Program-made: the position numbers and the translations under genes
IMG/VR virus record: IMGVR_UViG_3300045988_164982
DNA: 64,000 nt
Reading direction: 5' to 3' (one strand)
Origin: a virus
Notes under the pieces: model-generated
Told to the model about the DNA's origin: nothing
What the model saw: only the letters and a program-made list of their open reading frames with translations
Database searches by the model: none
Shown here: positions 1-64,000 of the stretch, one piece after another
Numbering within the stretch: position 1 is the first letter of the stretch
Layout: the number at the start of each line of letters is the position of its first letter

Positions 1-60
1 GACCCTGATAATCCAGACCCTGATAATCCAGACCCTGATAATCCAGACCCTGATAATCCA
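1..60. repeat. 15-bp perfect tandem repeat GACCCTGATAATCCA x4, in frame and encoding (DPDNP)n
   Basis: direct reading of the sequence; frame 1 is open from nt 1 to 528. Confidence 0.9.
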
Positions 61-528
61 GAATATTGGAAGATAAAATTTGGCCCTATACGCGCCACTT
101 ATGCAGACCAGTATTACACAAAGAATTTGCACCACACCGATAAAAGATTGGCTTCAACACCAGAATATATCATGTGGACTTTGGATAATAAATTGGAGCA
201 GGATATTCAGTTTATTCAGGAAGTACCTACCATTATACGCTCCAGCATTCCTGTTAGAGATATTCGGGGAGATTTTACCCCGCAGATGGTTATTGCCCAC
301 GATAAAGCAAAAGAGGGAAAACAGTACAAAGAACGCAGTGCTGTTCTTACTATTCAGCAACATATGACATTACTGCTGGCTTTAGTTGGTGCCAATATCT
401 ATTACCATCGGGGTAATCCTGTGATTGAGCCTTGGATGCTTTGGGAGATATGGAAGTGGCTTGGACAGATAAATATACCAGAAGCCGTTGATACGATATT
501 TGACATTATGCCGAACTGGGGTGAGTAA
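1..528 (+). CDS. 3' end of a tail gene running in from upstream of the window (probably tape measure protein), ending in pentapeptide repeats
   Basis: frame 1 open from the window edge to the TAA at 526-528; sits immediately upstream of distal-tail-like genes. Confidence 0.4.
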   Translation, partial: DPDNPDPDNPDPDNPDPDNPEYWKIKFGPIRATYADQYYTKNLHHTDKRLASTPEYIMWTLDNKLEQDIQFIQEVPTIIRSSIPVRDIRGDFTPQMVIAHDKAKEGKQYKERSAVLTIQQHMTLLLALVGANIYYHRGNPVIEPWMLWEIWKWLGQINIPEAVDTIFDIMPNWGE

Positions 529-1761
529 ATGGCGGAACAAAGAATTACAGAAACAATTGAATTTCTTACGCAGATACACACCTCGTGGGATAATACAGAG
601 CAAAGAATGGCTCTGCGCAGCTATCCCAGACGAAGCATATCTTATCGTTATACAGGTGTAGACACTGCTATGAGTGAGTACCTGCGTTCTTTGACTAATG
701 GATTGCAGACACAACAGCTGGAATTTCCACTGTGGTCTGCGACACGAACGCTGCCGAAAACAAGGCGTAAAAAAGAAACAGGTATTCAACTTACAGCACA
801 GGATGTGTGGGATTATCGGGACTGCCACGCTGTTTTACTCACAAAGGAGTTCCAGGGAGCAAGAGGAAACTCTACCAGGTATTTCTTGAAACAGCTATAT
901 TCCAGTGGCTATCTACAGATGAAAACCACATTCAAAGACGATTATTACGAGGGAGCAACACTAGTCACCCCTGTATTTTGGGGGATATTAAATCAAGAGG
1001 ATAGTTATACAAATGTTACGGCAAGCCTTGCAGATATGTGTATAAATGTTGAGTTTATGCCATCGCTAACAGCTGTGAATCTGCCAGCAGAGTGTGATGA
1101 GTACAACTATCCTTTTCTTACTTTCGAGGAGTCAACTAATGCCCTAAATAATTATAAGTACATTGATGACTGTGAGTTATTTATGATGCCTCCATCATGG
1201 TATCAGGATATGAATATGAGCTATTCACGCAATGCTAATAAGCTGGACAACCAAACTGGTTATTTTAGGTATGACCTAAAGTCAAAGGCAACAACTACTC
1301 ATATGGTTTTCGATTACCATGCAAAAAGTAAAGACGAGATTCAATTCCTGCAAAGATTTTTTTACCGATGCAAAGGGCAGTGGAAGTCGTTCTATGTGCC
1401 TACATGGACGAGCGATATAGAGCTGGTCAAAGATGGAATCACCACCAAGCAGGAACTTATCGCAAAATTTCCTTATTATTACCGGTACTATAATGGCAAC
1501 CAGCGAAGAAAAACTATTATTATCTTCTTTAACAACGGAACTGTGAAGATACTGAAAATTGTTGGCTGGGAGCTGGACAGCAGTGGAAAACATAGCAAGA
1601 TAACATTGGAATCGCCATTGACTGAACCTATTTATATGAAAGATGTTCGTATGATTTCTTTCCTCTTAAAAGTCCGTCATGCAAGTGATTCTATGGTTAC
1701 GGAATACGAAACTAGAGAAAGTGCAAACATTTCTTTTGAATTAATGGAGGTGGATAATTAA
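529..1761 (+). CDS. phage tail structural protein (distal tail / DUF2460-like, GTA-type)
   Basis: 410-aa ORF; its ATG overlaps the previous stop (TAAATGG); position and gene order match tape measure -> Dit-like -> hub. Confidence 0.45.
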   Translation: MAEQRITETIEFLTQIHTSWDNTEQRMALRSYPRRSISYRYTGVDTAMSEYLRSLTNGLQTQQLEFPLWSATRTLPKTRRKKETGIQLTAQDVWDYRDCHAVLLTKEFQGARGNSTRYFLKQLYSSGYLQMKTTFKDDYYEGATLVTPVFWGILNQEDSYTNVTASLADMCINVEFMPSLTAVNLPAECDEYNYPFLTFEESTNALNNYKYIDDCELFMMPPSWYQDMNMSYSRNANKLDNQTGYFRYDLKSKATTTHMVFDYHAKSKDEIQFLQRFFYRCKGQWKSFYVPTWTSDIELVKDGITTKQELIAKFPYYYRYYNGNQRRKTIIIFFNNGTVKILKIVGWELDSSGKHSKITLESPLTEPIYMKDVRMISFLLKVRHASDSMVTEYETRESANISFELMEVDN

Positions 1762-2624
1762 TGCCTACAAGCAGTAATCTGTCAAAATATGAAAATTCCA
1801 TACAGGATGGCGAGCCAGTAGAATTTTATAAATTTACTTGTAATGGCACTGATTATCTGTACACCTCACGCAGAAAAGACTTGACCATCAATGATGAAAT
1901 CTATTATGGCGAATACATTGAGCGACAGGAGTTAAAGCCTGGAAGCAGTAACAGCTTGGTTGAAATGACAATCACTGTTTCCAAAGAGAATCCAGTGGCA
2001 AAGCTGTACCAGCAGGTGCCACCAGAAACGCCTATTAATCTAAAGATAATGCGACTTCACATGGCGGATATGAGCAAAGTAGATACTATCTTCTATGGCA
2101 GGGCAACACAGGCTTCTTTCGAGGATTCAAAGTGTCAGCTTACATTTGTTATGGAAAGCTGGCTAAAGAAAGAGCTTCCCAATGGACTTTATCAGTACAC
2201 CTGTAACAATGTTTTGTACAACCATAATTGCAAGGTAGACCCGTCCCAGTATCAGGAAATAGTATTTCTTGACAAGGACGAGGGATTGAATATTTATTCT
2301 AAGGATTTTGCCAAGCATCCAGATGGATATTATGAAAACGGGAAAATGTATTTCAATGGGCAAGTACGAATGATTGCTTCTCATAAAGGAGAAGTGTGTA
2401 CGCTAAAATATCCATTTTCCCTAAGACCTCGTAATAATATAGTTGTGTTACCAGGCTGTGATAAAACATTCAACACCTGTGTGAAGCGGTTTGGCAATGC
2501 TCTTAATTTTACAGGTTTTCCATACTGCCCACCAACAGATGCTGAAAAGAATCCTACAGGTGTAGGCACATATTGGGTAAATGGCAATATTGTTTTCCGT
2601 GATACAAATGGCTATATCCATTAA
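1761..2624 (+). CDS. phage tail protein, DUF2163 / BR0599-like C-terminal domain (GTA g13-like hub)
   Basis: 287 aa; ATGA stop/start overlap with the upstream gene; Cys-rich C-terminus CDKTFNTCVKRFGNALNFTGFPYCP resembles the BR0599 domain. Confidence 0.45.
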   Translation: MPTSSNLSKYENSIQDGEPVEFYKFTCNGTDYLYTSRRKDLTINDEIYYGEYIERQELKPGSSNSLVEMTITVSKENPVAKLYQQVPPETPINLKIMRLHMADMSKVDTIFYGRATQASFEDSKCQLTFVMESWLKKELPNGLYQYTCNNVLYNHNCKVDPSQYQEIVFLDKDEGLNIYSKDFAKHPDGYYENGKMYFNGQVRMIASHKGEVCTLKYPFSLRPRNNIVVLPGCDKTFNTCVKRFGNALNFTGFPYCPPTDAEKNPTGVGTYWVNGNIVFRDTNGYIH

Positions 2625-2635
2625 GGCGGTGAATT

Positions 2636-5600
2636 ATGGCAAGACGAAAAAATGATTCAGGCTTAGGTGCATGGGTTGGCTGGGGGCTAACCACCTTGGC
2701 ACTTTTATTTTTTAATAGACGAAGCTCGACCAGAAATAGCAGTTTCAATCAAGAACCTGCTACACTTAGCATAACCTCTACACGCATAGGTACTGTTATT
2801 CCTGTTGTGATGGGGCAATGCCTTATAAAATCCCCCCTTACCAGCTATTGGGGAGATTTTTCGAGTAGGGCATATACAGAAGATTACGGTATGTGGACTG
2901 ATGTAGATTGGACGAACATTATTATAAGTGGACTTATCCCCTTAATTGCAATCTTAGTTACGCCATCAAAGCATTTTGTTACCACAAGTAGTGGTGCTGG
3001 CACGGCAACTGATACAGCAAACGGCAATAAAATGAGAATGATTGTAATGGCCATCATATCACTCTTGCTGGCATTATTAACAGCCCTATTCACTAACCAC
3101 GGTGGCAGAACTACCATTCAGAAAGGTTTTAAGTATTACCTTGGCTATCAGCAGATATTATGCTGGGGTAGCCCTAATGCTAGACTAAGACGGATCTACA
3201 TGAACGAAAAAGAAGTGTGGTCAGGTGATGAACCAGCAAGCAATCATTTGGATGGCTCTCCGTTTACCATTCATGTAGATAATGAAAACTTATTTGGTGG
3301 TCCCGATGAAAATGGCGGTTTTGTAGGTGATATACGAGTATATTTTGGCGGAGATAACCAAGGTGCAGACCATTGGATGTCTAAGGAAATGAATGCTGAC
3401 AGTATACAGGCTGATTTGAGAGGCCTTACCTCTGCCTATAGACCATTCATTACCGTGGTTGTTCCTACCGCTTATGTCGGAAAATCAGCAACTATCCCTA
3501 CTATGTGGTATGAGATAGAGATAATTCCTGATTCTCTCGCCAAGGCTAACGGCAAAGATTACGCAAAAATTGGCGACGATGCCAACCCCGCAGAGATTAT
3601 AAAGGAAATAGTCAGCAACAATGATTGGGGATTAGCAGAATCTGCTGATTGCCTTGATATAAAAGCACTTGACAGCATGGGCGAACGCATTGCTAAAGAA
3701 CAGCTGGGGCTGTCAATTCAAATGACATCTAAGGAAACGGCAGAGAGCATTGTTGAAAATATATGCAGTCACATCAATGCCATTAGATATGCTGATTCTT
3801 CTACAGGCCTTATGGTTCATCGACTAATCAGAGATGACCAAGAAGATATGTTGCTGGTTAATACTTCTAACTGTAGTAAGATAACTTTCGTGCGACAGGA
3901 TTGGTTGAATACCATAAGTGAAATTTCTGTTTCATATACAGACAGAAGTGCCAGGTACGAAACAGGCACATTGACAGCTGATGACCCCGCCAACATAGAA
4001 ATTCTCAACGGAGTAAAGACAACAAAGTCCTATGATTTCCCTTACTTTACTACCGCAGCTAATGCGCTATACGCCGCGAAAAGAGTAGGTACAGAGCAGG
4101 GGTATCCGCTGGCAAACATCTCATTGGAGTGTGACAGGACTATGTCAACACTACGTTTAGGCGATAGGTTTGTTGTAAAATTTGCTCCATATGGCATAGC
4201 CAGCATGATTTTTAGGGCAACAAATGTTGATTTGAGTGATTTTGTTGATGGTACTGTCAAGATAGATGCCGTTGAGGATGTATTCTCCCTTGCCAAGAAC
4301 AACTTTACCTACAGTGGCAGTACCGAATGGGAACGCGACCCTGTACAGCCTAGTGAGATTCAAATATGGGGTGTTTGGGAAGAACCATATGAAATCACAC
4401 GAATGACAGAAACATTCGTAAAAATGTATGCTTGTCAGCCATCTATTGCGAATACGATATGGCATGTGTGGCGAAAGACAGCGACCGATTCCAACTTTGT
4501 TCGTTCAAACGATACAACAGCATGGACAGCGGTTGGCAAGATGGTTTATAACTACCCAGAAGATGGACTTGCCGAAGATTTGCAGGGATTTACTGTAAGA
4601 GAAGTCAACGGCATTACCAATATGGTTGAAGAAATGCTTATACCGACTTCTGCTGACATTGATGTTGCTAGGAAAGCCAATAGGATTGCTATCATAGGTG
4701 AGGAATGGATTGCGTATAGCGGTATGGTTCAACAGCCTAACGGAAATTGGAAAATACTAGGTGTTATCCGTGGCATATACGACACTGTTCCACAAAAACA
4801 TTCTGCTACCGAGCCAGTTATTTTTCTCCAAAGCGGACATTATATTAATGTAAAACGCGGCGGCTGGGTATGCAGTAAAGGACAGACAACAGATGAATAT
4901 TACTCCATTACTACAGATAGCGTTGACCAGCAGGGACAGTTAAATCCAGCATTGAATATCCATTTTGAAACAAAACAGCGTTCTTCTCGGCCAACTGTGC
5001 AAGGCAGGATTCGTATGACCGCACATATGTTGAGCGACCAATATTATGCTGATAAGGTGGCAGGTGATTTAAGCCTTACATGGGCACCTCGTGATAAGGA
5101 TTCCACTTTTACTGTAGTTACACAAAACGATGTAGCTGATTCCGTTTCTGGCACAGCATTTGAAAAGCCGAATGGACTTGATTATGTTGTTGAGGTATTT
5201 GCTGGTGGGCTGAGTATCCGTAAGGATACAGTGACAAACGAAGCATATTATTATTCGTGGGCTGACAGGTGCAAAGATGGCGGTGACATTGGAGCGGAAA
5301 CAACCATACAGATGTATTGCATTTTTGGTGGGCTTGAAAGCTGGCAACGACAGGAGAGAACATTCTTATGGATTGTCCCTACCATAGTAGGATTTGCTTA
5401 CGATGAAACAGGGGCAATTGGACTGATTCACGATTTAGAGAATAATGGTCAGATTGTTCTTCCTGCTGGGCAATACAATAATCCACAATATATTGATTAT
5501 GATGATAGCCCTGTTGTATTGCTGGGATTCCCTGTGGTAAATCCATCGACTCCAGGTGCAATGTTGGCTGCCGATGGCACATATTGGTTGCCAAATGGTA

Positions 5601-5752
5601 CGGTACTGCGGTTTAGCGACTCTACGACATATACAACGGACTCTCCAGCAGACTCTTACACAGTGAAAACTTGGATAAAGACTGTGCAATTAGGAACAGC
5701 AGATTATTATACATGGAATGAAACAAACAGCATTTTCGAGGTGAAAAAGTAA
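2636..5752 (+). CDS. phage tail host-specificity / central fiber protein (GTA g15-like)
   Basis: 1038-aa ORF directly after the hub-like gene; N-terminal hydrophobic segments; no internal stops. Confidence 0.5.
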   Translation: MARRKNDSGLGAWVGWGLTTLALLFFNRRSSTRNSSFNQEPATLSITSTRIGTVIPVVMGQCLIKSPLTSYWGDFSSRAYTEDYGMWTDVDWTNIIISGLIPLIAILVTPSKHFVTTSSGAGTATDTANGNKMRMIVMAIISLLLALLTALFTNHGGRTTIQKGFKYYLGYQQILCWGSPNARLRRIYMNEKEVWSGDEPASNHLDGSPFTIHVDNENLFGGPDENGGFVGDIRVYFGGDNQGADHWMSKEMNADSIQADLRGLTSAYRPFITVVVPTAYVGKSATIPTMWYEIEIIPDSLAKANGKDYAKIGDDANPAEIIKEIVSNNDWGLAESADCLDIKALDSMGERIAKEQLGLSIQMTSKETAESIVENICSHINAIRYADSSTGLMVHRLIRDDQEDMLLVNTSNCSKITFVRQDWLNTISEISVSYTDRSARYETGTLTADDPANIEILNGVKTTKSYDFPYFTTAANALYAAKRVGTEQGYPLANISLECDRTMSTLRLGDRFVVKFAPYGIASMIFRATNVDLSDFVDGTVKIDAVEDVFSLAKNNFTYSGSTEWERDPVQPSEIQIWGVWEEPYEITRMTETFVKMYACQPSIANTIWHVWRKTATDSNFVRSNDTTAWTAVGKMVYNYPEDGLAEDLQGFTVREVNGITNMVEEMLIPTSADIDVARKANRIAIIGEEWIAYSGMVQQPNGNWKILGVIRGIYDTVPQKHSATEPVIFLQSGHYINVKRGGWVCSKGQTTDEYYSITTDSVDQQGQLNPALNIHFETKQRSSRPTVQGRIRMTAHMLSDQYYADKVAGDLSLTWAPRDKDSTFTVVTQNDVADSVSGTAFEKPNGLDYVVEVFAGGLSIRKDTVTNEAYYYSWADRCKDGGDIGAETTIQMYCIFGGLESWQRQERTFLWIVPTIVGFAYDETGAIGLIHDLENNGQIVLPAGQYNNPQYIDYDDSPVVLLGFPVVNPSTPGAMLAADGTYWLPNGTVLRFSDSTTYTTDSPADSYTVKTWIKTVQLGTADYYTWNETNSIFEVKK

Positions 5753-8700
5753 ATGGGCACAAAAATAACAAAAAATCTATCAATCCCTATAGTAGATTCA
5801 CAAGACCATGTTGCCAAGGAGTCTATCAACGATGCCTTGCTTGTCATTGATAAAAATGCATTGCATGTGAACCACGCTCTAAACAAGTCCCATTGGGACT
5901 ATTGGAAAGCAAATACTCAATATGCATTGCATGACATATTCAGAGCACCAGGTATTCCATCGTGGGGCTTCTTTGAGGTCATTCAAGCTGGAACTAGCAA
6001 TACCGATGCAGAAAACTACCCTGTCGCATACGGAGAGGGCGATAAAGTAACCAATGGTACTTGTGAGTTAATTCTCCGCAGACTTAACACTACAGATACT
6101 CTTGATTTCTACAATAATACTTTGATTACATCAGATTCCGTGGTAGCGCGTAAGGATGTGCCAAAGTCAACAAGCGTAGTCGAATTGCATGGGGGTGGCA
6201 AAACAACATACCCTATCACATCAGGAAATTCTGTAAGAATCTATGCCAGCAAATTCGGAGGCATTACGGAGCTTCTGTGTGGGTATTACGATGGTGGAAC
6301 CAAAGGACAGGCTCGCCTTTATTATCGTAATATGAGTGGAAGCGGTGCTGATTGGTCAGATTGGGATAGAATTGCTTTTACCGGTGATGCTGCTACTATT
6401 TCTGCATGGGCAAGTGGCACTTCTTATAATGCCAATGATGTTGTCAGACTCAACAATAAGCTGTGGGTTTGTAAAACAGCCAACAACGACAAATCATTTA
6501 CTAAGGCCAAGTGGGTGCAGATTGATGGTTATGATGCCAATGCTCCTGATTGGGAAACAAAACACACCTATTCCAAGAATGAAGTGGTTGTCAGCGAGGG
6601 TAAGCTCTACAGAGCTACAGTCAACCATACATCTACAATTGACCTAAAAACTGATATTGCGAACTGGGAATTAATCAGCGGGGCAGATCCATTTATTCCA
6701 GACTGGGAAACTAAACATGATTATTTGAAAAATGAAATAGTTGTCAGTGAGAGAAAATTGTACAGGGCAAAGGCAAGCCATACTTCTACAACTGACTTAA
6801 AGACTGACATTGCCAATTGGGAGTATGTAGGGCACGACCCTTACATTCCTGATTGGGAAGCCAGCCATAGCTATCTAAAGGACGAAACTGTTGTTTATAA
6901 AAAGACCATTTACAGAGCACTTAGCAAGCATAAATCTTCTGCAGCATTTGCAAGCGATGTTACTAAATGGGAGAAATTAGGCGGTGCTGGGGGCGTATCT
7001 CAGTGGACAACAAAGGAAAGCTATGATGTAGGCCAACTGGTTACTAATGACGGTATTCTGTATAGAGCAACTGCAAGCCACACATCTGGCACTTCCTTTT
7101 CACAGGATGCAGCAAATTGGTCGGTTGTTACAGCTGACCTTAATCACTGGGCCAAAAGCACCTATTATCCAGCAGGTATCATTGTAGAAAGTGGCAACCA
7201 GCTTTATAAGTGCAAAACTGCTCATGTATCTACCACCTCTATCATTGCTGACAATGATAAATGGACGAGAGTTACCAAACTCCCTTACATAAATGATTGG
7301 GAAGCATCTCATGACTACCAAAAAGATGATGTTGTGATAAGCGGTGGCAAAATGTATCGTGCCACTGCCAACCATAAGTCAACGACATCAATTGACAAGG
7401 ATATTGCCAATTGGGAAATGCTTATCAAAGCACCTTATATTGAGGATTGGGAGGCTAAGCACGATTATCTAAAAAATGATATTGTCGTTTATAAAAAGAC
7501 CATTTACAGAGCTAAACAGGCACACACCGCTACTGCTTCATTCTTAGATGATTCTGCAAATTGGGATAAATTAGGTGGAACAGGCAGGATTACTGCATGG
7601 ACTTCCAAAGAAAGTTACCAAGTAGGCCAGCTTGTCACTAACAACGGACTTCTTTATAAAGCAGTGAAAGACCATACTGCAAGTGCAGATTTTACTGCGG
7701 ATATTGCCAATTGGGAACTTGTTACGGCTACTGTAAATGCGTGGAGAACGGAAGTATATTATCCAGCAGGAATTATTGTTGAAAACAACAAAATCCTGTA
7801 TAAGTGTGTAACTGCACATACTTCTACCACTTCTCTTAGCGCAGATATTGACAATTGGGAGAGCATAAAAGGCGGTGCTCCTTATATCCCAGATTGGGTG
7901 ACTAAGCACGCTTACAAGGAGAATGAGATAATAGTAAGCGACTCCAAGCTGTACAGGGTAAAGACTGCACACACTTCAACAACCAGCCTTAGCGATGACA
8001 TTGCTAACTGGGAATATGTAGGGCATGACCCAAATATTCCAGATTGGGAAATCAAACATGACTACAAGCAGAATGAAGTAGTTGTTGTTAATGGTGCTAT
8101 TGCTAGGGCACTGTCTGCCCATAAATCATCAAGCACACAGTTCAGTGATGATGTTGCCAACTGGGAGTTTGTCAGCAGTTCCAGCGGAATGGCAAAGTGG
8201 ACTGTAAAGACTTTGTACCAAAAAGGACAGCTTGTGTCAGCTTGGAACAATGCCTATTATGCAAAATCTACCCATGTATCAGGCAATGATTTCTTCACAG
8301 ATTATGCTAACTGGGAGTTCTTCTGTTCTCATATCAATGGCTGGGTAGGAGCTGGTTATAATTACGAGCCTGGTATGACAGTGACTATGGACGGCAAAAT
8401 ATATTCCTGCACACTGAAACATACTGCTACTTCTTCATGGGAGGACGACAAAACCGCTAATTGGAGGCTCATAGGAGAGGCAGCACTTCTTACTGATTGG
8501 GCAACCAAGACCAGTTATGAGGTTGGCAAAGTTGTCGTAAAAGATGGTTCTATATACAGAGCCAATACCAAACATACCAGCACAACATTTTCAGCAGATA
8601 CTGACAAGTGGGAACTGCTCTTTTCCAGCATTGATACATGGAAAAAAAGCACTTACTACAAAGTAGGTGCTGTAATTACCGTCAATGGGTTGATTTATCG

Positions 8701-10306
8701 TTGTAATACCGCCCACACATCTACTACCACCATTAAGGCAGATATGGCGAATTGGGACATCATAGGCGGTGGTAATCCATACGCACCAGACTGGGCAACA
8801 AAACAGGTATATAAGGCTAACGATATTGTCGTAAAAGACAGCAAGTTGTACCGTGCTAAATTAGACCATACTGCTGGCACAAGTTTTGCTGATGATAAAG
8901 ACAAGTGGGAACTTATCGGTCATGACAAAATTACCGATTGGGAACCAGAAAAAAAATATGCCGTGGCAGATTTGTGTGTGTACAAATACAAACTGTATCG
9001 CTGTAAGCTGGCACACACAAGCTCTAGTACCATGAGTGATACCGAGCTTTCCAAATATTGGGAGGAAGTCAGCAAATCACAAAGTATCCCACCTTGGCAG
9101 ACAAAAACCATATACAATGTCGGAGATATTGTATATGAAGATTTTTCTATATATAGATGTTATAAAGCACATACTAGCGGAACATTCATAGATGATTTGG
9201 TTAATAGTTGTTGGTATAAGCTAGACCGACGAAGTGTTATCACCACAGGTATACCAACATACTCGTTAGGCCAAGAATTGATTTACGATTCCTATACTGG
9301 ACTACGACTTTCAAGAGGATACTATAAAGCTCCCTCCACTGAAGCAGAGCATAGTTCACGCTATGACCCAGTATGCACCAGTTTGGTTGATTACGATTAT
9401 CGGAGCGGGTACATTCGTAATCATTTGTATGGAGAAACAGCTTATTGCGGAAACAAAAGGGTTTATAAATGCTCAAAAAGAGAGCCAATACCTCCAAATA
9501 CACCACATAGTATTGAATCATACAGAATAACCTACCTAGCTACTGAGCAAGTGTTTATGATGAATAAATATGACAATGATTTAAAAAGATACTATGGTGA
9601 GTTAGTAATCAAACTCCCGCAAGTTAGTGATGTGACAAAGGTATCTTTCGGTCGGTATTTTCATAAAGGCGGTGCAGTTGATAGTGCCGATATTAGTATT
9701 TATACTAGCATCGATGGAAAAAAATATAACCTTGTAAGCATTTTCCATTACCTAATGGATAATATCACTGCAAAATTTACAGCTATATGTTGCTCGTATA
9801 TAAAAATTCGGTTGTATGGTGTATATTATGCAGGAAGCTCACATAGTAGTAAGGACGGATGGAGTTTTTCATTTATAGATGTTCATGGATTATCCCCTTA
9901 TTGGACACAAATCAAAGATGAACGAATCTTAGACTATGATTCTAGTAAAACTTACGAGTCACAAGATGTTGCTGTGCTTAACCGAAAACTATATCGTTGT
10001 GCTCTTCCTGTAGACGATAGAACAGGCATGAGTTACGATTATATGACAAAAAATCCGCAGTGGGAGTCACTTATTGCAGACATTGACCATTGGACAGCTG
10101 GTACTCTTTACGCAAAAGGTAGTTCCGTCATTTATAATCATGCACTTTTTGAATGTTTGGAGTTACATACAGCGTCTTCCGACTTCAAAACTGACTTGGA
10201 AGATAAATCTCCTAAATGGGTACAGATAAGCGGTGTTGGCACAGGGGATATTGCTACAGAGGACGAAGTGTTAGCAGCTATGACTGCGGTAATTACGGAG
10301 GATTGA
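5753..10306 (+). CDS. tail fiber / receptor-binding protein with about 24 tandem CBM5/12-like (chitin-binding-type) repeats
   Basis: 1517 aa; repeated ~45-aa unit DWETKHxYxKNExVVxxxKLYRAxxxHTSTxxxxxDIANWE (W..Y..V..G.LY.A...H.S......W pattern) from about aa 200-1100; short N-terminal fiber-anchor-like region; distinct ~400-aa C-terminal domain. Confidence 0.6.
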   Translation: MGTKITKNLSIPIVDSQDHVAKESINDALLVIDKNALHVNHALNKSHWDYWKANTQYALHDIFRAPGIPSWGFFEVIQAGTSNTDAENYPVAYGEGDKVTNGTCELILRRLNTTDTLDFYNNTLITSDSVVARKDVPKSTSVVELHGGGKTTYPITSGNSVRIYASKFGGITELLCGYYDGGTKGQARLYYRNMSGSGADWSDWDRIAFTGDAATISAWASGTSYNANDVVRLNNKLWVCKTANNDKSFTKAKWVQIDGYDANAPDWETKHTYSKNEVVVSEGKLYRATVNHTSTIDLKTDIANWELISGADPFIPDWETKHDYLKNEIVVSERKLYRAKASHTSTTDLKTDIANWEYVGHDPYIPDWEASHSYLKDETVVYKKTIYRALSKHKSSAAFASDVTKWEKLGGAGGVSQWTTKESYDVGQLVTNDGILYRATASHTSGTSFSQDAANWSVVTADLNHWAKSTYYPAGIIVESGNQLYKCKTAHVSTTSIIADNDKWTRVTKLPYINDWEASHDYQKDDVVISGGKMYRATANHKSTTSIDKDIANWEMLIKAPYIEDWEAKHDYLKNDIVVYKKTIYRAKQAHTATASFLDDSANWDKLGGTGRITAWTSKESYQVGQLVTNNGLLYKAVKDHTASADFTADIANWELVTATVNAWRTEVYYPAGIIVENNKILYKCVTAHTSTTSLSADIDNWESIKGGAPYIPDWVTKHAYKENEIIVSDSKLYRVKTAHTSTTSLSDDIANWEYVGHDPNIPDWEIKHDYKQNEVVVVNGAIARALSAHKSSSTQFSDDVANWEFVSSSSGMAKWTVKTLYQKGQLVSAWNNAYYAKSTHVSGNDFFTDYANWEFFCSHINGWVGAGYNYEPGMTVTMDGKIYSCTLKHTATSSWEDDKTANWRLIGEAALLTDWATKTSYEVGKVVVKDGSIYRANTKHTSTTFSADTDKWELLFSSIDTWKKSTYYKVGAVITVNGLIYRCNTAHTSTTTIKADMANWDIIGGGNPYAPDWATKQVYKANDIVVKDSKLYRAKLDHTAGTSFADDKDKWELIGHDKITDWEPEKKYAVADLCVYKYKLYRCKLAHTSSSTMSDTELSKYWEEVSKSQSIPPWQTKTIYNVGDIVYEDFSIYRCYKAHTSGTFIDDLVNSCWYKLDRRSVITTGIPTYSLGQELIYDSYTGLRLSRGYYKAPSTEAEHSSRYDPVCTSLVDYDYRSGYIRNHLYGETAYCGNKRVYKCSKREPIPPNTPHSIESYRITYLATEQVFMMNKYDNDLKRYYGELVIKLPQVSDVTKVSFGRYFHKGGAVDSADISIYTSIDGKKYNLVSIFHYLMDNITAKFTAICCSYIKIRLYGVYYAGSSHSSKDGWSFSFIDVHGLSPYWTQIKDERILDYDSSKTYESQDVAVLNRKLYRCALPVDDRTGMSYDYMTKNPQWESLIADIDHWTAGTLYAKGSSVIYNHALFECLELHTASSDFKTDLEDKSPKWVQISGVGTGDIATEDEVLAAMTAVITED

Positions 10307-10310
10307 TAGA

Positions 10311-12308
10311 ATGGGCTTAAAAAATGGCAATAAACTTGTAACTGTAGGCGGTCTAAGAAAGGTTTACGACAGTCTTATGAAGTCGTATGGCAGTATTTTA
10401 TTTGCTGACCTGCCTATGCCATCTAAAATGACAGTAGGTAATGTCTACAACATTAAGGATAAGTTTACTACCACGGATTATTTTGTGGAGGGCGAGGGCA
10501 AGGATTGTGCGGCCGGTACAAATGTTGGAATCATCGAAGTAAAAGAAACGAATACTGAAACGGGAGAAATAATCATAAGCTACAAATACGACTTGTTTGG
10601 TGGGCCTATGAGTATGGATTCCAGTGGCTTTGTTTCACAGGGACAGTTCACAAAAGCCATTGCTGAAATATCTAATTATGTTAGGGACATAGAGTTTCAG
10701 CCTAACAATACCAACACTGTTGTCGTTACGAAAGGCAATGGCAGTTCTTCTACTTACACGCTTAATGTTGGAAAAAATGCAGATGTCATAAAAGATATAA
10801 CTATTGATACTACTTTGTCTACGGATTTAGGTCATGTAAAACATAGGCGAATAACCCGTTCTGACAACAATTCAAAAGTTCACCTGATGTGGGAGGACCC
10901 TGACGATTCGACCAATGATGCCTGGGGAGAAACAGCTGTTGTTAAGAAGAAAGGTTCATACCCTACCAACATAGAGGACGGAACTTTGGTGTTGATATGT
11001 GCCGTTCGTAATAAGTTTAAATCCACGGCATATGTCGATGAACAGGAAAGCTCCGAGCAATGGTACTATAGAGCGTTTCCTATTGCTACCAGCGGTGCGG
11101 TATCAAACAGCAATCTTAACAGATTCGATTACTGGCATTATGCTGTTTGCATAGATGAAAAAAATCCTATTGAAGCAGATTCTGTTACCTATCCACCTGG
11201 GTACGATAATTCCGATTATAAGCCACTTAGAGTCATAATGAATGTCAATGCCCAGATGGATAATAACAAATGTGACTGGGGCAGTTGGAAAAACGCACCA
11301 TTTATGCCTCGTCCATGTATGCTGAAATTTGACGGAAAGGTTGATTATTATCTTAATCCAGACGATTACACTCTGAAAGAAGATGGCAGTCCTTCCGATG
11401 TTTCTAACACATCGTATGAGGGAAATGCAATGATGGAGTTCTCTCCTGTGTTCATCAAGGTTCAGAGGGTAGCTTCCATGCTATTCATCCACTTCTGTTC
11501 GGAAAAATATGATGATGATTATGAGTGCTGGTCATGCAAAAAGGAAGATGGCACTTATGCTGACCACTACTATATGGCCATCTACGAAGCAAGTCTTATA
11601 AACGGAAAGTTCCGTTCTTTGTCTACAGGAAATGTCGCAACAACCAACATAAGCGGTGGACTAACTACCTGCATGAATTATGCAAGACAATGTGGTGAGG
11701 GTTGGAACATCGACCTGTGGAGCGATTGGGATTTACTTAGATGTCTCGGAATCCTCGTAACTAAAAGACTAAATTCACAAAAGGCCGTAGGTGCTGGTGG
11801 AACTAGCTATCATGTAGTACCAACAGGGGCAGGCAATAAAAAGGGAATGTTTTGGGGGACACTCGATTACCAAAACACATATGCAACAAAATTTTTCGGC
11901 ATAGAAAATCCGTGGGGTGATATTTATAGATACTGTGCTGGTGTCATTATGAACTCTGATTATGCCACTATTTTGATAAAGCATACATATTCTGTAGTAG
12001 ATGGTTCTACCATTAATGGTTATAACGATAGTGGTACAGGGTACATAAACACAGGATTGAAAATACCAACATCTAATGGGTATATGACAAAAATGCAGGG
12101 CAATTCACAGTGCATTACTGCACCTATGAGCATTGGTGGTTCAGATACCACACATCTCAGCGACTATATGTACAGAGGAAATACAGGTTTGCTTATAAAC
12201 GGCCCCGGTGGTTACTCGGGCTGCGGCCTGTTCTGTTGGGACTCGTATTGCTCTCCGTCGTCCTCGGCCGTGGACTGTGGCGCCGCCTTGTCCTTTAAAA
12301 ATTTCTGA
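10311..12308 (+). CDS. tail fiber protein, DGR target gene with C-terminal variable region
   Basis: 665-aa ORF; the last ~30 codons (GYSGCGLFCWDSYCSPSSSAVDCGAAL) are the VR copy of the downstream TR. Confidence 0.7.
   Translation: MGLKNGNKLVTVGGLRKVYDSLMKSYGSILFADLPMPSKMTVGNVYNIKDKFTTTDYFVEGEGKDCAAGTNVGIIEVKETNTETGEIIISYKYDLFGGPMSMDSSGFVSQGQFTKAIAEISNYVRDIEFQPNNTNTVVVTKGNGSSSTYTLNVGKNADVIKDITIDTTLSTDLGHVKHRRITRSDNNSKVHLMWEDPDDSTNDAWGETAVVKKKGSYPTNIEDGTLVLICAVRNKFKSTAYVDEQESSEQWYYRAFPIATSGAVSNSNLNRFDYWHYAVCIDEKNPIEADSVTYPPGYDNSDYKPLRVIMNVNAQMDNNKCDWGSWKNAPFMPRPCMLKFDGKVDYYLNPDDYTLKEDGSPSDVSNTSYEGNAMMEFSPVFIKVQRVASMLFIHFCSEKYDDDYECWSCKKEDGTYADHYYMAIYEASLINGKFRSLSTGNVATTNISGGLTTCMNYARQCGEGWNIDLWSDWDLLRCLGILVTKRLNSQKAVGAGGTSYHVVPTGAGNKKGMFWGTLDYQNTYATKFFGIENPWGDIYRYCAGVIMNSDYATILIKHTYSVVDGSTINGYNDSGTGYINTGLKIPTSNGYMTKMQGNSQCITAPMSIGGSDTTHLSDYMYRGNTGLLINGPGGYSGCGLFCWDSYCSPSSSAVDCGAALSFKNF
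12206..12293 (+). repeat. DGR variable region (VR)
   Basis: 84-nt gapless alignment to the TR at +204 bp; all 17 mismatches fall at TR adenines. Confidence 0.85.
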
Positions 12309-12342
12309 TGGGAGGGGTGCAGGGGAGGATTCCCCTCCCCGC
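12274..12342 (+). promoter_or_regulatory. GC-rich IMH-like VR 3' end (GGCGCCGCCTTG) plus downstream GC hairpin GGGGAGG-ATTCC-CCTCCCC
   Basis: the GC-rich VR end matches the TR except at A positions; a perfect 7-bp GC stem lies at 12322-12340, analogous to the Bordetella DGR IMH and hairpin. Confidence 0.5.
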
Positions 12343-12409
12343 TCGCTTTCCCAGGGAATAGTAACATTTTAGAAATTAAATATATGGGTATATACAGACG
12401 AGGCGGCTA

Positions 12410-12497
12410 CGGTGGTAACTCGAACTACGGCCTGTTCTATTGGAACTCGAATAACTCTCCGTCGAACTCGAACGTGAACTATGGCGCCGCCTTGTAA
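12410..12497 (+). repeat. DGR template repeat (TR)
   Basis: non-coding copy of the VR with 21 adenines, AAC/AAT (Asn) codons in the VR frame, ending in TAA. Confidence 0.85.
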
Positions 12498-12628
12498 CTT
12501 GAACACAATATAAATAATGTCGGTATATATCCACACTCCATACGGAGAGAAAATTAGGCATACAGAAAGCGGATTAGTAAGAGTAAAATCATAATATCCG
12601 TAGACCTTTGTTCAAAGGATTTTAACAT

Positions 12629-13714
12629 ATGAAAACTATAAATAATCTATTCAATGAAATAATAAGTGAATCTAATTTGAGGATGGCTCTACACAACGCA
12701 GCCAAGGGAAAAAGAGATAAACGCAGTGTGAAAAGTGCTCTTTTTAACGAAGATGAAGTTGTGACACAGCTTCATTATGAACTAAAAAACAATTTATGGA
12801 GGCCAAAGCGAATACACAACATAAAAATAATCAACGATGGTGTGCAGAAAAAGAAACGTGAAATAGTTTGCCCAGATTTTATTAAAGACCAGGTTGTTCA
12901 TCATGCCATAATGCAGGTATGTAAACCTTACTTTATCAATAGATTCTACAAACATTCTTATGCAAGTGTGCCCAAATACGGAGGGCTTGAAAATATGGTA
13001 AAATATATTAGGCACGCAATGAATGACAAGAAAAACACGAAATATTTCGTCAAACTAGATATAAAGCAATTTTTCAATTCCATAAAGCCATCAACAGTCT
13101 TTCATGTGCTTAGAAGAATTATCAGGGATAAGAAAACTTTAGCCCTTTTCGCACGTATTCTGCGTGGCAATGTTATTATCCATCCAGAACTAGGTGTTAT
13201 AAAGCGAGGGTGTCCGATAGGGCTATATACATCACAATGGTTTGCCAACATATTATTGACACCGCTTGACAATCTTATTAAGTCATTTGGAAAGAAAATA
13301 GCGCCGTATTATGTAAGGTATAATGACGATATACTCATATTTTCACCTAATAAGCGAAAACTAAAAAAGGTTGTAGATGGGGTTGTAAACCACCTTGAAC
13401 TAATAGGACTTTCTTTGAAACACAAAGCACAAATTCACATGACATCAAAGAATAAAATAACATATGTTGGTTCTTTGATAACATATTATAAGATTACAAT
13501 GAAGCCTAAAACATTCGTAAAGACAAGGCGATGTTTGAATCACATAAGGAAGAAAATGAACAATCATCAGAAAATAACTTCTTATGATGCAAAAAGAGCA
13601 TTTGCCTATATATCACGCTGTAGAATTTACGATATGCATGATTTTATAGCTGATTTGCAATTGCCTTTAGATAATTTCAAAAAGACTATCAGTTATGCAG
13701 ACAAAAGGAAGTGA
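12629..13714 (+). CDS. DGR reverse transcriptase
   Basis: 361 aa; RT motifs LDIKQFF (motif A), IGLYTSQ (DGR-diagnostic IGxxxSQ in place of QGxxxSP), YVRYNDDILIF (YxDD); size and position downstream of the TR. Confidence 0.85.
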   Translation: MKTINNLFNEIISESNLRMALHNAAKGKRDKRSVKSALFNEDEVVTQLHYELKNNLWRPKRIHNIKIINDGVQKKKREIVCPDFIKDQVVHHAIMQVCKPYFINRFYKHSYASVPKYGGLENMVKYIRHAMNDKKNTKYFVKLDIKQFFNSIKPSTVFHVLRRIIRDKKTLALFARILRGNVIIHPELGVIKRGCPIGLYTSQWFANILLTPLDNLIKSFGKKIAPYYVRYNDDILIFSPNKRKLKKVVDGVVNHLELIGLSLKHKAQIHMTSKNKITYVGSLITYYKITMKPKTFVKTRRCLNHIRKKMNNHQKITSYDAKRAFAYISRCRIYDMHDFIADLQLPLDNFKKTISYADKRK

Positions 13715-13720
13715 TAAGCT

Positions 13721-13978
13721 ATGGGTAGCTGGGTAACAGCACATTCCAATGTAAAGCCAGAGATATTTCAAAAAGCAGGTAATGATAAATATCTTCTTCA
13801 TCAGAATATTGTAGAAAGTACAGATGAAGATGGCAACAAATCCTACACGTATGATGAAAGAGTAATTTCGTGCGACGAGTATTTCATTTTAAAATCTTTG
13901 CAAGATGTGTCATTTAGGCGAGAAGCAGAGATTATAGATGAATACACTGAAAAACTTATTGAAGAGGGGGTGATTTAG
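13721..13978 (+). CDS. hypothetical acidic protein (XkdW position in a PBSX-like module)
   Basis: 85-aa ORF with RBS; lies between the RT and an XkdX-like gene. Confidence 0.4.
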   Translation: MGSWVTAHSNVKPEIFQKAGNDKYLLHQNIVESTDEDGNKSYTYDERVISCDEYFILKSLQDVSFRREAEIIDEYTEKLIEEGVI

Positions 13979-13979
13979 C

Positions 13980-14114
13980 ATGCGATTAATAGTAGAATCG
14001 TTGGAAAGGCTGTACAAAGCAGGAAAAATCAATGATACTGTCTTACGATTACGGGTAAAAAAAGGCACTATCACGGAAGAAGAATTTACCTATATAACTG
14101 GTAAACCATTCTAG
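13980..14114 (+). CDS. XkdX-like small phage protein
   Basis: 44 aa, MRLIVESLERLYKAGKINDTVLRLRVKKGTITEEEFTYITGKPF (GxIT.EEY..ITG pattern); RBS GAGGGGGTGA. Confidence 0.45.
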   Translation: MRLIVESLERLYKAGKINDTVLRLRVKKGTITEEEFTYITGKPF

Positions 14115-14132
14115 CAATCAAGAGGTGATAGC

Positions 14133-14402
14133 ATGGCTTTTAACGAAGTTGTACAGACAGTAGCAGGTATTGTTGCAATTTTTGGTTTCTTGTTCAGTGT
14201 GTTTGGTTATGTTGTTCTAAAACCAATATATACATCATTAGATAAATTTGAATCTAAATTTGATGAAATGCTAGCAGAGCTAAAACGCAGTAATTCCGAA
14301 CGGCACAAACTAGATGTCCGACTTGCACAGACCGAAAATAGTGTTCGTTCTGCTCACCACAGACTGGATAGTTTGGAAAAGCGCATCGAACATCAAGAGT
14401 GA
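14133..14402 (+). CDS. XhlA-like hemolysin / lysis-associated membrane protein
   Basis: 89 aa; N-terminal transmembrane segment followed by a coiled coil; sits directly upstream of holin and amidase. Confidence 0.5.
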   Translation: MAFNEVVQTVAGIVAIFGFLFSVFGYVVLKPIYTSLDKFESKFDEMLAELKRSNSERHKLDVRLAQTENSVRSAHHRLDSLEKRIEHQE

Positions 14403-14412
14403 GGTGATAATT

Positions 14413-14703
14413 TTGACAGAGAAGTTAAAGAACGTATTTCAAGCATTGCAGACAAAACAGATAGGCGTACTCGTCACCATAATGATGATATTCCTGGCAA
14501 TGGTCATGTTTAGTTGGCTGTTTGGCTTTTGGAGCAATGGCCTACATGGAACGAATTTTGACCTCGGCTCATGCTGGCAGGGTATCACAGCAGTAGTCGC
14601 AGGTATGACAGGCGTGGCCACACTGGCAGGAAGCCAGTACGCAAAGTATTTCCTCGACAGTAAATATAATTCTGCCGAGGGCGAAAAACCCGAAAAAAAA
14701 TAA
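14413..14703 (+). CDS. holin (TTG start)
   Basis: ~96 aa with two hydrophobic transmembrane segments and a charged C-terminus; RBS GAGGTGA 5 nt upstream of the TTG; lies between XhlA and the amidase. Confidence 0.45.
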   Translation: MTEKLKNVFQALQTKQIGVLVTIMMIFLAMVMFSWLFGFWSNGLHGTNFDLGSCWQGITAVVAGMTGVATLAGSQYAKYFLDSKYNSAEGEKPEKK

Positions 14704-14785
14704 TAGTTTTGTAGGAGTAGGTATTCTCACAGCAGGATGCCTACTTTATTTTTGTAACGAACTTCAAAAACAAGGGGTGATTGAT

Positions 14786-15388
14786 ATGCAGGAAGTAACA
14801 CTAGAGCAGGTAAAGCAGCTTGCAGAAAACAGTAGAGAAAAAGTGTGGAGCATTGCCAAGGCTCACGGATATGAACCGAAAATTTACTTGCATTGGACGG
14901 CAGGTAAATATGATAGTCTGTTTTCCGACTATCATATCGACATTACAGGGAAAGGCGAGATTTTTGTATCTACTACCGATTTTGCAGAAACAAAGAGCCA
15001 TACTTGGCGGAGAAACAGCGGTTCTTTAGGCATTGCTTTGTGCTGTGCCTATGGAGCTGGTTCTGCTGATCTAGGTTCTTATCCTCCTACAGCAAAACAG
15101 ATTGAAGTAATGGCTCAAGTAATCAATGCGGTAGCCTCTGCATGGTGGCTGACTATCGACAAGCAGCATGTCATGACACATGGCGAAGCTGCAAACAACG
15201 AAGATGGAGGCATTGGTACTCACAATCCGTATGCTTGGTGGAATGATAGTTACCAAGACGGCGATACTAGGGGCGATTTAGAATATCTCGGTACTTCTGA
15301 AAGTCCAGCGTACAATCCGTGGTCTACCGATGGAAGCCGTGGTGGTGATGTACTGAGAGGCAAAGCCAATTGGTACAAGCAGAATTAG
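14786..15388 (+). CDS. endolysin, N-acetylmuramoyl-L-alanine amidase (Amidase_2/PGRP fold)
   Basis: motifs LHWTAG, THTWRRNSGSLGIAL typical of amidase_2; RBS AAGGGGTGA. Confidence 0.6.
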   Translation: MQEVTLEQVKQLAENSREKVWSIAKAHGYEPKIYLHWTAGKYDSLFSDYHIDITGKGEIFVSTTDFAETKSHTWRRNSGSLGIALCCAYGAGSADLGSYPPTAKQIEVMAQVINAVASAWWLTIDKQHVMTHGEAANNEDGGIGTHNPYAWWNDSYQDGDTRGDLEYLGTSESPAYNPWSTDGSRGGDVLRGKANWYKQN

Positions 15389-15399
15389 GAGGCAGAAGA

Positions 15400-15663
15400 A
15401 TGATTATAACAGGCATGGAAGATTTTCAGAGCGTTTGTAAGAATCGTCTTGTAAAAACATACAACAAGATGTTTTCTAACGGACACATTAACTTAGATAA
15501 TGTATTTATCGTGTGGGCGTGTAAGACATTGCAGAATTACAAAGCCTTGGCATCTACGACTGTTAATGGCGACGGGGTGTATGTAGAGTACACATACAAT
15601 GGTGATAAGCAGGAACTGTATGAAGATGTGTATATTAAGCAGCTGAACACAAAGTACGAGTGA
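15400..15663 (+). CDS. hypothetical protein
   Basis: ORF with AGGAGG RBS. Confidence 0.45.
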   Translation: MIITGMEDFQSVCKNRLVKTYNKMFSNGHINLDNVFIVWACKTLQNYKALASTTVNGDGVYVEYTYNGDKQELYEDVYIKQLNTKYE

Positions 15664-15719
15664 TGTAATGGTGTAGCGGTAGCTTAGGCTGCCGCTATAT
15701 ATACAACGTGGAGGAAGTT

Positions 15720-16340
15720 ATGTGGAAGAAAATCAAAGATTGGTTCGAGAGAAATAAAAACGACTTGGCCGGTGGTTTTGTGTTTGGGTGTGTTGCGGTA
15801 ATTGCGGCCGCTCTACTCTTCATTATTGATACTACTTTGAAGCCAGCTCCCGAACCTGTGACTACAATACCGCAGCAACAAGCAGAAACACCGGCGGGGG
15901 TTGAAAAGGCTGCTAACAATGCTCACATCAAGCTGGACAGCGGGCAGACAAAGCAGGTGTCTGAAACTATACGCGAAATCAGAGTGACTGAAAAAGAACC
16001 TGTATATATTATTCAAACAACAGGCGACAAAGCTCAGGAGGCTTCTGAAAAGGCTGGTAAGCAGGAGAAAGCAGACTTCTCTATAGTCACTGATAAAGAC
16101 CACCCAGAAAAAAGTATAGAGCTTGACAAGCTGGATAAAAACACTACTGTTAATCTGAATCAGTACAATGTGCAGGCTTACAAAAAACATATAAATACAA
16201 TTGAATATTATCCTGCTGAAAAGACTGTGGGTTATACCCATCAGTGGAAAATCAGCAAAAGCGGAAAATATATGGGCGTTGGCGTTGATTATGATACAGA
16301 CGACCAGCGTGTGATGGCCAAAGTCACGTATTCTTGGTGA
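15720..16340 (+). CDS. membrane-anchored hypothetical protein
   Basis: N-terminal transmembrane segment; RBS GGAGGAAG. Confidence 0.45.
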   Translation: MWKKIKDWFERNKNDLAGGFVFGCVAVIAAALLFIIDTTLKPAPEPVTTIPQQQAETPAGVEKAANNAHIKLDSGQTKQVSETIREIRVTEKEPVYIIQTTGDKAQEASEKAGKQEKADFSIVTDKDHPEKSIELDKLDKNTTVNLNQYNVQAYKKHINTIEYYPAEKTVGYTHQWKISKSGKYMGVGVDYDTDDQRVMAKVTYSW

Positions 16341-16450
16341 CAACACAAAGATTAATATATTTATGGATAGACTGAATATGTTTAGATGGTACCGTAGTGT
16401 CCATAGATAATTATTCAGATTATCCAAGAATAAATAAAGGAGTGATTTTT

Positions 16451-16792
16451 ATGAAGTTGTTCATCTCACAAGGCATGCGAGGAAAGACCGACGAAGATAT
16501 TTTGGCAGAACGCAACAAGGCTATTGAAATAGTCAGAGAAATGTTTCCAGGCAATGAAGTGGAAGTATTAGATTCGTTTTTTCAGGGTGAAGAAGAACCA
16601 GCCGATGTTAAAGCTAGCGGGCTATGGCTTTTAGGCAAAAGTTTTCAGTTTCTTGCAAAAGCCGATGTTGCTTATTTTGCAGAGGGGTGGGAGGCTTACC
16701 GAGGCTGCCGCTTAGAGCATTTGGCTTGCTTGCGATACGGAGTGGAGTGTATCAATTACGATGGAGGTTATCATGGCAAAGGATTGGAGTAA
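16451..16792 (+). CDS. hypothetical protein (possibly DUF4406-like)
   Basis: MKLFISQGMRGK N-terminus; RBS AAAGGAG. Confidence 0.35.
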   Translation: MKLFISQGMRGKTDEDILAERNKAIEIVREMFPGNEVEVLDSFFQGEEEPADVKASGLWLLGKSFQFLAKADVAYFAEGWEAYRGCRLEHLACLRYGVECINYDGGYHGKGLE

Positions 16793-17369
16793 TTGCAAGA
16801 CAATATACACCATAGGTGCCACGAATCACTCGGAAGAAGTACGAGCCAGCGAGGATTACTATGCCACGGAGCCAAAGGCTGTTGAGGTGCTGCTAGAGGC
16901 AGAGAAGTTCTGTCCTGTTATTTGGGAACCAGCATGCGGTGAGGGACACATGTCAGAAGTTCTCAAAAAGCACGGGCACATCGTCACAAGCACTGACCTT
17001 GTAGATAGAGGTTACGGCGATATATCAGATTTTCTAAATAGCGATTTTAAGGTGGAAAAATGCGATATAATCACAAATCCGCCTTATAAATATGCTTTAG
17101 AGTTTTGTCAAAGGGCTATAGATGTGCTTGATGATGGGCATAAAGTGGCTATGTTTCTAAGGTTGCAGTTTTTGGAAAGCAAAAGAAGAAAGCAATTTTT
17201 CTTAGACAATCCTCCTAAAATAGTCTATGTCAGCTCATCAAGATTGCATTGTGCTAGAAATGGCAATTTCTCAGATGCAACAGGAAGTAAAAGCAATGCA
17301 GTAGCTTATGCATGGTTCGTGTGGGAAAAAGGGTATCAGGGTACTACAAGCCTAAAATGGATAAATTAG
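16773..17369 (+). CDS. small phage DNA N6-adenine methyltransferase
   Basis: motif I-like EPACGEG and motif IV NPPY, both read directly from the translated ORF. Confidence 0.55.
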   Translation: MAKDWSNCKTIYTIGATNHSEEVRASEDYYATEPKAVEVLLEAEKFCPVIWEPACGEGHMSEVLKKHGHIVTSTDLVDRGYGDISDFLNSDFKVEKCDIITNPPYKYALEFCQRAIDVLDDGHKVAMFLRLQFLESKRRKQFFLDNPPKIVYVSSSRLHCARNGNFSDATGSKSNAVAYAWFVWEKGYQGTTSLKWIN

Positions 17370-17377
17370 GGGGATAT

Positions 17378-17635
17378 ATGGAAAAAGAAATAGCTAAAAT
17401 GGCAACAGTGTTGGCTATAACAGTCAATATGCAGAAAAAGACAATTCGCTGGCTTACCATAGCACTTATCATTTCTTGTGTGGCGACATGTGCAACATCG
17501 ATTTGTCTAATTCATGTTCTATCAAACACACAGCCTAGCATAAAAACTTCTTGCCAGACTACTACGGTCAAAAGCAGGATAAGTAAAGCTAACAGCGTTG
17601 AAACTACCAAGAAAAAGGTGGTAATAGAGGGGTGA
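17378..17635 (+). CDS. small membrane protein
   Basis: 85 aa with a hydrophobic core; RBS AGGGGGA. Confidence 0.35.
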   Translation: MEKEIAKMATVLAITVNMQKKTIRWLTIALIISCVATCATSICLIHVLSNTQPSIKTSCQTTTVKSRISKANSVETTKKKVVIEG

Positions 17636-17639
17636 GAAA

Positions 17640-17876
17640 ATGTTATTCAGCAGAAAAATTGCGAGAGCTTTTCTCACAGACTCCACATTAACTGATTTTA
17701 GGCAAATAGTAGAGGAAGCCAAAATACCAGAACCGTATCGAAAGATTCTGGATGCCAAGTTCATATATGGCAAGAGTGTAAATGCTATTGCTATTGAATA
17801 CGGATATTCGATTGAAACAGTTAATAGAATTATAGCCAATGGCTACGACAAAGTTTATAAAGCACTTAACAGATAG
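17640..17876 (+). CDS. ArpU/sigma-70-region-4-like transcriptional regulator
   Basis: 78 aa; C-terminal HTH SVNAIAIEYGYSIETVNRIIANGYDKV. Confidence 0.45.
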   Translation: MLFSRKIARAFLTDSTLTDFRQIVEEAKIPEPYRKILDAKFIYGKSVNAIAIEYGYSIETVNRIIANGYDKVYKALNR

Positions 17877-17884
17877 AAAGAGGG

Positions 17885-17925
17885 ACACCTGCCTTATTGG
17901 TAGATGTCCCTCCTATTTTTTTGAC
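17885..17925 (+). terminator. rho-independent terminator
   Basis: stem GAGGGACA...TGTCCCTC followed by a T-run. Confidence 0.55.
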
Positions 17926-17987
17926 ATTTTTTAGACAGAAACACGACACTTTACAAACATCAATAGCTGATACAATATAAGCAAGAG

Positions 17988-18395
17988 GTGATTGAGATGT
18001 TTGGATATGGTGCTCCTATGGGTTTACAACAGCCACCATCAGGACGATGGATAATGGTAAATTCATTTTCAGAGATACAGAGTGCTCCTGTCCCCATGGA
18101 CGGAAGTCAGACAATATTTATGCTTGCTAATGAACCTATTTTCTATGTTGTCAGCATAGTAAATGGACAGAAAATGTTACAGCCATACACATTTACTGCT
18201 CTTACACAGGAAAATAGACCGACACCACCTGCTACATTGGAAGATAGGATGGATAATTTGGAGCAGAATGTGGCAAAGATTGCAGAGTTATTAGAAAGGA
18301 GTAAGCAAAATGAATCCAATATTCAGTCAAGCAATGAGAAGCCAGCCAACACCGCAGGGTTCTCTAAAGAACATTCTAAATACCAAAAATCCTAG
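17988..18395 (+). CDS. hypothetical protein
   Basis: 135-aa ORF after the terminator with RBS AAGAGGTGA. Confidence 0.4.
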   Translation: MIEMFGYGAPMGLQQPPSGRWIMVNSFSEIQSAPVPMDGSQTIFMLANEPIFYVVSIVNGQKMLQPYTFTALTQENRPTPPATLEDRMDNLEQNVAKIAELLERSKQNESNIQSSNEKPANTAGFSKEHSKYQKS

Positions 18396-18549
18396 AGAGA
18401 GTGCTCTAAAAGCCATCGCCAATATGACACAGGAGCAGAGGACACGCTTTCAGGCTCTAATGCCTATGGCATACCAGATAGCAAACAAATTCGGTATTAA
18501 TTTTGATACAGTTGCAGCTGAAATAAATAATTTCAAAACGAAAGGGTGA
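18310..18549 (+). CDS. hypothetical protein (overlaps the previous ORF by 86 nt in another frame)
   Basis: strong RBS AAAGGAG 8 nt upstream of the ATG at 18310. Confidence 0.35.
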   Translation: MNPIFSQAMRSQPTPQGSLKNILNTKNPRESALKAIANMTQEQRTRFQALMPMAYQIANKFGINFDTVAAEINNFKTKG

Positions 18550-18554
18550 TAACG

Positions 18555-19226
18555 ATGGACGACAATCTGATTGGCAACATTTTAGGCGGTCTTATCAATC
18601 GTGATAACGACGGTTTTCAGAATGGTGGCTGGTGGATTATTCTGCTGATGATATTCTTCTGGGGCGGTAACGGCTTTGGCGGTTGGGGTAACAGAGGGAT
18701 GCAGCCACCTATGCCTCCACAGAACTATGCTACTCAGGCTGATGTAACCAATGGTTTCAACTTCAATAACCTCCAGAACGATGTTCGGGGAATTGAAAGA
18801 GGACTGTGTTCCAACGGCTATGAAAATGCACAGCTCATTAATAACGCCACAACTACCCTTACTGGGCAGGGACAGCGCATCGGCGAAGCTATCATGCAGT
18901 TAGGTTTTGACAATAAGTCCTGCTGCTGCGAGACGAATAGGAACATAGATTCTGTTCGTTATGAGATGAGCAAGAATACTTGCGACATCACTACCAATGC
19001 TACGTTCAACACTCAGAAGATTCTTGACAAACTCTGCCAGATGGAGAGCAATGCAAAGGATAACACCATTGCACAGCTCCGTACCGACTTGCAGGCAGCA
19101 CAGCTGACACTTGGCAATAATGCACAGACTCAGGCATTGATTGGTGCATTGAAGCCATATCCTCAGCCAGCTTATGTTGTTTCTAGTCCTTACGCAACCA
19201 ACTATGGTGGCACAACCATTCTCTAA
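18555..19226 (+). CDS. Gly/Trp-rich membrane-associated hypothetical protein
   Basis: ORF; GGWWIILLMIFFWGGNGFGGWGN segment. Confidence 0.45.
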   Translation: MDDNLIGNILGGLINRDNDGFQNGGWWIILLMIFFWGGNGFGGWGNRGMQPPMPPQNYATQADVTNGFNFNNLQNDVRGIERGLCSNGYENAQLINNATTTLTGQGQRIGEAIMQLGFDNKSCCCETNRNIDSVRYEMSKNTCDITTNATFNTQKILDKLCQMESNAKDNTIAQLRTDLQAAQLTLGNNAQTQALIGALKPYPQPAYVVSSPYATNYGGTTIL

Positions 19227-19257
19227 CCCATAATAGAGTGCATATCCGCACCAACAA

Positions 19258-19300
19258 AAGCAGGAACATTGCTAAAGGGCGGTGCTCCTGCTTTTTCTAT
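19258..19300 (+). terminator. rho-independent terminator
   Basis: AGCAGGA...TCCTGCT stem followed by TTTTT. Confidence 0.55.
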
Positions 19301-27790: not shown

Positions 27791-28425
27791 ATAGCAGACC
27801 CCTTAACAGCTAGTGATTACAAACAACCACCTGTGGTAGCTTGTATCGGCAACGGGCAATGCAATCAGTTAAGTTTGCAGGATAAAATGGGGGCATTAAA
27901 CTGTATGCATGACCAACAAGCTGTTTTGATAGGTTCAAAGCCAGCTGATGATAAGAATACATGTAAGTTAGCAAACGGAAAAACCACGACTGGGACACTG
28001 TTAGCCAACTGTGGGACAAAGTTGTTTACAGGCAACCAAGAGGCTTTCAGCGGAGATTTCTATATAATTGATGGCAGAGGGGAATAAAAATGCAATATAC
28101 TGTAGATTTTGGCAGGACGGCAGACAGAATCCAGATGGAAGCCACCAAGAGCACTACTTTATCTGCCCAAGGTGGCGGTATGGGTGCTAAAACGGGGTTG
28201 TATTGTCTGCCGAAAGGAGATGATGATGTGGAATATATTGTAAGGAGATTGACACCATTAGAGTGCGAAAGATTGCAGGGACTCCCTGATGGGTTCACAG
28301 ATATAAAGTTCAAAGGCAAGCCTGCACCAGACAGTAAGCGGTACAAAGCTATTGGCAACGGCATGGCTCACCCTTGTGCAAGTTTTGTGTTAGCACAGAT
28401 TGTAAAAGCAGAAAATAAATCGTAA
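27791..28425 (+). pseudogene. DNA cytosine-5 methyltransferase remnant (C-terminal motifs IX/X only, frame-disrupted)
   Basis: 28090-28425 encodes RRLTPLECERLQGLPDGFT ... KRYKAIGNGMAHP; upstream frames are interrupted by stops; no motif I/IV N-terminal half is present. Confidence 0.55.
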
Positions 28426-28439
28426 TATATACCTACAAT

Positions 28440-28735
28440 TAAAGTAACTAAAATAGAATATTCACATCGAAAGATTGCTGACCAACAGCATGACCAACAA
28501 AGATGTTTATTATAATATAAAAAAGTAAAATCGTATAAACACAAAATGTAGATGAATAAAGGCTTGGTAAACTTTAGTATACAAATCCACAATTACATCC
28601 GATAATTTATACGAATGGGAGAGATTATTCATAAACCCAGAGTTTACTAAGCCTGACAAGGTATATAAACATCTTTGACCAACATTTGACTAACAAAAAA
28701 CGCCCTGAGTGATTCAGAGCGTTTTTTTGTTAGCT
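28440..28735. other. candidate attP region with TGACCAACA direct repeats and a bidirectional terminator hairpin
   Basis: AT-rich ORF-free stretch abutting the 3' end of int; TGACCAACA at 28479, 28494 and 28674 (plus TGACTAACA); hairpin AACGCCCTGAgtgatTCAGAGCGTT flanked by an A-run and a T-run at 28706-28735. Confidence 0.35.
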
Positions 28736-29779
28736 TTGCGGTAAAAAATCATTTAACATTGCAGCAACTTCTTTGTCGTGCTGTTTATACACATGCCCAT
28801 ATGTATTCAGCGTAATGCTAGGGTTAGAATGTCCAAGTCTGCTAGCGATAACATTCACAGGGACACCCATTTTGATTAAGAACGATGCGTGAGAGTGCCT
28901 TAATCCATGAATGGTTATCACATGAACGCCAGCACGCTCACACAGCCTTTTTAAGCGGGTACGTATGGTTCTGACATCTAACTCTTGAAATAGGTATTCA
29001 GTAGGCTTAGACAAGTTCTCAACGTATTCCTCGATTATCTTCATACAAGAAGATGGCATTGTTATGGTACGAACGCTATAACTTGATTTAGTCGTACTAA
29101 TCTTATGTCCTATTGTATCATATTGTTTGTTAATAGTGATAGTATTTTTTTGAAAATTTAAATCGTTGATAGTAAGCCCCAGAAATTCTCCTATACGCAT
29201 ACCAGACCAATACAAAGTATAGAACACTACTTTGTCGTAATCATTAGCTATTTTGCTGGCAACCAGTTCCCATTCATCTTGCTCTAAAAAGTTGTTATTG
29301 TCTTTGTCTGCTGCAGGTAATAGTGGCTCTATACTGGTAAGCTCGCTTGAAAGGTTGTAATATTTTACACCAAAACCTATAAAGGCCTTAAAAGAAACGA
29401 GAATTAGTTTCATAGAGGCGGGGGACAGTGGAAGTTCCATAACATAATTCTGCCATTTTCGTACAGTGAACGGAGTAATGCTGCTGATAGGCAATTCGCC
29501 TATTTTTGGCAATATATACATATTAATGTTCTTGCGAACACTTCTGTAAGAATTTGCCTTGTAGTGTAATTTATAGTCAGCCAAGTATTCATCAGCCATT
29601 GCACTAAGAGTAATTGTAGGTTTGCTTTGAGATTGAGCACGAAAATTTCTTTCATATTCCAGGGCATCCTTTTTCCTTTCAAATCCTCGCTTTGTGGTAG
29701 ACCGCGAATGCCCGCACCAGTCGCGATAACGGAATTTGCAGTACCATGATTTTTGTTCTTTATCATAGTAGACAGACAT
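28730..29779 (-). CDS. int: tyrosine site-specific integrase
   Basis: C-terminal HGLRHSHASFLIKMGVPVNVIASRLGHSNPSITLNTYGHV catalytic region (R..H..R..Y). Confidence 0.85.
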   Translation of the reverse strand: MSVYYDKEQKSWYCKFRYRDWCGHSRSTTKRGFERKKDALEYERNFRAQSQSKPTITLSAMADEYLADYKLHYKANSYRSVRKNINMYILPKIGELPISSITPFTVRKWQNYVMELPLSPASMKLILVSFKAFIGFGVKYYNLSSELTSIEPLLPAADKDNNNFLEQDEWELVASKIANDYDKVVFYTLYWSGMRIGEFLGLTINDLNFQKNTITINKQYDTIGHKISTTKSSYSVRTITMPSSCMKIIEEYVENLSKPTEYLFQELDVRTIRTRLKRLCERAGVHVITIHGLRHSHASFLIKMGVPVNVIASRLGHSNPSITLNTYGHVYKQHDKEVAAMLNDFLPQS

Positions 29780-29991
29780 TTTTCTTCTCTCCTCATTTTG
29801 CCAAATTAAAATACGATGATATAATATATATAGGCAGCTTCACATGTCTATCTCCAGTTTTCACGAGAACTGCTCATTTTCAAACCTCCGTTCTTATATC
29901 CCTACTTACCCTTTTTGGATAGTAGGGATTTTTTTTGAAATATAAAAACTAGCTTATCAAGTAGGTATACACCACAATCAAAGCTAGTTTG

Positions 29992-30321
29992 CTAATTTAA
30001 ATATTCTATTGGCGGAGCCCTCGTATGCAGATAAGAACGTATTTGCTTATGAGGGCATACTCTATTCATCACATATACTACGCAGATAACAGTTAGGATA
30101 GGCAAAAAACGAACAATATCGCTTGCCAGCACATTGCCAATGTTATGTTTGACTTTTGCCAGCATAGGATAGTGTTTATGCGAATCTACATGGTCACACG
30201 CAGAATATATTTCATTTTCACTAGAATCTTGAATCTGTACTGTTGTGAAGAATAGCGCCAGATTCAACGACAGAAAAACCGATAACAGCAGCCCTACACA
30301 TAGCTGCTTATATTCCCTCAT
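29992..30321 (-). CDS. membrane protein between int and repressor (possible lysogenic-conversion or exclusion protein)
   Basis: 109 aa with two transmembrane segments; same orientation as int and cI. Confidence 0.4.
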   Translation of the reverse strand: MREYKQLCVGLLLSVFLSLNLALFFTTVQIQDSSENEIYSACDHVDSHKHYPMLAKVKHNIGNVLASDIVRFLPILTVICVVYVMNRVCPHKQIRSYLHTRAPPIEYLN

Positions 30322-30470
30322 AATAATCGCTTCCTATCAACGGTTTGTTATAACAATGACGACAATCTCTCCATTATCAAGTAAAACCTCGATTTTCATA
30401 AGAGAGCCTCCCCTCGCTATATATTTTCATATCCTTATGGATATTGAAGCAGGGTAATGTCAAATCGAAG

Positions 30471-30977
30471 TTATTTTATTACTTTAGCCTCTTTCAAACC
30501 AGTGAATAAAGCCATTTTTATCAGTTCTTTATTCTCACGTGGCATAAGGGCAAGCCTTTTTGATAACATGACAGAATCGCATTTCTTTAATACAGCTAAA
30601 GTTTTAGGGTCATCTTGAAAAATATTTTCTAAGATACCTTTGGAAACTTCCTTTACTAAAGTTGGGGTATGTGCTACAAAACGTACAGCAACAACACGTG
30701 AATCCAAGCCACATTCCTCAGCCAATTCTTCTGTAGATAAGTCGAACGCTTTAGCAAGGGCTTTGAACTTATCTACAGGGATAGATTTCTTCCCCAGTTC
30801 CATTTGATTAACCGAGCTGCGGGACATGTAACCTATCTTTAATGCCAGCTCTTCCTGTGTCATGCCAGCCATTTTCCTAAGATACTTTATGCGCTTGCCT
30901 ATAGCTTTATAGTCGATTTCATCCATCCCACCAATAGGAGGTAAGGAATCAGTTTGATATGCGCCCATAAAAACCAC
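30471..30977 (-). CDS. cI-like repressor, HTH_XRE family
   Basis: HTH MAGMTQEELALKIGYMSRSSVNQMELGK; divergent from the cro-like gene; RBS GAGAGGTGG. Confidence 0.65.
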   Translation of the reverse strand: MVFMGAYQTDSLPPIGGMDEIDYKAIGKRIKYLRKMAGMTQEELALKIGYMSRSSVNQMELGKKSIPVDKFKALAKAFDLSTEELAEECGLDSRVVAVRFVAHTPTLVKEVSKGILENIFQDDPKTLAVLKKCDSVMLSKRLALMPRENKELIKMALFTGLKEAKVIK

Positions 30978-31036
30978 CTCTCAACTAAAAAATAATAAAC
31001 ATTTGTTAAATATTGTACACTACTATAATACAGCAT

Positions 31037-31120
31037 TGTAGCCATAAAAGCAAACTTTTTGAAAAAATACTTTACATATGGCTACAAATATGTTATATTA
31101 TTCTTGTAGCCAAAAACAGC
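31037..31120. promoter_or_regulatory. cI/cro intergenic operator cluster (TTGTAGCCAT...ATGGCTACAA and TGTAGCCAAAAACAGCTACA)
   Basis: nested inverted repeats around a TTTACA -35-like element. Confidence 0.5.
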
Positions 31121-31149
31121 TACAAAACAATGTAGAAGAGGGTGACATT

Positions 31150-31380
31150 TTGGAGAAAAAACAAAACAGAGAAGTAGACCAAAAGGAACTGCGGATTGCA
31201 ATGATAAGAGCAGATGTAACTATGGCACAGCTTATTGCTGGTCTAGAACTGTCTCCACCTGGCTTTTACCGCAAGTTAAACGGGAAAAGCCACTTTACAA
31301 CCAAAGAGATAAGAATTATTTCAAAAATTCTTTCTTTGACAGTTGAGGATAGAGATAAAATTTTTTTACTCTATTTGTAG
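31150..31380 (+). CDS. cro-like HTH protein (TTG or ATG-31198 start)
   Basis: HTH VTMAQLIAGLELSPPGFYRKLNG; divergent from the repressor. Confidence 0.45.
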   Translation: MEKKQNREVDQKELRIAMIRADVTMAQLIAGLELSPPGFYRKLNGKSHFTTKEIRIISKILSLTVEDRDKIFLLYL

Positions 31381-31382
31381 TC

Positions 31383-31404
31383 AGAAACAGCTACAAAATA
31401 AAGT
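31383..31404. promoter_or_regulatory. operator copy TGTAGTCAGAAACAGCTACA
   Basis: third copy of the palindrome. Confidence 0.45.
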
Positions 31405-31643
31405 AGTTCGGTGCAACATATAGGGTTCTAGTTTGAAACTGCACTGTGTTCTTAAAAAGTACAGTACGCTCCGAGCACAGGATAAGGTAATGCGAGTCTA
31501 CCTGCTAGAATCTTGTATGTTACATCGAACTATGAGAAAGAAAGGAAGATTTGAGATGTTGAACTACCACGGAGTCGGGATAGTGTGTACTATTGGTTGC
31601 TTACTGATATTGATTGCTTTGTAAAAAAGGAAGTGGAGAGGCT

Positions 31644-31928
31644 TTGAAATGGAAAAAACTTGTGCTTGCAGTTGCAGGTCTTGCGACAACATCGTTTATG
31701 ATTCCACAATATCCCAACATAGAAACTGTATCAGCTGTATATACCGTAAAAAGCGGCGATACGCTTAGAGGTATATCGGAAAAGTTTTTGCCTCTAAACA
31801 CTGGGGACAGGCGGTATATCCTCGAATTTGAGGAAAGCATTGTAGAACTCAACCCAGAGCTTCAAAAAGACCGTGGCAGTATTTACCCTGGGCAGAAAAT
31901 CCGCATTAATTATTGGGTAAAGGAGTGA
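31644..31928 (+). CDS. LysM-domain secreted protein
   Basis: hydrophobic N-terminus and YTVKSGDTLRGISEKF LysM motif; start codon uncertain. Confidence 0.4.
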   Translation: MKWKKLVLAVAGLATTSFMIPQYPNIETVSAVYTVKSGDTLRGISEKFLPLNTGDRRYILEFEESIVELNPELQKDRGSIYPGQKIRINYWVKE

Positions 31929-31932
31929 GAGT

Positions 31933-33897
31933 ATGACAGATAGGGGGGCTTACAAAATGAAATTTCAAAAATTAATATTGGAAAATTTTCGAGGGATGAA
32001 AAAGCTGGAGGTGGATTTTGCTGGTGCCTCTTGTAATGTATATGGTAGAAACGCCAGTGGAAAGACAACGATAGCCAATGCTATCTGCTGGTTGCTTACT
32101 GGCTCAGCCATGACAGGAGAAAAGGATTTTTCTCCTAAGACGGCAGGCAGTCACAATCTCCACCACAAGGCAGAGCTGACAATCCAGAAGGATGACGGCA
32201 GCATAGTAGTCCTGTCTAAAGACTATTATGAAAAGTGGACCAAAAAAAAAGGAGCTAGTACAGCTGAACTGACAGGACACACTACAGACTTCGCTATTGA
32301 TGGAGTACCACAGAAAGAGAAAGACTATATAAAAGCTGTAGAGACTCTCTGTGGTGGCAGTACGGACAAGATAAAGGAAATATCTATACTAGGGTATTTC
32401 AGCGAATCCATAAAGGCTGACGACCGCAGGAGGGTATTGCTGGAGGTTTGCGGTGATGTGTCTGATGAGGAAATCATGAAAGACGACAGACTACAGGGAT
32501 TGGAAAAATTCCTGCGAGTGCCTGGCACCGAGAATCAGCAGTATTCCATTGATGATTATCGGGCCATCGCTCTTAAACAGCGTTCCAAGCTAAAAAAGGA
32601 GCTTGATACACTGCCTGAGCGTATTGATGAACAGAATAACAGCTTGCCTGAGGCTGTAGATGAAAAGGCTTTACAGACGGAGTTAGAAGAGTTACAGAGG
32701 CTTAGAAACGAGCTGAGCAATACAGATAAAGTTGTCGCCAAGGAAGCGGCCATCAGAGGTCTGAGGGCTGGCATAGAAAAAGAAAAGGTTCAATTCACAC
32801 AGGAACAGGTCGAGGCCAATTTAGAAGCTCAGAAAAAAATAGATAGGCTGATGGCCAAGAAAAGCGAATACAGCGAACGAAAAAGTAATCTAAGTTTTGA
32901 GGTTATACAGAAACAGCAGAATGTCAGCCAGATGGCTGATAGGCGTCAGAGCCTGCTGAATGAGTGGCAGGAAGTGGCCTCTTTGAAATGGCGGGATGGA
33001 GATAATATATGTCCCTGCTGTGGTCAGGAACTTCCAGCTGATCAGCTGGAGACGAAAAAGGCAGCGTTTATGGACAATATAAAGAACCGCAAAGAGGAAA
33101 TCCGCAAGCAGGGGCAGACCTGTAGCGATGCCTTGATTCAGCAGTTAAAGGCTGAATTAGAGCTACAGCAGGGTGAGGTTGACAGACTGGACAAGGAAAT
33201 AGCTATTCTTGAAAAAGAAAAAGCCCTGATATATGGACAGATGAAAGAACCCGCACCTTTTGAGCATACCAAAAGATACAAAGAGGCTATGGAGAGAATC
33301 CGCCAGCTGGAGAGCGAGAGCACAGACAATATAGCTGTTGCCAGGGAACAGCTTGCAGATGTAGATAAACGCATCCGAGAGGTAAATGAGGGGCTGGCTA
33401 CAAAGGCTATGACTGAAAAAATCAAAGCTCGTATTACGGAGCTGGAGAAAATCCAGCAGGCCAAGGCTTCCCAGTTGGAGCAGGTAGAGCATGGCCTTTA
33501 TCTCTGTGATGAGTTCATACGCATTAAGGTGGCTATGGTGACAGAGAAAATAAACAGCAGATTCAAAACTATCAGCTTCCAGCTCTTCAAGGAGCAGGTA
33601 AATGGCGGTATCAAGGAATGCTGTGAGGCACTGATACCATCACCAGATGGCACAATGGTTGAGTACAAGGCCGCCAATACAGCTGCCAAGGTAAATGCAG
33701 GACTGGAAATTATAGGAGTCCTCTCAGAGCACTATGGCATGAATATGCCAATTATCATGGACCAGGCCGAAAGTGTAATCAAGCTTGTTAATATCAATCA
33801 GCAGTTAATCAGGCTGATTGTGGCAGACCAGCCATTAGAAATAGAGGTTGTAGATACCTTAGCAGGTATAACAGATACAAAGAGAAGGAGTGCATAA
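31933..33897 (+). CDS. Rad50/SbcC-like (AAA_23) coiled-coil ATPase of the recombination module
   Basis: N-terminal LILENFRGMKKL...GRNASGKTT Walker A; long coiled-coil middle; adjacent to RecT. Confidence 0.55.
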   Translation: MTDRGAYKMKFQKLILENFRGMKKLEVDFAGASCNVYGRNASGKTTIANAICWLLTGSAMTGEKDFSPKTAGSHNLHHKAELTIQKDDGSIVVLSKDYYEKWTKKKGASTAELTGHTTDFAIDGVPQKEKDYIKAVETLCGGSTDKIKEISILGYFSESIKADDRRRVLLEVCGDVSDEEIMKDDRLQGLEKFLRVPGTENQQYSIDDYRAIALKQRSKLKKELDTLPERIDEQNNSLPEAVDEKALQTELEELQRLRNELSNTDKVVAKEAAIRGLRAGIEKEKVQFTQEQVEANLEAQKKIDRLMAKKSEYSERKSNLSFEVIQKQQNVSQMADRRQSLLNEWQEVASLKWRDGDNICPCCGQELPADQLETKKAAFMDNIKNRKEEIRKQGQTCSDALIQQLKAELELQQGEVDRLDKEIAILEKEKALIYGQMKEPAPFEHTKRYKEAMERIRQLESESTDNIAVAREQLADVDKRIREVNEGLATKAMTEKIKARITELEKIQQAKASQLEQVEHGLYLCDEFIRIKVAMVTEKINSRFKTISFQLFKEQVNGGIKECCEALIPSPDGTMVEYKAANTAAKVNAGLEIIGVLSEHYGMNMPIIMDQAESVIKLVNINQQLIRLIVADQPLEIEVVDTLAGITDTKRRSA

Positions 33898-33899
33898 AT

Positions 33900-34685
33900 A
33901 TGTCAAACGAAATTATAAATACCGAACCCAAGGAGATGGAGATTACCCGTCCAGGCTTTGAAAGCGAGAAGGGCTTTGCTCTCCTCCAGCGCATGGCGAA
34001 GATGTTCAATCTTTCCACCATTGTTCCTGAGACATTCAGAGGTGAAAAGAACATTGGCAACTGTGCAATAGCTATCAATATGGCCCAGAGAATGGGAGCT
34101 GATCCTTTGATGGTTATGCAGAATATGTACATTGTCTACGGCAATCCAGCCTGGAGCAGTAAATTCATGATAGCCACCTTTAACAGCTGTGGCCGTTATG
34201 AGGCTATCAAATACAAGGTTACTGGAGAACGTAGTACAGATACTCAGGGCGTAATTGCATGGACTAGAGAGAAATCCTCCGGTGATATTATCGAGGGGCC
34301 GGAGGTAACAATAGGCATTGCCAAGGCTGAGGGCTGGTATAACAAGTCTGGCAGTAAATGGAAAACCATGCCGGATCAGTTGCTTAGATACAGAGCTGCC
34401 AGCTGGCTGATTCGTACTACAGCCCCAGAAATCAGCATGGGATTGATGACTAGTGATGAAATAGAGGATATTGGGCCAGAGATGGAGCACGTTGTTGACC
34501 TTGATGAAGCAATGAGCAGTGTTGAGAATGATATGGCTGCTCTGCCAGAAGCTAAGCCTATTGTTGAGGCACCTGTGGCAGAGTTTAAGATGGAAGCTCC
34601 CAAGAGCAAGACTACAGCAAAGGCAACAAAGCCGGCAAAGACAGCAGAAGCACCCGCTGCTGAAATGGAAGAGCCTGGCTTCTAA
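33900..34685 (+). CDS. recT: RecT-family single-strand annealing protein
   Basis: central RecT-like region (GNCAIAINMAQRMGADPLMVMQNMYIVYG...); acidic, low-complexity C-terminus. Confidence 0.55.
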   Translation: MSNEIINTEPKEMEITRPGFESEKGFALLQRMAKMFNLSTIVPETFRGEKNIGNCAIAINMAQRMGADPLMVMQNMYIVYGNPAWSSKFMIATFNSCGRYEAIKYKVTGERSTDTQGVIAWTREKSSGDIIEGPEVTIGIAKAEGWYNKSGSKWKTMPDQLLRYRAASWLIRTTAPEISMGLMTSDEIEDIGPEMEHVVDLDEAMSSVENDMAALPEAKPIVEAPVAEFKMEAPKSKTTAKATKPAKTAEAPAAEMEEPGF

Positions 34686-35384
34686 TTGGATATTAGGGTA
34701 ATTGGTTCAGGGAGTGCTGGTAACTGCTATCTCATAAATGATGGCAAAACCGCACTCCTACTGGACGCAGGTATAGCATTTAGCGAGATTCAGAAGGCTA
34801 TGGACTTTGACACAAGTCATATCAGAGGGTGCCTGATAACTCATCAACATGGGGACCATGCTAAGGCAGGGAAGGACATGGCCAAAAGGGGAATCAAGGT
34901 TTATGCTAACGTAAATACAGCTGTAGCAGTAGGCAAGGGGGCCAAGGTGCTGGAGCCCCTTACTAGCTATGGTATAGATACTATGACTATTCTACCTTTT
35001 GAGGTGGTGCATGATGTCCCGTGCTTCGGGTACAGGATAGACAGCTTGGTAACAGGCGAGAGACTGGTGTACATAACAGATGCTGCGGGTTTTAGGTTCT
35101 CTATCAAAGGAACTACCCATCTGCTGGTAGAGTGCAATCACAGTCATGAGAAGCTGATTGAGAGAGTCAGAACCAATGAGATGAATCCTGTGCTGGGGAA
35201 TCGAGTAGCTAAAACTCATATGAGTTTTGAGACACTGACCAGGTATCTGTCTGATGGGCGTATTCAGGTGGACAAACTAAAAAAGGTAATGCTGATACAT
35301 CTATCAGATGGAAACAGTGATGCCGGAATGTTCCGTGAAGCCATACAGGAGCTTTTGCCAGAGGCTGAGGTTACTGTGTGGTAG
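34686..35384 (+). CDS. metallo-beta-lactamase-fold hydrolase (candidate nuclease partner)
   Basis: HQHGDH motif; TTG start overlapping the recT stop. Confidence 0.55.
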   Translation: MDIRVIGSGSAGNCYLINDGKTALLLDAGIAFSEIQKAMDFDTSHIRGCLITHQHGDHAKAGKDMAKRGIKVYANVNTAVAVGKGAKVLEPLTSYGIDTMTILPFEVVHDVPCFGYRIDSLVTGERLVYITDAAGFRFSIKGTTHLLVECNHSHEKLIERVRTNEMNPVLGNRVAKTHMSFETLTRYLSDGRIQVDKLKKVMLIHLSDGNSDAGMFREAIQELLPEAEVTVW

Positions 35385-35661
35385 AGAAAGGGGGCCGGCA
35401 GAGATGGGAGAAAATGGTAGCTTTCAAGGGCTGTGGATTCCAAGGGAAATTTCGCTTCTACCAGTCAGCATAACGCAAAAGGTTCTGCATGGATAAGAAG
35501 TTTGTGGCTATCTGCATGGAAGTTAAGTTCCAAAAGCGAGCAAAAGAGTTCACACTAGACGATTACACCACATTTGTCAACAACTTTGACGGCTACATTG
35601 CTGAGGTTCAGGAAGAAGCTATCAAGCGTATGAGTGCGTGAGTCGAACTGGGGGAATTGAA

Positions 35662-36075
35662 ATGAGAAAGAATTGTATGGCGGAAGTTGCTAAGGCTCTC
35701 GGTTTAGAGCTGGAAGAAGTGTTTCGTATTGATGGTGATGAGCATTATTTTAGGCTTACAGATACAGGCTTAGGAATGTCGATGTGTTCAGAAAACAAAA
35801 ATTGGTTTGTTGCTCCTATCAATGCACTAAACGGATTGCTACTTGGTGAAAATGAGATTATTAAGCTGCCATGGAGGCCGCAGGAAGATGAGAAATATTA
35901 TGTTCCATTTATTGCTACCAAGCCTATAAATATGTATGACGAACATTACTGGCTGAACGAGGACATCGATATGAAACGTTATCGTATGGGGCTGGTATGT
36001 AAGACTAGAGAAGAAGCTACTGCTATGACAAAGAAAATGTTAGCAGTAGCAAAGGAGGGTAAAAATAATGGCTAA
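35662..36075 (+). CDS. paralog family member 5
   Basis: MAEVAKALGLELEEVFRI ... IIKLPWRPQEDEKYYVP ... GLVCKTREEATAMTKKML. Confidence 0.55.
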   Translation: MRKNCMAEVAKALGLELEEVFRIDGDEHYFRLTDTGLGMSMCSENKNWFVAPINALNGLLLGENEIIKLPWRPQEDEKYYVPFIATKPINMYDEHYWLNEDIDMKRYRMGLVCKTREEATAMTKKMLAVAKEGKNNG

Positions 36076-36481
36076 TCACATAGCGGAAGTAGCCCGGATG
36101 TTGGGCGTAGAGATAGGAGAGATATTTAAGATTGCTGATGATACTCATGACGATTGCCAGAGATACCATCGATTCACAAAGAACGCTGGTATTGAAATAT
36201 CAGATGATGGTATTGAATGGAAAACGGCCGGTACAGTGATATTGAAATTTCTCCTGATGGGGAATGTTAGAATTGTCAAACTGCCGTGGAAGCCTAGGGA
36301 AAATGAGAGGTATTACTATCCACTTCCTAGCGACAACGACCTGTGGGGAGGTTCGACTTGGACAGATAGTAACTACGATAATATGAGACTTAATCGTGGT
36401 CTTGTCTTAAAGACAAGAGATGAAGCTGTCGCGGTAGCCAAGAAAATGCTGACAGTGATGCAGGAACAGGCGGTTGAGTAA
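36068..36481 (+). CDS. paralog family member 6
   Basis: IAEVARMLGVEIGEIFKI ... IVKLPWKPRENERYYYP ... GLVLKTRDEAVAVAKKML. Confidence 0.55.
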   Translation: MANHIAEVARMLGVEIGEIFKIADDTHDDCQRYHRFTKNAGIEISDDGIEWKTAGTVILKFLLMGNVRIVKLPWKPRENERYYYPLPSDNDLWGGSTWTDSNYDNMRLNRGLVLKTRDEAVAVAKKMLTVMQEQAVE

Positions 36482-37155
36482 TGGCACAGGAAGTAGTATT
36501 AGGCGAGATTAAGGACTTCAAAGATGATGGCGAGGTGGTTATAACAGCCACCCTGCCTAACCTCGACAGAGCACTGCTTAGGCAGTATAAAAAAGTTGAA
36601 GTAGGCTTTTGCGATGGCAGAACCTTATCCCCAGAACAAAGGCGGAAGATATATGCCATATTTGGGGAGATTGCAGATTGGATAGGCGATGAAAAGGAAT
36701 CTGTCAAGGAGCAGATGAAATGGGAGTTTGTCCTCAACCGAATGGATAAGATGCGTAAGAGAATGTTCAGTCTTTCAGATGTGGATATGAACACAGCCTC
36801 GGACTTCATTACATTTCTGATAGATTTCATGTTGGAACATGATATTCCATCACGCATACCGCTGATAGAGCTTTGCGATGATGTAGGAAAGTATGTATAT
36901 GCTTGCTTGATGAATAAACGTTGCTGCGTGTGTGGCAAGCATGGAGAACTACACCACTTAGAGGGCAGCAGGGTAGGAATGGGAAGTGACAGGACAGAAG
37001 TACCGCATATAGGCAGGGAAGCAATCTGCTTATGCAGGGAGCACCATACCATAGTCCATAACATGAGCGAGTACAAGTTTATGCATGATAATCATCTTGT
37101 AGGAGTGAAAATAGACGAAGCAATAGCTAAAAAGCATAAACTTAAAGCAAAATAA
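36481..37155 (+). CDS. DUF968-like phage protein with a Cys/His (HNH-like) cluster
   Basis: CCVCGKHGELHHLEG ... CLCREHHTIVH. Confidence 0.4.
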   Translation: MAQEVVLGEIKDFKDDGEVVITATLPNLDRALLRQYKKVEVGFCDGRTLSPEQRRKIYAIFGEIADWIGDEKESVKEQMKWEFVLNRMDKMRKRMFSLSDVDMNTASDFITFLIDFMLEHDIPSRIPLIELCDDVGKYVYACLMNKRCCVCGKHGELHHLEGSRVGMGSDRTEVPHIGREAICLCREHHTIVHNMSEYKFMHDNHLVGVKIDEAIAKKHKLKAK

Positions 37156-37200
37156 AATAAAAAAGAACAGTTTGGTAAATGAAAGGATTGATACTGATAT

Positions 37201-38088
37201 ATGCAGGCAGAGATTACACCATTATTGCAGGCTCTAAATCCAGAGAACATTGGCACATATAACAGATTGCTGGCTCGTGCTATAGGGCTGAGTGAGGCTG
37301 TCGCGTATGCCAGTTTGGTCGCAAAATTCATATACTACAGTAAAAATGATCTGCTTGATGATGAGGGCTTTTTTTATTCAACCGTTGAGGATTTAGAAGA
37401 AAGCACAAGTTTATCAAAGAAGCAGCAAATCAGGGTTATAAAAAATCTAATTGAACATGGATTGATAGATTGCAAAAGGAAAGGTCTGCCAGCTAAACGA
37501 TATTTCAAGATACTTTACAACGAAGAACGATTACGAGAATTGTTCAAGAAAAACAGTGGTGATGGGGATAACAAGAAGTTACCTTTGGGCACAACACTAG
37601 GTGACAAAAGGGAACAACACTCGGTGACAAAAGGGAACAACAGTAAGTGCCAAAAGGGAACGGAAAACTATATAAATAAAACTATATTAAAAAACCATGA
37701 TATAAAAAACAATATAAATACATCGCCTAACGGTAATGATGGGACAACTGCAAGCAATAAAACGGAAGCATCTGCGAGTCCCAGTGAAAAACAGATAGAA
37801 GCTCAGTTCAACGAGGTATGGAAACTGTACCCAGCAGGTCGTAAGCAGGGAAAAGAACCTGCTAGAAAATCTTTCTTTAAGGCAATCAAAGACGGAGTGT
37901 CATTTGAAACCATCAAAGCTGGATTGTTAGCTTACAAAAAGCAGATAGAGTTCCGAAAAACTGAAACCAAGTACATAAAACAAGCCTCTACATGGTTTAA
38001 TCAGAAATGCTGGGAGGATGAATATGAAACCGAAGTAAGACATTCAGAGGACGATTACCAGTGGGAAAGATTGGGGACATGGGTATGA
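37201..38088 (+). CDS. replisome organizer / replication initiator (DnaD-like)
   Basis: precedes the DnaC-like loader with a coupled start; contains internal iterons and an AT-rich block. Confidence 0.5.
   Translation: MQAEITPLLQALNPENIGTYNRLLARAIGLSEAVAYASLVAKFIYYSKNDLLDDEGFFYSTVEDLEESTSLSKKQQIRVIKNLIEHGLIDCKRKGLPAKRYFKILYNEERLRELFKKNSGDGDNKKLPLGTTLGDKREQHSVTKGNNSKCQKGTENYINKTILKNHDIKNNINTSPNGNDGTTASNKTEASASPSEKQIEAQFNEVWKLYPAGRKQGKEPARKSFFKAIKDGVSFETIKAGLLAYKKQIEFRKTETKYIKQASTWFNQKCWEDEYETEVRHSEDDYQWERLGTWV
37596..37735. other. candidate origin of replication: 3 direct repeats GTGACAAAAGGGAAC plus an AT-rich unwinding region, inside the initiator gene
   Basis: ggtgacaaaagggaacaaca x2 and gtgccaaaagggaacgg, followed by ~60 bp that is more than 85% AT. 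Confidence 0.45.
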
Positions 38089-38939
38089 GCGAACTTACCA
38101 GTTTGGCAGATATAATCAAGGCTGATAACCAAGGCGATAATTGCCAGCAATTTAATTATGACCAGCACGAATATGAAAAACAACGAGTAGAAATCTTCAA
38201 CGACATTCCAGGCGATCTTAACGAGCAAGACGGCTATGAGTGTAATGCCTGTAAGAATCGAGGGGTTGTGGCGATTCTGGTTGGAAATAACCAAAGGTGG
38301 ACTAGGGAGATACGATTCTGCAAATGCAAGAAAATTCGTGATGGAATCATGCGTATGAAGCGGTCAGGGTTGGAGAATCTTTTAAAAAAATACAGATTTG
38401 AAAATTTTCAGGTAACAGAGCAATGGCAGCAGACAATAAAAGAAAAAGCTGTTAGATTCTCTGAAAATCCTAGTCTCATGTTTTACATAGGCGGTCAAAG
38501 CGGGTGTGGAAAAACAATGTTATGCACCGCTATTGCAAGGAAATTGCTATATTCAGGCATGAGCCTTAGATATGTTATGTGGCGTGATACATCAGTGAGA
38601 TTAAAGGGATTAATCAAGGAAGAGGCACAGTACTCCCAGCTTATGGAAAAATTAAAACACATAGATGTTTTATACCTTGATGATTTTCTAAAAGTTCCTA
38701 TCGGACAGGAAGAAAGCAAGCCTACTTGCGCTGATTTATCCTTGGCTTTGGAAATTATCAACTATCGCTACAATGCAAAATTGATAACTCTCATATCCAG
38801 CGAATGGACTGTGAGAGAAATCATAGATTTTGACGAGGCTTTAGGAGGCAGAATATTCGAGTTAGGCGGTGAATACTGCGTAGGAGTAAAAAAGGACAAA
38901 AAACGAAATTTTAGAATCAGGAACATCGAGGAAATATAA
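38085..38939 (+). CDS. DnaC/IstB-like helicase loader ATPase
   Basis: Walker A GGQSGCGKT; Walker B LYLDD; ATGA coupling to the upstream gene. Confidence 0.65.
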   Translation: MSELTSLADIIKADNQGDNCQQFNYDQHEYEKQRVEIFNDIPGDLNEQDGYECNACKNRGVVAILVGNNQRWTREIRFCKCKKIRDGIMRMKRSGLENLLKKYRFENFQVTEQWQQTIKEKAVRFSENPSLMFYIGGQSGCGKTMLCTAIARKLLYSGMSLRYVMWRDTSVRLKGLIKEEAQYSQLMEKLKHIDVLYLDDFLKVPIGQEESKPTCADLSLALEIINYRYNAKLITLISSEWTVREIIDFDEALGGRIFELGGEYCVGVKKDKKRNFRIRNIEEI

Positions 38940-39073
38940 AAACTCGTGTGGGGCGTTTTAAGACTGCATTGTACAGTTTTGCAATAATGCATCGCAAAAC
39001 ACATTAACGGCACCTTAGAATCGCTCTGAATGAAAATTAAAGGTATTTGCAGAAATGAAAAGAGGTAATTTTT

Positions 39074-39484
39074 ATGAATAAGGTAATCTTAAAAGGCCGT
39101 TTGTCCAAGGATGTTGATTTAAGAACAACAACCACTGGTAAGAATGTTGCGACTACCAACATAGCCGTAAACAGGTATGGTAAGGATGCTGGAGCTGACT
39201 TTATCCCCCTCGTTGTGTGGGGCGATAGAGCTGAAAATTTTGCCAAGTATCTGAGCAAGGGCAGAGAGGTTCTTGTTGAGGGCAAGATACAGATACGCAG
39301 CTATGAGGGCAAAGATGGTGGCAAGCGGTACGCAACCGAGGTTATTGTTGATAATTTTGAGTTTTGTGGCAGTCGCAATGATGGTGGTAACAATAGCCAG
39401 CAGTCACAACAGTCTCATGAATCAGGTGGCGGATATTTTGGTGCCCCAGGGTTCAGTGCTGCTGATAACGATATACCGTTCTAA
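39074..39484 (+). CDS. ssb: single-stranded DNA-binding protein
   Basis: OB-fold N-terminus; Gly/Gln-rich linker; acidic C-terminal DNDIPF tail. Confidence 0.8.
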   Translation: MNKVILKGRLSKDVDLRTTTTGKNVATTNIAVNRYGKDAGADFIPLVVWGDRAENFAKYLSKGREVLVEGKIQIRSYEGKDGGKRYATEVIVDNFEFCGSRNDGGNNSQQSQQSHESGGGYFGAPGFSAADNDIPF

Positions 39485-39663
39485 AAACAAAAGTTCTGTT
39501 TTAATAAATTAAGCAAATATATGAATTAAATAAAGCTGGTGAATAAAATGCAAATTGAGTATATCCCATGCATAAGTACGTTGGCTAAGGTTTTTGCAAT
39601 AGGATTTTTAGTTGGCTTGTTTGTAGGATTTGCTGTGTGGTGCTAAAAAATGGAGTGAGTGAG

Positions 39664-39975
39664 ATGTTAAGCAAATACAGAGCTGGCAAGAATAGTCTGC
39701 TGAAGTTAGCATATATTAAACTTCCAAAAGGCAAGTGCGTTTATTGCCATATATGTGTTCATTTAGGCAGAGGAATTATTACCTATGTGTCCAAGAAGTA
39801 TTATTGTTCGTTGCAAAAAGCACAGGAAACACTAGATGATTTGGCGGACTCTAAAGGCTATGATTGGGGGGGCGAGGTAAGTAGATTACAGCAGATAGCA
39901 TTTAATCATAAACACAAAACATTTTACTTTACGGGTATTAAATCCAGCCCTCAATGGCTGGCAGCACAGGGGTGA
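39664..39975 (+). CDS. hypothetical protein
   Basis: ORF with RBS GGAGTGAGTGAG. Confidence 0.35.
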   Translation: MLSKYRAGKNSLLKLAYIKLPKGKCVYCHICVHLGRGIITYVSKKYYCSLQKAQETLDDLADSKGYDWGGEVSRLQQIAFNHKHKTFYFTGIKSSPQWLAAQG

Positions 39976-39980
39976 TTCTA

Positions 39981-40181
39981 ATGGATATTGCTCCATGCAA
40001 GGGCTGTACGAAAAGAAAAATGGGATGTCATGACAGCTGCGATGCTTACAAAGAATGGCTAGCCATAAGAGGCGAAATCGTAAAAGCATTGAGAACTGAG
40101 AGTGCACAGGATTACTCGGTTTCAAGGGAATCACGACATCTAAGGTATCTGAGAAAGCAAAAAACAGATAAGGTGGTTTAA
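39981..40181 (+). CDS. small Cys-rich hypothetical protein
   Basis: RBS GGGGTGA. Confidence 0.35.
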   Translation: MDIAPCKGCTKRKMGCHDSCDAYKEWLAIRGEIVKALRTESAQDYSVSRESRHLRYLRKQKTDKVV

Positions 40182-40182
40182 A

Positions 40183-40530
40183 TTGGAAAATAAGTGGGAC
40201 ATGGTGGAGAGGTTGGCGAAAGAGGGGTATCAATGCCCCTTTCCTAACTGTGAAAAATGCACTCTGCCAGATTGCTATAAAGATGAGATTGAGGCAAGAG
40301 TAAGGCATTTGCAACATACTCCAGAGGCTTCAAAACTTGTGAGAAGAGTTAAGGGGATTGAATTGTTTGCAGATGGGAAATATGTAAAAACCTACAAAAG
40401 TCAAGATGCTTGTATAAGGGACATACAGTCGCATTTTGGCTTTGGCAGGGAAACTATGAGAAAGAAAATCAAGCAGTGTGTGAAAAATAACAGCAGTTTA
40501 GGCAAATATACATTCAAGTTTTTGACTTAG
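40183..40530 (+). CDS. hypothetical Cys-rich protein (TTG start)
   Basis: RBS AAGGTGG. Confidence 0.35.
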   Translation: MENKWDMVERLAKEGYQCPFPNCEKCTLPDCYKDEIEARVRHLQHTPEASKLVRRVKGIELFADGKYVKTYKSQDACIRDIQSHFGFGRETMRKKIKQCVKNNSSLGKYTFKFLT

Positions 40531-40548
40531 TAAGGATAGGAAAATTAC

Positions 40549-40863
40549 ATGAGTACAATATTTAGTCCAGAGGTCGTAAACCTTGACAAATACGAATCGA
40601 AACGAGGAGTAAGACAGGTTTGCAAGATATTTGATGATAGCACGAATGAAGATAATTTCTTTTATGCAATATTAGCTCTGCCAGATGTTGAAGATTTGGC
40701 GGTATATCAAGGAAAAAGGCCTGATATTCGGTTTTACAACCTAGAAAGAGCACAAAGGCACCTCGATAAAACAGCGGACAAGGCAGGTCATCGGTGGTGT
40801 GGTAGAAACGAAGCTATTCCTGCTTTCAAGCAAGTAATGCGTGAATATCATAGGATTTGGTGA
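40549..40863 (+). CDS. hypothetical protein
   Basis: ORF. Confidence 0.35.
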   Translation: MSTIFSPEVVNLDKYESKRGVRQVCKIFDDSTNEDNFFYAILALPDVEDLAVYQGKRPDIRFYNLERAQRHLDKTADKAGHRWCGRNEAIPAFKQVMREYHRIW

Positions 40864-40868
40864 TGTGA

Positions 40869-41324
40869 ATGGTAAAAGCTAAATACGGAAATAATAAATG
40901 TATGGTGATGGGGCATACCTTTGACAGCAAGATGGAGGCCGACTATTACCTTTACCTGCTGGAGGAACAGCGAAAAGGAAAGGTGCTGGAGTTTTCCTTA
41001 CAGCCGAAGATTAACTTACAGCCACAATTTAGACTGGCAGGGAAAATGGTGCGACCCATAATGTACACTCCAGACTTTAAGGTGAAATACAGTACTGGCT
41101 TGGAAGAGTATATTGATGTTAAAGGTATGAGCACGCAGCAGGGCGAATTAAAACGAAAAATGTATCAATACCAATATGAGCGAGAGGGAGGAATCCCTCT
41201 CATTTGGGTGACACAAAGTAAAAAATACAGCACTACAGGTTGGATTGATTACTTTGAACTCAAAAGAATACGGAGAAAAAACCGCACAATTAGTGTCAGC
41301 AAGGATAGTTCCGTATGGGGTTAA
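40869..41324 (+). CDS. DUF1064-like phage protein (possible PD-(D/E)XK nuclease)
   Basis: YKVKAKY ... SKMEADYYLYL pattern. Confidence 0.35.
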   Translation: MVKAKYGNNKCMVMGHTFDSKMEADYYLYLLEEQRKGKVLEFSLQPKINLQPQFRLAGKMVRPIMYTPDFKVKYSTGLEEYIDVKGMSTQQGELKRKMYQYQYEREGGIPLIWVTQSKKYSTTGWIDYFELKRIRRKNRTISVSKDSSVWG

Positions 41325-41349
41325 AGATGGCAGAAATAGAGGTGACAGC

Positions 41350-41967
41350 ATGATAAGATTGGAAAACCTAGAGGTATATAACCTTGGCAGAGCTATTTAT
41401 TCGGCTAGAAATCCGATGAACAGCTGGGGAAAGTCAGACAGTGACATTGAAAATGATGTTTTGGGAGAAAACGACCTGAATCTTGCTAATAAATTATTTA
41501 AGGCTGGTTCTGACCACAGTAAGTTTATGAGGCAGATTTTTGTGACGGTGGACATTACAGCTCCTTTTTACTGGTGGAAAGAGGCTGATACTTACAAGGT
41601 CGGAACTGTAGCGAATAGCTGTAGTACCATGCACAAGCTGATGGCTAGACCATTAGAGCTGAATGATTTTTCGTATGATGTAGACGATTTGGATTTTCAG
41701 GAATATCTAAAGAACACAATTGCCTATATCAATGGGAGAATGGAGGAATATCACAAGGCAGAAAATATCCGTCAGAAGTGGATTGTATGGAGGTCAATTA
41801 TTATGATATTGCCGTGCTGTTACAATCAGCGAAGAACACTGACATTGAATTATGCCGTGCTCGCAAATATGCTCAAAGCTAGGGAAAACCATAAGCTATC
41901 AGAGTGGAGAGAGTTCTGTAGGTTTATGTATCTAAAGTGTCCGTATTTAGAGAGGATTATGCGATGA
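41350..41967 (+). CDS. hypothetical protein
   Basis: RBS GAGGTGA. Confidence 0.4.
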   Translation: MIRLENLEVYNLGRAIYSARNPMNSWGKSDSDIENDVLGENDLNLANKLFKAGSDHSKFMRQIFVTVDITAPFYWWKEADTYKVGTVANSCSTMHKLMARPLELNDFSYDVDDLDFQEYLKNTIAYINGRMEEYHKAENIRQKWIVWRSIIMILPCCYNQRRTLTLNYAVLANMLKARENHKLSEWREFCRFMYLKCPYLERIMR

Positions 41968-42317
41968 AGATCGAAGAAATAAAGGAATTGAGAGTAAAAC
42001 CAATGCTGGGGGTGGCGAGACGGAGATGTGACAAATACGGCTTTGAGGTTTTGGTTGCTGACCTTACGGCAGAAGCTAAGGAAGTAGGCGAGGCATGGGA
42101 TAAAGCCGTGGAGAGCAATGAGGACGATGAATACAACAAGCATTTTGCACATACGGCAGAAGAACTATATGACCTTGCCACCAGATGTGTTAGTGCTTTG
42201 TATGTAATGCAGGAAATGCAGTCTTGTCCGTGCAAGGACTTGGTGCAGTCTGTAGCAAATCAGGTATATTACAAAGACCATGCAAGGGGGTACGACAATG
42301 GCAAATATTCCGATTGA
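41964..42317 (+). CDS. hypothetical protein
   Basis: ATGA coupling with the upstream gene. Confidence 0.35.
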   Translation: MKIEEIKELRVKPMLGVARRRCDKYGFEVLVADLTAEAKEVGEAWDKAVESNEDDEYNKHFAHTAEELYDLATRCVSALYVMQEMQSCPCKDLVQSVANQVYYKDHARGYDNGKYSD

Positions 42318-42483
42318 TAACGAACATCGTATGCAGGTTTACAGCAGACGAAGAGGCATAATTCTCGAAAAGTATCGCAATGGAACTATTTCTATGGATA
42401 AGGCCTTTGATGAGTTGAGAGCACTTTCCAAAGAATTTGATACAAACAACAAGCCTGTTCAGGGTGTTATGATGAAGATGTGA
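42298..42483 (+). CDS. small hypothetical protein
   Basis: RBS AAGGGGG. Confidence 0.3.
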   Translation: MANIPIDNEHRMQVYSRRRGIILEKYRNGTISMDKAFDELRALSKEFDTNNKPVQGVMMKM

Positions 42484-42489
42484 TTGATA

Positions 42490-44229
42490 ATGCGGATAAG
42501 CAAAATAGCATTAGAAAATTTTTGTGGAGTACAAAGCCTAACCGTAAATTTAAACGGAAAATCAGCAGATATTATGGCAGCAAGCGGAGCTGGAAAAACT
42601 GCTTTAGCTAATGCCTTGCCTTGGCTTGTGTGTGGGTGCTCGTATGACGAATGTATTGAGTTTTATCCCATTACCCTAGGCAAACAGACCAATTACCAAT
42701 GGGGTAAGGTAGATGTTACATTTATCCTGCCTAGCGGGGTTGAAGTCTCATTAGGTAAAGCGTATTACGAATCAGCTTTTGCCTACAACATTTATTATGA
42801 TGTCGTGGACAATGCCTGTGGGTGCTACTATTTTATCAACGGAGAAAAGACATCCAAGGTATCATTTGAAGAACTGCTGCTGGAAATAACAGGCTGTACC
42901 AGGGACGAATTATCATTGCTTTTTGTAAACGAATATATATGGAATATGGATTATGCAAAAAGAAGAAACCAAGTGCTAGAATTTGTCCCCAGTGTTACTG
43001 ACGAGGAAATACTGGGGAGAGATGGGCGATTAGAAATGCTTGTCACTATTCTCAAAGAGAATGACATGGATGTGGTTGCGTATAGCAATCTTGCCAGGGC
43101 ACGCAGAATGGCAATAAAAGATGAAATTACAAACCTGCCTACGCACTTACGGGACATGGTAGACGAATTGCCAGACTTTAAGCAGGAATCTGTGGAAGAT
43201 GTAGAAAAGGAAATAAAGGAATACGAGGAAAATATTTCATTGCTGGAGCAGCAACGCCAGCACATTGATGAGAGTTATGATGTAAAAGAATGTTTGAAGA
43301 AAATTCATTCCCTAAAAATAAAGATAGGTAAAGCCGAGAAAGCGTATTGCTTTCATGCTATAGAGAGTAATAAGCCAAAGGAAAAGATCATACGAGAATT
43401 GCTACTCCGTGAGGGAGAGCATATCGCTGTTGTGCATAGACTAAGAGCAAACATTAAGACCTTAAAAAGGCAATACAATGATGATAAATCAAATGAGTGT
43501 GTGAAAGATGCACTAAATGATAAATTGTTGGAATTAAAGGAAGCTGTAAGAAATCAAAAGAACTGCCACAATGATATAGAAGCCTTGAAAATGTCTTGCG
43601 AGATTGTGCCAGATTACAGCCTTACGGAGGAATTTGCTGTTTTAAAAGGGCGTATAGATGTTTATGAAGCACGAAAGGCGATTGCTATAGAAGCAGAAGA
43701 ACAGAGGATAAACCAACTTGTTGAAATGAACCACAAGGCTATAGAGGATGCAAAACAAAGAAAAGGAGTCTTAATGCAAGGCGAACGATTACTAGGAATC
43801 CTAAATCAAGAGGTGGAACATTATCTTGAATGTCACGCAGAGTATGAGAACCTAACATACCTAATTGATATGTGCAGACTGTACGCTCTTTGCAAGGCAA
43901 GGCTGCTTAATGAAAGAATGGCAGAAATATTCCCTACATTGCGATTTGTTTTTTATGAAATGCTGGCCAATGGCACAATGATAGAAAAATGTTCGCCAAC
44001 TGTGTGCGTGAATGGCGAGTTTGTCCCATTTGCAATTGCTAGCAGGAGCGAAGTTCAAAATGCTAAGTTAGAGATGGCAGAAGCATTACGGCTGTTCTAT
44101 AACAAAGATATTCCTATAGTGGTAGATGACTATTTATCAGTAGATGGCTGTATAAAGCCGTCAGAACAGTTTGTACGCATGATATACGACAATAGGTATA
44201 CAAATATTACCGTAGATAAAAAAGACTAA
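42490..44229 (+). CDS. second SMC/Rad50/RecF-like coiled-coil ATPase (orphan)
   Basis: IALENFCGVQSL ... AASGAGKT Walker A; coiled-coil centre; C-terminal IPIVVDDY Walker B-like motif. Confidence 0.5.
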   Translation: MRISKIALENFCGVQSLTVNLNGKSADIMAASGAGKTALANALPWLVCGCSYDECIEFYPITLGKQTNYQWGKVDVTFILPSGVEVSLGKAYYESAFAYNIYYDVVDNACGCYYFINGEKTSKVSFEELLLEITGCTRDELSLLFVNEYIWNMDYAKRRNQVLEFVPSVTDEEILGRDGRLEMLVTILKENDMDVVAYSNLARARRMAIKDEITNLPTHLRDMVDELPDFKQESVEDVEKEIKEYEENISLLEQQRQHIDESYDVKECLKKIHSLKIKIGKAEKAYCFHAIESNKPKEKIIRELLLREGEHIAVVHRLRANIKTLKRQYNDDKSNECVKDALNDKLLELKEAVRNQKNCHNDIEALKMSCEIVPDYSLTEEFAVLKGRIDVYEARKAIAIEAEEQRINQLVEMNHKAIEDAKQRKGVLMQGERLLGILNQEVEHYLECHAEYENLTYLIDMCRLYALCKARLLNERMAEIFPTLRFVFYEMLANGTMIEKCSPTVCVNGEFVPFAIASRSEVQNAKLEMAEALRLFYNKDIPIVVDDYLSVDGCIKPSEQFVRMIYDNRYTNITVDKKD

Positions 44230-44244
44230 GGAAAGGGCGAAAAC

Positions 44245-44454
44245 ATGAATAACGAAACTAACAACACAAACCAGGCACAGGAGAATAATGAAGCTAGAGA
44301 AGCGATACGTGAAGTGTTAGAGAAAAATGTTGCCATCAAGGCTGTACTGGGAACATTGATATTCTTTACCATAATCGCTGTTATTGCACTGCTTAACGGA
44401 GCTGTGGTAGCTTTAGGGCTACTGCCTATATTAGCTGCATTGGGGTTGATTTAA
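44245..44454 (+). CDS. small membrane protein
   Basis: hydrophobic C-terminal half. Confidence 0.35.
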   Translation: MNNETNNTNQAQENNEAREAIREVLEKNVAIKAVLGTLIFFTIIAVIALLNGAVVALGLLPILAALGLI

Positions 44455-45144
44455 TTGGCTAGACCTATAGAAAATTTAATTGGACAAAAGTTTGGGTATT
44501 TGACTGCCCTGCACCCAGAGAAAAGGAATGGCATTATTGAATGGTTGTGTGTGTGCGAATGTGGAAATAAGATTTTTGTTCGCACCTCATATTTGAAGTC
44601 GGGCAGGGTTAAGTCGTGTGGGTGCTTGAATTGGGATCAGCAAAAAAACGATAAGGCTATGAAGTACAAGCTCAGACAGAATTTACGCAAGGCAGCATTA
44701 ATGCGGAATTTTGACGGTATGATTATCAATTCGACCAAGAGCACTAGAGGCGAGGGGCTGAGTGCTGTCCGAGGGGTAAATTGGCATAAGGGCAATCAAA
44801 TGTGGGAGGCTCGAATCTTTGTAAATGGAGAGAATCACCATTTGGGGTACTATAGAACGCTTGATGAAGCTGCAAAGGCCAGAGATAAGGCTGAGAAAAA
44901 GTATCTTGCACCTGTTATTCGCAAGTACAACAGAATAAAGAAGAAATTGGAACGGCTCGTTCAGGAAGAATGGGATGCTGGCAAGGAAGCACGCATAAAG
45001 GAACTGAAACAGCAGTTGGAGGAGTGGGAGAAGCGTAAGGAAAATGTAGACCGCAGTTTACGAAGTGCAGAGGATAGGAGGAAAGCAAGACATAATGCAA
45101 ACAGAGATAAAAGACGAGAGGGTTTCAATCCTGACTTACAATGA
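44455..45144 (+). CDS. HNH-family homing-endonuclease-like protein with an AP2 DNA-binding domain
   Basis: Zn-ribbon CVCECG ... CGC; AP2-like GVNWHKGNQMWEARIFVNGENHHLGYYRTLDEAAKARDKA. Confidence 0.5.
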   Translation: MARPIENLIGQKFGYLTALHPEKRNGIIEWLCVCECGNKIFVRTSYLKSGRVKSCGCLNWDQQKNDKAMKYKLRQNLRKAALMRNFDGMIINSTKSTRGEGLSAVRGVNWHKGNQMWEARIFVNGENHHLGYYRTLDEAAKARDKAEKKYLAPVIRKYNRIKKKLERLVQEEWDAGKEARIKELKQQLEEWEKRKENVDRSLRSAEDRRKARHNANRDKRREGFNPDLQ

Positions 45145-45643
45145 TTATTGCACGTTGGCCAAGGAATATCTGAGGTCGTACAATCAATTTAGAAGCACTT
45201 TGGAAAACCTCAAAAATGACAAGAGGGCTATGTACAAAAGACTCCAAGAGTATGAAGATGTATCAGCAGGTGTCAGCAAATACGGATTGGCTGCTACTGT
45301 ACCAGCTACAGGAAGTTCTGCCGGCAGTGTTGTGGAAAGAACATCGGAGAAAAGAGAGCGTGTGCGTGTAAGGCTAAAGGCGATAGATAGGGACATTGAG
45401 GAATTGGAAACTATTATCCGTAAGATAGACCGAGCACTAACCTTTATGCCGACCATAGAGGGGGAAATGGTACGCCTCCATTTCATTGAAAGATTTAAAT
45501 GGTATCAGGTAGGAGAATCGCTGGGCATGAGCCGCCATTGGGTGACGGAGAAAGGGAATGAGGCATTGAAGAAAATGGCATTAATGCTGTTTGGAAGTGT
45601 TGCAGCAATGCCAGAACACAACAGGTTCTGTTTTGTGAAATAA
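45095..45643 (+). CDS. RinA/ArpU-like late transcriptional activator
   Basis: C-terminal sigma-region-4-like HTH FKWYQVGESLGMSRHWVTEKGNEALKKM; start uncertain (GTG 45065 or ATG 45095). Confidence 0.5.
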   Translation: MQTEIKDERVSILTYNDYCTLAKEYLRSYNQFRSTLENLKNDKRAMYKRLQEYEDVSAGVSKYGLAATVPATGSSAGSVVERTSEKRERVRVRLKAIDRDIEELETIIRKIDRALTFMPTIEGEMVRLHFIERFKWYQVGESLGMSRHWVTEKGNEALKKMALMLFGSVAAMPEHNRFCFVK

Positions 45644-45647
45644 GAAA

Positions 45648-45682
45648 AGGAGCACCAAACCTTGCGGAATGGTGCTCCTTTT
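45648..45682 (+). terminator. rho-independent terminator
   Basis: GGAGCACCA...TGGTGCTCC stem followed by TTTTT. Confidence 0.65.
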
Positions 45683-45689
45683 TACTTTG

Positions 45690-47145
45690 TGATACGCTTT
45701 CGCTGTCAACTACCTACCACCTATAGAGGTGGAGGCTTGTAAGTCAAAAATCACTTAGGTACTAACGATATTATCTCCCTAATTTTGCCTACATCATCGG
45801 ATGGTTGACAACACCCGTCTAGCCTAAAAGTATACTTCTAAGCTGTTAGTTTTGGTTTTTTCTCACCTGAAACATATCTCACACCTAATTGCTGAATATT
45901 CATAGCACCAACTCTATCATCATTACTGCAATACCCACATTTACATCTAAAAATGTGAGATTTGTGGTTACGACTCTTTTTATCAATACATCCACACTTA
46001 GGACATCTCTGAGACGTATATTGTGCAGGTACTTTTAATACAGCACTATGATTTAAATTAGCCTTATAGGTTAAGAATTGCTCTAACTGGTAAAAAGCCC
46101 ATGAACGCTTCTCACAACGACTTTCAGTAGAGCCTTTTAAATTATCCTCATCAAAGGTAATCCCTGTTAAATCTTCAAGTACAAAAAGTGTATTTTTACC
46201 ATACTTCTTTATGAGTGTCTTAGATAGACAGTGATTAACATCTGTCATCCAACGGTTCTCTCGTCCTGAAATACGTTTTAATACTCTTTTAGCCGATTTT
46301 GTACCTTTAGACTGTAACTCTGCTCTTACTTTAGCAAATCTATTACGTTTAGTCCTAGCCTTATTTCCTGAAAAGAATGTAGTCTTTCCTTGCTCATCAT
46401 AACACACTGCATGAAATCTAATGCCTCTGTCAATACCAACTACATGAGCAATCTGTTCTGTATTTACAGCCTCAATTAACTTAGTAGCTGAAATGTGTAA
46501 GTACCAACTACCATCATGTTCTACTAACTTAGCACTGCCAAGTTTCCAATCAGAAGAGAAATATTTATCAAAATTATCACTACATATAGGTGTAGCAAAT
46601 ATTCTGCCCTCTAAAGTATTAATAGATAAATTCCCGTTGGCTAACTTAGACCAATCACGATTACGAACAAGGTCGACTTGCGGATGTGCAAAATTTATAG
46701 GCTTCTCGAGCCATTCAAGATTCCTAGAAACATGATACCTCTTCTTAGTATTCTTATCTTGGAATCTATACGGATTTTGTTTCAACTGTGTTTTTACAGT
46801 CTTATATCTTGCAATTGTAGAACGAATTGCAGATTGTGCCATCATGGATTTTAATCCAAATTTTACACGAATCTCACTATATATCCCTTTTTGTAATTTT
46901 AGCTGACTTAACTGAAACCCGTGTGTAAAGATATATTCGGAAATATAATTACAGGCTTGTCTATATTGCTCCATAGTATTAGTAACTTTAGAAACATCTT
47001 CAATACGATGTAAGTCTAACTTTACTTTTATTGTAATACCTTGTGTTATACTAGACAATCATATCACCTCCTTTGTTTAATTTATTTAATATATCTAGCA
47101 ATTCCTCCCCCACTTCTATAAGTGGGGGGAGGAATTGCTAAAGTG
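45690..47145 (-). mobile_element. IS200/IS605-family element carrying only tnpB (IS1341-like), with subterminal hairpins
   Basis: TnpB ORF; left-end perfect hairpin AGCAATTCCTCCCCCACTT-ctata-AAGTGGGGGGAGGAATTGCT (47096-47140); right-end hairpin CCACCT-atag-AGGTGG (45716-45731). Confidence 0.65.
45838..47058 (-). CDS. tnpB: TnpB (OrfB) RNA-guided-endonuclease-family transposase accessory protein
   Basis: 406 aa; C-terminal zinc-ribbon CPKCGCIDKKSRNHKSHIFRCKCGYCSNDDRVGAMN; RuvC-like region. Confidence 0.75.
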   Translation of the reverse strand: MSSITQGITIKVKLDLHRIEDVSKVTNTMEQYRQACNYISEYIFTHGFQLSQLKLQKGIYSEIRVKFGLKSMMAQSAIRSTIARYKTVKTQLKQNPYRFQDKNTKKRYHVSRNLEWLEKPINFAHPQVDLVRNRDWSKLANGNLSINTLEGRIFATPICSDNFDKYFSSDWKLGSAKLVEHDGSWYLHISATKLIEAVNTEQIAHVVGIDRGIRFHAVCYDEQGKTTFFSGNKARTKRNRFAKVRAELQSKGTKSAKRVLKRISGRENRWMTDVNHCLSKTLIKKYGKNTLFVLEDLTGITFDEDNLKGSTESRCEKRSWAFYQLEQFLTYKANLNHSAVLKVPAQYTSQRCPKCGCIDKKSRNHKSHIFRCKCGYCSNDDRVGAMNIQQLGVRYVSGEKKPKLTA

Positions 47146-47295
47146 TTTTGAAGCGTATTCGCTCAATATCTTGAATATCATGTTATTCAACGAACGATTA
47201 TCAGCTTTGCCAAGCTCTATAAGTGCTGTTTTCAGCTGGGGAGTAATACAAATATTACAGCGAACTTTTTCTTCACCAGATAAGAAATTTGCCAT
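47118..47295 (-). CDS. small ribbon-helix-helix protein whose 3' end is replaced by the IS left end
   Basis: MANFLSGEEKVRCNICITPQLKTALIELGKADNRSLNNMIFKILSEYASKHF then 8 codons and a stop inside the IS hairpin. Confidence 0.3.
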
Positions 47296-47402
47296 TTTGT
47301 AGCCCTCACTTTCGATAATATTAACTTTATTATATGTTTACTATGTGCCGTTGTCAAGGCTCAAACGCATATATAATGCGCATTTACGCATAATAATGTT
47401 GC

Positions 47403-47422
47403 TAAAAACAGCTACAAATAGT
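47403..47422. promoter_or_regulatory. operator copy TGTTGCTAAAAACAGCTACAAAT followed by TATAAT
   Basis: fourth copy of the palindrome family, with a -10-like element adjacent. Confidence 0.45.
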
Positions 47423-47468
47423 ATAATATAAGGGTAACAAAAAGAATTTTGGAAGAGAGGTATTTTTA

Positions 47469-47837
47469 GTGATAGTTAGCAGTATAAAAAGGGAAATCCA
47501 GCGTAAATATGATTTTCGGAATTGCCATATCGGCACGGAGCGTTTTCCGTGGGACAGGGGGTATCACGAGGGATATTTAGATGCCTTGAAGAGTGTTCTT
47601 GACCTGATAAGCAAGGAAGAAGCTAAGGATAACAGCGAGCACTGGCAGCCAAGATACGGAGAGGTTTATTTTTTTCTTGAAACCCTGCGTGTAGGCATAA
47701 AAGATAGACCTACAGTTTTTGCCGGTATATGGAGAAATACTGAAGCTGACCGCCAGAGAAATGAACGAAATAACTGCTTTAGAACACAAACCTCTGCGGC
47801 AGCCTACAGGAGAAATATTTGTGTCGGTGAAAAGTAA
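47469..47837 (+). CDS. hypothetical protein (GTG start)
   Basis: RBS AGAGAGGT. Confidence 0.4.
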   Translation: MIVSSIKREIQRKYDFRNCHIGTERFPWDRGYHEGYLDALKSVLDLISKEEAKDNSEHWQPRYGEVYFFLETLRVGIKDRPTVFAGIWRNTEADRQRNERNNCFRTQTSAAAYRRNICVGEK

Positions 47838-47858
47838 TGCGTAAGAAGCAAGAGAGAG

Positions 47859-48677
47859 GTGGAAAATGTGATGGATTTAGCAGTAATTGAGCACGCAGGA
47901 GAGCGTGTGTTGACAACAGAACAGTTAGCAGAGGTTTATGAATGTGATGTGAAACGAATATCGGAAAACTTCAAACGCAATGAAGATAGATTCGTTGAAG
48001 ATAAACATTATTTCAAACTGACAGGGGCCACACTTAAAGCATTCAAGGCCTCATTAGGTAATCAGCAAATTGCGGAAAACCTAAAATTTGCTCCTAAAAT
48101 TTATCTTTGGACTCGCCGAGGAGCTTCCAGACATTGCAAGATGTTAGGCACGGATAAAGCGTGGGAGATGTTCGACCAGCTGGAGGAAACATATTTCAAC
48201 TCAAAGACTAAACAGTTGACATTGGCAGAACAGATGGCGCAGGGGCTGTTAGCTGCCAAAGAGTTATTGGAGGCCAAGGACAAGCAGGTTAAAGAACTCA
48301 CAGCTACCTGTTCCCAGCAACAGCAAATGATAGGAGAGCTAAAGCCAAAAGCTGACTATGTTGACAGAATCCTAAAAAGTGATTCTCTAGTGACTATCAC
48401 TCAGATTGCTAAAGATTATGGCATGAGCGGTAAGGCTATGAACAAAGCACTTCACGACCTGCATATAATTTATAACTGCAATAGGCAGTGGCTTTTGTAC
48501 AGCCAGCACCAAGCAAAAGGGTACACTTTCTCGGAAACAGTGGATATTCCTTTGGATGATGGCACCACCAAGGTCGTAATGAATACTAAGTGGACACAGA
48601 AAGGCCGATTGTTCCTGTATGAGATGCTGAAAAAACATGGAGTGATTCCACTGATTGAAAAACAAATTGGGGCGTAA
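47859..48677 (+). CDS. phage antirepressor (ORF6N/Rha-type N-terminus, KilA-C-like C-terminus)
   Basis: LAVIEHAGERVLTTEQLAEVYECDVKRISENFKRNEDRFVEDKHYFKLTG. Confidence 0.5.
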   Translation: MENVMDLAVIEHAGERVLTTEQLAEVYECDVKRISENFKRNEDRFVEDKHYFKLTGATLKAFKASLGNQQIAENLKFAPKIYLWTRRGASRHCKMLGTDKAWEMFDQLEETYFNSKTKQLTLAEQMAQGLLAAKELLEAKDKQVKELTATCSQQQQMIGELKPKADYVDRILKSDSLVTITQIAKDYGMSGKAMNKALHDLHIIYNCNRQWLLYSQHQAKGYTFSETVDIPLDDGTTKVVMNTKWTQKGRLFLYEMLKKHGVIPLIEKQIGA

Positions 48678-48693
48678 AGTAGGAGAGCAAAAC

Positions 48694-49422
48694 ATGGGCG
48701 CAAAAAGGAAATTAAAGCGGTCAGCAGAAAAGGCACTGGCCAAGAAAACTACTAAGGAATTAAAGCCACACTTGAAATATTATCGTGCTGGCAAGCTGTT
48801 GGCAGAATCTAATGTGGATAGAATCGGAGAGTTTTGCAGGGCATATTTTATCCCAATGTTTGGCTATGTTATGCATAAGCATTACGGCTTTGGTTTTACC
48901 AGGCTAGCCAAATTGAGCGACGAGCTGGTGAGAATGATAAACCTTGTGGCAGAATCAAACACTGCTGACAAAATGAGGGCAAAAAACATCTTCATTCAGG
49001 ATGGGGACCCTAATGTGCCACACCATTACATTACGGCTCCTGAAATGATAGAGGATTTTGAAATTGAGTGCAGGTACAAGTTTGAGCGATACCAGAAGAA
49101 GACCCCACCTAAGACAGCCAGTGCGGAAGAGTATGCTAAGTGGATAGCAGGAGATATGGCTGGGGTAATCACAGACGATTTAAAGGTAGTATGGCTGCAT
49201 ACACTATGGACGACATTCGGCTTTGGGGCAAAAAGACTTACCGACTGTGCAAATTACCTAAAGCAGTATATGTGGCAGAACAAAAAAGACTTCATGGCAA
49301 AGCTGGAGGAAATGGAGAAGTGCCATCAAGGCAGTGAGTACATACAGTTCACCAGTATCAGAAAAATGCTGGACAATCTGAATGTAGATGATGAAATGAG
49401 CATTAATCTGACAGTGGCATAA
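48694..49422 (+). CDS. hypothetical protein with a basic N-terminus
   Basis: RBS AGGAGAG. Confidence 0.4.
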   Translation: MGAKRKLKRSAEKALAKKTTKELKPHLKYYRAGKLLAESNVDRIGEFCRAYFIPMFGYVMHKHYGFGFTRLAKLSDELVRMINLVAESNTADKMRAKNIFIQDGDPNVPHHYITAPEMIEDFEIECRYKFERYQKKTPPKTASAEEYAKWIAGDMAGVITDDLKVVWLHTLWTTFGFGAKRLTDCANYLKQYMWQNKKDFMAKLEEMEKCHQGSEYIQFTSIRKMLDNLNVDDEMSINLTVA

Positions 49423-49427
49423 AAAAC

Positions 49428-49462
49428 TCTTGACTTTTTGTGCGCACACAATTATAATTGTG
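49428..49462 (+). promoter_or_regulatory. sigma-70 promoter TTGACT-17-TATAAT with palindromic spacer TGTGCGCACA
   Basis: near-consensus -35 and -10 elements with 17-bp spacing. Confidence 0.55.
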
Positions 49463-49482
49463 TATTGTTAGGAGGTGAAAAA

Positions 49483-49677
49483 ATGAAACCTCGAAGAGGG
49501 CGACCACCTAAGACAGGACAAACTAGAGATAAAAAGATGAATATCAGGTTGAGTGGGCAAGAGTTACAACGGATAGAAAAATGTGCCGAGCAATTGTCCT
49601 TAACGAGAACTGATACACTTTTGGCAGGTCTTGTCTTGTTGGAAGCAGACATAGAAAAATGTCAACAAAATAAATAG
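49483..49677 (+). CDS. small DNA-binding protein (RHH/MobC-like, GRPPK N-terminus)
   Basis: strong RBS AGGAGGTGA. Confidence 0.4.
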   Translation: MKPRRGRPPKTGQTRDKKMNIRLSGQELQRIEKCAEQLSLTRTDTLLAGLVLLEADIEKCQQNK

Positions 49678-49788
49678 CACTGTTCCCAGCCGACCAAAGC
49701 GAAAACAGTGCTACAACACAACAAAACCGAAAGGCTCTGTTAAATCTATTATAGCAGACCTTTCGGTGTAATGAAAGGAAAACTTAAT

Positions 49789-50640
49789 ATGAATTTTGAA
49801 TTGGTGTGCAAAGATAATGTATTTTATGCTGACAGTAGAGAGGTTGCAAAGCTGACCGGTAAACGCCATGACCATTTAGTACGTGATATTGATAGCTATG
49901 TCAATATAATTAATCAAAACCCAAAATTGGGGGCTGATGAACACTTAGGTCAAAATCCAAAATTGGATTCTGATAATTTCTTTGTAGAATCAAGCTATAC
50001 AGCTGGCACTGGCAAAGCCTATAAATGCTATTTGCTGACTAAGAAAGGCTGCGATATGGTAGCCAACAAAATGACAGGCGAAAAGGGAATCCTGTTTACC
50101 GCTACATATGTGGATAAATTCCATGAGATGGAGCACCAGCTGGAACATAACAGGCTCAATCATGTGAATGTTGTACAGCGTATATCAGACAGAGAGATTC
50201 AGCTGGAAGAAAAGAAACTAGCCCTAGAGGAAAAGAAATTTCTCTATGAGAGCTGGCTGAAACTTTCAAGCCTGACAGAGATTCCAGAGTATAAGCAAAT
50301 TAGCCAGTCGTATGCGGCTAACACATTGGCTGGCAAAGAAGTCTTTGCACTACCACAGGTAACAGAAAAGACCTATACCGCCACCGAGGTGGGTGAGATG
50401 TTGGGCATATCGGCTAACAAAGTAGGTAAGCTGGCTAAGGGTAATAATCTGAAAACAGAGCAGTATGGTAAGTGGTTCTATGATAAGTCCAAGTATTCAG
50501 GTAAGCAGGTAGAATCATTCAGGTACAACCAAGCTGGAGTAGAGGCTATCAGGGCAAAGCTAAACGACAATCATGGTAAAATCATAGGCTATGAGCCTTG
50601 TGGTGGAAGTGGCAAGCTGGTGGCCTTAGTACAGAAGTAA
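49789..50640 (+). CDS. phage regulatory protein Rha
   Basis: VFYADSREVAKLTGKRHDHLVRDI Rha motif. Confidence 0.65.
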   Translation: MNFELVCKDNVFYADSREVAKLTGKRHDHLVRDIDSYVNIINQNPKLGADEHLGQNPKLDSDNFFVESSYTAGTGKAYKCYLLTKKGCDMVANKMTGEKGILFTATYVDKFHEMEHQLEHNRLNHVNVVQRISDREIQLEEKKLALEEKKFLYESWLKLSSLTEIPEYKQISQSYAANTLAGKEVFALPQVTEKTYTATEVGEMLGISANKVGKLAKGNNLKTEQYGKWFYDKSKYSGKQVESFRYNQAGVEAIRAKLNDNHGKIIGYEPCGGSGKLVALVQK

Positions 50641-50786
50641 ATCAGGAAATCCAAAGCAGGGGCATCCACTTTTGTGGGTGTCCTTTTTGCTGTGAATCCA
50701 GTCGGCTAAAGGCTTTTCAAGGTTTGCACAAATTGAAAAAAGCTGTGAAAAATGGTAAAATATCAGTAGGAAAACTAATAAAAAGA

Positions 50787-51131
50787 GGTGATTTTATGGC
50801 CATTAAGATTGTGCCGTCGTACCTGACTATTCCAGAGGGCGTGACCATTGACCAGCTGGAGAAGTTCATTGACACTATGAATCAGGGGCTTAGAGATGTC
50901 CAAGCAGCGTACACCGCCATCAAGGATAACACCGAGCCAGAGGAGAACGAGGAGCTGATTGCAGGGCTGGGAGAAAAGCTGGCAGGAAGTATGGCAATGT
51001 CCTATACTACACTGATAGCTTTATCCAAGGTAGCAGAACTGAAAAACTATCCTAACAGCTTTGTAGATGATGCTATCAAGTTTACTAATTTGGGTAATAG
51101 GCTGTGCCGGTATCATTCTGATATTTGCTAG
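50787..51131 (+). CDS. hypothetical protein
   Basis: ORF. Confidence 0.35.
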   Translation, partial: GDFMAIKIVPSYLTIPEGVTIDQLEKFIDTMNQGLRDVQAAYTAIKDNTEPEENEELIAGLGEKLAGSMAMSYTTLIALSKVAELKNYPNSFVDDAIKFTNLGNRLCRYHSDIC

Positions 51132-51149
51132 TAATTTCAGGTAAAAGAA

Positions 51150-51182
51150 AAGCCCCACCATTATGGCAGGGCTTTTTGATTT
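51150..51182. terminator. bidirectional terminator between convergent blocks
   Basis: GCCCCACCAT...ATGGCAGGGC imperfect stem flanked by an A-run and a T-run. Confidence 0.4.
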
Positions 51183-51220
51183 CTTATATCAGCTGGGGCA
51201 AGAACCCAAAATTGGTGGCG

Positions 51221-51451
51221 TCAAGCTGGTACCGCAGTAAAAGCTCCGTAACCATGTAGGAAGCGGTCTTCTTTGTCCTTGAATATTACCAGGTCATTGT
51301 CAATGCCAGCCGAGTAAATATTGTCGCTACAATCATCTACTAGCTTTTCCATAGCAGAATAACAAGCCTCGTTCTCATCGCTACTATCAATCAGGAATGG
51401 CAACGGCTTCACCAACTCGTCCAGATTATAGGTTGATAAATTATTAAACAT
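51221..51451 (-). CDS. hypothetical acidic protein (start uncertain)
   Basis: ORF; no clear RBS. Confidence 0.25.
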   Translation of the reverse strand: MFNNLSTYNLDELVKPLPFLIDSSDENEACYSAMEKLVDDCSDNIYSAGIDNDLVIFKDKEDRFLHGYGAFTAVPA

Positions 51452-51584
51452 AATGGGTGTAATGTGTGCACAATAGACTCTAAAATACATAAATAAGCAC
51501 CTCCAAGAACAAAACAGTGTGAAAATATGCAATAATGCTAGCAGGAATGTTGTTAAAGCAACACACCTGCCAACAATTATAGCA

Positions 51585-52112
51585 TTAGCAATTACGGTCG
51601 CTCCGCGGTGTTGTAATTGCTTTGATTTCACCAACACTGGCAGCGGTATCATCTAAAGCCTCAGCTAAAATGTGCATAGGTAGATTTAAATCTTTGTAGC
51701 CCCGATATAAAATGTCTAAATAATGCGGGCTGGGCAAACCAAGATGGCGGTCTTCGTGCATGATATAGGCCATACCGTCAGTCGGTGTATTTTGCCATTT
51801 TTCAGGGTATAAAGGCTTGAAATTTTCGATGGGCAAAGTTTTCTTGTAATAGAATGTAGGGTGTCCCTCATAGATGTCCAGACGGTTCTCATCAGCCTTA
51901 GAAATTGCCCAAACCAACACTGGCACCTTGCACAAAACATTCTTTTCAATGGTGGCATAATTGCCAGACTTGCTACCCTTGAACATGAGCTGATAGCCTG
52001 AAATATCAGCGATTCCAATGGGCATGGCATCAGGGCAACGATGGCTCATTTGTTGTAAATCCAAATTAGAACCATAGGCAAGATAAATGGAAAAATTCTT
52101 TGTTTTAGACAT
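51585..52112 (-). CDS. gamma-glutamyl cyclotransferase-like (GGCT/AIG2) protein
   Basis: YLAYGSNLDLQQMSHRCP N-terminal motif and DIYEG; RBS AGGAGG. Confidence 0.6.
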   Translation of the reverse strand: MSKTKNFSIYLAYGSNLDLQQMSHRCPDAMPIGIADISGYQLMFKGSKSGNYATIEKNVLCKVPVLVWAISKADENRLDIYEGHPTFYYKKTLPIENFKPLYPEKWQNTPTDGMAYIMHEDRHLGLPSPHYLDILYRGYKDLNLPMHILAEALDDTAASVGEIKAITTPRSDRNC

Positions 52113-52148
52113 GATTTTAGCCTCCTAAAAATTGCATTATGTGAAAAG

Positions 52149-52355
52149 TTAATCGTTATCGGATAGTAATACATCTATAAGCCCTAAAAACCACACAATC
52201 CCATCAAGAAATGTGTTCAGGATATTCATAAGAAGTACGGGCAGATAGAACAATATGATGAAGAATGTAATGGGAAATAGAACAAGTCCCATAATACCGC
52301 CAAAAGAGGCATCTATAATCTTGAACGTTTCCTTAGAGTCGCTATCAAATCCCAA
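52149..52355 (-). CDS. small membrane protein
   Basis: two hydrophobic segments. Confidence 0.35.
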   Translation of the reverse strand: MGFDSDSKETFKIIDASFGGIMGLVLFPITFFIILFYLPVLLMNILNTFLDGIVWFLGLIDVLLSDND

Positions 52356-52775
52356 TTACATCACCTCCAAGCGTGCCTGATTCTTTAACATGAGGCCAGT
52401 CAGAAGCCTGTTCAGCTCGCAAACATCATCAACATCAATAGAGGTCGTGTTTTCGCCATCTCTACCAGCAAGGAAGATGTCACCAAACAAAAGCCCAGCA
52501 TAGTCAAGCTCTCCAGTAGCCAATTTTAAAGGGTTCAAGCAGATATTTGGCTGTGGATTAGGTATAAGCAAAGCCTCATCATCAACAAAAATGTCATATT
52601 TTGCCAGTGGTGTTTTCAGAAGAATATCAGGCAGATAGCGGGTAGCTGGTACAAGGTTAAACAAACGACCGCCTACAAGATTTTGCATAGCCTTAATGTC
52701 GTGCTCTATTCGGATGACTTCAGGCGTAAAACTATCAGCCTTTAAATGTAATACAGTAAGTTTTCCTTTTTTCAT
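52356..52775 (-). CDS. hypothetical protein (cluster member)
   Basis: ORF, co-oriented with the neighbouring genes. Confidence 0.4.
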   Translation of the reverse strand: MKKGKLTVLHLKADSFTPEVIRIEHDIKAMQNLVGGRLFNLVPATRYLPDILLKTPLAKYDIFVDDEALLIPNPQPNICLNPLKLATGELDYAGLLFGDIFLAGRDGENTTSIDVDDVCELNRLLTGLMLKNQARLEVM

Positions 52776-52870
52776 AATGGTACACTCCTTTTACAGTAAA
52801 GAATATTGATGTATGGTACATCTCATAGGGCATTAATACTGTGTACTAGTGCCCTATAGGACAAACCAGA

Positions 52871-53836
52871 CTAACATACAGCAGATTCAGCCACTAAGGC
52901 TGAGGGGGAGGAGGTACGCCAAGCCACATTGCCAGACAGATTTTCTAATAGGAATTTACGACATGTTTCAAATTCTTTCCCCTTTAGCTTCAGTTGGTTA
53001 ATAAAACAGTGCATGAGATATGCCTGATTGTCGGTTTGTGCTGGAGTAGGGTCGGCACGCTTTTTTGACTTTGCTAATTCCATGATAGCAAGTGCAAACT
53101 GAATTGCGGTCTTGACTTTACCCGCATGGAGGGTGGAATTGAAAAGCCTAAACTCCACTGTGCCGTGCATTCCAAGCGAATGAAAATTCAATGCACGATA
53201 ACGGCTGTCATGATAATGCACGCTCTGCTGATGGCGTACCTCATCAGGCAAGCACGAATAAAAACTGGCCAAAAATTCATCTAGGGTAAAGTCACCAGTC
53301 AGTGCATTTATTGCCCTAGAATATCTCCCGCTCATTGGCTGACAATATGTGATGTTGCGGTGCTCATCATCAACCTGAAAGGCATTGAAAAACATTGCTT
53401 CATTCTTGTGCCAGATGTTGGCTAAGACTCGCAGGTGCTTTGGCGTAAAGTCATCAGCACCTATGTGTACATGTAAGCCACAAGACCGGTTTACTTTAGC
53501 TCCGTATCTTTTCAGATTACGAACGACCTCCTGTAGAATCTCGATGTCTTGACTGCCAGACAGTATCGGCGTGATTAATTCGCATTGAGATGTGGCAACA
53601 TCATCACCCTCATGTGTTGGAGAACATGTCCTTATGCTAGAGTCACGGGCAATATACCAATTACGGCCTTTGCTGTCCTGATACACATATTTGTCATAGA
53701 CACCACCACAAAAGTCCGTTTTAGCGAAAATGTTTTTGGAAATTGTAGTTGCAACAATGGCAATAGCCGCTGGCCTTGATACTCCGCAAAATTCCAGCTC
53801 TACACCAAAAGTGCGTGCCTCCATGTTTTCATTCAT
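52871..53836 (-). CDS. amidoligase / GCS2-like carboxylate-amine ligase
   Basis: N-terminal FGVELEF and SCGLHVHIG (GxHxHxG) motifs of the glutamine-synthetase-like amidoligase/YbdK superfamily. Confidence 0.55.
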   Translation of the reverse strand: MNENMEARTFGVELEFCGVSRPAAIAIVATTISKNIFAKTDFCGGVYDKYVYQDSKGRNWYIARDSSIRTCSPTHEGDDVATSQCELITPILSGSQDIEILQEVVRNLKRYGAKVNRSCGLHVHIGADDFTPKHLRVLANIWHKNEAMFFNAFQVDDEHRNITYCQPMSGRYSRAINALTGDFTLDEFLASFYSCLPDEVRHQQSVHYHDSRYRALNFHSLGMHGTVEFRLFNSTLHAGKVKTAIQFALAIMELAKSKKRADPTPAQTDNQAYLMHCFINQLKLKGKEFETCRKFLLENLSGNVAWRTSSPSALVAESAVC

Positions 53837-53940
53837 AGTACATACACTCCTTAGAAATACATTGATAATATTCAGTCCTAAAGACTTTACACTGCCCACC
53901 AGGCGAAAGCTGGCAAGCAGGTTAAAACCTTTAGAGTATG
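53837..53940 (-). promoter_or_regulatory. conserved structured 5' UTR element, copy 1 (upstream of the amidoligase)
   Basis: about 100 nt nearly identical to 55256-55350, including the RBS AAGGAGTGTATGTACTATG; internal hairpin with compensatory changes. Confidence 0.5.
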
Positions 53941-54010
53941 GATATATTAAGCTCATCAGCAGCCAAGCGGATGGCCTTGTCGAAAAATTCCTGAGAAATT
54001 GACTTTTCTA

Positions 54011-54184
54011 CAGTGCTGGCCATTTTGCCGTTGAAAAGTTCCCAGCAATCAGGGCCAATCTTGAATATGTTTTTTTATCAGTAGCGTCCAGCTGTTGCCC
54101 TAACCAAAAAATGTTGCCGTCAATGAGAAGTTTTGCAAGAATACCACCAAACTCGTCGTTATATTCACAATCCAGAACTGTCAT
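54011..54184 (-). CDS. small hypothetical protein (57 aa)
   Basis: AGGAGG RBS 6 nt upstream of the ATG. Confidence 0.35.
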
Positions 54185-54199
54185 AATAAAACCTCCTTT

Positions 54200-54706
54200 T
54201 TATCGCGGTAATCTAGAAGTGACACGTAAAATTTTATCTTTATATATTTTTGAAATTTCGATATGAATATCATTGACTAGGGTGTTGAGGTCTGATATTT
54301 TTTCATTCAGCAGGGCAATGGTGTCCTCGACGTGTTCAGCTTGTGCTGTTAGGTCTGATATTACCTTTTTGATATATTCGGCTCGTTTGTCTATCAATAC
54401 ATTGAGCTTTTCGGCATTGATACGCTTGCCGTCCAGAAAATCATCTAATTTACATATAACTAGATTGCGTGCATAATCATCACAAGCTCCGTCCTCGCGT
54501 TCTATTTTAATGCTTTTTTTATCATAGCTAGCGTGATAAACATAACAGCCAACTGACTCTAAGGCATTGTCAAAACGCTTGTTATAACACTTGCCATCAA
54601 ACTGCTGGGCAATAGCTTTTACGCCATCGACCAGGGCAAAGGTCTTTTCATACTGAGAGATACGTGCCTGTAATAAAATTTCTTCTTTTGTCATGACTTT
54701 AGCCAT
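54200..54706 (-). CDS. hypothetical protein
   Basis: 168-aa ORF. Confidence 0.4.
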   Translation of the reverse strand: MAKVMTKEEILLQARISQYEKTFALVDGVKAIAQQFDGKCYNKRFDNALESVGCYVYHASYDKKSIKIEREDGACDDYARNLVICKLDDFLDGKRINAEKLNVLIDKRAEYIKKVISDLTAQAEHVEDTIALLNEKISDLNTLVNDIHIEISKIYKDKILRVTSRLPR

Positions 54707-54781
54707 AATAAAAACCTCCTAAAAAGCTAACCACAAAAAATGCACTTGTGGTCATAAAGAATATATGGTATGATAATAGAG

Positions 54782-55255
54782 TCAAATTATACCTTTCCAA
54801 ATGAGCTTATATTCAGGTAAGGAACGGATAGAAGTTGACGACTTTAGCTCCGTATCTATGCCGATGATGATGTGGTCTAGTACGGGAATATTCAGGATTT
54901 TTCCTGCCTCTACCAATCGTCTAGTGGTATTAATATCATCCTCTGATGGAGTAGACACGCCACTGGGGTGGTTATGAGCTACGATGATGCTGGCCGCATT
55001 GTGCAGGATAGCAGGTGCAAACACCGACCTCGGCTCAACAACGGAGGCTGAGGAGCTACCCACGGAAATATCCTGAATAGCGATAACACCGCCCTTGATG
55101 TTCAAGCACATAACAGTGCAATGCTCGTATGGTTCATCTTTAAACCAGCTGGCCAGAATGGCGGTGGCATCATCAGCACCTGTGATGGTTTTAGTTTCGT
55201 AAAGATGACTGCCCTCACGGACAAGCTGAAGCTTGTAACTTGCAATTCTTTTCAT
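54782..55255 (-). CDS. RadC-like JAB/MPN-domain protein
   Basis: AHNHPSGVSTPSEDD ... PVLDHIIIG JAB signature. Confidence 0.7.
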   Translation of the reverse strand: MKRIASYKLQLVREGSHLYETKTITGADDATAILASWFKDEPYEHCTVMCLNIKGGVIAIQDISVGSSSASVVEPRSVFAPAILHNAASIIVAHNHPSGVSTPSEDDINTTRRLVEAGKILNIPVLDHIIIGIDTELKSSTSIRSLPEYKLIWKGII

Positions 55256-55352
55256 AGTAAATACACTCCTTGTATGTAAAAGATTGATATTCAGCCTAAA
55301 GGCTTTACACTGCCCACCAGATACAAATCTAATAGGCAGGTTAAAACTTTTA
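55256..55352 (-). promoter_or_regulatory. conserved structured 5' UTR element, copy 2 (upstream of RadC-like)
   Basis: see copy 1. Confidence 0.5.
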
Positions 55353-55360
55353 GGGTGGTA

Positions 55361-55894
55361 TCAGTACAACTCAATGTAACCACCAGCAGCAGGGATATAA
55401 TGCCCCTCAATTTCAAGGTCGCGACCATAGGCCTCATAATCAAAGTACCGAAGTAAAAGGTCTATATCTTTGGAACGGTCACAACCGGGGCAGTTAAAAT
55501 CTGCAATTACTTGACGGGCTACATCTCCCATGTCGTCGCAATTGTCATAAAAGGTGTAGTTGTCGTCTTCTAGGATGGTCAAACCCTCCTCAATATTGCA
55601 GGAATACTCATAAAGAATAGCCTCAATAATCTCGTCGTCCTCGTCAATGTCTTCCAGCCGTTCTGCGACATCATTCACATGGTCATAAGAGGCGTACTCG
55701 CCAAAATTAACTGGGCTTTCCCAATCAGGGAAAAAGTACTCCTCGTGTTCGTCATCGCATCCAATGTCAGACAAAATCTCATTGAACTCATCAGAGGAAA
55801 TAGGGAAGTCAATCCAACGGCCTTTATCAATGCCCTCGTTCCATAATCCCAGACAAGCGATATAACCACGGATAGCAATAGTATTGTTTTTCAT
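55361..55894 (-). CDS. ardA: antirestriction protein ArdA-like
   Basis: MKNNTIAIRGYIACLGLWNEGIDKGRWIDFPISSDEFNEIL N-terminus; highly acidic remainder (DNA mimic). Confidence 0.55.
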   Translation of the reverse strand: MKNNTIAIRGYIACLGLWNEGIDKGRWIDFPISSDEFNEILSDIGCDDEHEEYFFPDWESPVNFGEYASYDHVNDVAERLEDIDEDDEIIEAILYEYSCNIEEGLTILEDDNYTFYDNCDDMGDVARQVIADFNCPGCDRSKDIDLLLRYFDYEAYGRDLEIEGHYIPAAGGYIELY

Positions 55895-55931
55895 AATAAT
55901 ACACTCCTTTTTGAGATACATAATCAGCATA

Positions 55932-56138
55932 TCAGCAGTTTTTCCACTTATTAGAAAACCACTCCCTATAAGCTACAATGTCGTCACCTTTATAGATGTA
56001 CAAGGGTGTAAGCCGACCAGCACACAAGCGACTTGCAAAGCGTTTGGCACTAGTCAAGGTCTTGCAATCAATATAGGAAGTGTTGGACGAGTAATTGTCT
56101 AATTCTTCTATGATACGGAATACCATAATAAAAACCAC
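55932..56138 (-). CDS. small hypothetical protein
   Basis: ORF. Confidence 0.3.
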   Translation of the reverse strand: MVFIMVFRIIEELDNYSSNTSYIDCKTLTSAKRFASRLCAGRLTPLYIYKGDDIVAYREWFSNKWKNC

Positions 56139-56177
56139 CTTTCCAGAATCAGCCTAAAACGGCTGATTTTTTGCGTT

Positions 56178-56441
56178 TTAGTTTTTTGCGATGAAAAGCA
56201 ACATGGAAATATTGACTGTTTTGTATTGGGAGTAAAACCAGTCGTTAGGCTTGATATGGACGGTATAATTGTCATCTACATAGCTGAAAAGATGGTTAGA
56301 TAAGTATTCAGCAAGGTCACAAACAGCCTGTGTCCTGTTGCAATTCATAGTAGTAACAAGCTCGTCAAGCTGTTCAGCATTAGCCTGTTTTAAGACTTTC
56401 GCAACCGCCAGCTCATACATTGTCTCGGTATCAAATTCCAT
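56178..56441 (-). CDS. acidic hypothetical protein
   Basis: RBS TTAGGAGTG. Confidence 0.35.
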   Translation of the reverse strand: MEFDTETMYELAVAKVLKQANAEQLDELVTTMNCNRTQAVCDLAEYLSNHLFSYVDDNYTVHIKPNDWFYSQYKTVNISMLLFIAKN

Positions 56442-56728
56442 AATATCCACTCCTAAAAGACAAAGGCAGGTCAAAACACCGCCTTGAGACAAAAATTTTC
56501 TAAAACTGTCCACCAGTGGTGGAAAATAGGCCAATTTTCAGATGTTGCCTTGCCAGGAACGACTGACAAAGCAATCAGCAGGGAAAATCACCCTAAAAAT
56601 GCTATCTAGCTATAACAAAAAGTGCATAGCTGGGCAGCTAAAACCGGTAAAAGATGAATACCGAACACTCAATATTCATAAAGGATAACAAAAATCCCGC
56701 CTTTAGACTTTTCGCCTTGAAAAATATA

Positions 56729-56750
56729 TAACAAAATTGTTATATTAATC
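56729..56750. promoter_or_regulatory. perfect palindrome ATATAACAA-AA-TTGTTATAT inside a CCCGCCT...AGGCGGG long-range stem
   Basis: 9-bp perfect inverted repeat within a 435-bp ORF-free stretch. Confidence 0.45.
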
Positions 56751-56904
56751 CGTTAGGCGGGTAAAGAAGTCCACCCACAACCAAATTACCAGCAGGTAAA
56801 AGGCTAGATAGTATAATTTTTTCATTCTAAAACCACCTTTCAAATGTTTATGTGCAAAGTTTACAAAATTTCATAGCTAACCATTCCAGATTTTGTGAAA
56901 GGTT

Positions 56905-56976
56905 AACAATCATGGTAAAAACCACTTATGATACCTATTACATTTTTGTAGGTAATAGGCATTTAAGAAGTTTTTA
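56905..56976 (-). promoter_or_regulatory. conserved intergenic RNA element, copy A (AAAACCrCTTATGATACC-hairpin-GCATTTAAGArGTTTT)
   Basis: hairpin CCTATTAC...GTAATAGG here versus CACCGCC...GGCGGTG in copy B. Confidence 0.45.
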
Positions 56977-57240
56977 ATCATGGGGCATGGTAGGCAGATG
57001 ACTGATGACTGGGGTAAAATACCCCTTGTTATAGTAGGCATCTACTTCTGCCATGCTATTGAACTCTATAGTCCAATCTTTTACAACTTGGCAAGAAAAT
57101 CCGACATCACTCAGTAAACACCTATAGTCAACTACATACTTGTTTTTAATATGATACAAGTTTGCATGTATGCTGAGGGTCTTGCCGTTTTTCGTTTTTA
57201 CAACGTTATGAGTAGCTATACAATCCTCTAGTTTACGCAT
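56974..57240 (-). CDS. hypothetical protein
   Basis: ORF. Confidence 0.4.
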   Translation of the reverse strand: MRKLEDCIATHNVVKTKNGKTLSIHANLYHIKNKYVVDYRCLLSDVGFSCQVVKDWTIEFNSMAEVDAYYNKGYFTPVISHLPTMPHD

Positions 57241-57254
57241 TTCAAAAACCGCCT

Positions 57255-57348
57255 TTCCAGGATTTACAAATTTTCATTCACGGAATAAAACCGCTTATGA
57301 TACCCACCGCCCAGCAAGGCGGTGAGCATTTAAGAGGTTTTATTTATC
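57255..57348 (-). promoter_or_regulatory. conserved intergenic RNA element, copy B
   Basis: see copy A. Confidence 0.45.
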
Positions 57349-57349
57349 A

Positions 57350-57853
57350 TCAATTCCAATAGATTGCCCAAGCTCTTTCCCTTGCCAATTCCTCAAGCAG
57401 GTCGTGCTCTTTGTTGGCTACTAGGGCATTGATAATTTTTACATCTAACTCGGACGGTACGTTATTGATATAGCATATATACCAGCCCTTACCGCAACAA
57501 ATATCATAAAGGTGATTTAGGAGGGCGTGCTCACCATTGCCCCACATATCGTATATGGTTTGGTCAAAGTTATCGCCGTACATATCCATGAGGTCGTCAG
57601 CACACTCGATGTGATCTCTCCATAAGATATAGTAATTAGAGTTACTGCTGATTATGCTTTTTTCAGCAGACAAGGTCAGCACACCAGCAAGCTGGTCGGC
57701 TGGATAGTAGTTAATAGCGTTTGACCATGTATGACAAATATGTACATCACACTCCCGCTCGATTACCATCTCAACGGCAACTTGGCTGGCTTTTACGGCC
57801 TCAACCAGCTTTGCCTCAAAATCCCAGTATTCGCTATATGTATACTTCTCCAT
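57350..57853 (-). CDS. acidic hypothetical protein
   Basis: 167-aa ORF. Confidence 0.45.
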   Translation of the reverse strand: MEKYTYSEYWDFEAKLVEAVKASQVAVEMVIERECDVHICHTWSNAINYYPADQLAGVLTLSAEKSIISSNSNYYILWRDHIECADDLMDMYGDNFDQTIYDMWGNGEHALLNHLYDICCGKGWYICYINNVPSELDVKIINALVANKEHDLLEELARERAWAIYWN

Positions 57854-58582
57854 AATGAAACACTCCTTTGTATTGCTTATTATTATTCTGACTAATAGCC
57901 ATTAGTCTGCCCTTTACCTATGCGGGTAATGAGCAGGTAAAGGCTACAAGGTCGGCAGGGAATACACCGCTCCGCCATGACATTATGGCAGTGTACTTTG
58001 CTGATAGTATGCCACATATCACACCGCCAGCTGTAGCAAGCTAGCTATGGCATACCGTTTCTGTCAGCGTGTCCGCTACATCATCATAGCGGGTGGGCGT
58101 ACTACACCTGTAGCACGACTTTGAGCTGTATGCGGTTTTCAAGGTACAACCGTTCCTTGCAGGTGGCTTACACCTGTGGGTAGACTACTCCCTGTCCTGC
58201 CTCCTATTTCAGGACGACTTTAATACATCTATTTGTTCGCTTTTGTTTGGCGGTTGCGACTCCGCCTGTACGGTACACGCCCCGCACGGTTGGCGGTCTA
58301 GGGGGTAGGCTTTCAACTTTGTTCCTGTTCCCCTTGACAATTATATTATAACTCTACACCTATATAATGTCAATACTTTTTATATATTTTTTGGCAGCCT
58401 GTGTGTATTTTTTATGTGGCGTTTTGTATTTTACCAGAGGTCAAGCGGATGTTTGCTCGGTACTGCCCTGGGAGCTACGCTAGGGAATTGCATGGTCTAG
58501 CTCTAAAATTTTTCCCAAATTTGAAATCCATTTGTGCAAGGTTAATCAACTGCGTTTTGTATAAAAATCTACAAAAAATCAT

Positions 58583-58617
58583 TGATAACAACACTATAAT
58601 ATGGTATTATACATATA
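58583..58617 (+). promoter_or_regulatory. sigma-70 promoter TTGATA-17-TATTAT
   Basis: spacing and sequence; lies upstream of the gene at 58652. Confidence 0.45.
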
Positions 58618-58651
58618 AAAGGTATGTACAGTATTTATAGGAGGACAAAAG

Positions 58652-59242
58652 ATGGCGGTAGTAAAGGAAACAAGCATACAAATTAGGATGAGCGAAGATG
58701 AAAAAGCCATATTAAAGGCATTAGCTGAACAAAAGGGGCTTACATTATCAGACTTTGTACGCAGCGTATGTAAGCAGACAGTTATTAATAGCATGAGTGG
58801 CAGTTGCAACCTACAGGATAGGGAAGAAAGCGGCCAAATCACAAATAAGAATGATGTGAACCTAGGTGAGAAAAATCTAACACTTTTAGGAGGGGACGAT
58901 TGGGTAGCATATTCTTTTAATACCACGAAGAATACGAGTGAGATTCTGAACGCTGTTGCTAAAGCTAACAACACAACAGCCAATAAAATGATAAGAACAC
59001 TGCTATTAGCATGGCTAAGGGGAAAGACGAACAATGAGAATAGTGGAGTAGGAAGTATTTCTATATCCCCTAGAAAAAGAGGAGAAAAAAACTCGGTCAC
59101 TATCGGTCTTACCTTGACTAAGAATGACAGAGAAGCAATTTTAGGCTATTTAGCACAGTCAGGAGATAAACTTACTGGACTGCTAGATACCCTGATAGAC
59201 ACCTATGTGAAACCACAGCACAATGAACTGAAAGGGGAGTAG
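58652..59242 (+). CDS. DNA-binding protein with two RHH/CopG-like modules
   Basis: IRMSEDEKAILKALAEQKGLTLSDFVR and a second LTKNDREAILGYLAQSGDKLTGLL module. Confidence 0.45.
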   Translation: MAVVKETSIQIRMSEDEKAILKALAEQKGLTLSDFVRSVCKQTVINSMSGSCNLQDREESGQITNKNDVNLGEKNLTLLGGDDWVAYSFNTTKNTSEILNAVAKANNTTANKMIRTLLLAWLRGKTNNENSGVGSISISPRKRGEKNSVTIGLTLTKNDREAILGYLAQSGDKLTGLLDTLIDTYVKPQHNELKGE

Positions 59243-59247
59243 CAACC

Positions 59248-60837
59248 ATGATTAAGAAAGCAATCACCCTAGCAGTGGTATTAGTTATGCTGATGGCAAG
59301 CCAATGTTATGCAAAGAAAACAGCTCTAACGAATTTTGAATTAGATGAACTAGCACGACACATAGAAATAAACCTAAGCAGCATGGGTATGAGAGCACAT
59401 TTCATTCAGGACAATCCGAACGAAATGACTTTAACCCTAGAAGCTAGTAAGTATAAGTTCGTCACAGTCAAAAATAGTAATGGTACATTGCAAAACCTTA
59501 TCTGGTATGATATTGGTGGCTCTGCTGCTGGTAAAGATATTCTCTCTATGCTAAATGAGAGTATTTTCGCAACTATCGGTTTCCCAAAAGAAGATAGGAT
59601 AGAAAGCAACCCTGTTAATAATCGCCGTATAGGAGTAACGACATGGAATATACGCTCAAAACGATTGAAGCAGGAACTGCTTTACCAGGTAAAATATGAC
59701 AGCAAAAATAATCGAACGCTGTTTTCGCTTGGGAATGAACCTATAGATTCTGCATTGAACAGCATACAGCTAGCGGAAAATACTAACAACTTGATAGGTT
59801 TTGGAATTGACGAATATATCAAACATTTACAAATAAATCTTAATGGTAGAGGTATTACAAGTGAAATTAGTAAAAATAGTCAAAATGATATTGATGTTAC
59901 CGTAAAAAATCAAAAAAGTGGATTTTCTACTTATAGAATGATTGCCAAAACAAAAAACAATGGCTCAATAGGAGGTGTCGTTTGGTATTTAAAAACTGGC
60001 AATCCCACAGTTTATGAAGATATGGATTTTATCAGAAGCATATGCGATACTTTAGAAATAGAGTCTAATAGCGTCCACACATTTGCTTTTGGCTCTCATT
60101 TACAGCGTATAGGCGATGGAGTATTTGTAGGTAGTTTCTTAGATAAACAAAAGGGGTATTCAATAAGATATGGAAATCGTTATAATGGTGACATTATCAT
60201 TAGAGGAATAGTCTGCGAACCTATAAATTTAAATGATTTATGGTATGATATTGATGGCTTGGAAGAATCTACAGAAAGCTACGATGAAAAAATATTTAAG
60301 CAGGAAATTGAAGAACTATCAGTGCTAAGTCGGCATGGAGCACAAGCAATCTATGAACAATTGCCTACTATATATCACGACACTCCAGATTATAAACTGA
60401 CAGAGCTGCATACAAGGGACAACAAGACCTACATTTGTACTGCATACTATAAAGATTCATCGTGCGATATTTACTTCACGCAGAATGATAAAGGAAAGCT
60501 TGATACCGCAGCTATAATGTTTGATAGTGATGACAAGCGGGATGCTGCCATAGCAAGCTATGGTAAAATCACTATGGCTATCGGAATGTCAACAGCGGAT
60601 GCATTAAATTTACATGCTAATGCAATACATAATGCTGAACAACGACTTTATGTACAAAAACTAGCTGGAAATACTATAATGCATGGGTTAAGCGATATGT
60701 ATGATAGTAGTAGAAAGCATTTCTCTTTAATGTTTGCATATGATGAAATAGCTAAGAAGTTTAGTCTTTTGCTTGGGGTTATTGCCCCATCACCTAGTGA
60801 AATAGCGGATTATCGCAATGAATTAGGTATGAATTAA
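59248..60837 (+). CDS. secreted/lipoprotein-like hypothetical protein
   Basis: signal peptide MIKKAITLAVVLVMLMASQCYA. Confidence 0.5.
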   Translation: MIKKAITLAVVLVMLMASQCYAKKTALTNFELDELARHIEINLSSMGMRAHFIQDNPNEMTLTLEASKYKFVTVKNSNGTLQNLIWYDIGGSAAGKDILSMLNESIFATIGFPKEDRIESNPVNNRRIGVTTWNIRSKRLKQELLYQVKYDSKNNRTLFSLGNEPIDSALNSIQLAENTNNLIGFGIDEYIKHLQINLNGRGITSEISKNSQNDIDVTVKNQKSGFSTYRMIAKTKNNGSIGGVVWYLKTGNPTVYEDMDFIRSICDTLEIESNSVHTFAFGSHLQRIGDGVFVGSFLDKQKGYSIRYGNRYNGDIIIRGIVCEPINLNDLWYDIDGLEESTESYDEKIFKQEIEELSVLSRHGAQAIYEQLPTIYHDTPDYKLTELHTRDNKTYICTAYYKDSSCDIYFTQNDKGKLDTAAIMFDSDDKRDAAIASYGKITMAIGMSTADALNLHANAIHNAEQRLYVQKLAGNTIMHGLSDMYDSSRKHFSLMFAYDEIAKKFSLLLGVIAPSPSEIADYRNELGMN

Positions 60838-60942
60838 ATCGCAACCCATAAAAATGTGATAAACCCAGCCAAATAACCCATAAAAATGTGATTGACATAT
60901 GCCAAACAATGCATGATAATGTGATTAAAGGAGGGGATAAAA

Positions 60943-61602
60943 ATGAGAGATGCTTATGATTTTGCCAAGTATTTTATAAAGAACGGCTATGATTCCAATC
61001 CAAACACATACGATGGAAACATGAAACTTCAAAAAATGTTGACATTCGCAAATGCTATAAGCCTTGCAGAATACGGCAGCCCCCTGTTCAATGATAAAAT
61101 ATTAGCTTTTACTAATGGCTGTGTTGTAGAAAAGGTCAGACTGAGATATAGGAATGATTATAAGGGTTTAAAACGAGATAGCGATGTATTTCAGCCAGAT
61201 TTTACAGAGCAGGAATACGATGTACTGAATTTGACTGTAGGAATATTCGGCAAGGAAAGTGCCGTGACATTATCCAATGTCAATCACGAGTTCAGTTTTT
61301 GGAATGAACCATATCATAGAGGCATGGTCAATGATAGCTATCATGACAAAGAAAAATCAGTTGTTAATATGGAGGATTATCCCAAAGATATATCCGTGAT
61401 AAAAGGTATGATTGATATATACAGACAAAATCATAAAGATAGTAATAAGAGTGAGCTAATAAACGGCATTACTTTTTACTATGATGGTTTTGAGCTGACC
61501 GACAGCATTGTCCATGAGCTTGCAGAGTTTGCACTGTCTGGGGAGGCAGAGGATAGTTCTTATACGGTCTGCCTTGATGATGGAGAGCTGGTGATTTACT
61601 GA
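60943..61602 (+). CDS. Panacea (DUF4065/SocA-like) domain protein, putative antitoxin
   Basis: AKYFIKNG ... MKLQKMLTFANAISLAEYGSPLFNDKILAFTNGCVV pattern. Confidence 0.55.
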   Translation: MRDAYDFAKYFIKNGYDSNPNTYDGNMKLQKMLTFANAISLAEYGSPLFNDKILAFTNGCVVEKVRLRYRNDYKGLKRDSDVFQPDFTEQEYDVLNLTVGIFGKESAVTLSNVNHEFSFWNEPYHRGMVNDSYHDKEKSVVNMEDYPKDISVIKGMIDIYRQNHKDSNKSELINGITFYYDGFELTDSIVHELAEFALSGEAEDSSYTVCLDDGELVIY

Positions 61603-61961
61603 TGGAATTGAAAGCAGGTCACATCGTCAAAGGCAAACTTCCTTTTCGAGATGGCAAAATACCATTGTATAGCAGACCTTATCTGATTGTGAAAATAGAT
61701 TGCGATACAGTGGATTTGCTAAATATATCATCTACAGACGGCAAGGAATGGAAACTGGCCATGAAATCAAATATGGCTATAGTAAATTACGATCCACCAC
61801 TAAACAAGCCATCGTTTGTTAAACTTGATTCGCGCATAACAGTTCCATTGGAAAAGGTATGTAGTCTAAAGTTATGGGGTTCGCAGCCGTTATGTGAAAG
61901 TGAATTAGTGAAAATAATCAATGCCCTAGAGGTATTTGAAGTAGATGAAACAGAAAAATAA
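61602..61961 (+). CDS. putative cognate toxin (MazF/PemK-like fold suspected)
   Basis: TGATGG start/stop coupling; KAGHIVKGKLPF...SRPYLIVK resembles the MazF N-terminal pattern. Confidence 0.3.
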   Translation: MELKAGHIVKGKLPFRDGKIPLYSRPYLIVKIDCDTVDLLNISSTDGKEWKLAMKSNMAIVNYDPPLNKPSFVKLDSRITVPLEKVCSLKLWGSQPLCESELVKIINALEVFEVDETEK

Positions 61962-62048
61962 CCCGCAATTTGCCCAACTTCCCCGAATGATGTACAATAA
62001 CTTCATAAATTTCCTTTCAGCGCACTTAGCGGAAATACTAAGCATAAG

Positions 62049-62078
62049 ACCACCCAGAGTATCTTTTGGGTGGTCTTT
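62049..62078. terminator. bidirectional terminator hairpin AGACCACCCA...TGGGTGGTCT
   Basis: 10-bp perfect stem between convergent genes. Confidence 0.55.
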
Positions 62079-62112
62079 GTGTTGTGTACTCCTTTCTTTA
62101 GAGGTTGGAATA

Positions 62113-62808
62113 TTAATTTGTACCCAGCAGCAATCTAAATGCTTCCTTACCTTTCGGAGTAATTAATGTTTGTGTGCCAGCCCATTTGCCTGTTTGGGAC
62201 TTACTGTCCTTGATGTGGAAATAATCTGTGTATTTGGAGTAGGGCTGTAGGCTTCCTTTTTTATCACGATAGACAAACTTGTTGTCCAGAAGCCAGCTGA
62301 TGAATTGATTTTGCTTGATGTGCAATTCCTTGGCTGTGGTTCGGAAATTAGTCAGCAAATTTCGGTCTACCAAGACATCAAAATATTCCGCCTTTGGTTT
62401 CATAGCTTGGTTTTCGACTAATAATTTTTGGTTCTTCTCGTATTCGTCTGCCAGGGCACGCAATGCTGATGGATAATCTTTAGGCATGATTGAATAGCTA
62501 CCAGTTTTGCGGATAGATGGAAGTATTTCATCGGCAAGTAGAGCCTGAAATTTTTGAGCTGTTTCATTGCTTGCTTTAAAACCCAAGCGATAAACCATGT
62601 TTTCAGGGAGGAAATTATCTTTCCCCACTTGTGGGGAAAAACCAAACTCACTTAAATAGTCATTGACTCTATCCCAACGAACATATTCAACCCCACTTTT
62701 AAACTGTGTAAATCCCCAGCCTCTTGCAACATCTTCAGCATTAAGCATTGCCGTTCCATCTTCTGTAATATACCCACGAACATTTTTAATAGTTATTAAT
62801 TCGTTCAT
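62113..62808 (-). CDS. Bro-N/KilA-C-type antirepressor
   Basis: MNELITIKNVRGYITEDGTAMLNAEDVARGWGF Bro-N-like start. Confidence 0.45.
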   Translation of the reverse strand: MNELITIKNVRGYITEDGTAMLNAEDVARGWGFTQFKSGVEYVRWDRVNDYLSEFGFSPQVGKDNFLPENMVYRLGFKASNETAQKFQALLADEILPSIRKTGSYSIMPKDYPSALRALADEYEKNQKLLVENQAMKPKAEYFDVLVDRNLLTNFRTTAKELHIKQNQFISWLLDNKFVYRDKKGSLQPYSKYTDYFHIKDSKSQTGKWAGTQTLITPKGKEAFRLLLGTN

Positions 62809-63055
62809 AATAAAGTCCTTTCTATACTGTGAAAACCCAAATTTAGTTTCTAATCTATTACCTCCTGATGTTTTACTCATTTTTGAGTAAAAGACATCTA
62901 CCTGATTACTCGTCACAGTGACGAGTAATATAATCGCAAGAAATATCAGTAAAACCAGCACCATCAACACGGAGGACTTTTTTGTCCACTGTTGTATAAT
63001 CTATATTAACTAAATTACATTGCTTTCCATGTTTATCACCCTTTCGGTATCTTAG

Positions 63056-63808
63056 TTAGGCGGTTTCGTTAAGGAATTTGTTAATAAAGTAGGTCTGACC
63101 TTTACCTGTGACTTTTGGTGTCTTAGTTATTCTGACACTTCCATCGGGATTGAAGATGTTACGCTCTTTTATCTCGAACAGACCTAGCTTCATACTTCTT
63201 TGTATTGGCATATTCCAATCACTGCTTTTCCTGGAAATGAGGTAGCCATTATCCCGCAGCCAAGCAAAAAATCGCTTCTCGCCAATATCTACTCCGTTCT
63301 GCTTGATGATTTTAGCCAGCTCGCCTACCAGAATTGAGGTTTTGGAAGATTCTACTGCTTCGGCAAACAATACTTTCGTTTTCATTTCCTCAACCCTTGC
63401 CAGAGCTTTCTGCTTGGCTTCGTATTCATTTGCCCAGGCTCTTGCTGCTTCTGCGGGATTGTTAAAGTTAGGCAAAGCTAAAGCATTCTCATTAACAAGC
63501 TGGTGCTCCATCTCATAGAATTTATCCACATATGTGGCTGTGAATAAAATTCCTTTATCGCCTGTCATTTTGTTGGCTACCATATCACACCCTTTCTTGG
63601 TTAAGAGGTAGCACTTATATGCTTTGCCGGTGCCAGCTGTATAGCTTGATTCTATAAAGAAATTATCAGAATCCAATTTTGGATTTTGATATAGGATATT
63701 GACATAGCTATCAATATCACGGCATAAATGTGCATGAGTCTTATCAATCAACTCTGCTACTTCACGGCTGTCTGCATAAACGATTCCATCTTTTTTAATT
63801 AACTTCAT
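63056..63808 (-). CDS. Rha-family regulatory protein (paralog of 49789-50640)
   Basis: N-terminal ~110 aa nearly identical to the + strand Rha, with ~85% nucleotide identity over ~330 bp. Confidence 0.65.
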   Translation of the reverse strand: MKLIKKDGIVYADSREVAELIDKTHAHLCRDIDSYVNILYQNPKLDSDNFFIESSYTAGTGKAYKCYLLTKKGCDMVANKMTGDKGILFTATYVDKFYEMEHQLVNENALALPNFNNPAEAARAWANEYEAKQKALARVEEMKTKVLFAEAVESSKTSILVGELAKIIKQNGVDIGEKRFFAWLRDNGYLISRKSSDWNMPIQRSMKLGLFEIKERNIFNPDGSVRITKTPKVTGKGQTYFINKFLNETA

Positions 63809-63869
63809 AACATTTGCTCCTTTCGGTATTTCACATTGAATTACTTCAATAACATTTCAATGCTTCAAA

Positions 63870-63906
63870 ATGCTGGCCAGTTGTCAACAAATCTTTGACA
63901 ACTGGC
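63870..63906. promoter_or_regulatory. perfect 13-bp inverted repeat GGCCAGTTGTCAA-N7-TTGACAACTGGCC upstream of the Rha paralog
   Basis: direct reading of the sequence. Confidence 0.5.
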
Positions 63907-64000
63907 CATATTCTCCATAGGCCTACAAAACATTTGCATATTGGAAACATTTTTGTTATAATAAAGCTACAGACGGAACTTAAAAGCGTTGTATTACGTG

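Follow-up and report, generated by a model that had tools for sequence, protein, structure and literature searches.

An accessory-gene-free diversity-generating retroelement in the tail module of a human-gut phage, with a candidate structured RNA between TR and reverse transcriptase

[quoted passage not shown] The avd gene encodes the accessory variability determinant (Avd), which we take to be a four-helix-bundle protein and to correspond to the Pfam family 23S_rRNA_IVP. Hairpins described at DGR target sites have stems of 7-10 bp, lie 4-34 bp from VR and share a GRNA loop consensus (PMC3240598). Avd is not universal, as Architecture A1 was found in 75/372 DGRs and a whole lineage is devoid of avd (Wu et al., 2018; PMC5758913), and a published survey of the RNA dealt with Avd-containing DGRs only. 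In Faecalibacterium phages, VR has been shown to vary at the population level (PMC11792537).

The locus described here lies in a window of 64,000 nucleotides, the whole stretch analysed (IMG/VR virus record IMGVR_UViG_3300045988_164982), and is almost certainly an active DGR with the accessory-gene-free target-TR-RT layout (Architecture A1), situated in the tail module of a human-gut temperate phage or prophage. An initial annotation, made from the letters of the DNA, had proposed a DGR that targets the C-terminus of a tail protein, and this proposal is upheld by the motif of the reverse transcriptase (RT), the adenine-specific repeat pair, the predicted C-type-lectin fold of the target, the invariance of TR and the confinement of variation to adenines. 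The two open reading frames (ORFs) that it named, a 665-aa tail-fiber ORF and a 361-aa ORF, are present at 10311-12308 and 12629-13714, both on the plus strand, as are all elements discussed below unless stated otherwise.

Re-alignment of VR (12210-12293) with TR (12414-12497) reproduces the gapless 84-nt alignment of the initial annotation, with 17 mismatches, 17/17 of them at TR adenines, so that 17/21 TR adenines are substituted in VR (hypergeometric P = 2.3e-14 for all 17 falling on adenines, given 21 A in 84 nt). The limits given for the repeat hold for this alignment but not for its true extent, since the full repeat occupies 12200-12291 (VR; codons 630-660 of the 665-codon target) and 12404-12495 (TR; non-coding) and comprises 92 nt with 82% identity between the two. 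The 5' extension by 10 nt brings in two mismatches, one at an A (12205) and one, a T-to-C change, at a non-A position (12204), so that 18/19 mismatches lie at TR adenines, with a chance probability that is also about 2e-14. At the 3' end, positions 12292-93 read CC in VR and AA in TR in 15/15 related copies; because this pair is invariant in all of them, it is a fixed difference between the repeat ends and not mutagenesis, and the 17 differences are thus correct as an alignment count, while the last two do not belong to the mutagenised set. With the repeat extended in the 5' direction and this pair excluded, the mutable set consists of 20 of the 22 TR adenines, located in 12 codons (632, 635, 637, 638, 642, 644, 646, 647, 651, 653, 655 and 656; VR sites 12205-12277), and 16/20 are changed in the VR of the window. 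The TR codons at these sites are AAY (eight) and TAY (four), TR reading GNSNYGLFYWNSNNSPSNSNVNYGAAL* in the VR frame. VR and TR are separated by a gap of 112 nt that contains no ORF, and the RT start follows TR at a distance of 133 nt. No consensus promoter was found 5' of TR, and there is no further VR in the 64-kb window, where a pattern derived from TR by substituting N for A has no matches other than the VR and TR sites.

Related copies allow the variation of the repeat to be followed in nature. Fifteen near-identical copies from gut metagenomes were retrieved via RT relatedness, exact identity of the RT protein and, for one, membership in the target cluster, rather than via VR; a search of viral contigs with the A-to-N pattern was set aside as evidence because it favours VRs that differ at A only. 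The initial annotation had suggested examining whether variation is confined to TR-adenine positions, and in these assembled copies 20/20 VR sites opposite TR adenines are variable (mean 1.67 bits), as against 4/72 non-A sites (12204, 12234, 12236 and 12276; 0.026 bits, compared with 0.018 bits in the flanks), whereas 0/92 TR sites vary. A non-A mismatch had been named there as a finding that would speak against a DGR, and although one appears in the extended repeat at 12204, the DGR reading stands, because 13/15 copies carry the TR base at this position and variation at non-A sites does not exceed that of the flanks. Within the 90%-identity cluster to which the target protein belongs (278 members), hypervariability is likewise found only in the 12 codons that carry mutable TR adenines. 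When a 1.2-kb stretch of the window is compared with eight copies from other samples, 11-16 A-sites differ, as against 0-1 of the remaining roughly 1,100 positions, hence VR changes far faster than its background. An exact match to the 3' half of TR was absent from genome contigs (0 matches) and occurred at one locus in metagenome contigs, which ends before VR, and no GenBank phage matched the cassette at the nucleotide level in a megablast search.

These comparisons also bear on the view that the element is a relic, i.e., a DGR that was once active and whose VR differences are now frozen, the diversity among copies going back to long-past events or to recombination among lineages of phages. 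A relic would agree with the single consensus VR per sample that assemblies yield and with the non-TR base of the window at 12204; it is, however, very improbable given that the RT ORF is intact and its exact protein occurs on at least 22 contigs, that TR is invariant, that 13 distinct VRs are found in 15 copies, and that the eight copies mentioned above are essentially identical outside VR yet differ at up to 16 of the 20 A-sites.

The 361-aa ORF (12629-13714) matches Pfam RVT_1 (6.5e-20) and PHROG 1423 'Reverse transcriptase' (4e-67) and contains the RT motifs IGLYTSQ and YVRYNDD. DGR RTs have [I/L/V]GxxxSQ at the position where group II and retron RTs have QGxxxSP. In an alignment over residues 6-306 with the RT of PDB 8ub7, which we take to be Bordetella bRT (E 7e-13; PIGLYTSQWFAN versus PIGSLTSQLFAN), PIGLYTSQ stands opposite PIGSLTSQ, whereas group II RTs have PQGGNLSP there, and among RT relatives that adjoin a TR/VR pair, 106/108 carry [IL]GxxxSQ. 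Judged by motif and alignment, the ORF is a DGR-type RT, and the identity assigned to it on account of its DGR-diagnostic motifs is confirmed by the RVT_1 and PHROG 1423 matches together with the aligned IGxxxSQ. A second ORF of 361 aa on the minus strand (52871-53956), considered as a possible second RT, is unrelated.

RT relatives show that the arrangement recurs, as 118/159 of their loci have an A-biased VR-TR-RT layout, in which 1663/1757 mismatches (94.6%) fall on TR adenines across the 118 repeat pairs; over the related loci, VR and TR are a median of 133 nt apart, and TR and RT 130 nt. That the locus is no DGR at all, but an ordinary duplication beside a group II intron- or retron-type RT with tail-tip variation produced by positive selection and recombination alone, can practically be dismissed, since the slightly higher scores of group II and retron-type RTs over the 8ub7 RT in a PDB sequence search, and the group II intron and retron models that lead the NCBIfam matches of the RT but lie so far below cut-offs as to be uninformative, are set against the lack of any DGR-named model among those matches, the absence of group II intron or retron RNA at the cassette according to Rfam, the motif IGxxxSQ instead of QGxxxSP, adenine-specific and one-directional mismatches with an invariant non-coding copy, and the same pattern at 118 related RT loci.

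The target gene (10311-12308) encodes a tail-module protein with VR in its C-terminal domain; residues 277-663 match PHROG 5302 'tail protein' (E 8e-61), and the gene is flanked by tail proteins (phrog_1101 and phrog_9851) on one side and by a chaperone-like ORF, XkdX and lysis genes on the other. Prediction of the C-terminal structure, which the initial annotation had recommended, yielded an AF2 model of residues 277-665 with a pLDDT of 96.5, and a Foldseek search of the PDB with the C-terminal 389 aa returned TaqVP (5vf4; E 1e-8, probability 1.0, TM 0.44) as the best match, followed by FGE, Mtd and TvpA. According to this model, the domain adopts the C-type-lectin fold seen in known variable proteins of DGRs. 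Gene position and fold suggest that the target forms the receptor-binding tip, although the primary receptor-binding protein could instead be a 1517-aa fibre encoded next to it.

No Avd or 23S_rRNA_IVP domain was detected by Pfam at E up to 1e-3 (1e-2 in one scan) in called ORFs of at least 50 aa in 1-30 kb and in small ORFs (70-200 aa) in 30-64 kb, with the limitation that a very divergent Avd could be missed because Avd proteins are poorly conserved. As BPP-1 needs Avd and none was found in the window, the BPP-1 mechanism is not transferable as it is. The conserved, acidic ORF after the RT (PHROG 20201) was considered as a new accessory gene; it occupies the position of a tail-fibre assembly chaperone in relatives, half of which have a Phage_tail_APC chaperone there and the others PHROG 20201, and it therefore reads as a tail-module gene. 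The module also contains XkdX and an Amidase_2 lysin, and among cultured phages the nearest relatives have Butyrivibrio, Lactobacillus, Bacillus and Faecalibacterium as hosts; on these grounds the assignment to a Firmicute phage is likely, short of proof. A tRNA search found none.

The spacer between TR and RT contains a candidate RNA (12485..12631) that appears to be related to, though diverged from, the RT-18 RNA of Rfam. A clade model built without this phage (R2) has it as its single match in the whole window, at a weak 21.4 bits (roughly calibrated E about 0.017), and another model (R1) gives the spacer 40.7 bits, but has the window in its seed. Helix P0 (12490-96/12611-17) overlaps the 3' end of TR and forms 5/7 pairs; P1 (12536-39/12544-47), which is followed by an A-run, and P3 (12569-74/12596-601), which encloses an invariant AGUA at 12576-79, are both present in the single-sequence fold, while P2 is poor in the copy of the window. 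Covariation is strong at the family level; folded as a single sequence, the spacer gives a z-score that is not significant. An Rfam scan gave no match in 12100-12800 at E up to 1, nor in 12470-12640 at E up to 10, and the spacer does not attain the gathering score of RT-18 (RF03021; 41.3 bits), whereas the TR-RT spacers of relatives exceed it at 11/16 loci and, subsequently, 4/4 (44-70 bits). In about 150 related DGRs, the Rfam motifs RT-18 and RT-4 (RF03025) sit exactly between TR and RT. The window spacer resembles these motifs (Weinberg et al., 2017) in position, in the P1 and P3 helices and in the AGUA, and differs from RT-18 in that Rfam fails to detect it and the independent clade model scores it at 21 bits. 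In the literature searched, 'RT-18' and 'diversity-generating' were never found together.

We tentatively propose, with slightly less than even confidence, that the Avd-less DGRs of this clade use a spacer RNA of the RT-18/RT-4 class in place of the protein cofactor, the element of the window representing a divergent subtype. If an RNA replaces the cofactor in this way, P0, a pairing between the end of TR and the 3' terminus of the spacer, would be a cis-priming duplex by analogy with the TR:Sp duplex of BPP-1, a scaffold for the RT would be provided by the P1 hairpin plus A-run and by the P3 loop, whose UAGUA is invariant, and the rare T-to-C and T-to-G changes beside adenines would be a by-product of the RT active site.

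Two further elements may act at the recipient site. The GC-rich 3' end of VR (12279..12291; GGCGCCGCC TTGT), which is common to TR, is a candidate IMH-like element; it is invariant in 15/15 copies and followed by a fixed TCC in VR versus TAA in TR, and by analogy with the IMH and (GC)14 of BPP-1 (PMC3240598) it would set directionality and the 3' site of cDNA integration. About 30 nt 3' of VR, DNA folding and a hairpin scan identify a GC-rich inverted repeat with a 7-bp stem (GGGGAGG-ATTCC-CCTCCCC; 12322..12340), a candidate target-site hairpin or cruciform. GC-rich stems of at least 7 bp within 70 nt are found 3' of VR in 37/118 related DGRs and 3' of TR in 0/118. Stem and distance fit the published range but the loop does not, being ATTCC here and TTCC in relatives, versus GRNA. 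Considered as a terminator, the hairpin lacks a T-run after the stem and is not called as one.

By the DGR paradigm, TR (12404-12495) would be transcribed together with the structured spacer RNA on its 3' side, and the RT would copy TR to cDNA while misincorporating opposite the 20 template adenines. The cDNA would then replace VR (12200-12291) at the 3' end of the tail-protein gene, presumably guided, as in BPP-1, by the GC-rich terminus common to both repeats and by the hairpin beyond VR, whereas TR itself stays unchanged, as seen in the population data. Randomisation of the 12 codons (eight AAY and four TAY) would give about 1e12 DNA and about 7e11 peptide variants, with the randomised residues on the predicted ligand-binding face of the C-type-lectin-fold domain, and the diversified domain presumably redirects the phage as receptors on the host surface change.

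In terms of general biology the element adds little, as DGRs on the tail proteins of Firmicute gut phages, accessory-free ones included, are well documented. It is nevertheless a clean natural case of targeted hypermutation, in which copies of one gut prophage, sampled from many people, match one another in the surroundings of VR but not at up to 16/20 programmed positions, and this makes it a good candidate for studies of phage host-range evolution in the gut. The compact TR-RT cassette (about 1.5 kb, no Avd) could serve engineered mutagenesis. Being placed exactly between TR and RT, the 'orphan' Rfam motifs RT-18 and RT-4 gain a concrete testable function and offer a handle on cDNA priming in Avd-independent DGRs.

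Among known systems, the element agrees with Architecture A1 (Wu et al., 2018; PMC5758913) in having target, TR and RT on one strand and no Avd, HRDC, MSL or CH1 gene, but it is likened to it by layout, the element and its 90% clusters coming from metagenomes only. The nearest GenBank phage relatives are the Butyrivibrio phages Idris and Arawn, Lactobacillus phage LBR48 and Faecalibacterium phages (Lagaffe, Epona and others), and the cultured Firmicute phage relatives show about 31-32% identity over the full length of the RT and about 29% in the target. Idris has the same order of VR, TR, RT, small ORFs and endolysin, with 17/17 mismatches at adenines; its GenBank record does not annotate a DGR. 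TaqVP of Thermus aquaticus (5vf4) belongs to the same C-type-lectin/FGE-like fold family of DGR variable proteins, but is a bacterial protein and not a phage tail protein, with a sequence identity of 11-14%. [quoted passage not shown] It differs from BPP-1 in the lack of avd, in a VR-TR gap of only 112 nt, in a repeat of 92 nt (20 adenines) compared with 134 nt, in a hairpin loop that is not GRNA, and in a distant RT (E 7e-13) and a target about 10% identical to Mtd in structural alignment; finally, the spacer RNA of BPP-1 is of the RT-10 type (PMC5737381), whereas that of the window appears to be of the RT-18 type.

The 3' end of the 665-aa target gene (10311-12308, + strand) carries a variable repeat (VR), which aligns without gaps over 84 nt (12210-12293) to a non-coding template repeat (TR) at 12414-12497. 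As the initial annotation had stated, all 17 mismatches within these 84 nt lie at an adenine of the downstream copy, and 17 of its 21 adenines differ. The chance of 17 random mismatches in 84 positions all falling on the 21 adenines is 2.3e-14, and a TR pattern in which N stands for each A matches the 64-kb window only twice, namely at the VR and the TR, while shuffled sequences gave no match. The bounds of the repeat had to be revised: the true repeat is 92 nt long (VR, 12200-12291; TR, 12404-12495), and its extra 10 nt contain one further adenine mismatch (12205) as well as a T-to-C mismatch (12204). The last two of the 17 adenine mismatches (12292-12293), where the TR reads TAA and the VR TCC, are unchanging across every related copy and hence represent a fixed difference at the repeat end, rather than mutagenesis. 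The mutable set comprises 20 adenines in 12 codons (8 AAY and 4 TAY), and 16 of these adenines are altered in the window copy.

Natural variation follows the same pattern. In clusters at 90% identity, the target belongs to one of 278 sequences and the reverse transcriptase (RT) to one of 202. Among 15 members of the target cluster, the only hypervariable codons are 632, 635, 637, 638, 642, 644, 646, 647, 651, 653, 655 and 656, which are exactly the adenine-containing codons of the TR. At the DNA level, 14 related copies were gathered via RT relatedness, exact identity of the RT protein or, for one, membership of the target cluster, and their choice is therefore independent of the VR; one of them, scaffold_79 of the gut metagenome ERZ28620964, is 100% identical to the window across the 1.2 kb compared, which evidently makes it (sample SAMN03283290) the window's source. 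Together with the window this gave 15 sequences with 13 distinct VRs, in which each of the 20 VR positions that face a TR adenine (A-sites) is variable (mean 1.67 bits), compared with 4 of the 72 other VR sites (0.026 bits) and 0.018 bits in the flanks, while the TR is unchanged at 92/92 positions. Variation at A-sites dominates, in line with the expectation that VR variation would be confined to TR-adenine positions; this check, proposed in the initial annotation for reads, was made with assembled sequences. Compared with the window, eight copies obtained from other samples have changes at 11-16 A-sites out of 20 and at 0-1 of the remaining ~1,100 positions, and such differences among otherwise near-identical copies support an element that is active now or was so very recently.

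The non-adenine VR sites that vary among the 13 distinct VRs are 12204, 12234, 12236 and 12276 (TR 12408, 12438, 12440 and 12480). All four are thymines of TAY codons with a TR adenine as direct neighbour (chance ~1.5e-4), and either misincorporation by the RT beside adenines or selection that widens the repertoire of TAY codons could account for them. At the 5' edge, the copies disagree at codon 630 (12198-12199): some have AAC, others (e.g., L164, a related locus) the GGC of the TR, which suggests that cDNA integration does not reach the same 5' boundary in each event. Codons 628 and 629 immediately 5' of it are polymorphic too, though without TR homology.

Both the 665-aa ORF and the 361-aa ORF (12629-13714, +) are present in the window with the RT motifs quoted for the latter, and its assignment as a reverse transcriptase was borne out by matches to Pfam RVT_1 (6.5e-20) and to the PHROG reverse-transcriptase family (4e-67). 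Residues 6-306 align to PDB chain 8ub7_A, a 328-aa RT, which we take to be the Bordetella bRT from its sequence and a matching cryo-EM preprint. Opposite PIGSLTSQLFAN of 8ub7_A, the window RT has PIGLYTSQWFAN, and group II RTs have PQGGNLSP at the same place. An NCBIfam search of the RT returned no diversity-generating retroelement (DGR) model among its matches, and the group II and retron models matched far under their cut-offs.

Loci with RT relatives (30-40% identical) were taken from GTDB genomes and IMG/VR, 159 in all, and a simple TR/VR detector was run on each. An adenine-biased repeat pair was found in 118 of them, with 1663/1757 mismatches (94.6%) at TR adenines, and the [IL]GxxxSQ motif is present in 106 of 108 relatives' RTs. 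Their layout is that of the window, with median gaps of 133 nt between VR and TR and 130 nt between TR and RT. The RT relatives stem for the most part from Clostridia, Bacilli and Melainabacteria MAGs, and also from gut and rumen viral contigs, and the hosts of the nearest cultured phages are Butyrivibrio, Lactobacillus, Bacillus and Faecalibacterium. The same target-TR-RT cassette recurs in Butyrivibrio phage Idris, where 17/17 mismatches are at adenines (VR 1992-2102, TR 2234-2344 and RT 2501-3646 in local coordinates of L175, i.e., MN882554.2 13359-19411). Idris is a cultured rumen phage whose GenBank record has no DGR annotation, its only labels being 'putative reverse transcriptase' and hypothetical protein.

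The TR-RT spacers of the relatives have a common structured RNA with strong covariation. Bases straddling the 3' end of the TR pair with the 3' end of the spacer (P0), a hairpin (P1) is followed by an A-run, and P2 and P3 surround a UAGUA that never varies. In an alignment made with plain MAFFT, pairing holds in 85% of cells, compared to 36-50% with the partners slid, and the covariation score is 0.50 versus at most 0.11, with 0/500 shuffles reaching the score of 0.50. Of 157 relatives' loci, 148 had a single match to the covariance model, always on the RT strand and abutting the RT start, and the model matched nothing else in 1.4 Mb. Rfam assigns the relatives' RNA to RT-18 (RF03021), with one variant assigned to RT-4 (RF03025); examples are L105:2115-2253, L007:4859-5003 and L113:2212-2348. 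In ~150 related DGRs, the RT-18/RT-4 RNA always lies between the TR and a DGR-type RT, without avd, the gene of the accessory variability determinant of BPP-1-type DGRs. RT-18 and RT-4 were described as motifs near RT genes with no function given, and only RT-10 was tied to a DGR (Weinberg et al., 2017); the published survey of DGR RNAs comprises Avd-containing elements only, and our literature search found no paper combining 'RT-18' with 'diversity-generating'. The window's own copy is divergent and is not detected by Rfam, and a model built without the window's phage gave a weak match (21 bits, E ~0.017) at 12485-12631 as its sole match in the window, where P1, P3 and AGUA are discernible. 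We infer that cDNA synthesis is primed by the spacer RNA.

The target gene comes after two large tail proteins, namely phrog_1101 and a 1517-aa tail-fibre-like protein (phrog_9851; 5753-10306, +) directly upstream. The latter has many tandem repeats of ~45-55 aa (W..K..Y..G..V...G.LYRA...HTS), and weak matches to the carbohydrate-binding CBM_5_12 appear in the gene tables of relatives. Target residues 277-663 match PHROG 5302 "tail protein", and residues 277-665 were modeled with AlphaFold (pLDDT 96.5; alignment of 94 homologues). The best PDB folds are TaqVP (E 1e-8), formylglycine-generating enzyme, Mtd and TvpA, so that the modeled target resembles the variable proteins of DGRs and proteins related to them in fold, and the VR is predicted to encode the last strands of its C-type-lectin-like domain. 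The main receptor binder may be either the target or its 1517-aa neighbour. Downstream of the TR-RT insert follow a small PHROG 20201 ORF, XkdX, a holin-like ORF and an Amidase_2 endolysin. The PHROG 20201 ORF (13721-13978, +; 85 aa, acidic) directly follows the RT, and an ORF at this place is kept across the clade, being a tail-fibre assembly chaperone (Phage_tail_APC) in half of the relatives and PHROG 20201 in the rest, including the window. It is read as a tail-module gene, and the TR-RT cassette as an insertion that parts fibre gene and chaperone; the PHROG 20201 ORF is probably such a chaperone.

A tyrosine integrase (Phage_integrase, 5e-27; 28730-29779, -), an HTH_3 repressor-like ORF (30471-30977, -) and replication-type genes at 31933-39484 (+), where SSB matches Pfam and RecT-like, metallo-hydrolase and other genes were recognized by eye only, indicate a temperate element, and related copies on 325-395 kb contigs represent integrated prophages. 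Four paralogous ORFs of ~130-148 aa (25437-25883, 25859-26248, 26498-26896 and 35638-36075, all +) share the pattern M..EVAK.LGVEL.E.F.I ... KLPWKP...YY.P ... KT.EEA and have no Pfam match. A 406-aa TnpB-like protein (45838-47058, -; OrfB_IS605, 2e-13; Cas12f1-like TNB domain, 7e-19) lies in a mobile-element region, and a mostly minus-strand cluster at ~52300-59300 encodes ArdA antirestriction, RadC-like JAB domain, DUF3846, GGACT/AIG2-like and NikA-like/DUF6290 proteins. Such a cluster would be more usual in a conjugative element than in a phage, and hence two mobile elements may lie in the window.

At the repeat ends, GGCGCCGCC-TTGT closes both VR and TR, the sequences part immediately after, and with BPP-1 as the model this end would be an IMH-like element. 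A GC-rich inverted repeat of 7 bp (12322-12340) lies ~30 nt past the repeat end, and similar GGGGG...CCCCC hairpins occur 3' of the VR in 37/118 relatives, whereas none of the 118 has one 3' of the TR. A terminator check rejected the VR-side hairpin as a canonical terminator; it agrees with the published target-recognition hairpin except in the loop consensus (PMC3240598). The VR-TR gap leaves no room for avd, and no Pfam match to 23S_rRNA_IVP/Avd was obtained among the called ORFs of 1-30 kb and the small ORFs (70-200 aa) of 30-64 kb. The DGR interpretation of the initial annotation is supported, and the element is a genuine and evidently active, accessory-free phage DGR acting on a C-type-lectin tail protein of a gut Firmicute-type prophage, a kind already known: without Avd, the cassette corresponds to Architecture A1, represented by 75 DGRs in a set of 372, for which Avd-independent homing has been discussed (Wu et al., 2018; PMC5758913).

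Follow-up and report, generated by a model that had tools for sequence, protein, structure and literature searches.

What makes this locus puzzling is that two unrelated genes, one encoding a RadC-JAB protein and the other an amidoligase, are each preceded by nearly the same ~100 nt of DNA, which the first-pass annotation took to be either a functional RNA element or a portable promoter/UTR cassette. The window, i.e. the whole stretch of 64,000 nucleotides that was analysed, comes from a temperate tailed phage and includes tail genes, a DGR and a phage integrase (28730-29779). The location of the two leaders on the minus strand was confirmed at 55357..55253 (copy A) and 53938..53834 (copy B), and their reported near-identity holds, with 83% identity across ~105 nt; the window contains exactly two occurrences of a 26-nt core, CTGGTGGGCAGTGTAAAGNCTTTAGG, against none in 100 shuffles. 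Copy A ends on the ATG of the RadC-JAB gene (54782-55255, PF04002, minus strand), and copy B on the ATG of the amidoligase gene (52871-53836, PF12224, minus strand), for which 53836 is the true start. A coding reading of copy B, in an ORF opening at the ATG at 53956, was rejected: gene callers applied to the relatives choose the ATG preceded by a Shine-Dalgarno (SD) sequence, and copy A contains no such frame.

Each copy is composed of a hairpin followed by a leader. The hairpin of copy A (55292..55357, minus strand; 27 bp including 4 G·U pairs) starts 3-6 nt past the stop codon of ArdA (55361-55363), and its leader (55253..55291, minus strand) consists of a 20-nt A/U-rich spacer, the SD AAGGAGTGTAT and the RadC-JAB ATG. 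The hairpin of copy B (53876..53936, minus strand; 25 bp including 6 G·U pairs) holds the stop codon of a small upstream ORF (53931-53933) within its 5' arm, and is followed by a leader (53834..53875, minus strand) with a 23-nt spacer, the same SD AAGGAGTGTAT and the amidoligase ATG. A central hairpin that keeps its pairing had been described at this position; the pairing stands, but the structure is much longer than was described. The conserved flanks AAGGUUUUAAC and GUGUAAAGNCUUUAGG, previously listed as separate motifs, pair together, so that the whole element forms a single 61-66-nt hairpin of 25-27 bp in A and B, comprising a lower stem, a 1x1 mismatch, a middle stem, a 2x2 internal loop and an upper stem, with an RNA minimum free energy of about -30 (A) and -27 (B) kcal/mol. 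All six hairpins of the window measure 23-27 bp, and their internal loop lies 11-14 bp beneath the apical loop.

The family was found in one phage lineage, comprising the window and ten related gut-metagenome contigs, and it is larger than the two copies initially counted. Both of these are real, but a third copy and weaker elements exist in the same operon, all on the minus strand. A covariance model built from A and B, as the first-pass annotation had proposed, recovered the diverged paralog C (57851..57953, minus strand) with an E value of 2e-5 and 36.8 bits, a score that reached 83.8 bits in a later covariance-model search. Copy C consists of a hairpin (57953-57890), a 21-nt spacer, AAGGAGTGT and the ATG of a gene for a 167-aa orphan protein (57350-57853). 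In front of ArdA (55361-55894) lies a remnant, copy D (55892..55938, minus strand), in which the SD/ATG part is kept. The D hairpin segment of 62-65 nt is present in eight of the ten relatives and deleted in this window; both here and in relative L124 it is cleanly absent with ArdA and its SD retained, so at least one gene can do without the hairpin. Element E (57346..57238, minus strand; covariance-model E value 6e-4), with a 26-bp hairpin at 57284..57344, has the architecture of A-D combined with a second leader type (GAAAGGCGGTTTTT..ATG, 57257-57238) and precedes an 88-aa gene (56974-57240). Its paralog F (56980..56872, minus strand; hairpin 56916..56976, E value 3e-3) starts its hairpin on the stop codon of that 88-aa gene and shares with E the lower and middle stems and the internal loop, while the upper stem is different and compensated. 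Element G (52873..52773, minus strand; E value 0.06), composed of a 23-bp hairpin (52871-52811), a 20-nt spacer, AAGGAGTGTAC and the ATG of a DUF3846 gene (52356-52775), resembles A-D weakly.

These additional sequences bear directly on the claim that the hairpin varies under compensatory change. Between A and B the pairing is indeed kept, but by one-sided transitions that maintain it by way of G·U and not by double changes; the further copies do show compensation, with double changes present once C, D and the relatives are added. When the 27 distinct sequences from the window and the ten related contigs were folded on their own, all 27 gave the same architecture. In a model-based alignment of the 25 distinct A-D sequences, 95.7% of the stem cells are paired (38-51% in slid controls) and double changes occur at 12 of the 23 stem pairs; such alignments, used for the whole helix, lean towards structure. 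A structure-blind MAFFT alignment gave 96.5% pairing for the upper stem (33-55% in slid controls), with double changes at 6 of 11 pairs, and was used for the upper stem only because plain MAFFT of all classes placed the lower stems of A and B one column off register relative to those of C, D and E. One stem pair can be followed across the B orthologs from A-U through G·U to G-C. Variation affects 24 of 138 stem columns, as against 22 of 60 in loops and 40 of 141 in the spacer. Across the paralogs the U-A pairs at columns 14-55, 15-54 and 20-49 are invariant, the G-C at 21-48 and the C-G at 22-47 are near-invariant, and conservation is strongest in the sequence around the internal loop (UUUA..UGC / GCA..UAA(A/U)G). 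Covariation accompanies the retention of the structure in the ten related contigs and over four to five classes of paralogs; since the family was found in a single phage lineage, this covariation rests on few paralog splits and not on many independent lineages.

The strand on which the structure acts is indicated by the kind of pairs that are tolerated. Among the 12 stem pairs that vary within the A/B group, G·U is found at 11 and C·A at 2. With RNA parameters the sense strand folds more stably than the antisense strand in all six window hairpins (A, -30.3 vs -24.5; B, -26.6 vs -19.1 kcal/mol), while with DNA parameters both strands lie between -9 and -12 kcal/mol without a consistent preference. 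The G·U pattern and the RNA versus DNA energies point to sense-strand RNA. Judged from the aligned sequences, the hairpin is shown to be a selected structure of the sense-strand transcript, and the original reading as a functional RNA element with a conserved structure under varying sequence is supported by both the covariation and the G·U pattern.

Searches beyond the lineage returned little. No Rfam 15 family, including the radC motif RF01754, matched the whole window at gathering thresholds, and at E<=10 the four weak matches in 53700-55500 included none over the elements on the minus strand. No relatives were found among GenBank phages by blastn and megablast; three exact patterns located the element in two related contigs only of IMG/VR, the other matches being due to chance; the pattern GGTRGGYAGTGTAAAGNCTTTA had 0 matches in GTDB genomes; and an amidoligase protein search of IMG/VR returned nothing. 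A metagenome pattern scan yielded two more relatives, with a pattern that demanded three bases between CTTTA and TGA and could therefore catch A-type copies only. Covariance models detected no copy at 78 other RadC-encoding viral loci or at 80 ArdA loci from Clostridia genomes (best 39% identity), so the element is not tied to RadC or ArdA generally.

We then considered how the operon would be transcribed. A consensus promoter, TTGACA-17-TATAAT (12/12), is located at 58345..58373 on the minus strand, ~390 nt upstream of copy C; both hexamers of this site (58373-58345) are retained in six relatives, in three of which the spacer differs. A consensus scan found no sigma-70-like site of at least 9/12 on the gene strand within A, B or C. 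The sole -10-like hexamer, a TATTAT in B, 23 nt upstream of the SD, has no -35 at 16-18 nt and reads TGTTAT in L120 and L123. A promoter reading of the elements was consequently rejected for want of a consensus-scan match and because the -10-like hexamer of B is not conserved. Of the portable promoter/UTR cassette proposed earlier, the portability stands, with at least four unrelated genes behind the element and junctions of gene gain and loss located there, and the promoter part does not. Nor do the leaders appear to be 5' UTRs of separate transcripts, as had been assumed: the elements are probably intercistronic, in an operon driven from the upstream consensus promoter. A terminator scan placed a strong terminator-like hairpin with a T-run at the operon end (51148..51176, minus strand) and a weaker terminator-like site after RadC, between A and B (54728-54754, minus strand). 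Copies A and B themselves were not flagged by the intrinsic-terminator scan, CUGAAUAU following the stem, and the lack of a U-tract after the stems of A-D indicates that these are not intrinsic terminators. The U-runs in E and F belong to the lower stem; ending in such runs, these two elements might be candidate terminators or attenuators.

Comparison of the relatives reveals that the cassettes are also places where genes come and go. The 88-aa gene was lost from L026 and L027 through a crossover between E and F just 3' of the hairpin, and from L122 through a crossover within the leader; it is also missing in L123. L125 has lost a 168-aa gene between two leaders of the form AGGAGGTTTT(T)ATTATG. 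L026 and L027 have gained a 90-aa gene by insertion precisely at the 5' foot of hairpin B, and copy A of L118 carries the upper stem of copy B of L026. In all, four gene-sized events and one hairpin deletion have their junctions in or at cassettes or leaders, and one deletion of 1124 nt has junctions that are not at cassettes. The cassettes offer ~100 nt of mutual homology through which recombination adds, removes and swaps genes; as homologous recombination is expected at any repeat, this shuffling role may be a by-product.

Going by these sequence features, we see about an even chance that the elements form a family of intercistronic hairpin-plus-leader cassettes acting in mRNA processing, stability or translational insulation and serving as well as joints for gene exchange. 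The setting would be an accessory operon (anti-restriction genes plus orphan genes) of a temperate phage of gut Clostridia, in which each cassette occupies the space from one gene to the next: an irregular hairpin of 23-27 bp starting 0-6 nt after the upstream stop codon, then 20-26 nt of A/U-rich, unstructured RNA, a strong SD and the ATG. On the polycistronic mRNA the hairpin would act as a processing or stability element. Cleavage by a host RNase III-type enzyme in or near the conserved internal loop would leave a protective 3' hairpin on the upstream message; equally possibly, the hairpin would be a barrier to exonucleases arriving from either side. Every gene would then have a standardised, unstructured ribosome-binding region to itself and would be expressed independently of its neighbours. 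To our knowledge, RNase III cleavage is not predictable from sequence.

By analogy, an RNase III-type site like the early signals of T7 is the most likely form of this proposal and our leading guess. RNase III requires ~22 bp, and internal loops lead to single-strand cuts that leave stabilising 3' hairpins; T7 has five RNase III signals in its early precursor of ~7000 nt (PMC3867540). RNase III sites of SP82 are likewise cited in PMC4838370. When the T7 early intergenic regions at published RNase III sites were folded here, they displayed the order of stop codon, hairpin, ~20 nt, SD and AUG. Similar to T7, several paralogous irregular hairpins, each with a conserved base and a variable apex, separate the genes here, probably within one transcript that would begin in a region of anti-restriction genes; at 23-27 bp, each of the six in the window spans about two helical turns and has an internal loop, in keeping with the irregular ~22-bp helix, opened where the cut is made, that RNase III recognises. 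In contrast to T7, whose hairpins have ~15-20 bp and a single large internal loop, those of this operon are longer, at 23-27 bp, and have small 1x1 and 2x2 loops; they are candidate RNase III sites, and their host is a member of the gut Clostridia. Comparison with the T7 sequences showed no homology: CUCAAGG..CCUUUAUGAU, shared by the T7 intergenic regions at the published sites, is absent here.

The near-invariant flanks of the internal loop, set between outer and apical stems that drift with compensation, would also suit the binding site of a specific phage or host RNA-binding protein, i.e. a translational repressor or a nut/put-like antitermination signal, and several orphan proteins of the operon without family match are possible partners. 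We regard this as unlikely: nut and put sites occur one near each promoter, unlike the four to seven copies per operon seen here, the SD is not sequestered by the conserved helix, the D hairpin can be lost, no RNA-binding domain was found in the neighbouring genes, and PHROGs and Pfam gave no hint of an RNA-binding partner among the neighbouring orphan proteins. A bolder and decidedly unlikely idea is that the hairpins are recognition sites of a new phage system, in which either a phage protein would read the invariant UUUA..UGC/GCA..UAAAG core or cassette exchange would be guided by structure. An RNA-binding or RNA-cutting phage protein, perhaps one of the orphans of the operon, would time or balance the expression of anti-defence genes; structure-guided exchange would make the island resemble a phage-borne integron without an integron integrase. 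At the other extreme, the elements could have no function and be a recent intergenic duplication, carried along by gene shuffling and kept for its good ribosome-binding site, which would agree with the restriction of the family to one phage lineage and with the deletion of one hairpin without gene loss. Among paralogs, however, the stems have diverged to ~50% while their pairing stays at 96% and double changes affect 12 pairs, the stems change more slowly than loops and spacers do, and the geometry of mismatch and internal loop is the same in six hairpins, which makes absence of function very unlikely.

Two further explanations were considered, one at the level of transcription and one at that of DNA. 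The cassettes may correspond to the PeSLs of T4-type phages, with a hairpin that terminates or attenuates and a spacer that holds a promoter, possibly not sigma-70-like. PeSLs (promoter-early stem-loops) are defined by a G/C-rich stem-loop that terminates transcription and by a strong promoter of sigma-70-like type; they are repeated stop-codon-to-ATG cassettes with stem-loop and SD in orphan-gene regions, where genes are deleted, inserted and swapped when copies recombine (PMC2839356). The same layout, with a stop codon, stem-loop, A/T-rich stretch, SD and ATG, and the same association with orphan genes and indel junctions are found here, and the TATTAT of copy B and the U-runs of E and F would also agree with this view. 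It is nevertheless quite unlikely: no consensus promoter or -35 at 16-18 nt was detected on the gene strand of A, B and C, the TATTAT is not conserved, the D spacers differ freely, and A-D lack a U-tract; the hairpin is moreover twice as long as in PeSLs, and its G·U-biased, RNA-type covariation indicates selection on a transcribed hairpin. Highly improbable in our assessment is a DNA-level element, whether an attC-like single-stranded recombination site, a cruciform or protein operator, or a small mobile inverted-repeat element, even though small, co-oriented and mostly promoterless genes are separated by imperfect inverted repeats of ~60 nt, the repeat structure is better conserved than its sequence, and gene cassettes come and go there. 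The crossover position is not fixed, lying 3' of the hairpin, close to the SD or between hairpin-less leaders depending on the event, which points to homologous recombination and not to a site-specific cut; this variable position and the absence of IntI and of R''/R' cores (RYYYAAC/GTTRRRY) led us to reject an integron attC site, the only tyrosine recombinase being the phage integrase ~25 kb away. Under DNA parameters the hairpins are weak and strand-symmetric, and the excess of G·T over A·C, 11 to 2, has no rationale in a DNA duplex. Without copies elsewhere or in the other orientation, the element is not a MITE.

By analogy, the cassettes resemble ones described in other phages. Orphan genes abound in the accessory and anti-defence islands of gut phages, and how they are expressed and turned over is poorly understood. 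This island provides a compact and well-supported example of a standardised unit of hairpin and ribosome-binding site in front of ArdA, RadC-JAB, amidoligase and orphan genes, with natural variants that lack the unit, have exchanged it or have recombined within it. If the cassettes are processing or stability signals, operon processing in the style of T7 would reach temperate phages of gut Clostridia, and the cassette could serve directly as an insulator part; should they be recombination linkers, the concept of PeSLs would reach beyond T4-type phages. The covariance model from this analysis, which is not in Rfam, could seed a new family.

Likenesses to other systems were also noted. The radC RNA motif, which also precedes other DNA-related mobile-element genes, differs from the elements described here, which gave no RF01754 match at the gathering score, nor at E<=10 on the gene strand. 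It is a Proteobacterial candidate cis-regulatory RNA upstream of radC (PMC2864571). As described in PMC3203893, the SAS/ESAS (start-associated sequences and extended SAS) of Cluster K mycobacteriophages are, like our elements, a conserved asymmetric sequence over the ribosome-binding site (here AAGGAGTGTAT) of a subset of genes; in about half of the cases it follows imperfect inverted repeats whose spacer varies. They are linked to translation starts, and single genes in single genomes lack the repeat. Their 13-bp consensus GGGATAGGAGCCC, their 17-bp inverted repeats and their host phylum differ, and covariation and gene-shuffling junctions are absent from the part of the ESAS description that was compared (PMC3203893). 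The ssi/Frpo-type single-strand promoters lie upstream of ardA in conjugative leading regions, where folded ssDNA forms the -35 and -10; such a promoter was rejected here on account of the tailed temperate phage context, the absence of stem hexamers at promoter spacing and the weak DNA folding. Among Firmicutes, the 5' stem-loop stabilisers of the aprE and ermC leaders, which are single-copy and located at the 5' ends of primary transcripts, block 5'-to-3' decay by means of a hairpin near a strong SD, and a hairpin close to a strong SD is what the cassettes of this operon share with them.

The window is a temperate tailed phage or prophage, whose gene content includes a phage integrase (28730-29779), tail proteins, a diversity-generating retroelement, TnpB and a 1517-aa protein with CBM_5_12 repeats. 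Exact copies of its RadC protein are found on human gut metagenome contigs, one of 325 kb, which indicates that the element lives as a prophage; the closest ArdA proteins in species-representative genomes share at most 39% identity and come nearly all from gut Clostridia. The hairpin leaders are located in a minus-strand accessory operon (~58.4 to ~51.1 kb), which has a promoter matching the consensus TTGACA-17-TATAAT at 12/12 positions (58373-58345) and is closed by a strong terminator-like site (51176-51148). Both promoter hexamers are kept in six relatives, three of which differ in the spacer. The operon encodes, in order, a 167-aa and an 88-aa orphan, small ORFs with a 64-aa ORF, ArdA (55361-55894; PF07275), RadC-JAB (54782-55255; PF04002), a 168-aa orphan, an 84-aa gene, an amidoligase (52871-53836; PF12224), a DUF3846 protein, a 68-aa ORF and a GGACT-family gamma-glutamyl cyclotransferase. 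The 84-aa gene of the relatives corresponds in the window to two overlapping ORFs of 58 and 30 aa (53931-54184, minus strand), apparently through a frameshift; the 58-aa call recurs on the related contigs L124 and L126. An inverted repeat (TTGACAttata..tataaTTGTCAA; 58330-58373, minus strand) overlaps the promoter, which adjoins a divergent gene for a 196-aa Arc/RHH-like repressor homolog (58652-59242, plus strand), and the arrangement looks like a repressor-operator switch for the operon. A leader of ~390 nt separates the promoter from the hairpin designated C.

The leader duplication noticed in the first-pass annotation is real: copy A, in front of RadC-JAB, and copy B, in front of the amidoligase, are 83% identical across ~105 nt. 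The window has two occurrences of their 26-nt core; 100 shuffles gave none. The hairpin described in that annotation keeps its pairing, but the conserved blocks listed separately from it fold into one long hairpin, in which CCUAAAAGUUUUAAC, on the 5' side, is paired with GUGUAAAGCCUUUAGG, on the 3' side, with the variable central stem between them. This hairpin (27 bp in A, 25 bp in B) has lower, middle and upper stems, the last of 11-13 bp; a 1x1 mismatch separates the first two, a 2x2 internal loop the last two, and a loop of 4-7 nt caps the whole. The upper-stem differences between A and B are one-sided transitions, with pairing held through G·U, and not double compensations.

A first covariance model, built from A/B-type sequences only, detected a third, far more diverged copy, C, before the 167-aa gene (57953-57851; E-value 2e-5). 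Ten related contigs (82-97% identity) were obtained: IMG/VR and metagenome pattern scans gave two each, and the exact RadC protein led to the other six. With the same model, a fourth class, D, was found before ArdA in eight of the ten. In the window and in L124, which is probably the window's own contig, a 62-65-nt segment with the D hairpin is deleted and the SD and ATG are left; its loss from two genomes shows that this hairpin can be dispensed with. The second model, based on A-D, added E (57346-57238; E-value 6e-4), F (56980-56872; 3e-3) and G, before the DUF3846 gene (52873-52773; 0.06), all on the gene strand, and gave no convincing match elsewhere in the window beyond the operon hairpins. 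E and F are clear paralogs of one another: their lower stems, middle stems (CUUA/UAAG) and A/CA internal loops agree, while their upper stems differ and are each fully paired. All six hairpins of the window have 23-27 bp, followed by a 20-26-nt A/U-rich spacer and a strong SD, and start 0-6 nt past the upstream stop codon, with the exception of C, which has no called upstream gene. A strongly hydrophobic 26-aa ORF (MKKLYYLAFYLLVIWLWVDFFTRLTD; 56745-56825, minus strand) with its own GAAAGGTGG SD lies 3' of hairpin F and is also conserved in the related contig L122.

Independent folds of all 27 distinct sequences gave the same architecture. In a model-based alignment of 25 distinct A-D sequences, 95.7% of the cells of the whole helix are paired (38-51% in slid controls), with double changes at 12 of 23 pairs. 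Because model-based alignments are biased toward structure, the count was redone for the upper stem on a structure-blind MAFFT alignment, where 96.5% of the cells are paired (slid controls 33-55%) and 6 of 11 pairs show double changes. The conserved structure under varying sequence proposed in the first-pass annotation is borne out by the added copies. Among B orthologs, one stem pair changes from A-U to G-C by way of G·U; within the A/B group 12 stem pairs vary, with G·U at 11 and C·A at 2. Variable columns are least frequent in the stem (24/138, against 22/60 in loops and 40/141 in the spacer). The sample comprises five or six paralog lineages of one phage group, so that the covariation is solid, not broad; the evidence for a conserved hairpin is strong. 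Calculated with RNA parameters, folding favours the sense strand over the antisense in every hairpin; calculated with DNA parameters, it is weak on both strands (-9 to -12 kcal/mol) and shows no consistent strand preference. The best-supported reading is that the elements are RNA acting on the polycistronic transcript.

The suggestion of a portable promoter was not upheld, as no sigma-70-like site is present inside the elements and the TATTAT of B is TGTTAT in two relatives. An intrinsic terminator was rejected, at least for A-D, by the absence of a U-tract, and no Rfam family matched, the Proteobacterial radC motif included. The covariance models found no copy at 80 ArdA loci of Clostridia genomes, nor at 78 further viral loci that encode RadC, and none of 185,579 species genomes matched when scanned with the core pattern; the element is therefore neither RadC- or ArdA-linked in general nor dispersed. 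A near-perfect ~40-nt hairpin (47145-47100) ahead of the TnpB/IS605 OrfB-like gene (PF07282, PF01385; 45838-47145, minus strand) scored weakly with the covariance model and is unrelated to the family.

Gene-sized differences among the relatives have their junctions mostly at the hairpin-leader repeats. The 88-aa gene is lost from contigs L026 and L027, where the E hairpin is fused to F's downstream sequence, from L122, with a crossover close to the SD of the E-type leader, and from L123; the 168-aa gene is lost from L125, at a junction between two AGGAGGTTTT(T)ATTATG leaders. In L026 (5344-5660) and L027, the 5' foot of hairpin B is the exact insertion point of a 90-aa orphan gene that has 15-nt direct repeats, TAGGAGTGTTTAAAA, on either side. 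Copy A of L118 bears the upper stem of L026 copy B. One 1124-nt deletion (L026, L027), which takes away the last two-thirds of the amidoligase gene and the greater part of the DUF3846 gene, has no association with the cassettes. The variable crossover points argue for ordinary homologous or microhomology recombination, as likewise proposed for PeSLs (PMC2839356), and not for site-specific exchange.

By analogy, the mode of action would be most like that of the early RNase III signals of T7 and SP82. Folded at the published positions of the five T7 early signals (the RefSeq record carries no annotation of them), the T7 intergenic regions have the same layout of stop codon, hairpin, ~20 nt, SD and AUG, and their hairpins combine a conserved base with a variable apex as in the window family. 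The window family and the T7 sites are not homologous in sequence. The evolution of the elements may be likened to that of PeSLs, but the internal promoter that defines PeSLs is absent from the window elements. They also recall the SAS/ESAS of Cluster K mycobacteriophages, an SD-linked repeat with an upstream inverted repeat (PMC3203893), whose consensus differs. Lacking T7 homology, an internal promoter and a SAS-like consensus, the elements belong to none of the three, and we class them as a family of intercistronic hairpin-leader cassettes, specific to one lineage, in a gut Clostridia prophage.

A role in processing, stability or insulation in general strikes us as an even call, and RNase III processing specifically as a tentative and rather doubtful proposal. 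With ~two helical turns and an internal loop 11-14 bp below the apical loop, the hairpins are shaped like an RNase III substrate; where such a substrate contains an internal loop, only one strand is cut and a stabilising 3' hairpin is left behind (PMC3867540). The polycistronic mRNA would then be cleaved at the hairpins. Equally compatible is a role independent of cleavage, in which the hairpins would form an exonuclease barrier in both directions and a translational insulator. A specific protein partner may also recognise the core around the internal loop, whose sequence is nearly invariant.

Elsewhere in the window, the diversity-generating retroelement spans 10311-13714, with a reverse transcriptase (12629-13714; PF00078), a 665-aa gene whose 3' end holds the variable repeat (12200-12291), and a template repeat (12404-12495); the two repeats are 82% identical and differ mostly at template adenines. 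The 1517-aa tail-region protein (5753-10306) carries at least eight CBM_5_12 carbohydrate-binding repeats, and a 15-nt tandem repeat, GACCCTGATAATCCA, occupies the window start (1-75). Directly 3' of a 269-aa protein (21704-22513) with an IS110-family Transposase_20 match (PF02371, E-value 8e-6), a ~1.1-kb gap without convincing ORF is taken up by ~16 units of 36-nt period (22535-23122, plus strand), each composed of 18-nt halves (GAyAGwAACA-N8-GAGyGArCCA-N8), which could be iterons or an origin, or else an RNA or protein-binding array.

Follow-up and report, generated by a model that had tools for sequence, protein, structure and literature searches.

Introduction

The early transcript of phage T7, which bears RNase III sites, also carries an anti-restriction gene. 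Between T7 genes 1.0 and 1.1 stands the hairpin R1.1, the model substrate among these sites and an intercistronic structure of 60 nt with an asymmetric internal loop (PMC6121014). RNase III of Bacillus cleaves targets from phage SP82, and the title of a 1983 study cited in the same source places these sites in early mRNA (PMC4838370). In T4-type phages, short, repeated and conserved regulatory sequences with a stem-loop (promoter-early stem-loops, PeSLs) are found between small variable genes, and the junctions of indels and gene replacements fall within the repeats (PMC2839356, PMC4122927). Frpo hairpins of conjugative plasmids contain -35 and -10 boxes on the transferred strand (PMC11541004), and EGeRS1 sequences are ~325 nt or longer (PMC8708921).

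Here we describe a family of hairpins in one operon of a tailed, temperate, uncultured human-gut phage. The window, by which we mean the whole 64-kb stretch of DNA that was analysed, had been the subject of a preliminary description that reported a pair of such hairpins and suggested that they act as an intercistronic processing or stability element, an attenuator or a small RNA.

Results

The phage and its minus-strand operon

Tail proteins are encoded on the plus strand at 1-12308 and include a Phage-tail_3 protein and another, of 1517 aa, in which CBM_5_12 occurs as eight repeats. Cultured phages give only distant matches to the tail protein (~25% identity), and the close relatives are viral contigs from IMG/VR and contigs from human-gut metagenomes. 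Some of these relatives are embedded in contigs of 180-390 kb, which suggests a prophage state. Searches for DNA similarity with the element region and with the ArdA-to-amidoligase region returned no match in phage and plasmid collections, and the amidoligase, used as a protein query against IMG/VR, turned up no relatives. Genes elsewhere in the window include:

12629-13714, plus strand: reverse transcriptase
28730-29779: phage-type integrase
45838-47058, minus strand: TnpB (IS605 OrfB / Cas12f-like)

A 665-aa gene (10311-12308) lies in the gap of ~2.3 kb between the 1517-aa CBM_5_12 protein and the reverse transcriptase, and the plus-strand region 5753-13714 may be a diversity-generating retroelement targeting a receptor-binding protein. 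In the relative L162 a TnpB gene (368 aa, 73-1179) is located elsewhere than in the window, close to the anti-restriction operon. No tRNA genes were found in the 64-kb window.

The hairpins are associated with a block of minus-strand genes (51221-57853) that encodes, in order, a 167-aa protein, an 88-aa protein, a 26-aa hydrophobic peptide, two small proteins, ArdA, RadC, two proteins without an assigned function, an amidoligase, a DUF3846 protein and a GGACT-family protein. The features that delimit the block, and its first two genes, are:

58345..58373, minus strand: putative operon promoter, sigma-70-type TTGACA-17-TATAAT, perfect at 12/12 positions as a consensus match only
57350..57853, minus strand: 167-aa gene, between hairpins U and A, without a Pfam match
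56974..57240, minus strand: 88-aa gene, flanked by hairpins A and B, with homologues at 69-93% identity
51148..51176, minus strand: intrinsic terminator of canonical form, closing the gene block

Since a consensus promoter (58373..58345) precedes the block and a terminator (51176..51148) follows it, the block looks like one transcription unit of ~7.2 kb. We infer solely from the gene content that this transcript is an early one. Among relatives the 167-aa protein is 59-95% identical, falling to 44% in a truncated copy, with hardly any change in the hairpins on either side of it, and its gene may be under an arms race or be exchanged often.

Several neighbouring sequences are also structured. 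The leader of 389 nt between the consensus promoter and hairpin U (57950-58338, minus strand) is G+C-richer than its surroundings and folds strongly (-140 kcal/mol, z -3.7); it has no match in Rfam and could be a regulatory RNA. The gene for the 26-aa hydrophobic peptide (MKKLYYLAFYLLVIWLWVDFFTRLTD; 56745-56825, minus strand) is kept in every relative examined, and 3' of it a conserved, strongly structured non-coding stretch of ~300 nt (56440-56750, minus strand; z -4.35) opens with an A+T-rich hairpin and a U-run. Together, the peptide and the non-coding stretch could represent a small toxin-like or membrane peptide with a regulatory RNA. A further long imperfect hairpin (~25 bp, -27 kcal/mol) is present between the amidoligase and DUF3846 genes (52810-52871, minus strand) and has no sequence similarity to the hairpin family described below.

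Transcribed away from the operon is a divergent plus-strand block (58652-61961), which encodes a NikA-like/RHH protein, a 529-aa protein without an assigned function and a SocA_Panacea-type protein, the last called by synteny with Pfam calls in relatives. Relatives (L162-L167) also carry ParB_N-methyltransferase and Bro-N/ANT/pRha proteins. The gene set of the divergent block recalls the leading regions of plasmids, yet the element is a tailed phage.

Hairpins A and B flank the 88-aa gene

The two hairpins of the reported pair, here A and B, are each followed by a leader that carries the ribosome-binding site of the next gene:

57287..57341, minus strand: hairpin A, 55 nt
57241..57286, minus strand: A-type leader, containing the GAAAAUUUGUAAAUC motif and, for the 88-aa gene, the ribosome-binding site GGAAAGGCGG
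56918..56974, minus strand: hairpin B, 57 nt
56826..56917, minus strand: B-type leader, which is longer, with the same GAAAUUUUGUAAAC motif and a ribosome-binding site, before the 26-aa peptide gene

The 5' arm AAAACYNCTTAAATGC occurs exactly twice in the 64 kb (57341..57326 and 56974..56959), as does the 3' arm GTATCATAAGYGGTTTT (57303..57287 and 56934..56918); the four sites are minus-strand sequences, and 0.5-0.6 occurrences are expected by chance even with two to three mismatches allowed. The number and places of the arms are as first reported, from a reading of the plus strand, and both elements do lie directly after gene stops: A begins 8 nt past the TGA of gene 57350-57853, and B overlaps the TAA of gene 56974-57240.

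On folding, A and B each form one long hairpin. The sense strand of A reads AAAACC-U-CUUA-A-AUGCUCACCGCCU-UGCU-GGGCGGUGGGUAU-CA-UAAG-C-GGUUUU, with a lower stem of AAAACC/GGUUUU, a 1x1 mismatch, a CUUA/UAAG stem, a 1x2 internal loop (A / CA), an upper stem of 13 bp and a UGCU loop. That of B reads AAAACU-U-CUUA-A-AUGCCUAUUAC-CUACAAAAAU-GUAAUAGGUAU-CA-UAAG-U-GGUUUU; its lower and middle parts are as in A, paired transitions set its upper stem apart from that of A, and its loop has 10 nt. The predicted energy of A is -35.2 kcal/mol on the sense strand (z -6.9) versus -27.8 on the antisense strand, and that of B is -20.4 (z -4.3) versus -16.2 kcal/mol.

Some resemblances of hairpin A were set aside. 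A frame of 21 codons on the plus strand over A, found by eye, is not kept in B, and the likeness of the upper stem of A to the tail of 16S rRNA fails for B and the other paralogues. A CRISPR-repeat mimic, a K-turn and a tetraloop receptor were also considered, and none holds for B or the other paralogues.

Compensatory changes place the structure on the mRNA-sense strand

Relatives were gathered by pattern scans and from contigs encoding homologues of the two flanking proteins. For the 19 distinct versions of A and B, the structure was written by hand onto a MAFFT alignment. Standard pairs fill 99.5% of the 395 pair cells, compared with 40-57% when the partner is slid by one to three columns. 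Between the upper stems of A and B, both partners differ in four pairs (C-G to U-A in three, G-C to A-U in the fourth), and a fifth pair differs on one side (U-G to C-G). The apical stems, UCACCGCC/GGCGGUGG in A and CUAUUACC/GUAAUAGG in B, had been taken to be of entirely different sequence; instead they differ by transitions only, and the upper stems of the two hairpins are homologous, having drifted via compensatory change.

Variation inside the A set and inside the B set consists nearly always of exchanges between G-U and G-C or A-U. The G-U wobbles, which occupy 36 cells, would be A-C mismatches on the opposite strand. The covariance model R1 scores the sense strand at 97.9 bits for A and 86.2 bits for B, as against 32.9 and 27 bits for the antisense strand. 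From the pairing, the wobbles and the sense-biased model scores together we conclude that the hairpin structure is real and under selection, and that it acts on the mRNA-sense strand. With the strand settled and the compensatory change genuine, the earlier suggestion of a conserved, structured RNA-level element in intercistronic spacers stands.

The hairpins form a family with five copies in one operon

Model R1 also gave weak matches to three further spacers of the same operon. These hairpins, and a remnant near ArdA, are:

57894..57948, minus strand: hairpin U, with a consensus fold from 10 variants (R2, 56.4 bits)
55297..55351, minus strand: hairpin F1, 41 nt ahead of the RadC start codon (R2, 65.1 bits)
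53879..53932, minus strand: hairpin F2, 42 nt ahead of the likely amidoligase start, ATG 53836 (R2, 52.5 bits)
55900..55942, minus strand: remnant of a sixth hairpin before ArdA, a match to the 5' arm with two mismatches, seen by comparison with L142, L162 and L167

The family consists of imperfect hairpins of 53-60 nt, with five copies here and six in relatives. A lower stem of ~6 bp is followed by a mismatch, a U/A-rich stem of 3-6 bp (..UUA / UAA..), an internal loop and the upper stem. The mismatch, 1x1 in A, B, U and F1, is replaced by a pair in F2; the internal loop measures 1x2 or 2x2; and the upper stem, of 11-13 bp, opens with YUGC and closes with GCAG or GUAU in all copies. By our own count from the folds, each of the five has a total stem of 22-26 bp. 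The U and F versions, when folded separately as a consensus, give the same layout.

Versions of A, B, U and F were then combined in a MAFFT alignment that was not fitted to any structure. Its 11-bp upper stem is 99.1% paired (28-58% in slid controls), and two-sided changes are found in 7 of the 11 pairs (0-2 in slid controls). Over the 64 kb, model R2, made from this alignment, picks out exactly five copies. Each is a minus-strand sequence of this operon, and the scores are 52-69 bits (A, 68.8; B, 63.2); the next best match in the window scores 19.5 bits, and the best in 0.82 Mb of unrelated viral DNA scores 21.7 bits. A covariance-model search had been proposed as a check on the pair, and R2 provides it: because many homologues exist, the prospect that A and B might have no further homologs falls away. 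Both members of the pair are real, and the count was too low, the five-copy family taking in a "first pair" mentioned in the same description, which is evidently F1 and F2.

Hairpin U is in the 5' UTR, 40 nt ahead of the start of the 167-aa gene, and has no upstream gene. The distance from the end of the hairpin to the next start codon is 40-42 nt for U, F1 and F2, 46 nt for A and 92 nt for B. Given this spacing and the position of U, the hairpin leads the downstream gene as much as it trails the upstream gene, and the initial description, which treated it as belonging to the 3' end of the upstream gene, probably gives only part of the picture.

The ArdA-side copy is complete, and of the same layout, in L162 (8148-8201), L142 (1879-1931) and L167 (9558-9611). 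In the window, ~70 nt of it are gone between short direct repeats (GCTRAT / GTTGAT).

No Rfam family matched the whole window at its gathering score, and a search of the region 56100-58450 at an E-value cutoff of 5 gave nothing on A or B. We conclude that the element is a new structured RNA family, well supported and, in its functional kind, familiar, with a putative mechanism.

Pattern scans for further members of the family were dominated by chance. In IMG/VR, a scan with the 5' arm only gave at least 119 matches, nearly all due to chance, with the full element only in L001 and L004; the 3' arm only gave chance matches inside coding sequence, save for the same two contigs, and an F-type pattern again returned only these. 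A two-arm scan of metagenomes gave three true matches out of 18 (L134, L137 and L142), and none of 15 matches in species-representative genomes was a clear relative. Beyond the window, R2 searches covered the sequence already collected.

One candidate outside the phage group, at 5808-5856 (plus strand) of an Eubacteriales MAG (L160, JAZOOW010000136.1), is probably a chance match. Here CTTAAATGC and GGTATCATAAG enclose a third, different stem, of 8 bp (CGTTCGCC/GGCGAATG), and this adjoining stem is unexpected. The site follows a membrane-protein gene in a non-phage, G+C-rich setting and is without the outer stem; R1 gives it 20.5 bits, and R2 does not report it (E above 1).

Hairpin A is conserved beyond the needs of a stable fold

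Over 60 columns and 19 haplotypes, A shows 98-99% pairwise identity, compared with 60-80% in the last 300 nt of the upstream gene. It is near-perfectly kept throughout, loop included, and stays whole where the upstream protein is 59-95% identical as well as where it is the truncated copy at 44%. The A-type leader is near-invariant in L134, L137, L142, L165 and L174 despite divergent flanking genes, and in L134 the 88-aa homologue is far more divergent than the A-type leader that precedes it.

This constraint on A exceeds what a generic hairpin would need, and a sequence-specific partner is for that reason kept as a rival reading. The hairpins would in that case bind a phage or host protein or RNA, such as a translational repressor, an antiterminator or a defence-related factor, that co-regulates all the cistrons. 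Besides the invariance of A, loop included, the surroundings of the internal loop are common to the copies (UUA-N-YUGC ... GCAG/GUAU-NN-UAA), and in L179-L182 an identical C-to-U change in the internal loop is found in both A and B. This shared change could have arisen by co-evolution with a partner or, however, by gene conversion. The upper stems and loops vary freely among the paralogues, and the window yielded no candidate for an RNA-binding protein. We consider such a partner quite unlikely overall.

Stable folds, here of -20 to -35 kcal/mol, might instead serve as passive barriers or insulators that are not cut, blocking exonucleases and shielding each ribosome-binding site from the upstream gene. 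The fixed distance of 40-42 nt between U, F1 and F2 and the next start would suit this role, as would the loss of copies while the operon persists. However, stability alone would suffice for a barrier, so that both the mismatch and internal-loop layout conserved in all copies and the near-invariant sequence of A are left unexplained, and we regard the proposal as rather improbable.

Termination is not the common function of the family

A and B have U-runs directly after the hairpin (UUUUAUU and UUUUU) and A-runs before it. They could be leaky intrinsic terminators or attenuators that set the ratio of upstream to downstream expression, possibly with antitermination read-through, and an antitermination RNA might in principle be encoded by the 5' UTR, which is long and structured. 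A d'Aubenton-Carafa-type score, with the terminator 51176..51148 as the control, gives +6.7 for A, -13 to -34 for B and -53 to -66 for U, F1 and F2, compared with +25.8 for this true operon-end terminator. A simple terminator scan flags neither A nor B, and their U-runs pair with the upstream A-runs inside the stem. Terminators would also leave unexplained the 98-99% sequence conservation and a copy in the 5' UTR.

Given the place of U in the 5' UTR and the missing U-runs of three copies (U, F1 and F2), termination cannot be the common function of the family, whereas A itself may terminate or pause some transcripts. The attenuator first suggested is therefore weakened: the score is marginal for A alone and negative for B, and three paralogues have no U-run. 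We judge this reading unlikely.

No sigma-70-type promoter was found on the minus strand in or next to the hairpins, where a phage-specific type may differ from the consensus; the one sigma-70-type match in a leader (56843..56816) spans the start codon of the 26-aa peptide. The proposal that A and B are independent small RNAs was not borne out, the minus strand having no promoter-like site before either element.

Junctions of gene gain and loss lie within the repeated hairpin-leader modules

The 88-aa gene is absent from L001, L004, L162, L163 and L167. The order of modules around it takes four forms:

Arrangement 1: A, A-type leader, 88-aa gene, B, B-type leader, peptide gene (window, L134, L137, L169-L182)
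Arrangement 2: A joined straight to the B-type leader, without the 88-aa gene (L001, L004, L167)
Arrangement 3: A and A-type leader joined straight to the peptide gene (L162, L163)
Arrangement 4: a divergent, longer 88-aa gene (96 aa in L165), then the 5' arm of B only, fused to the next ribosome-binding site (L142, L165)

The rearrangement junctions are all in shared hairpin-leader sequence, at differing points. Such variable junctions fit ordinary homologous or illegitimate recombination between the repeats and do not fit a site-specific system, and the homology of the repeated hairpin-plus-leader modules would explain why some relatives have the 88-aa gene between A and B and others do not.

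The same evidence bears on whether the palindromes act as DNA, whether as single-strand DNA promoters (Frpo/ssi), as attC-like recombination sites or as spreading elements. A gene of variable presence is bracketed by hairpins, TnpB is encoded in the window, and the ArdA, ParB-methylase and NikA-like genes recall plasmid leading regions, the home of Frpo hairpins (PMC11541004). The window is, however, from a tailed phage; the sense strand folds better, whereas Frpo must fold in the template strand; stems of 22-26 bp are too short to hold -35 and -10 boxes; and on the plus strand there is no -35/-10 match over A and a weak one only at B. An Frpo-type promoter is excluded by strand, stem length, missing boxes and phage setting. 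The arms are without the GTTRRRY/RYYYAAC boxes of an integron attC site (by eye), and the junctions are not site-specific, varying from case to case among relatives. A spreading mobile palindrome is unlikely given that the five copies are confined to one operon, one orientation and one phage lineage. Taken together, action at the DNA level seems extremely improbable.

Discussion

We tentatively favour the reading that the hairpins serve, between cistrons, as signals for mRNA processing or stability, of the RNase III-substrate type, with the repeats serving also as a substrate for recombination. Of the roles first put forward, processing or stability is the one that structure, strand and spacer location fit best, although as a matter of inference. 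All five copies are in the leader or the spacers between the consensus promoter and the end terminator, and stems of 22-26 bp, which make some two helical turns and are broken by an internal loop as in the T7 and SP82 sites, favour a double-strand-specific nuclease. In outline, the hairpins would be cis-acting mRNA signals recognised as double-stranded RNA and most likely cut by host RNase III, the RNase complement of the host being assumed. Cutting would split the long transcript into separate messages protected by hairpins, or would insulate the cistrons from their neighbours. As a by-product, the repeated hairpin-plus-leader modules would provide homology for genes to be lost, gained or swapped.

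Several observations tell against processing by RNase III. At 1x2 or 2x2, the internal loop falls well short of the 4x5 loop of the T7 sites, and the conservation of the whole of A, loop included, is greater than a generic double-stranded RNA substrate needs and hints at a sequence-specific partner. Copies are dispensable, in that the ArdA copy is deleted here and B is cut down in L142 and L165. Finally, A and B end in U-runs unlike the other copies, and A is marginal as a terminator.

A bolder idea is that the modules make up a plug-and-play anti-defence system, in which a sequence-specific factor reads the shared internal-loop motif and processes or activates the messages together, with the genes being swappable. 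A more far-reaching form of the idea would cast the hairpin RNAs themselves as decoys, aimed at a host defence that senses RNA. We think the plug-and-play idea very unlikely.

If the processing reading is true, the locus would be a natural example of a phage that organises a battery of counter-defence genes on one transcript, and the same conserved spacers would allow that battery to gain and lose genes. With clear covariation, a defined model, five copies here and dozens of variants in relatives, and with no Rfam entry, the family could join RNA family collections and would then flag similar operons. A hairpin-leader module of this kind, whose function is putative, could also be used to insulate genes in engineered operons of Gram-positive gut bacteria.

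Among described systems, the Frpo/ssi and EGeRS sequences of plasmids are, as here, repeated structured non-coding sequences before anti-defence or establishment genes (PMC11541004, PMC8708921). In contrast to these, the present elements are of 55 nt, act on the sense strand and belong to a tailed phage. Intrinsic terminators, including those of phage 'moron' units, recall A and B, each of which has an A-run on one side and a U-run on the other and stands where a gene ends; one of the two genes is an add-on. The stems of the family are, however, long and interrupted, its paralogues have no U-runs, and its sequence conservation is far higher than a terminator needs.

Closer in their genetics are the PeSLs of T4-type phages, where conserved stem-loop repeats likewise flank variable genes and the junctions, here in four arrangements, lie inside the repeats. 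PeSLs are composites of a terminator and a promoter, whereas most copies here are not terminator-like, and the phage group and host are different.

The T7 and SP82 sites share no sequence similarity with the present family and differ in the 4x5 internal loop of T7 (1x2 or 2x2 here), and the family is encoded by a temperate phage of a gut bacterium, where cleavage is putative. Nevertheless, the sites R0.3-R1.3 of T7 and those of SP82 are, like the hairpins reported here, imperfect hairpins of ~60 nt with about two turns and an internal loop, and occur as several related copies in the leader and spacers of one polycistronic transcript (PMC6121014, PMC4838370).
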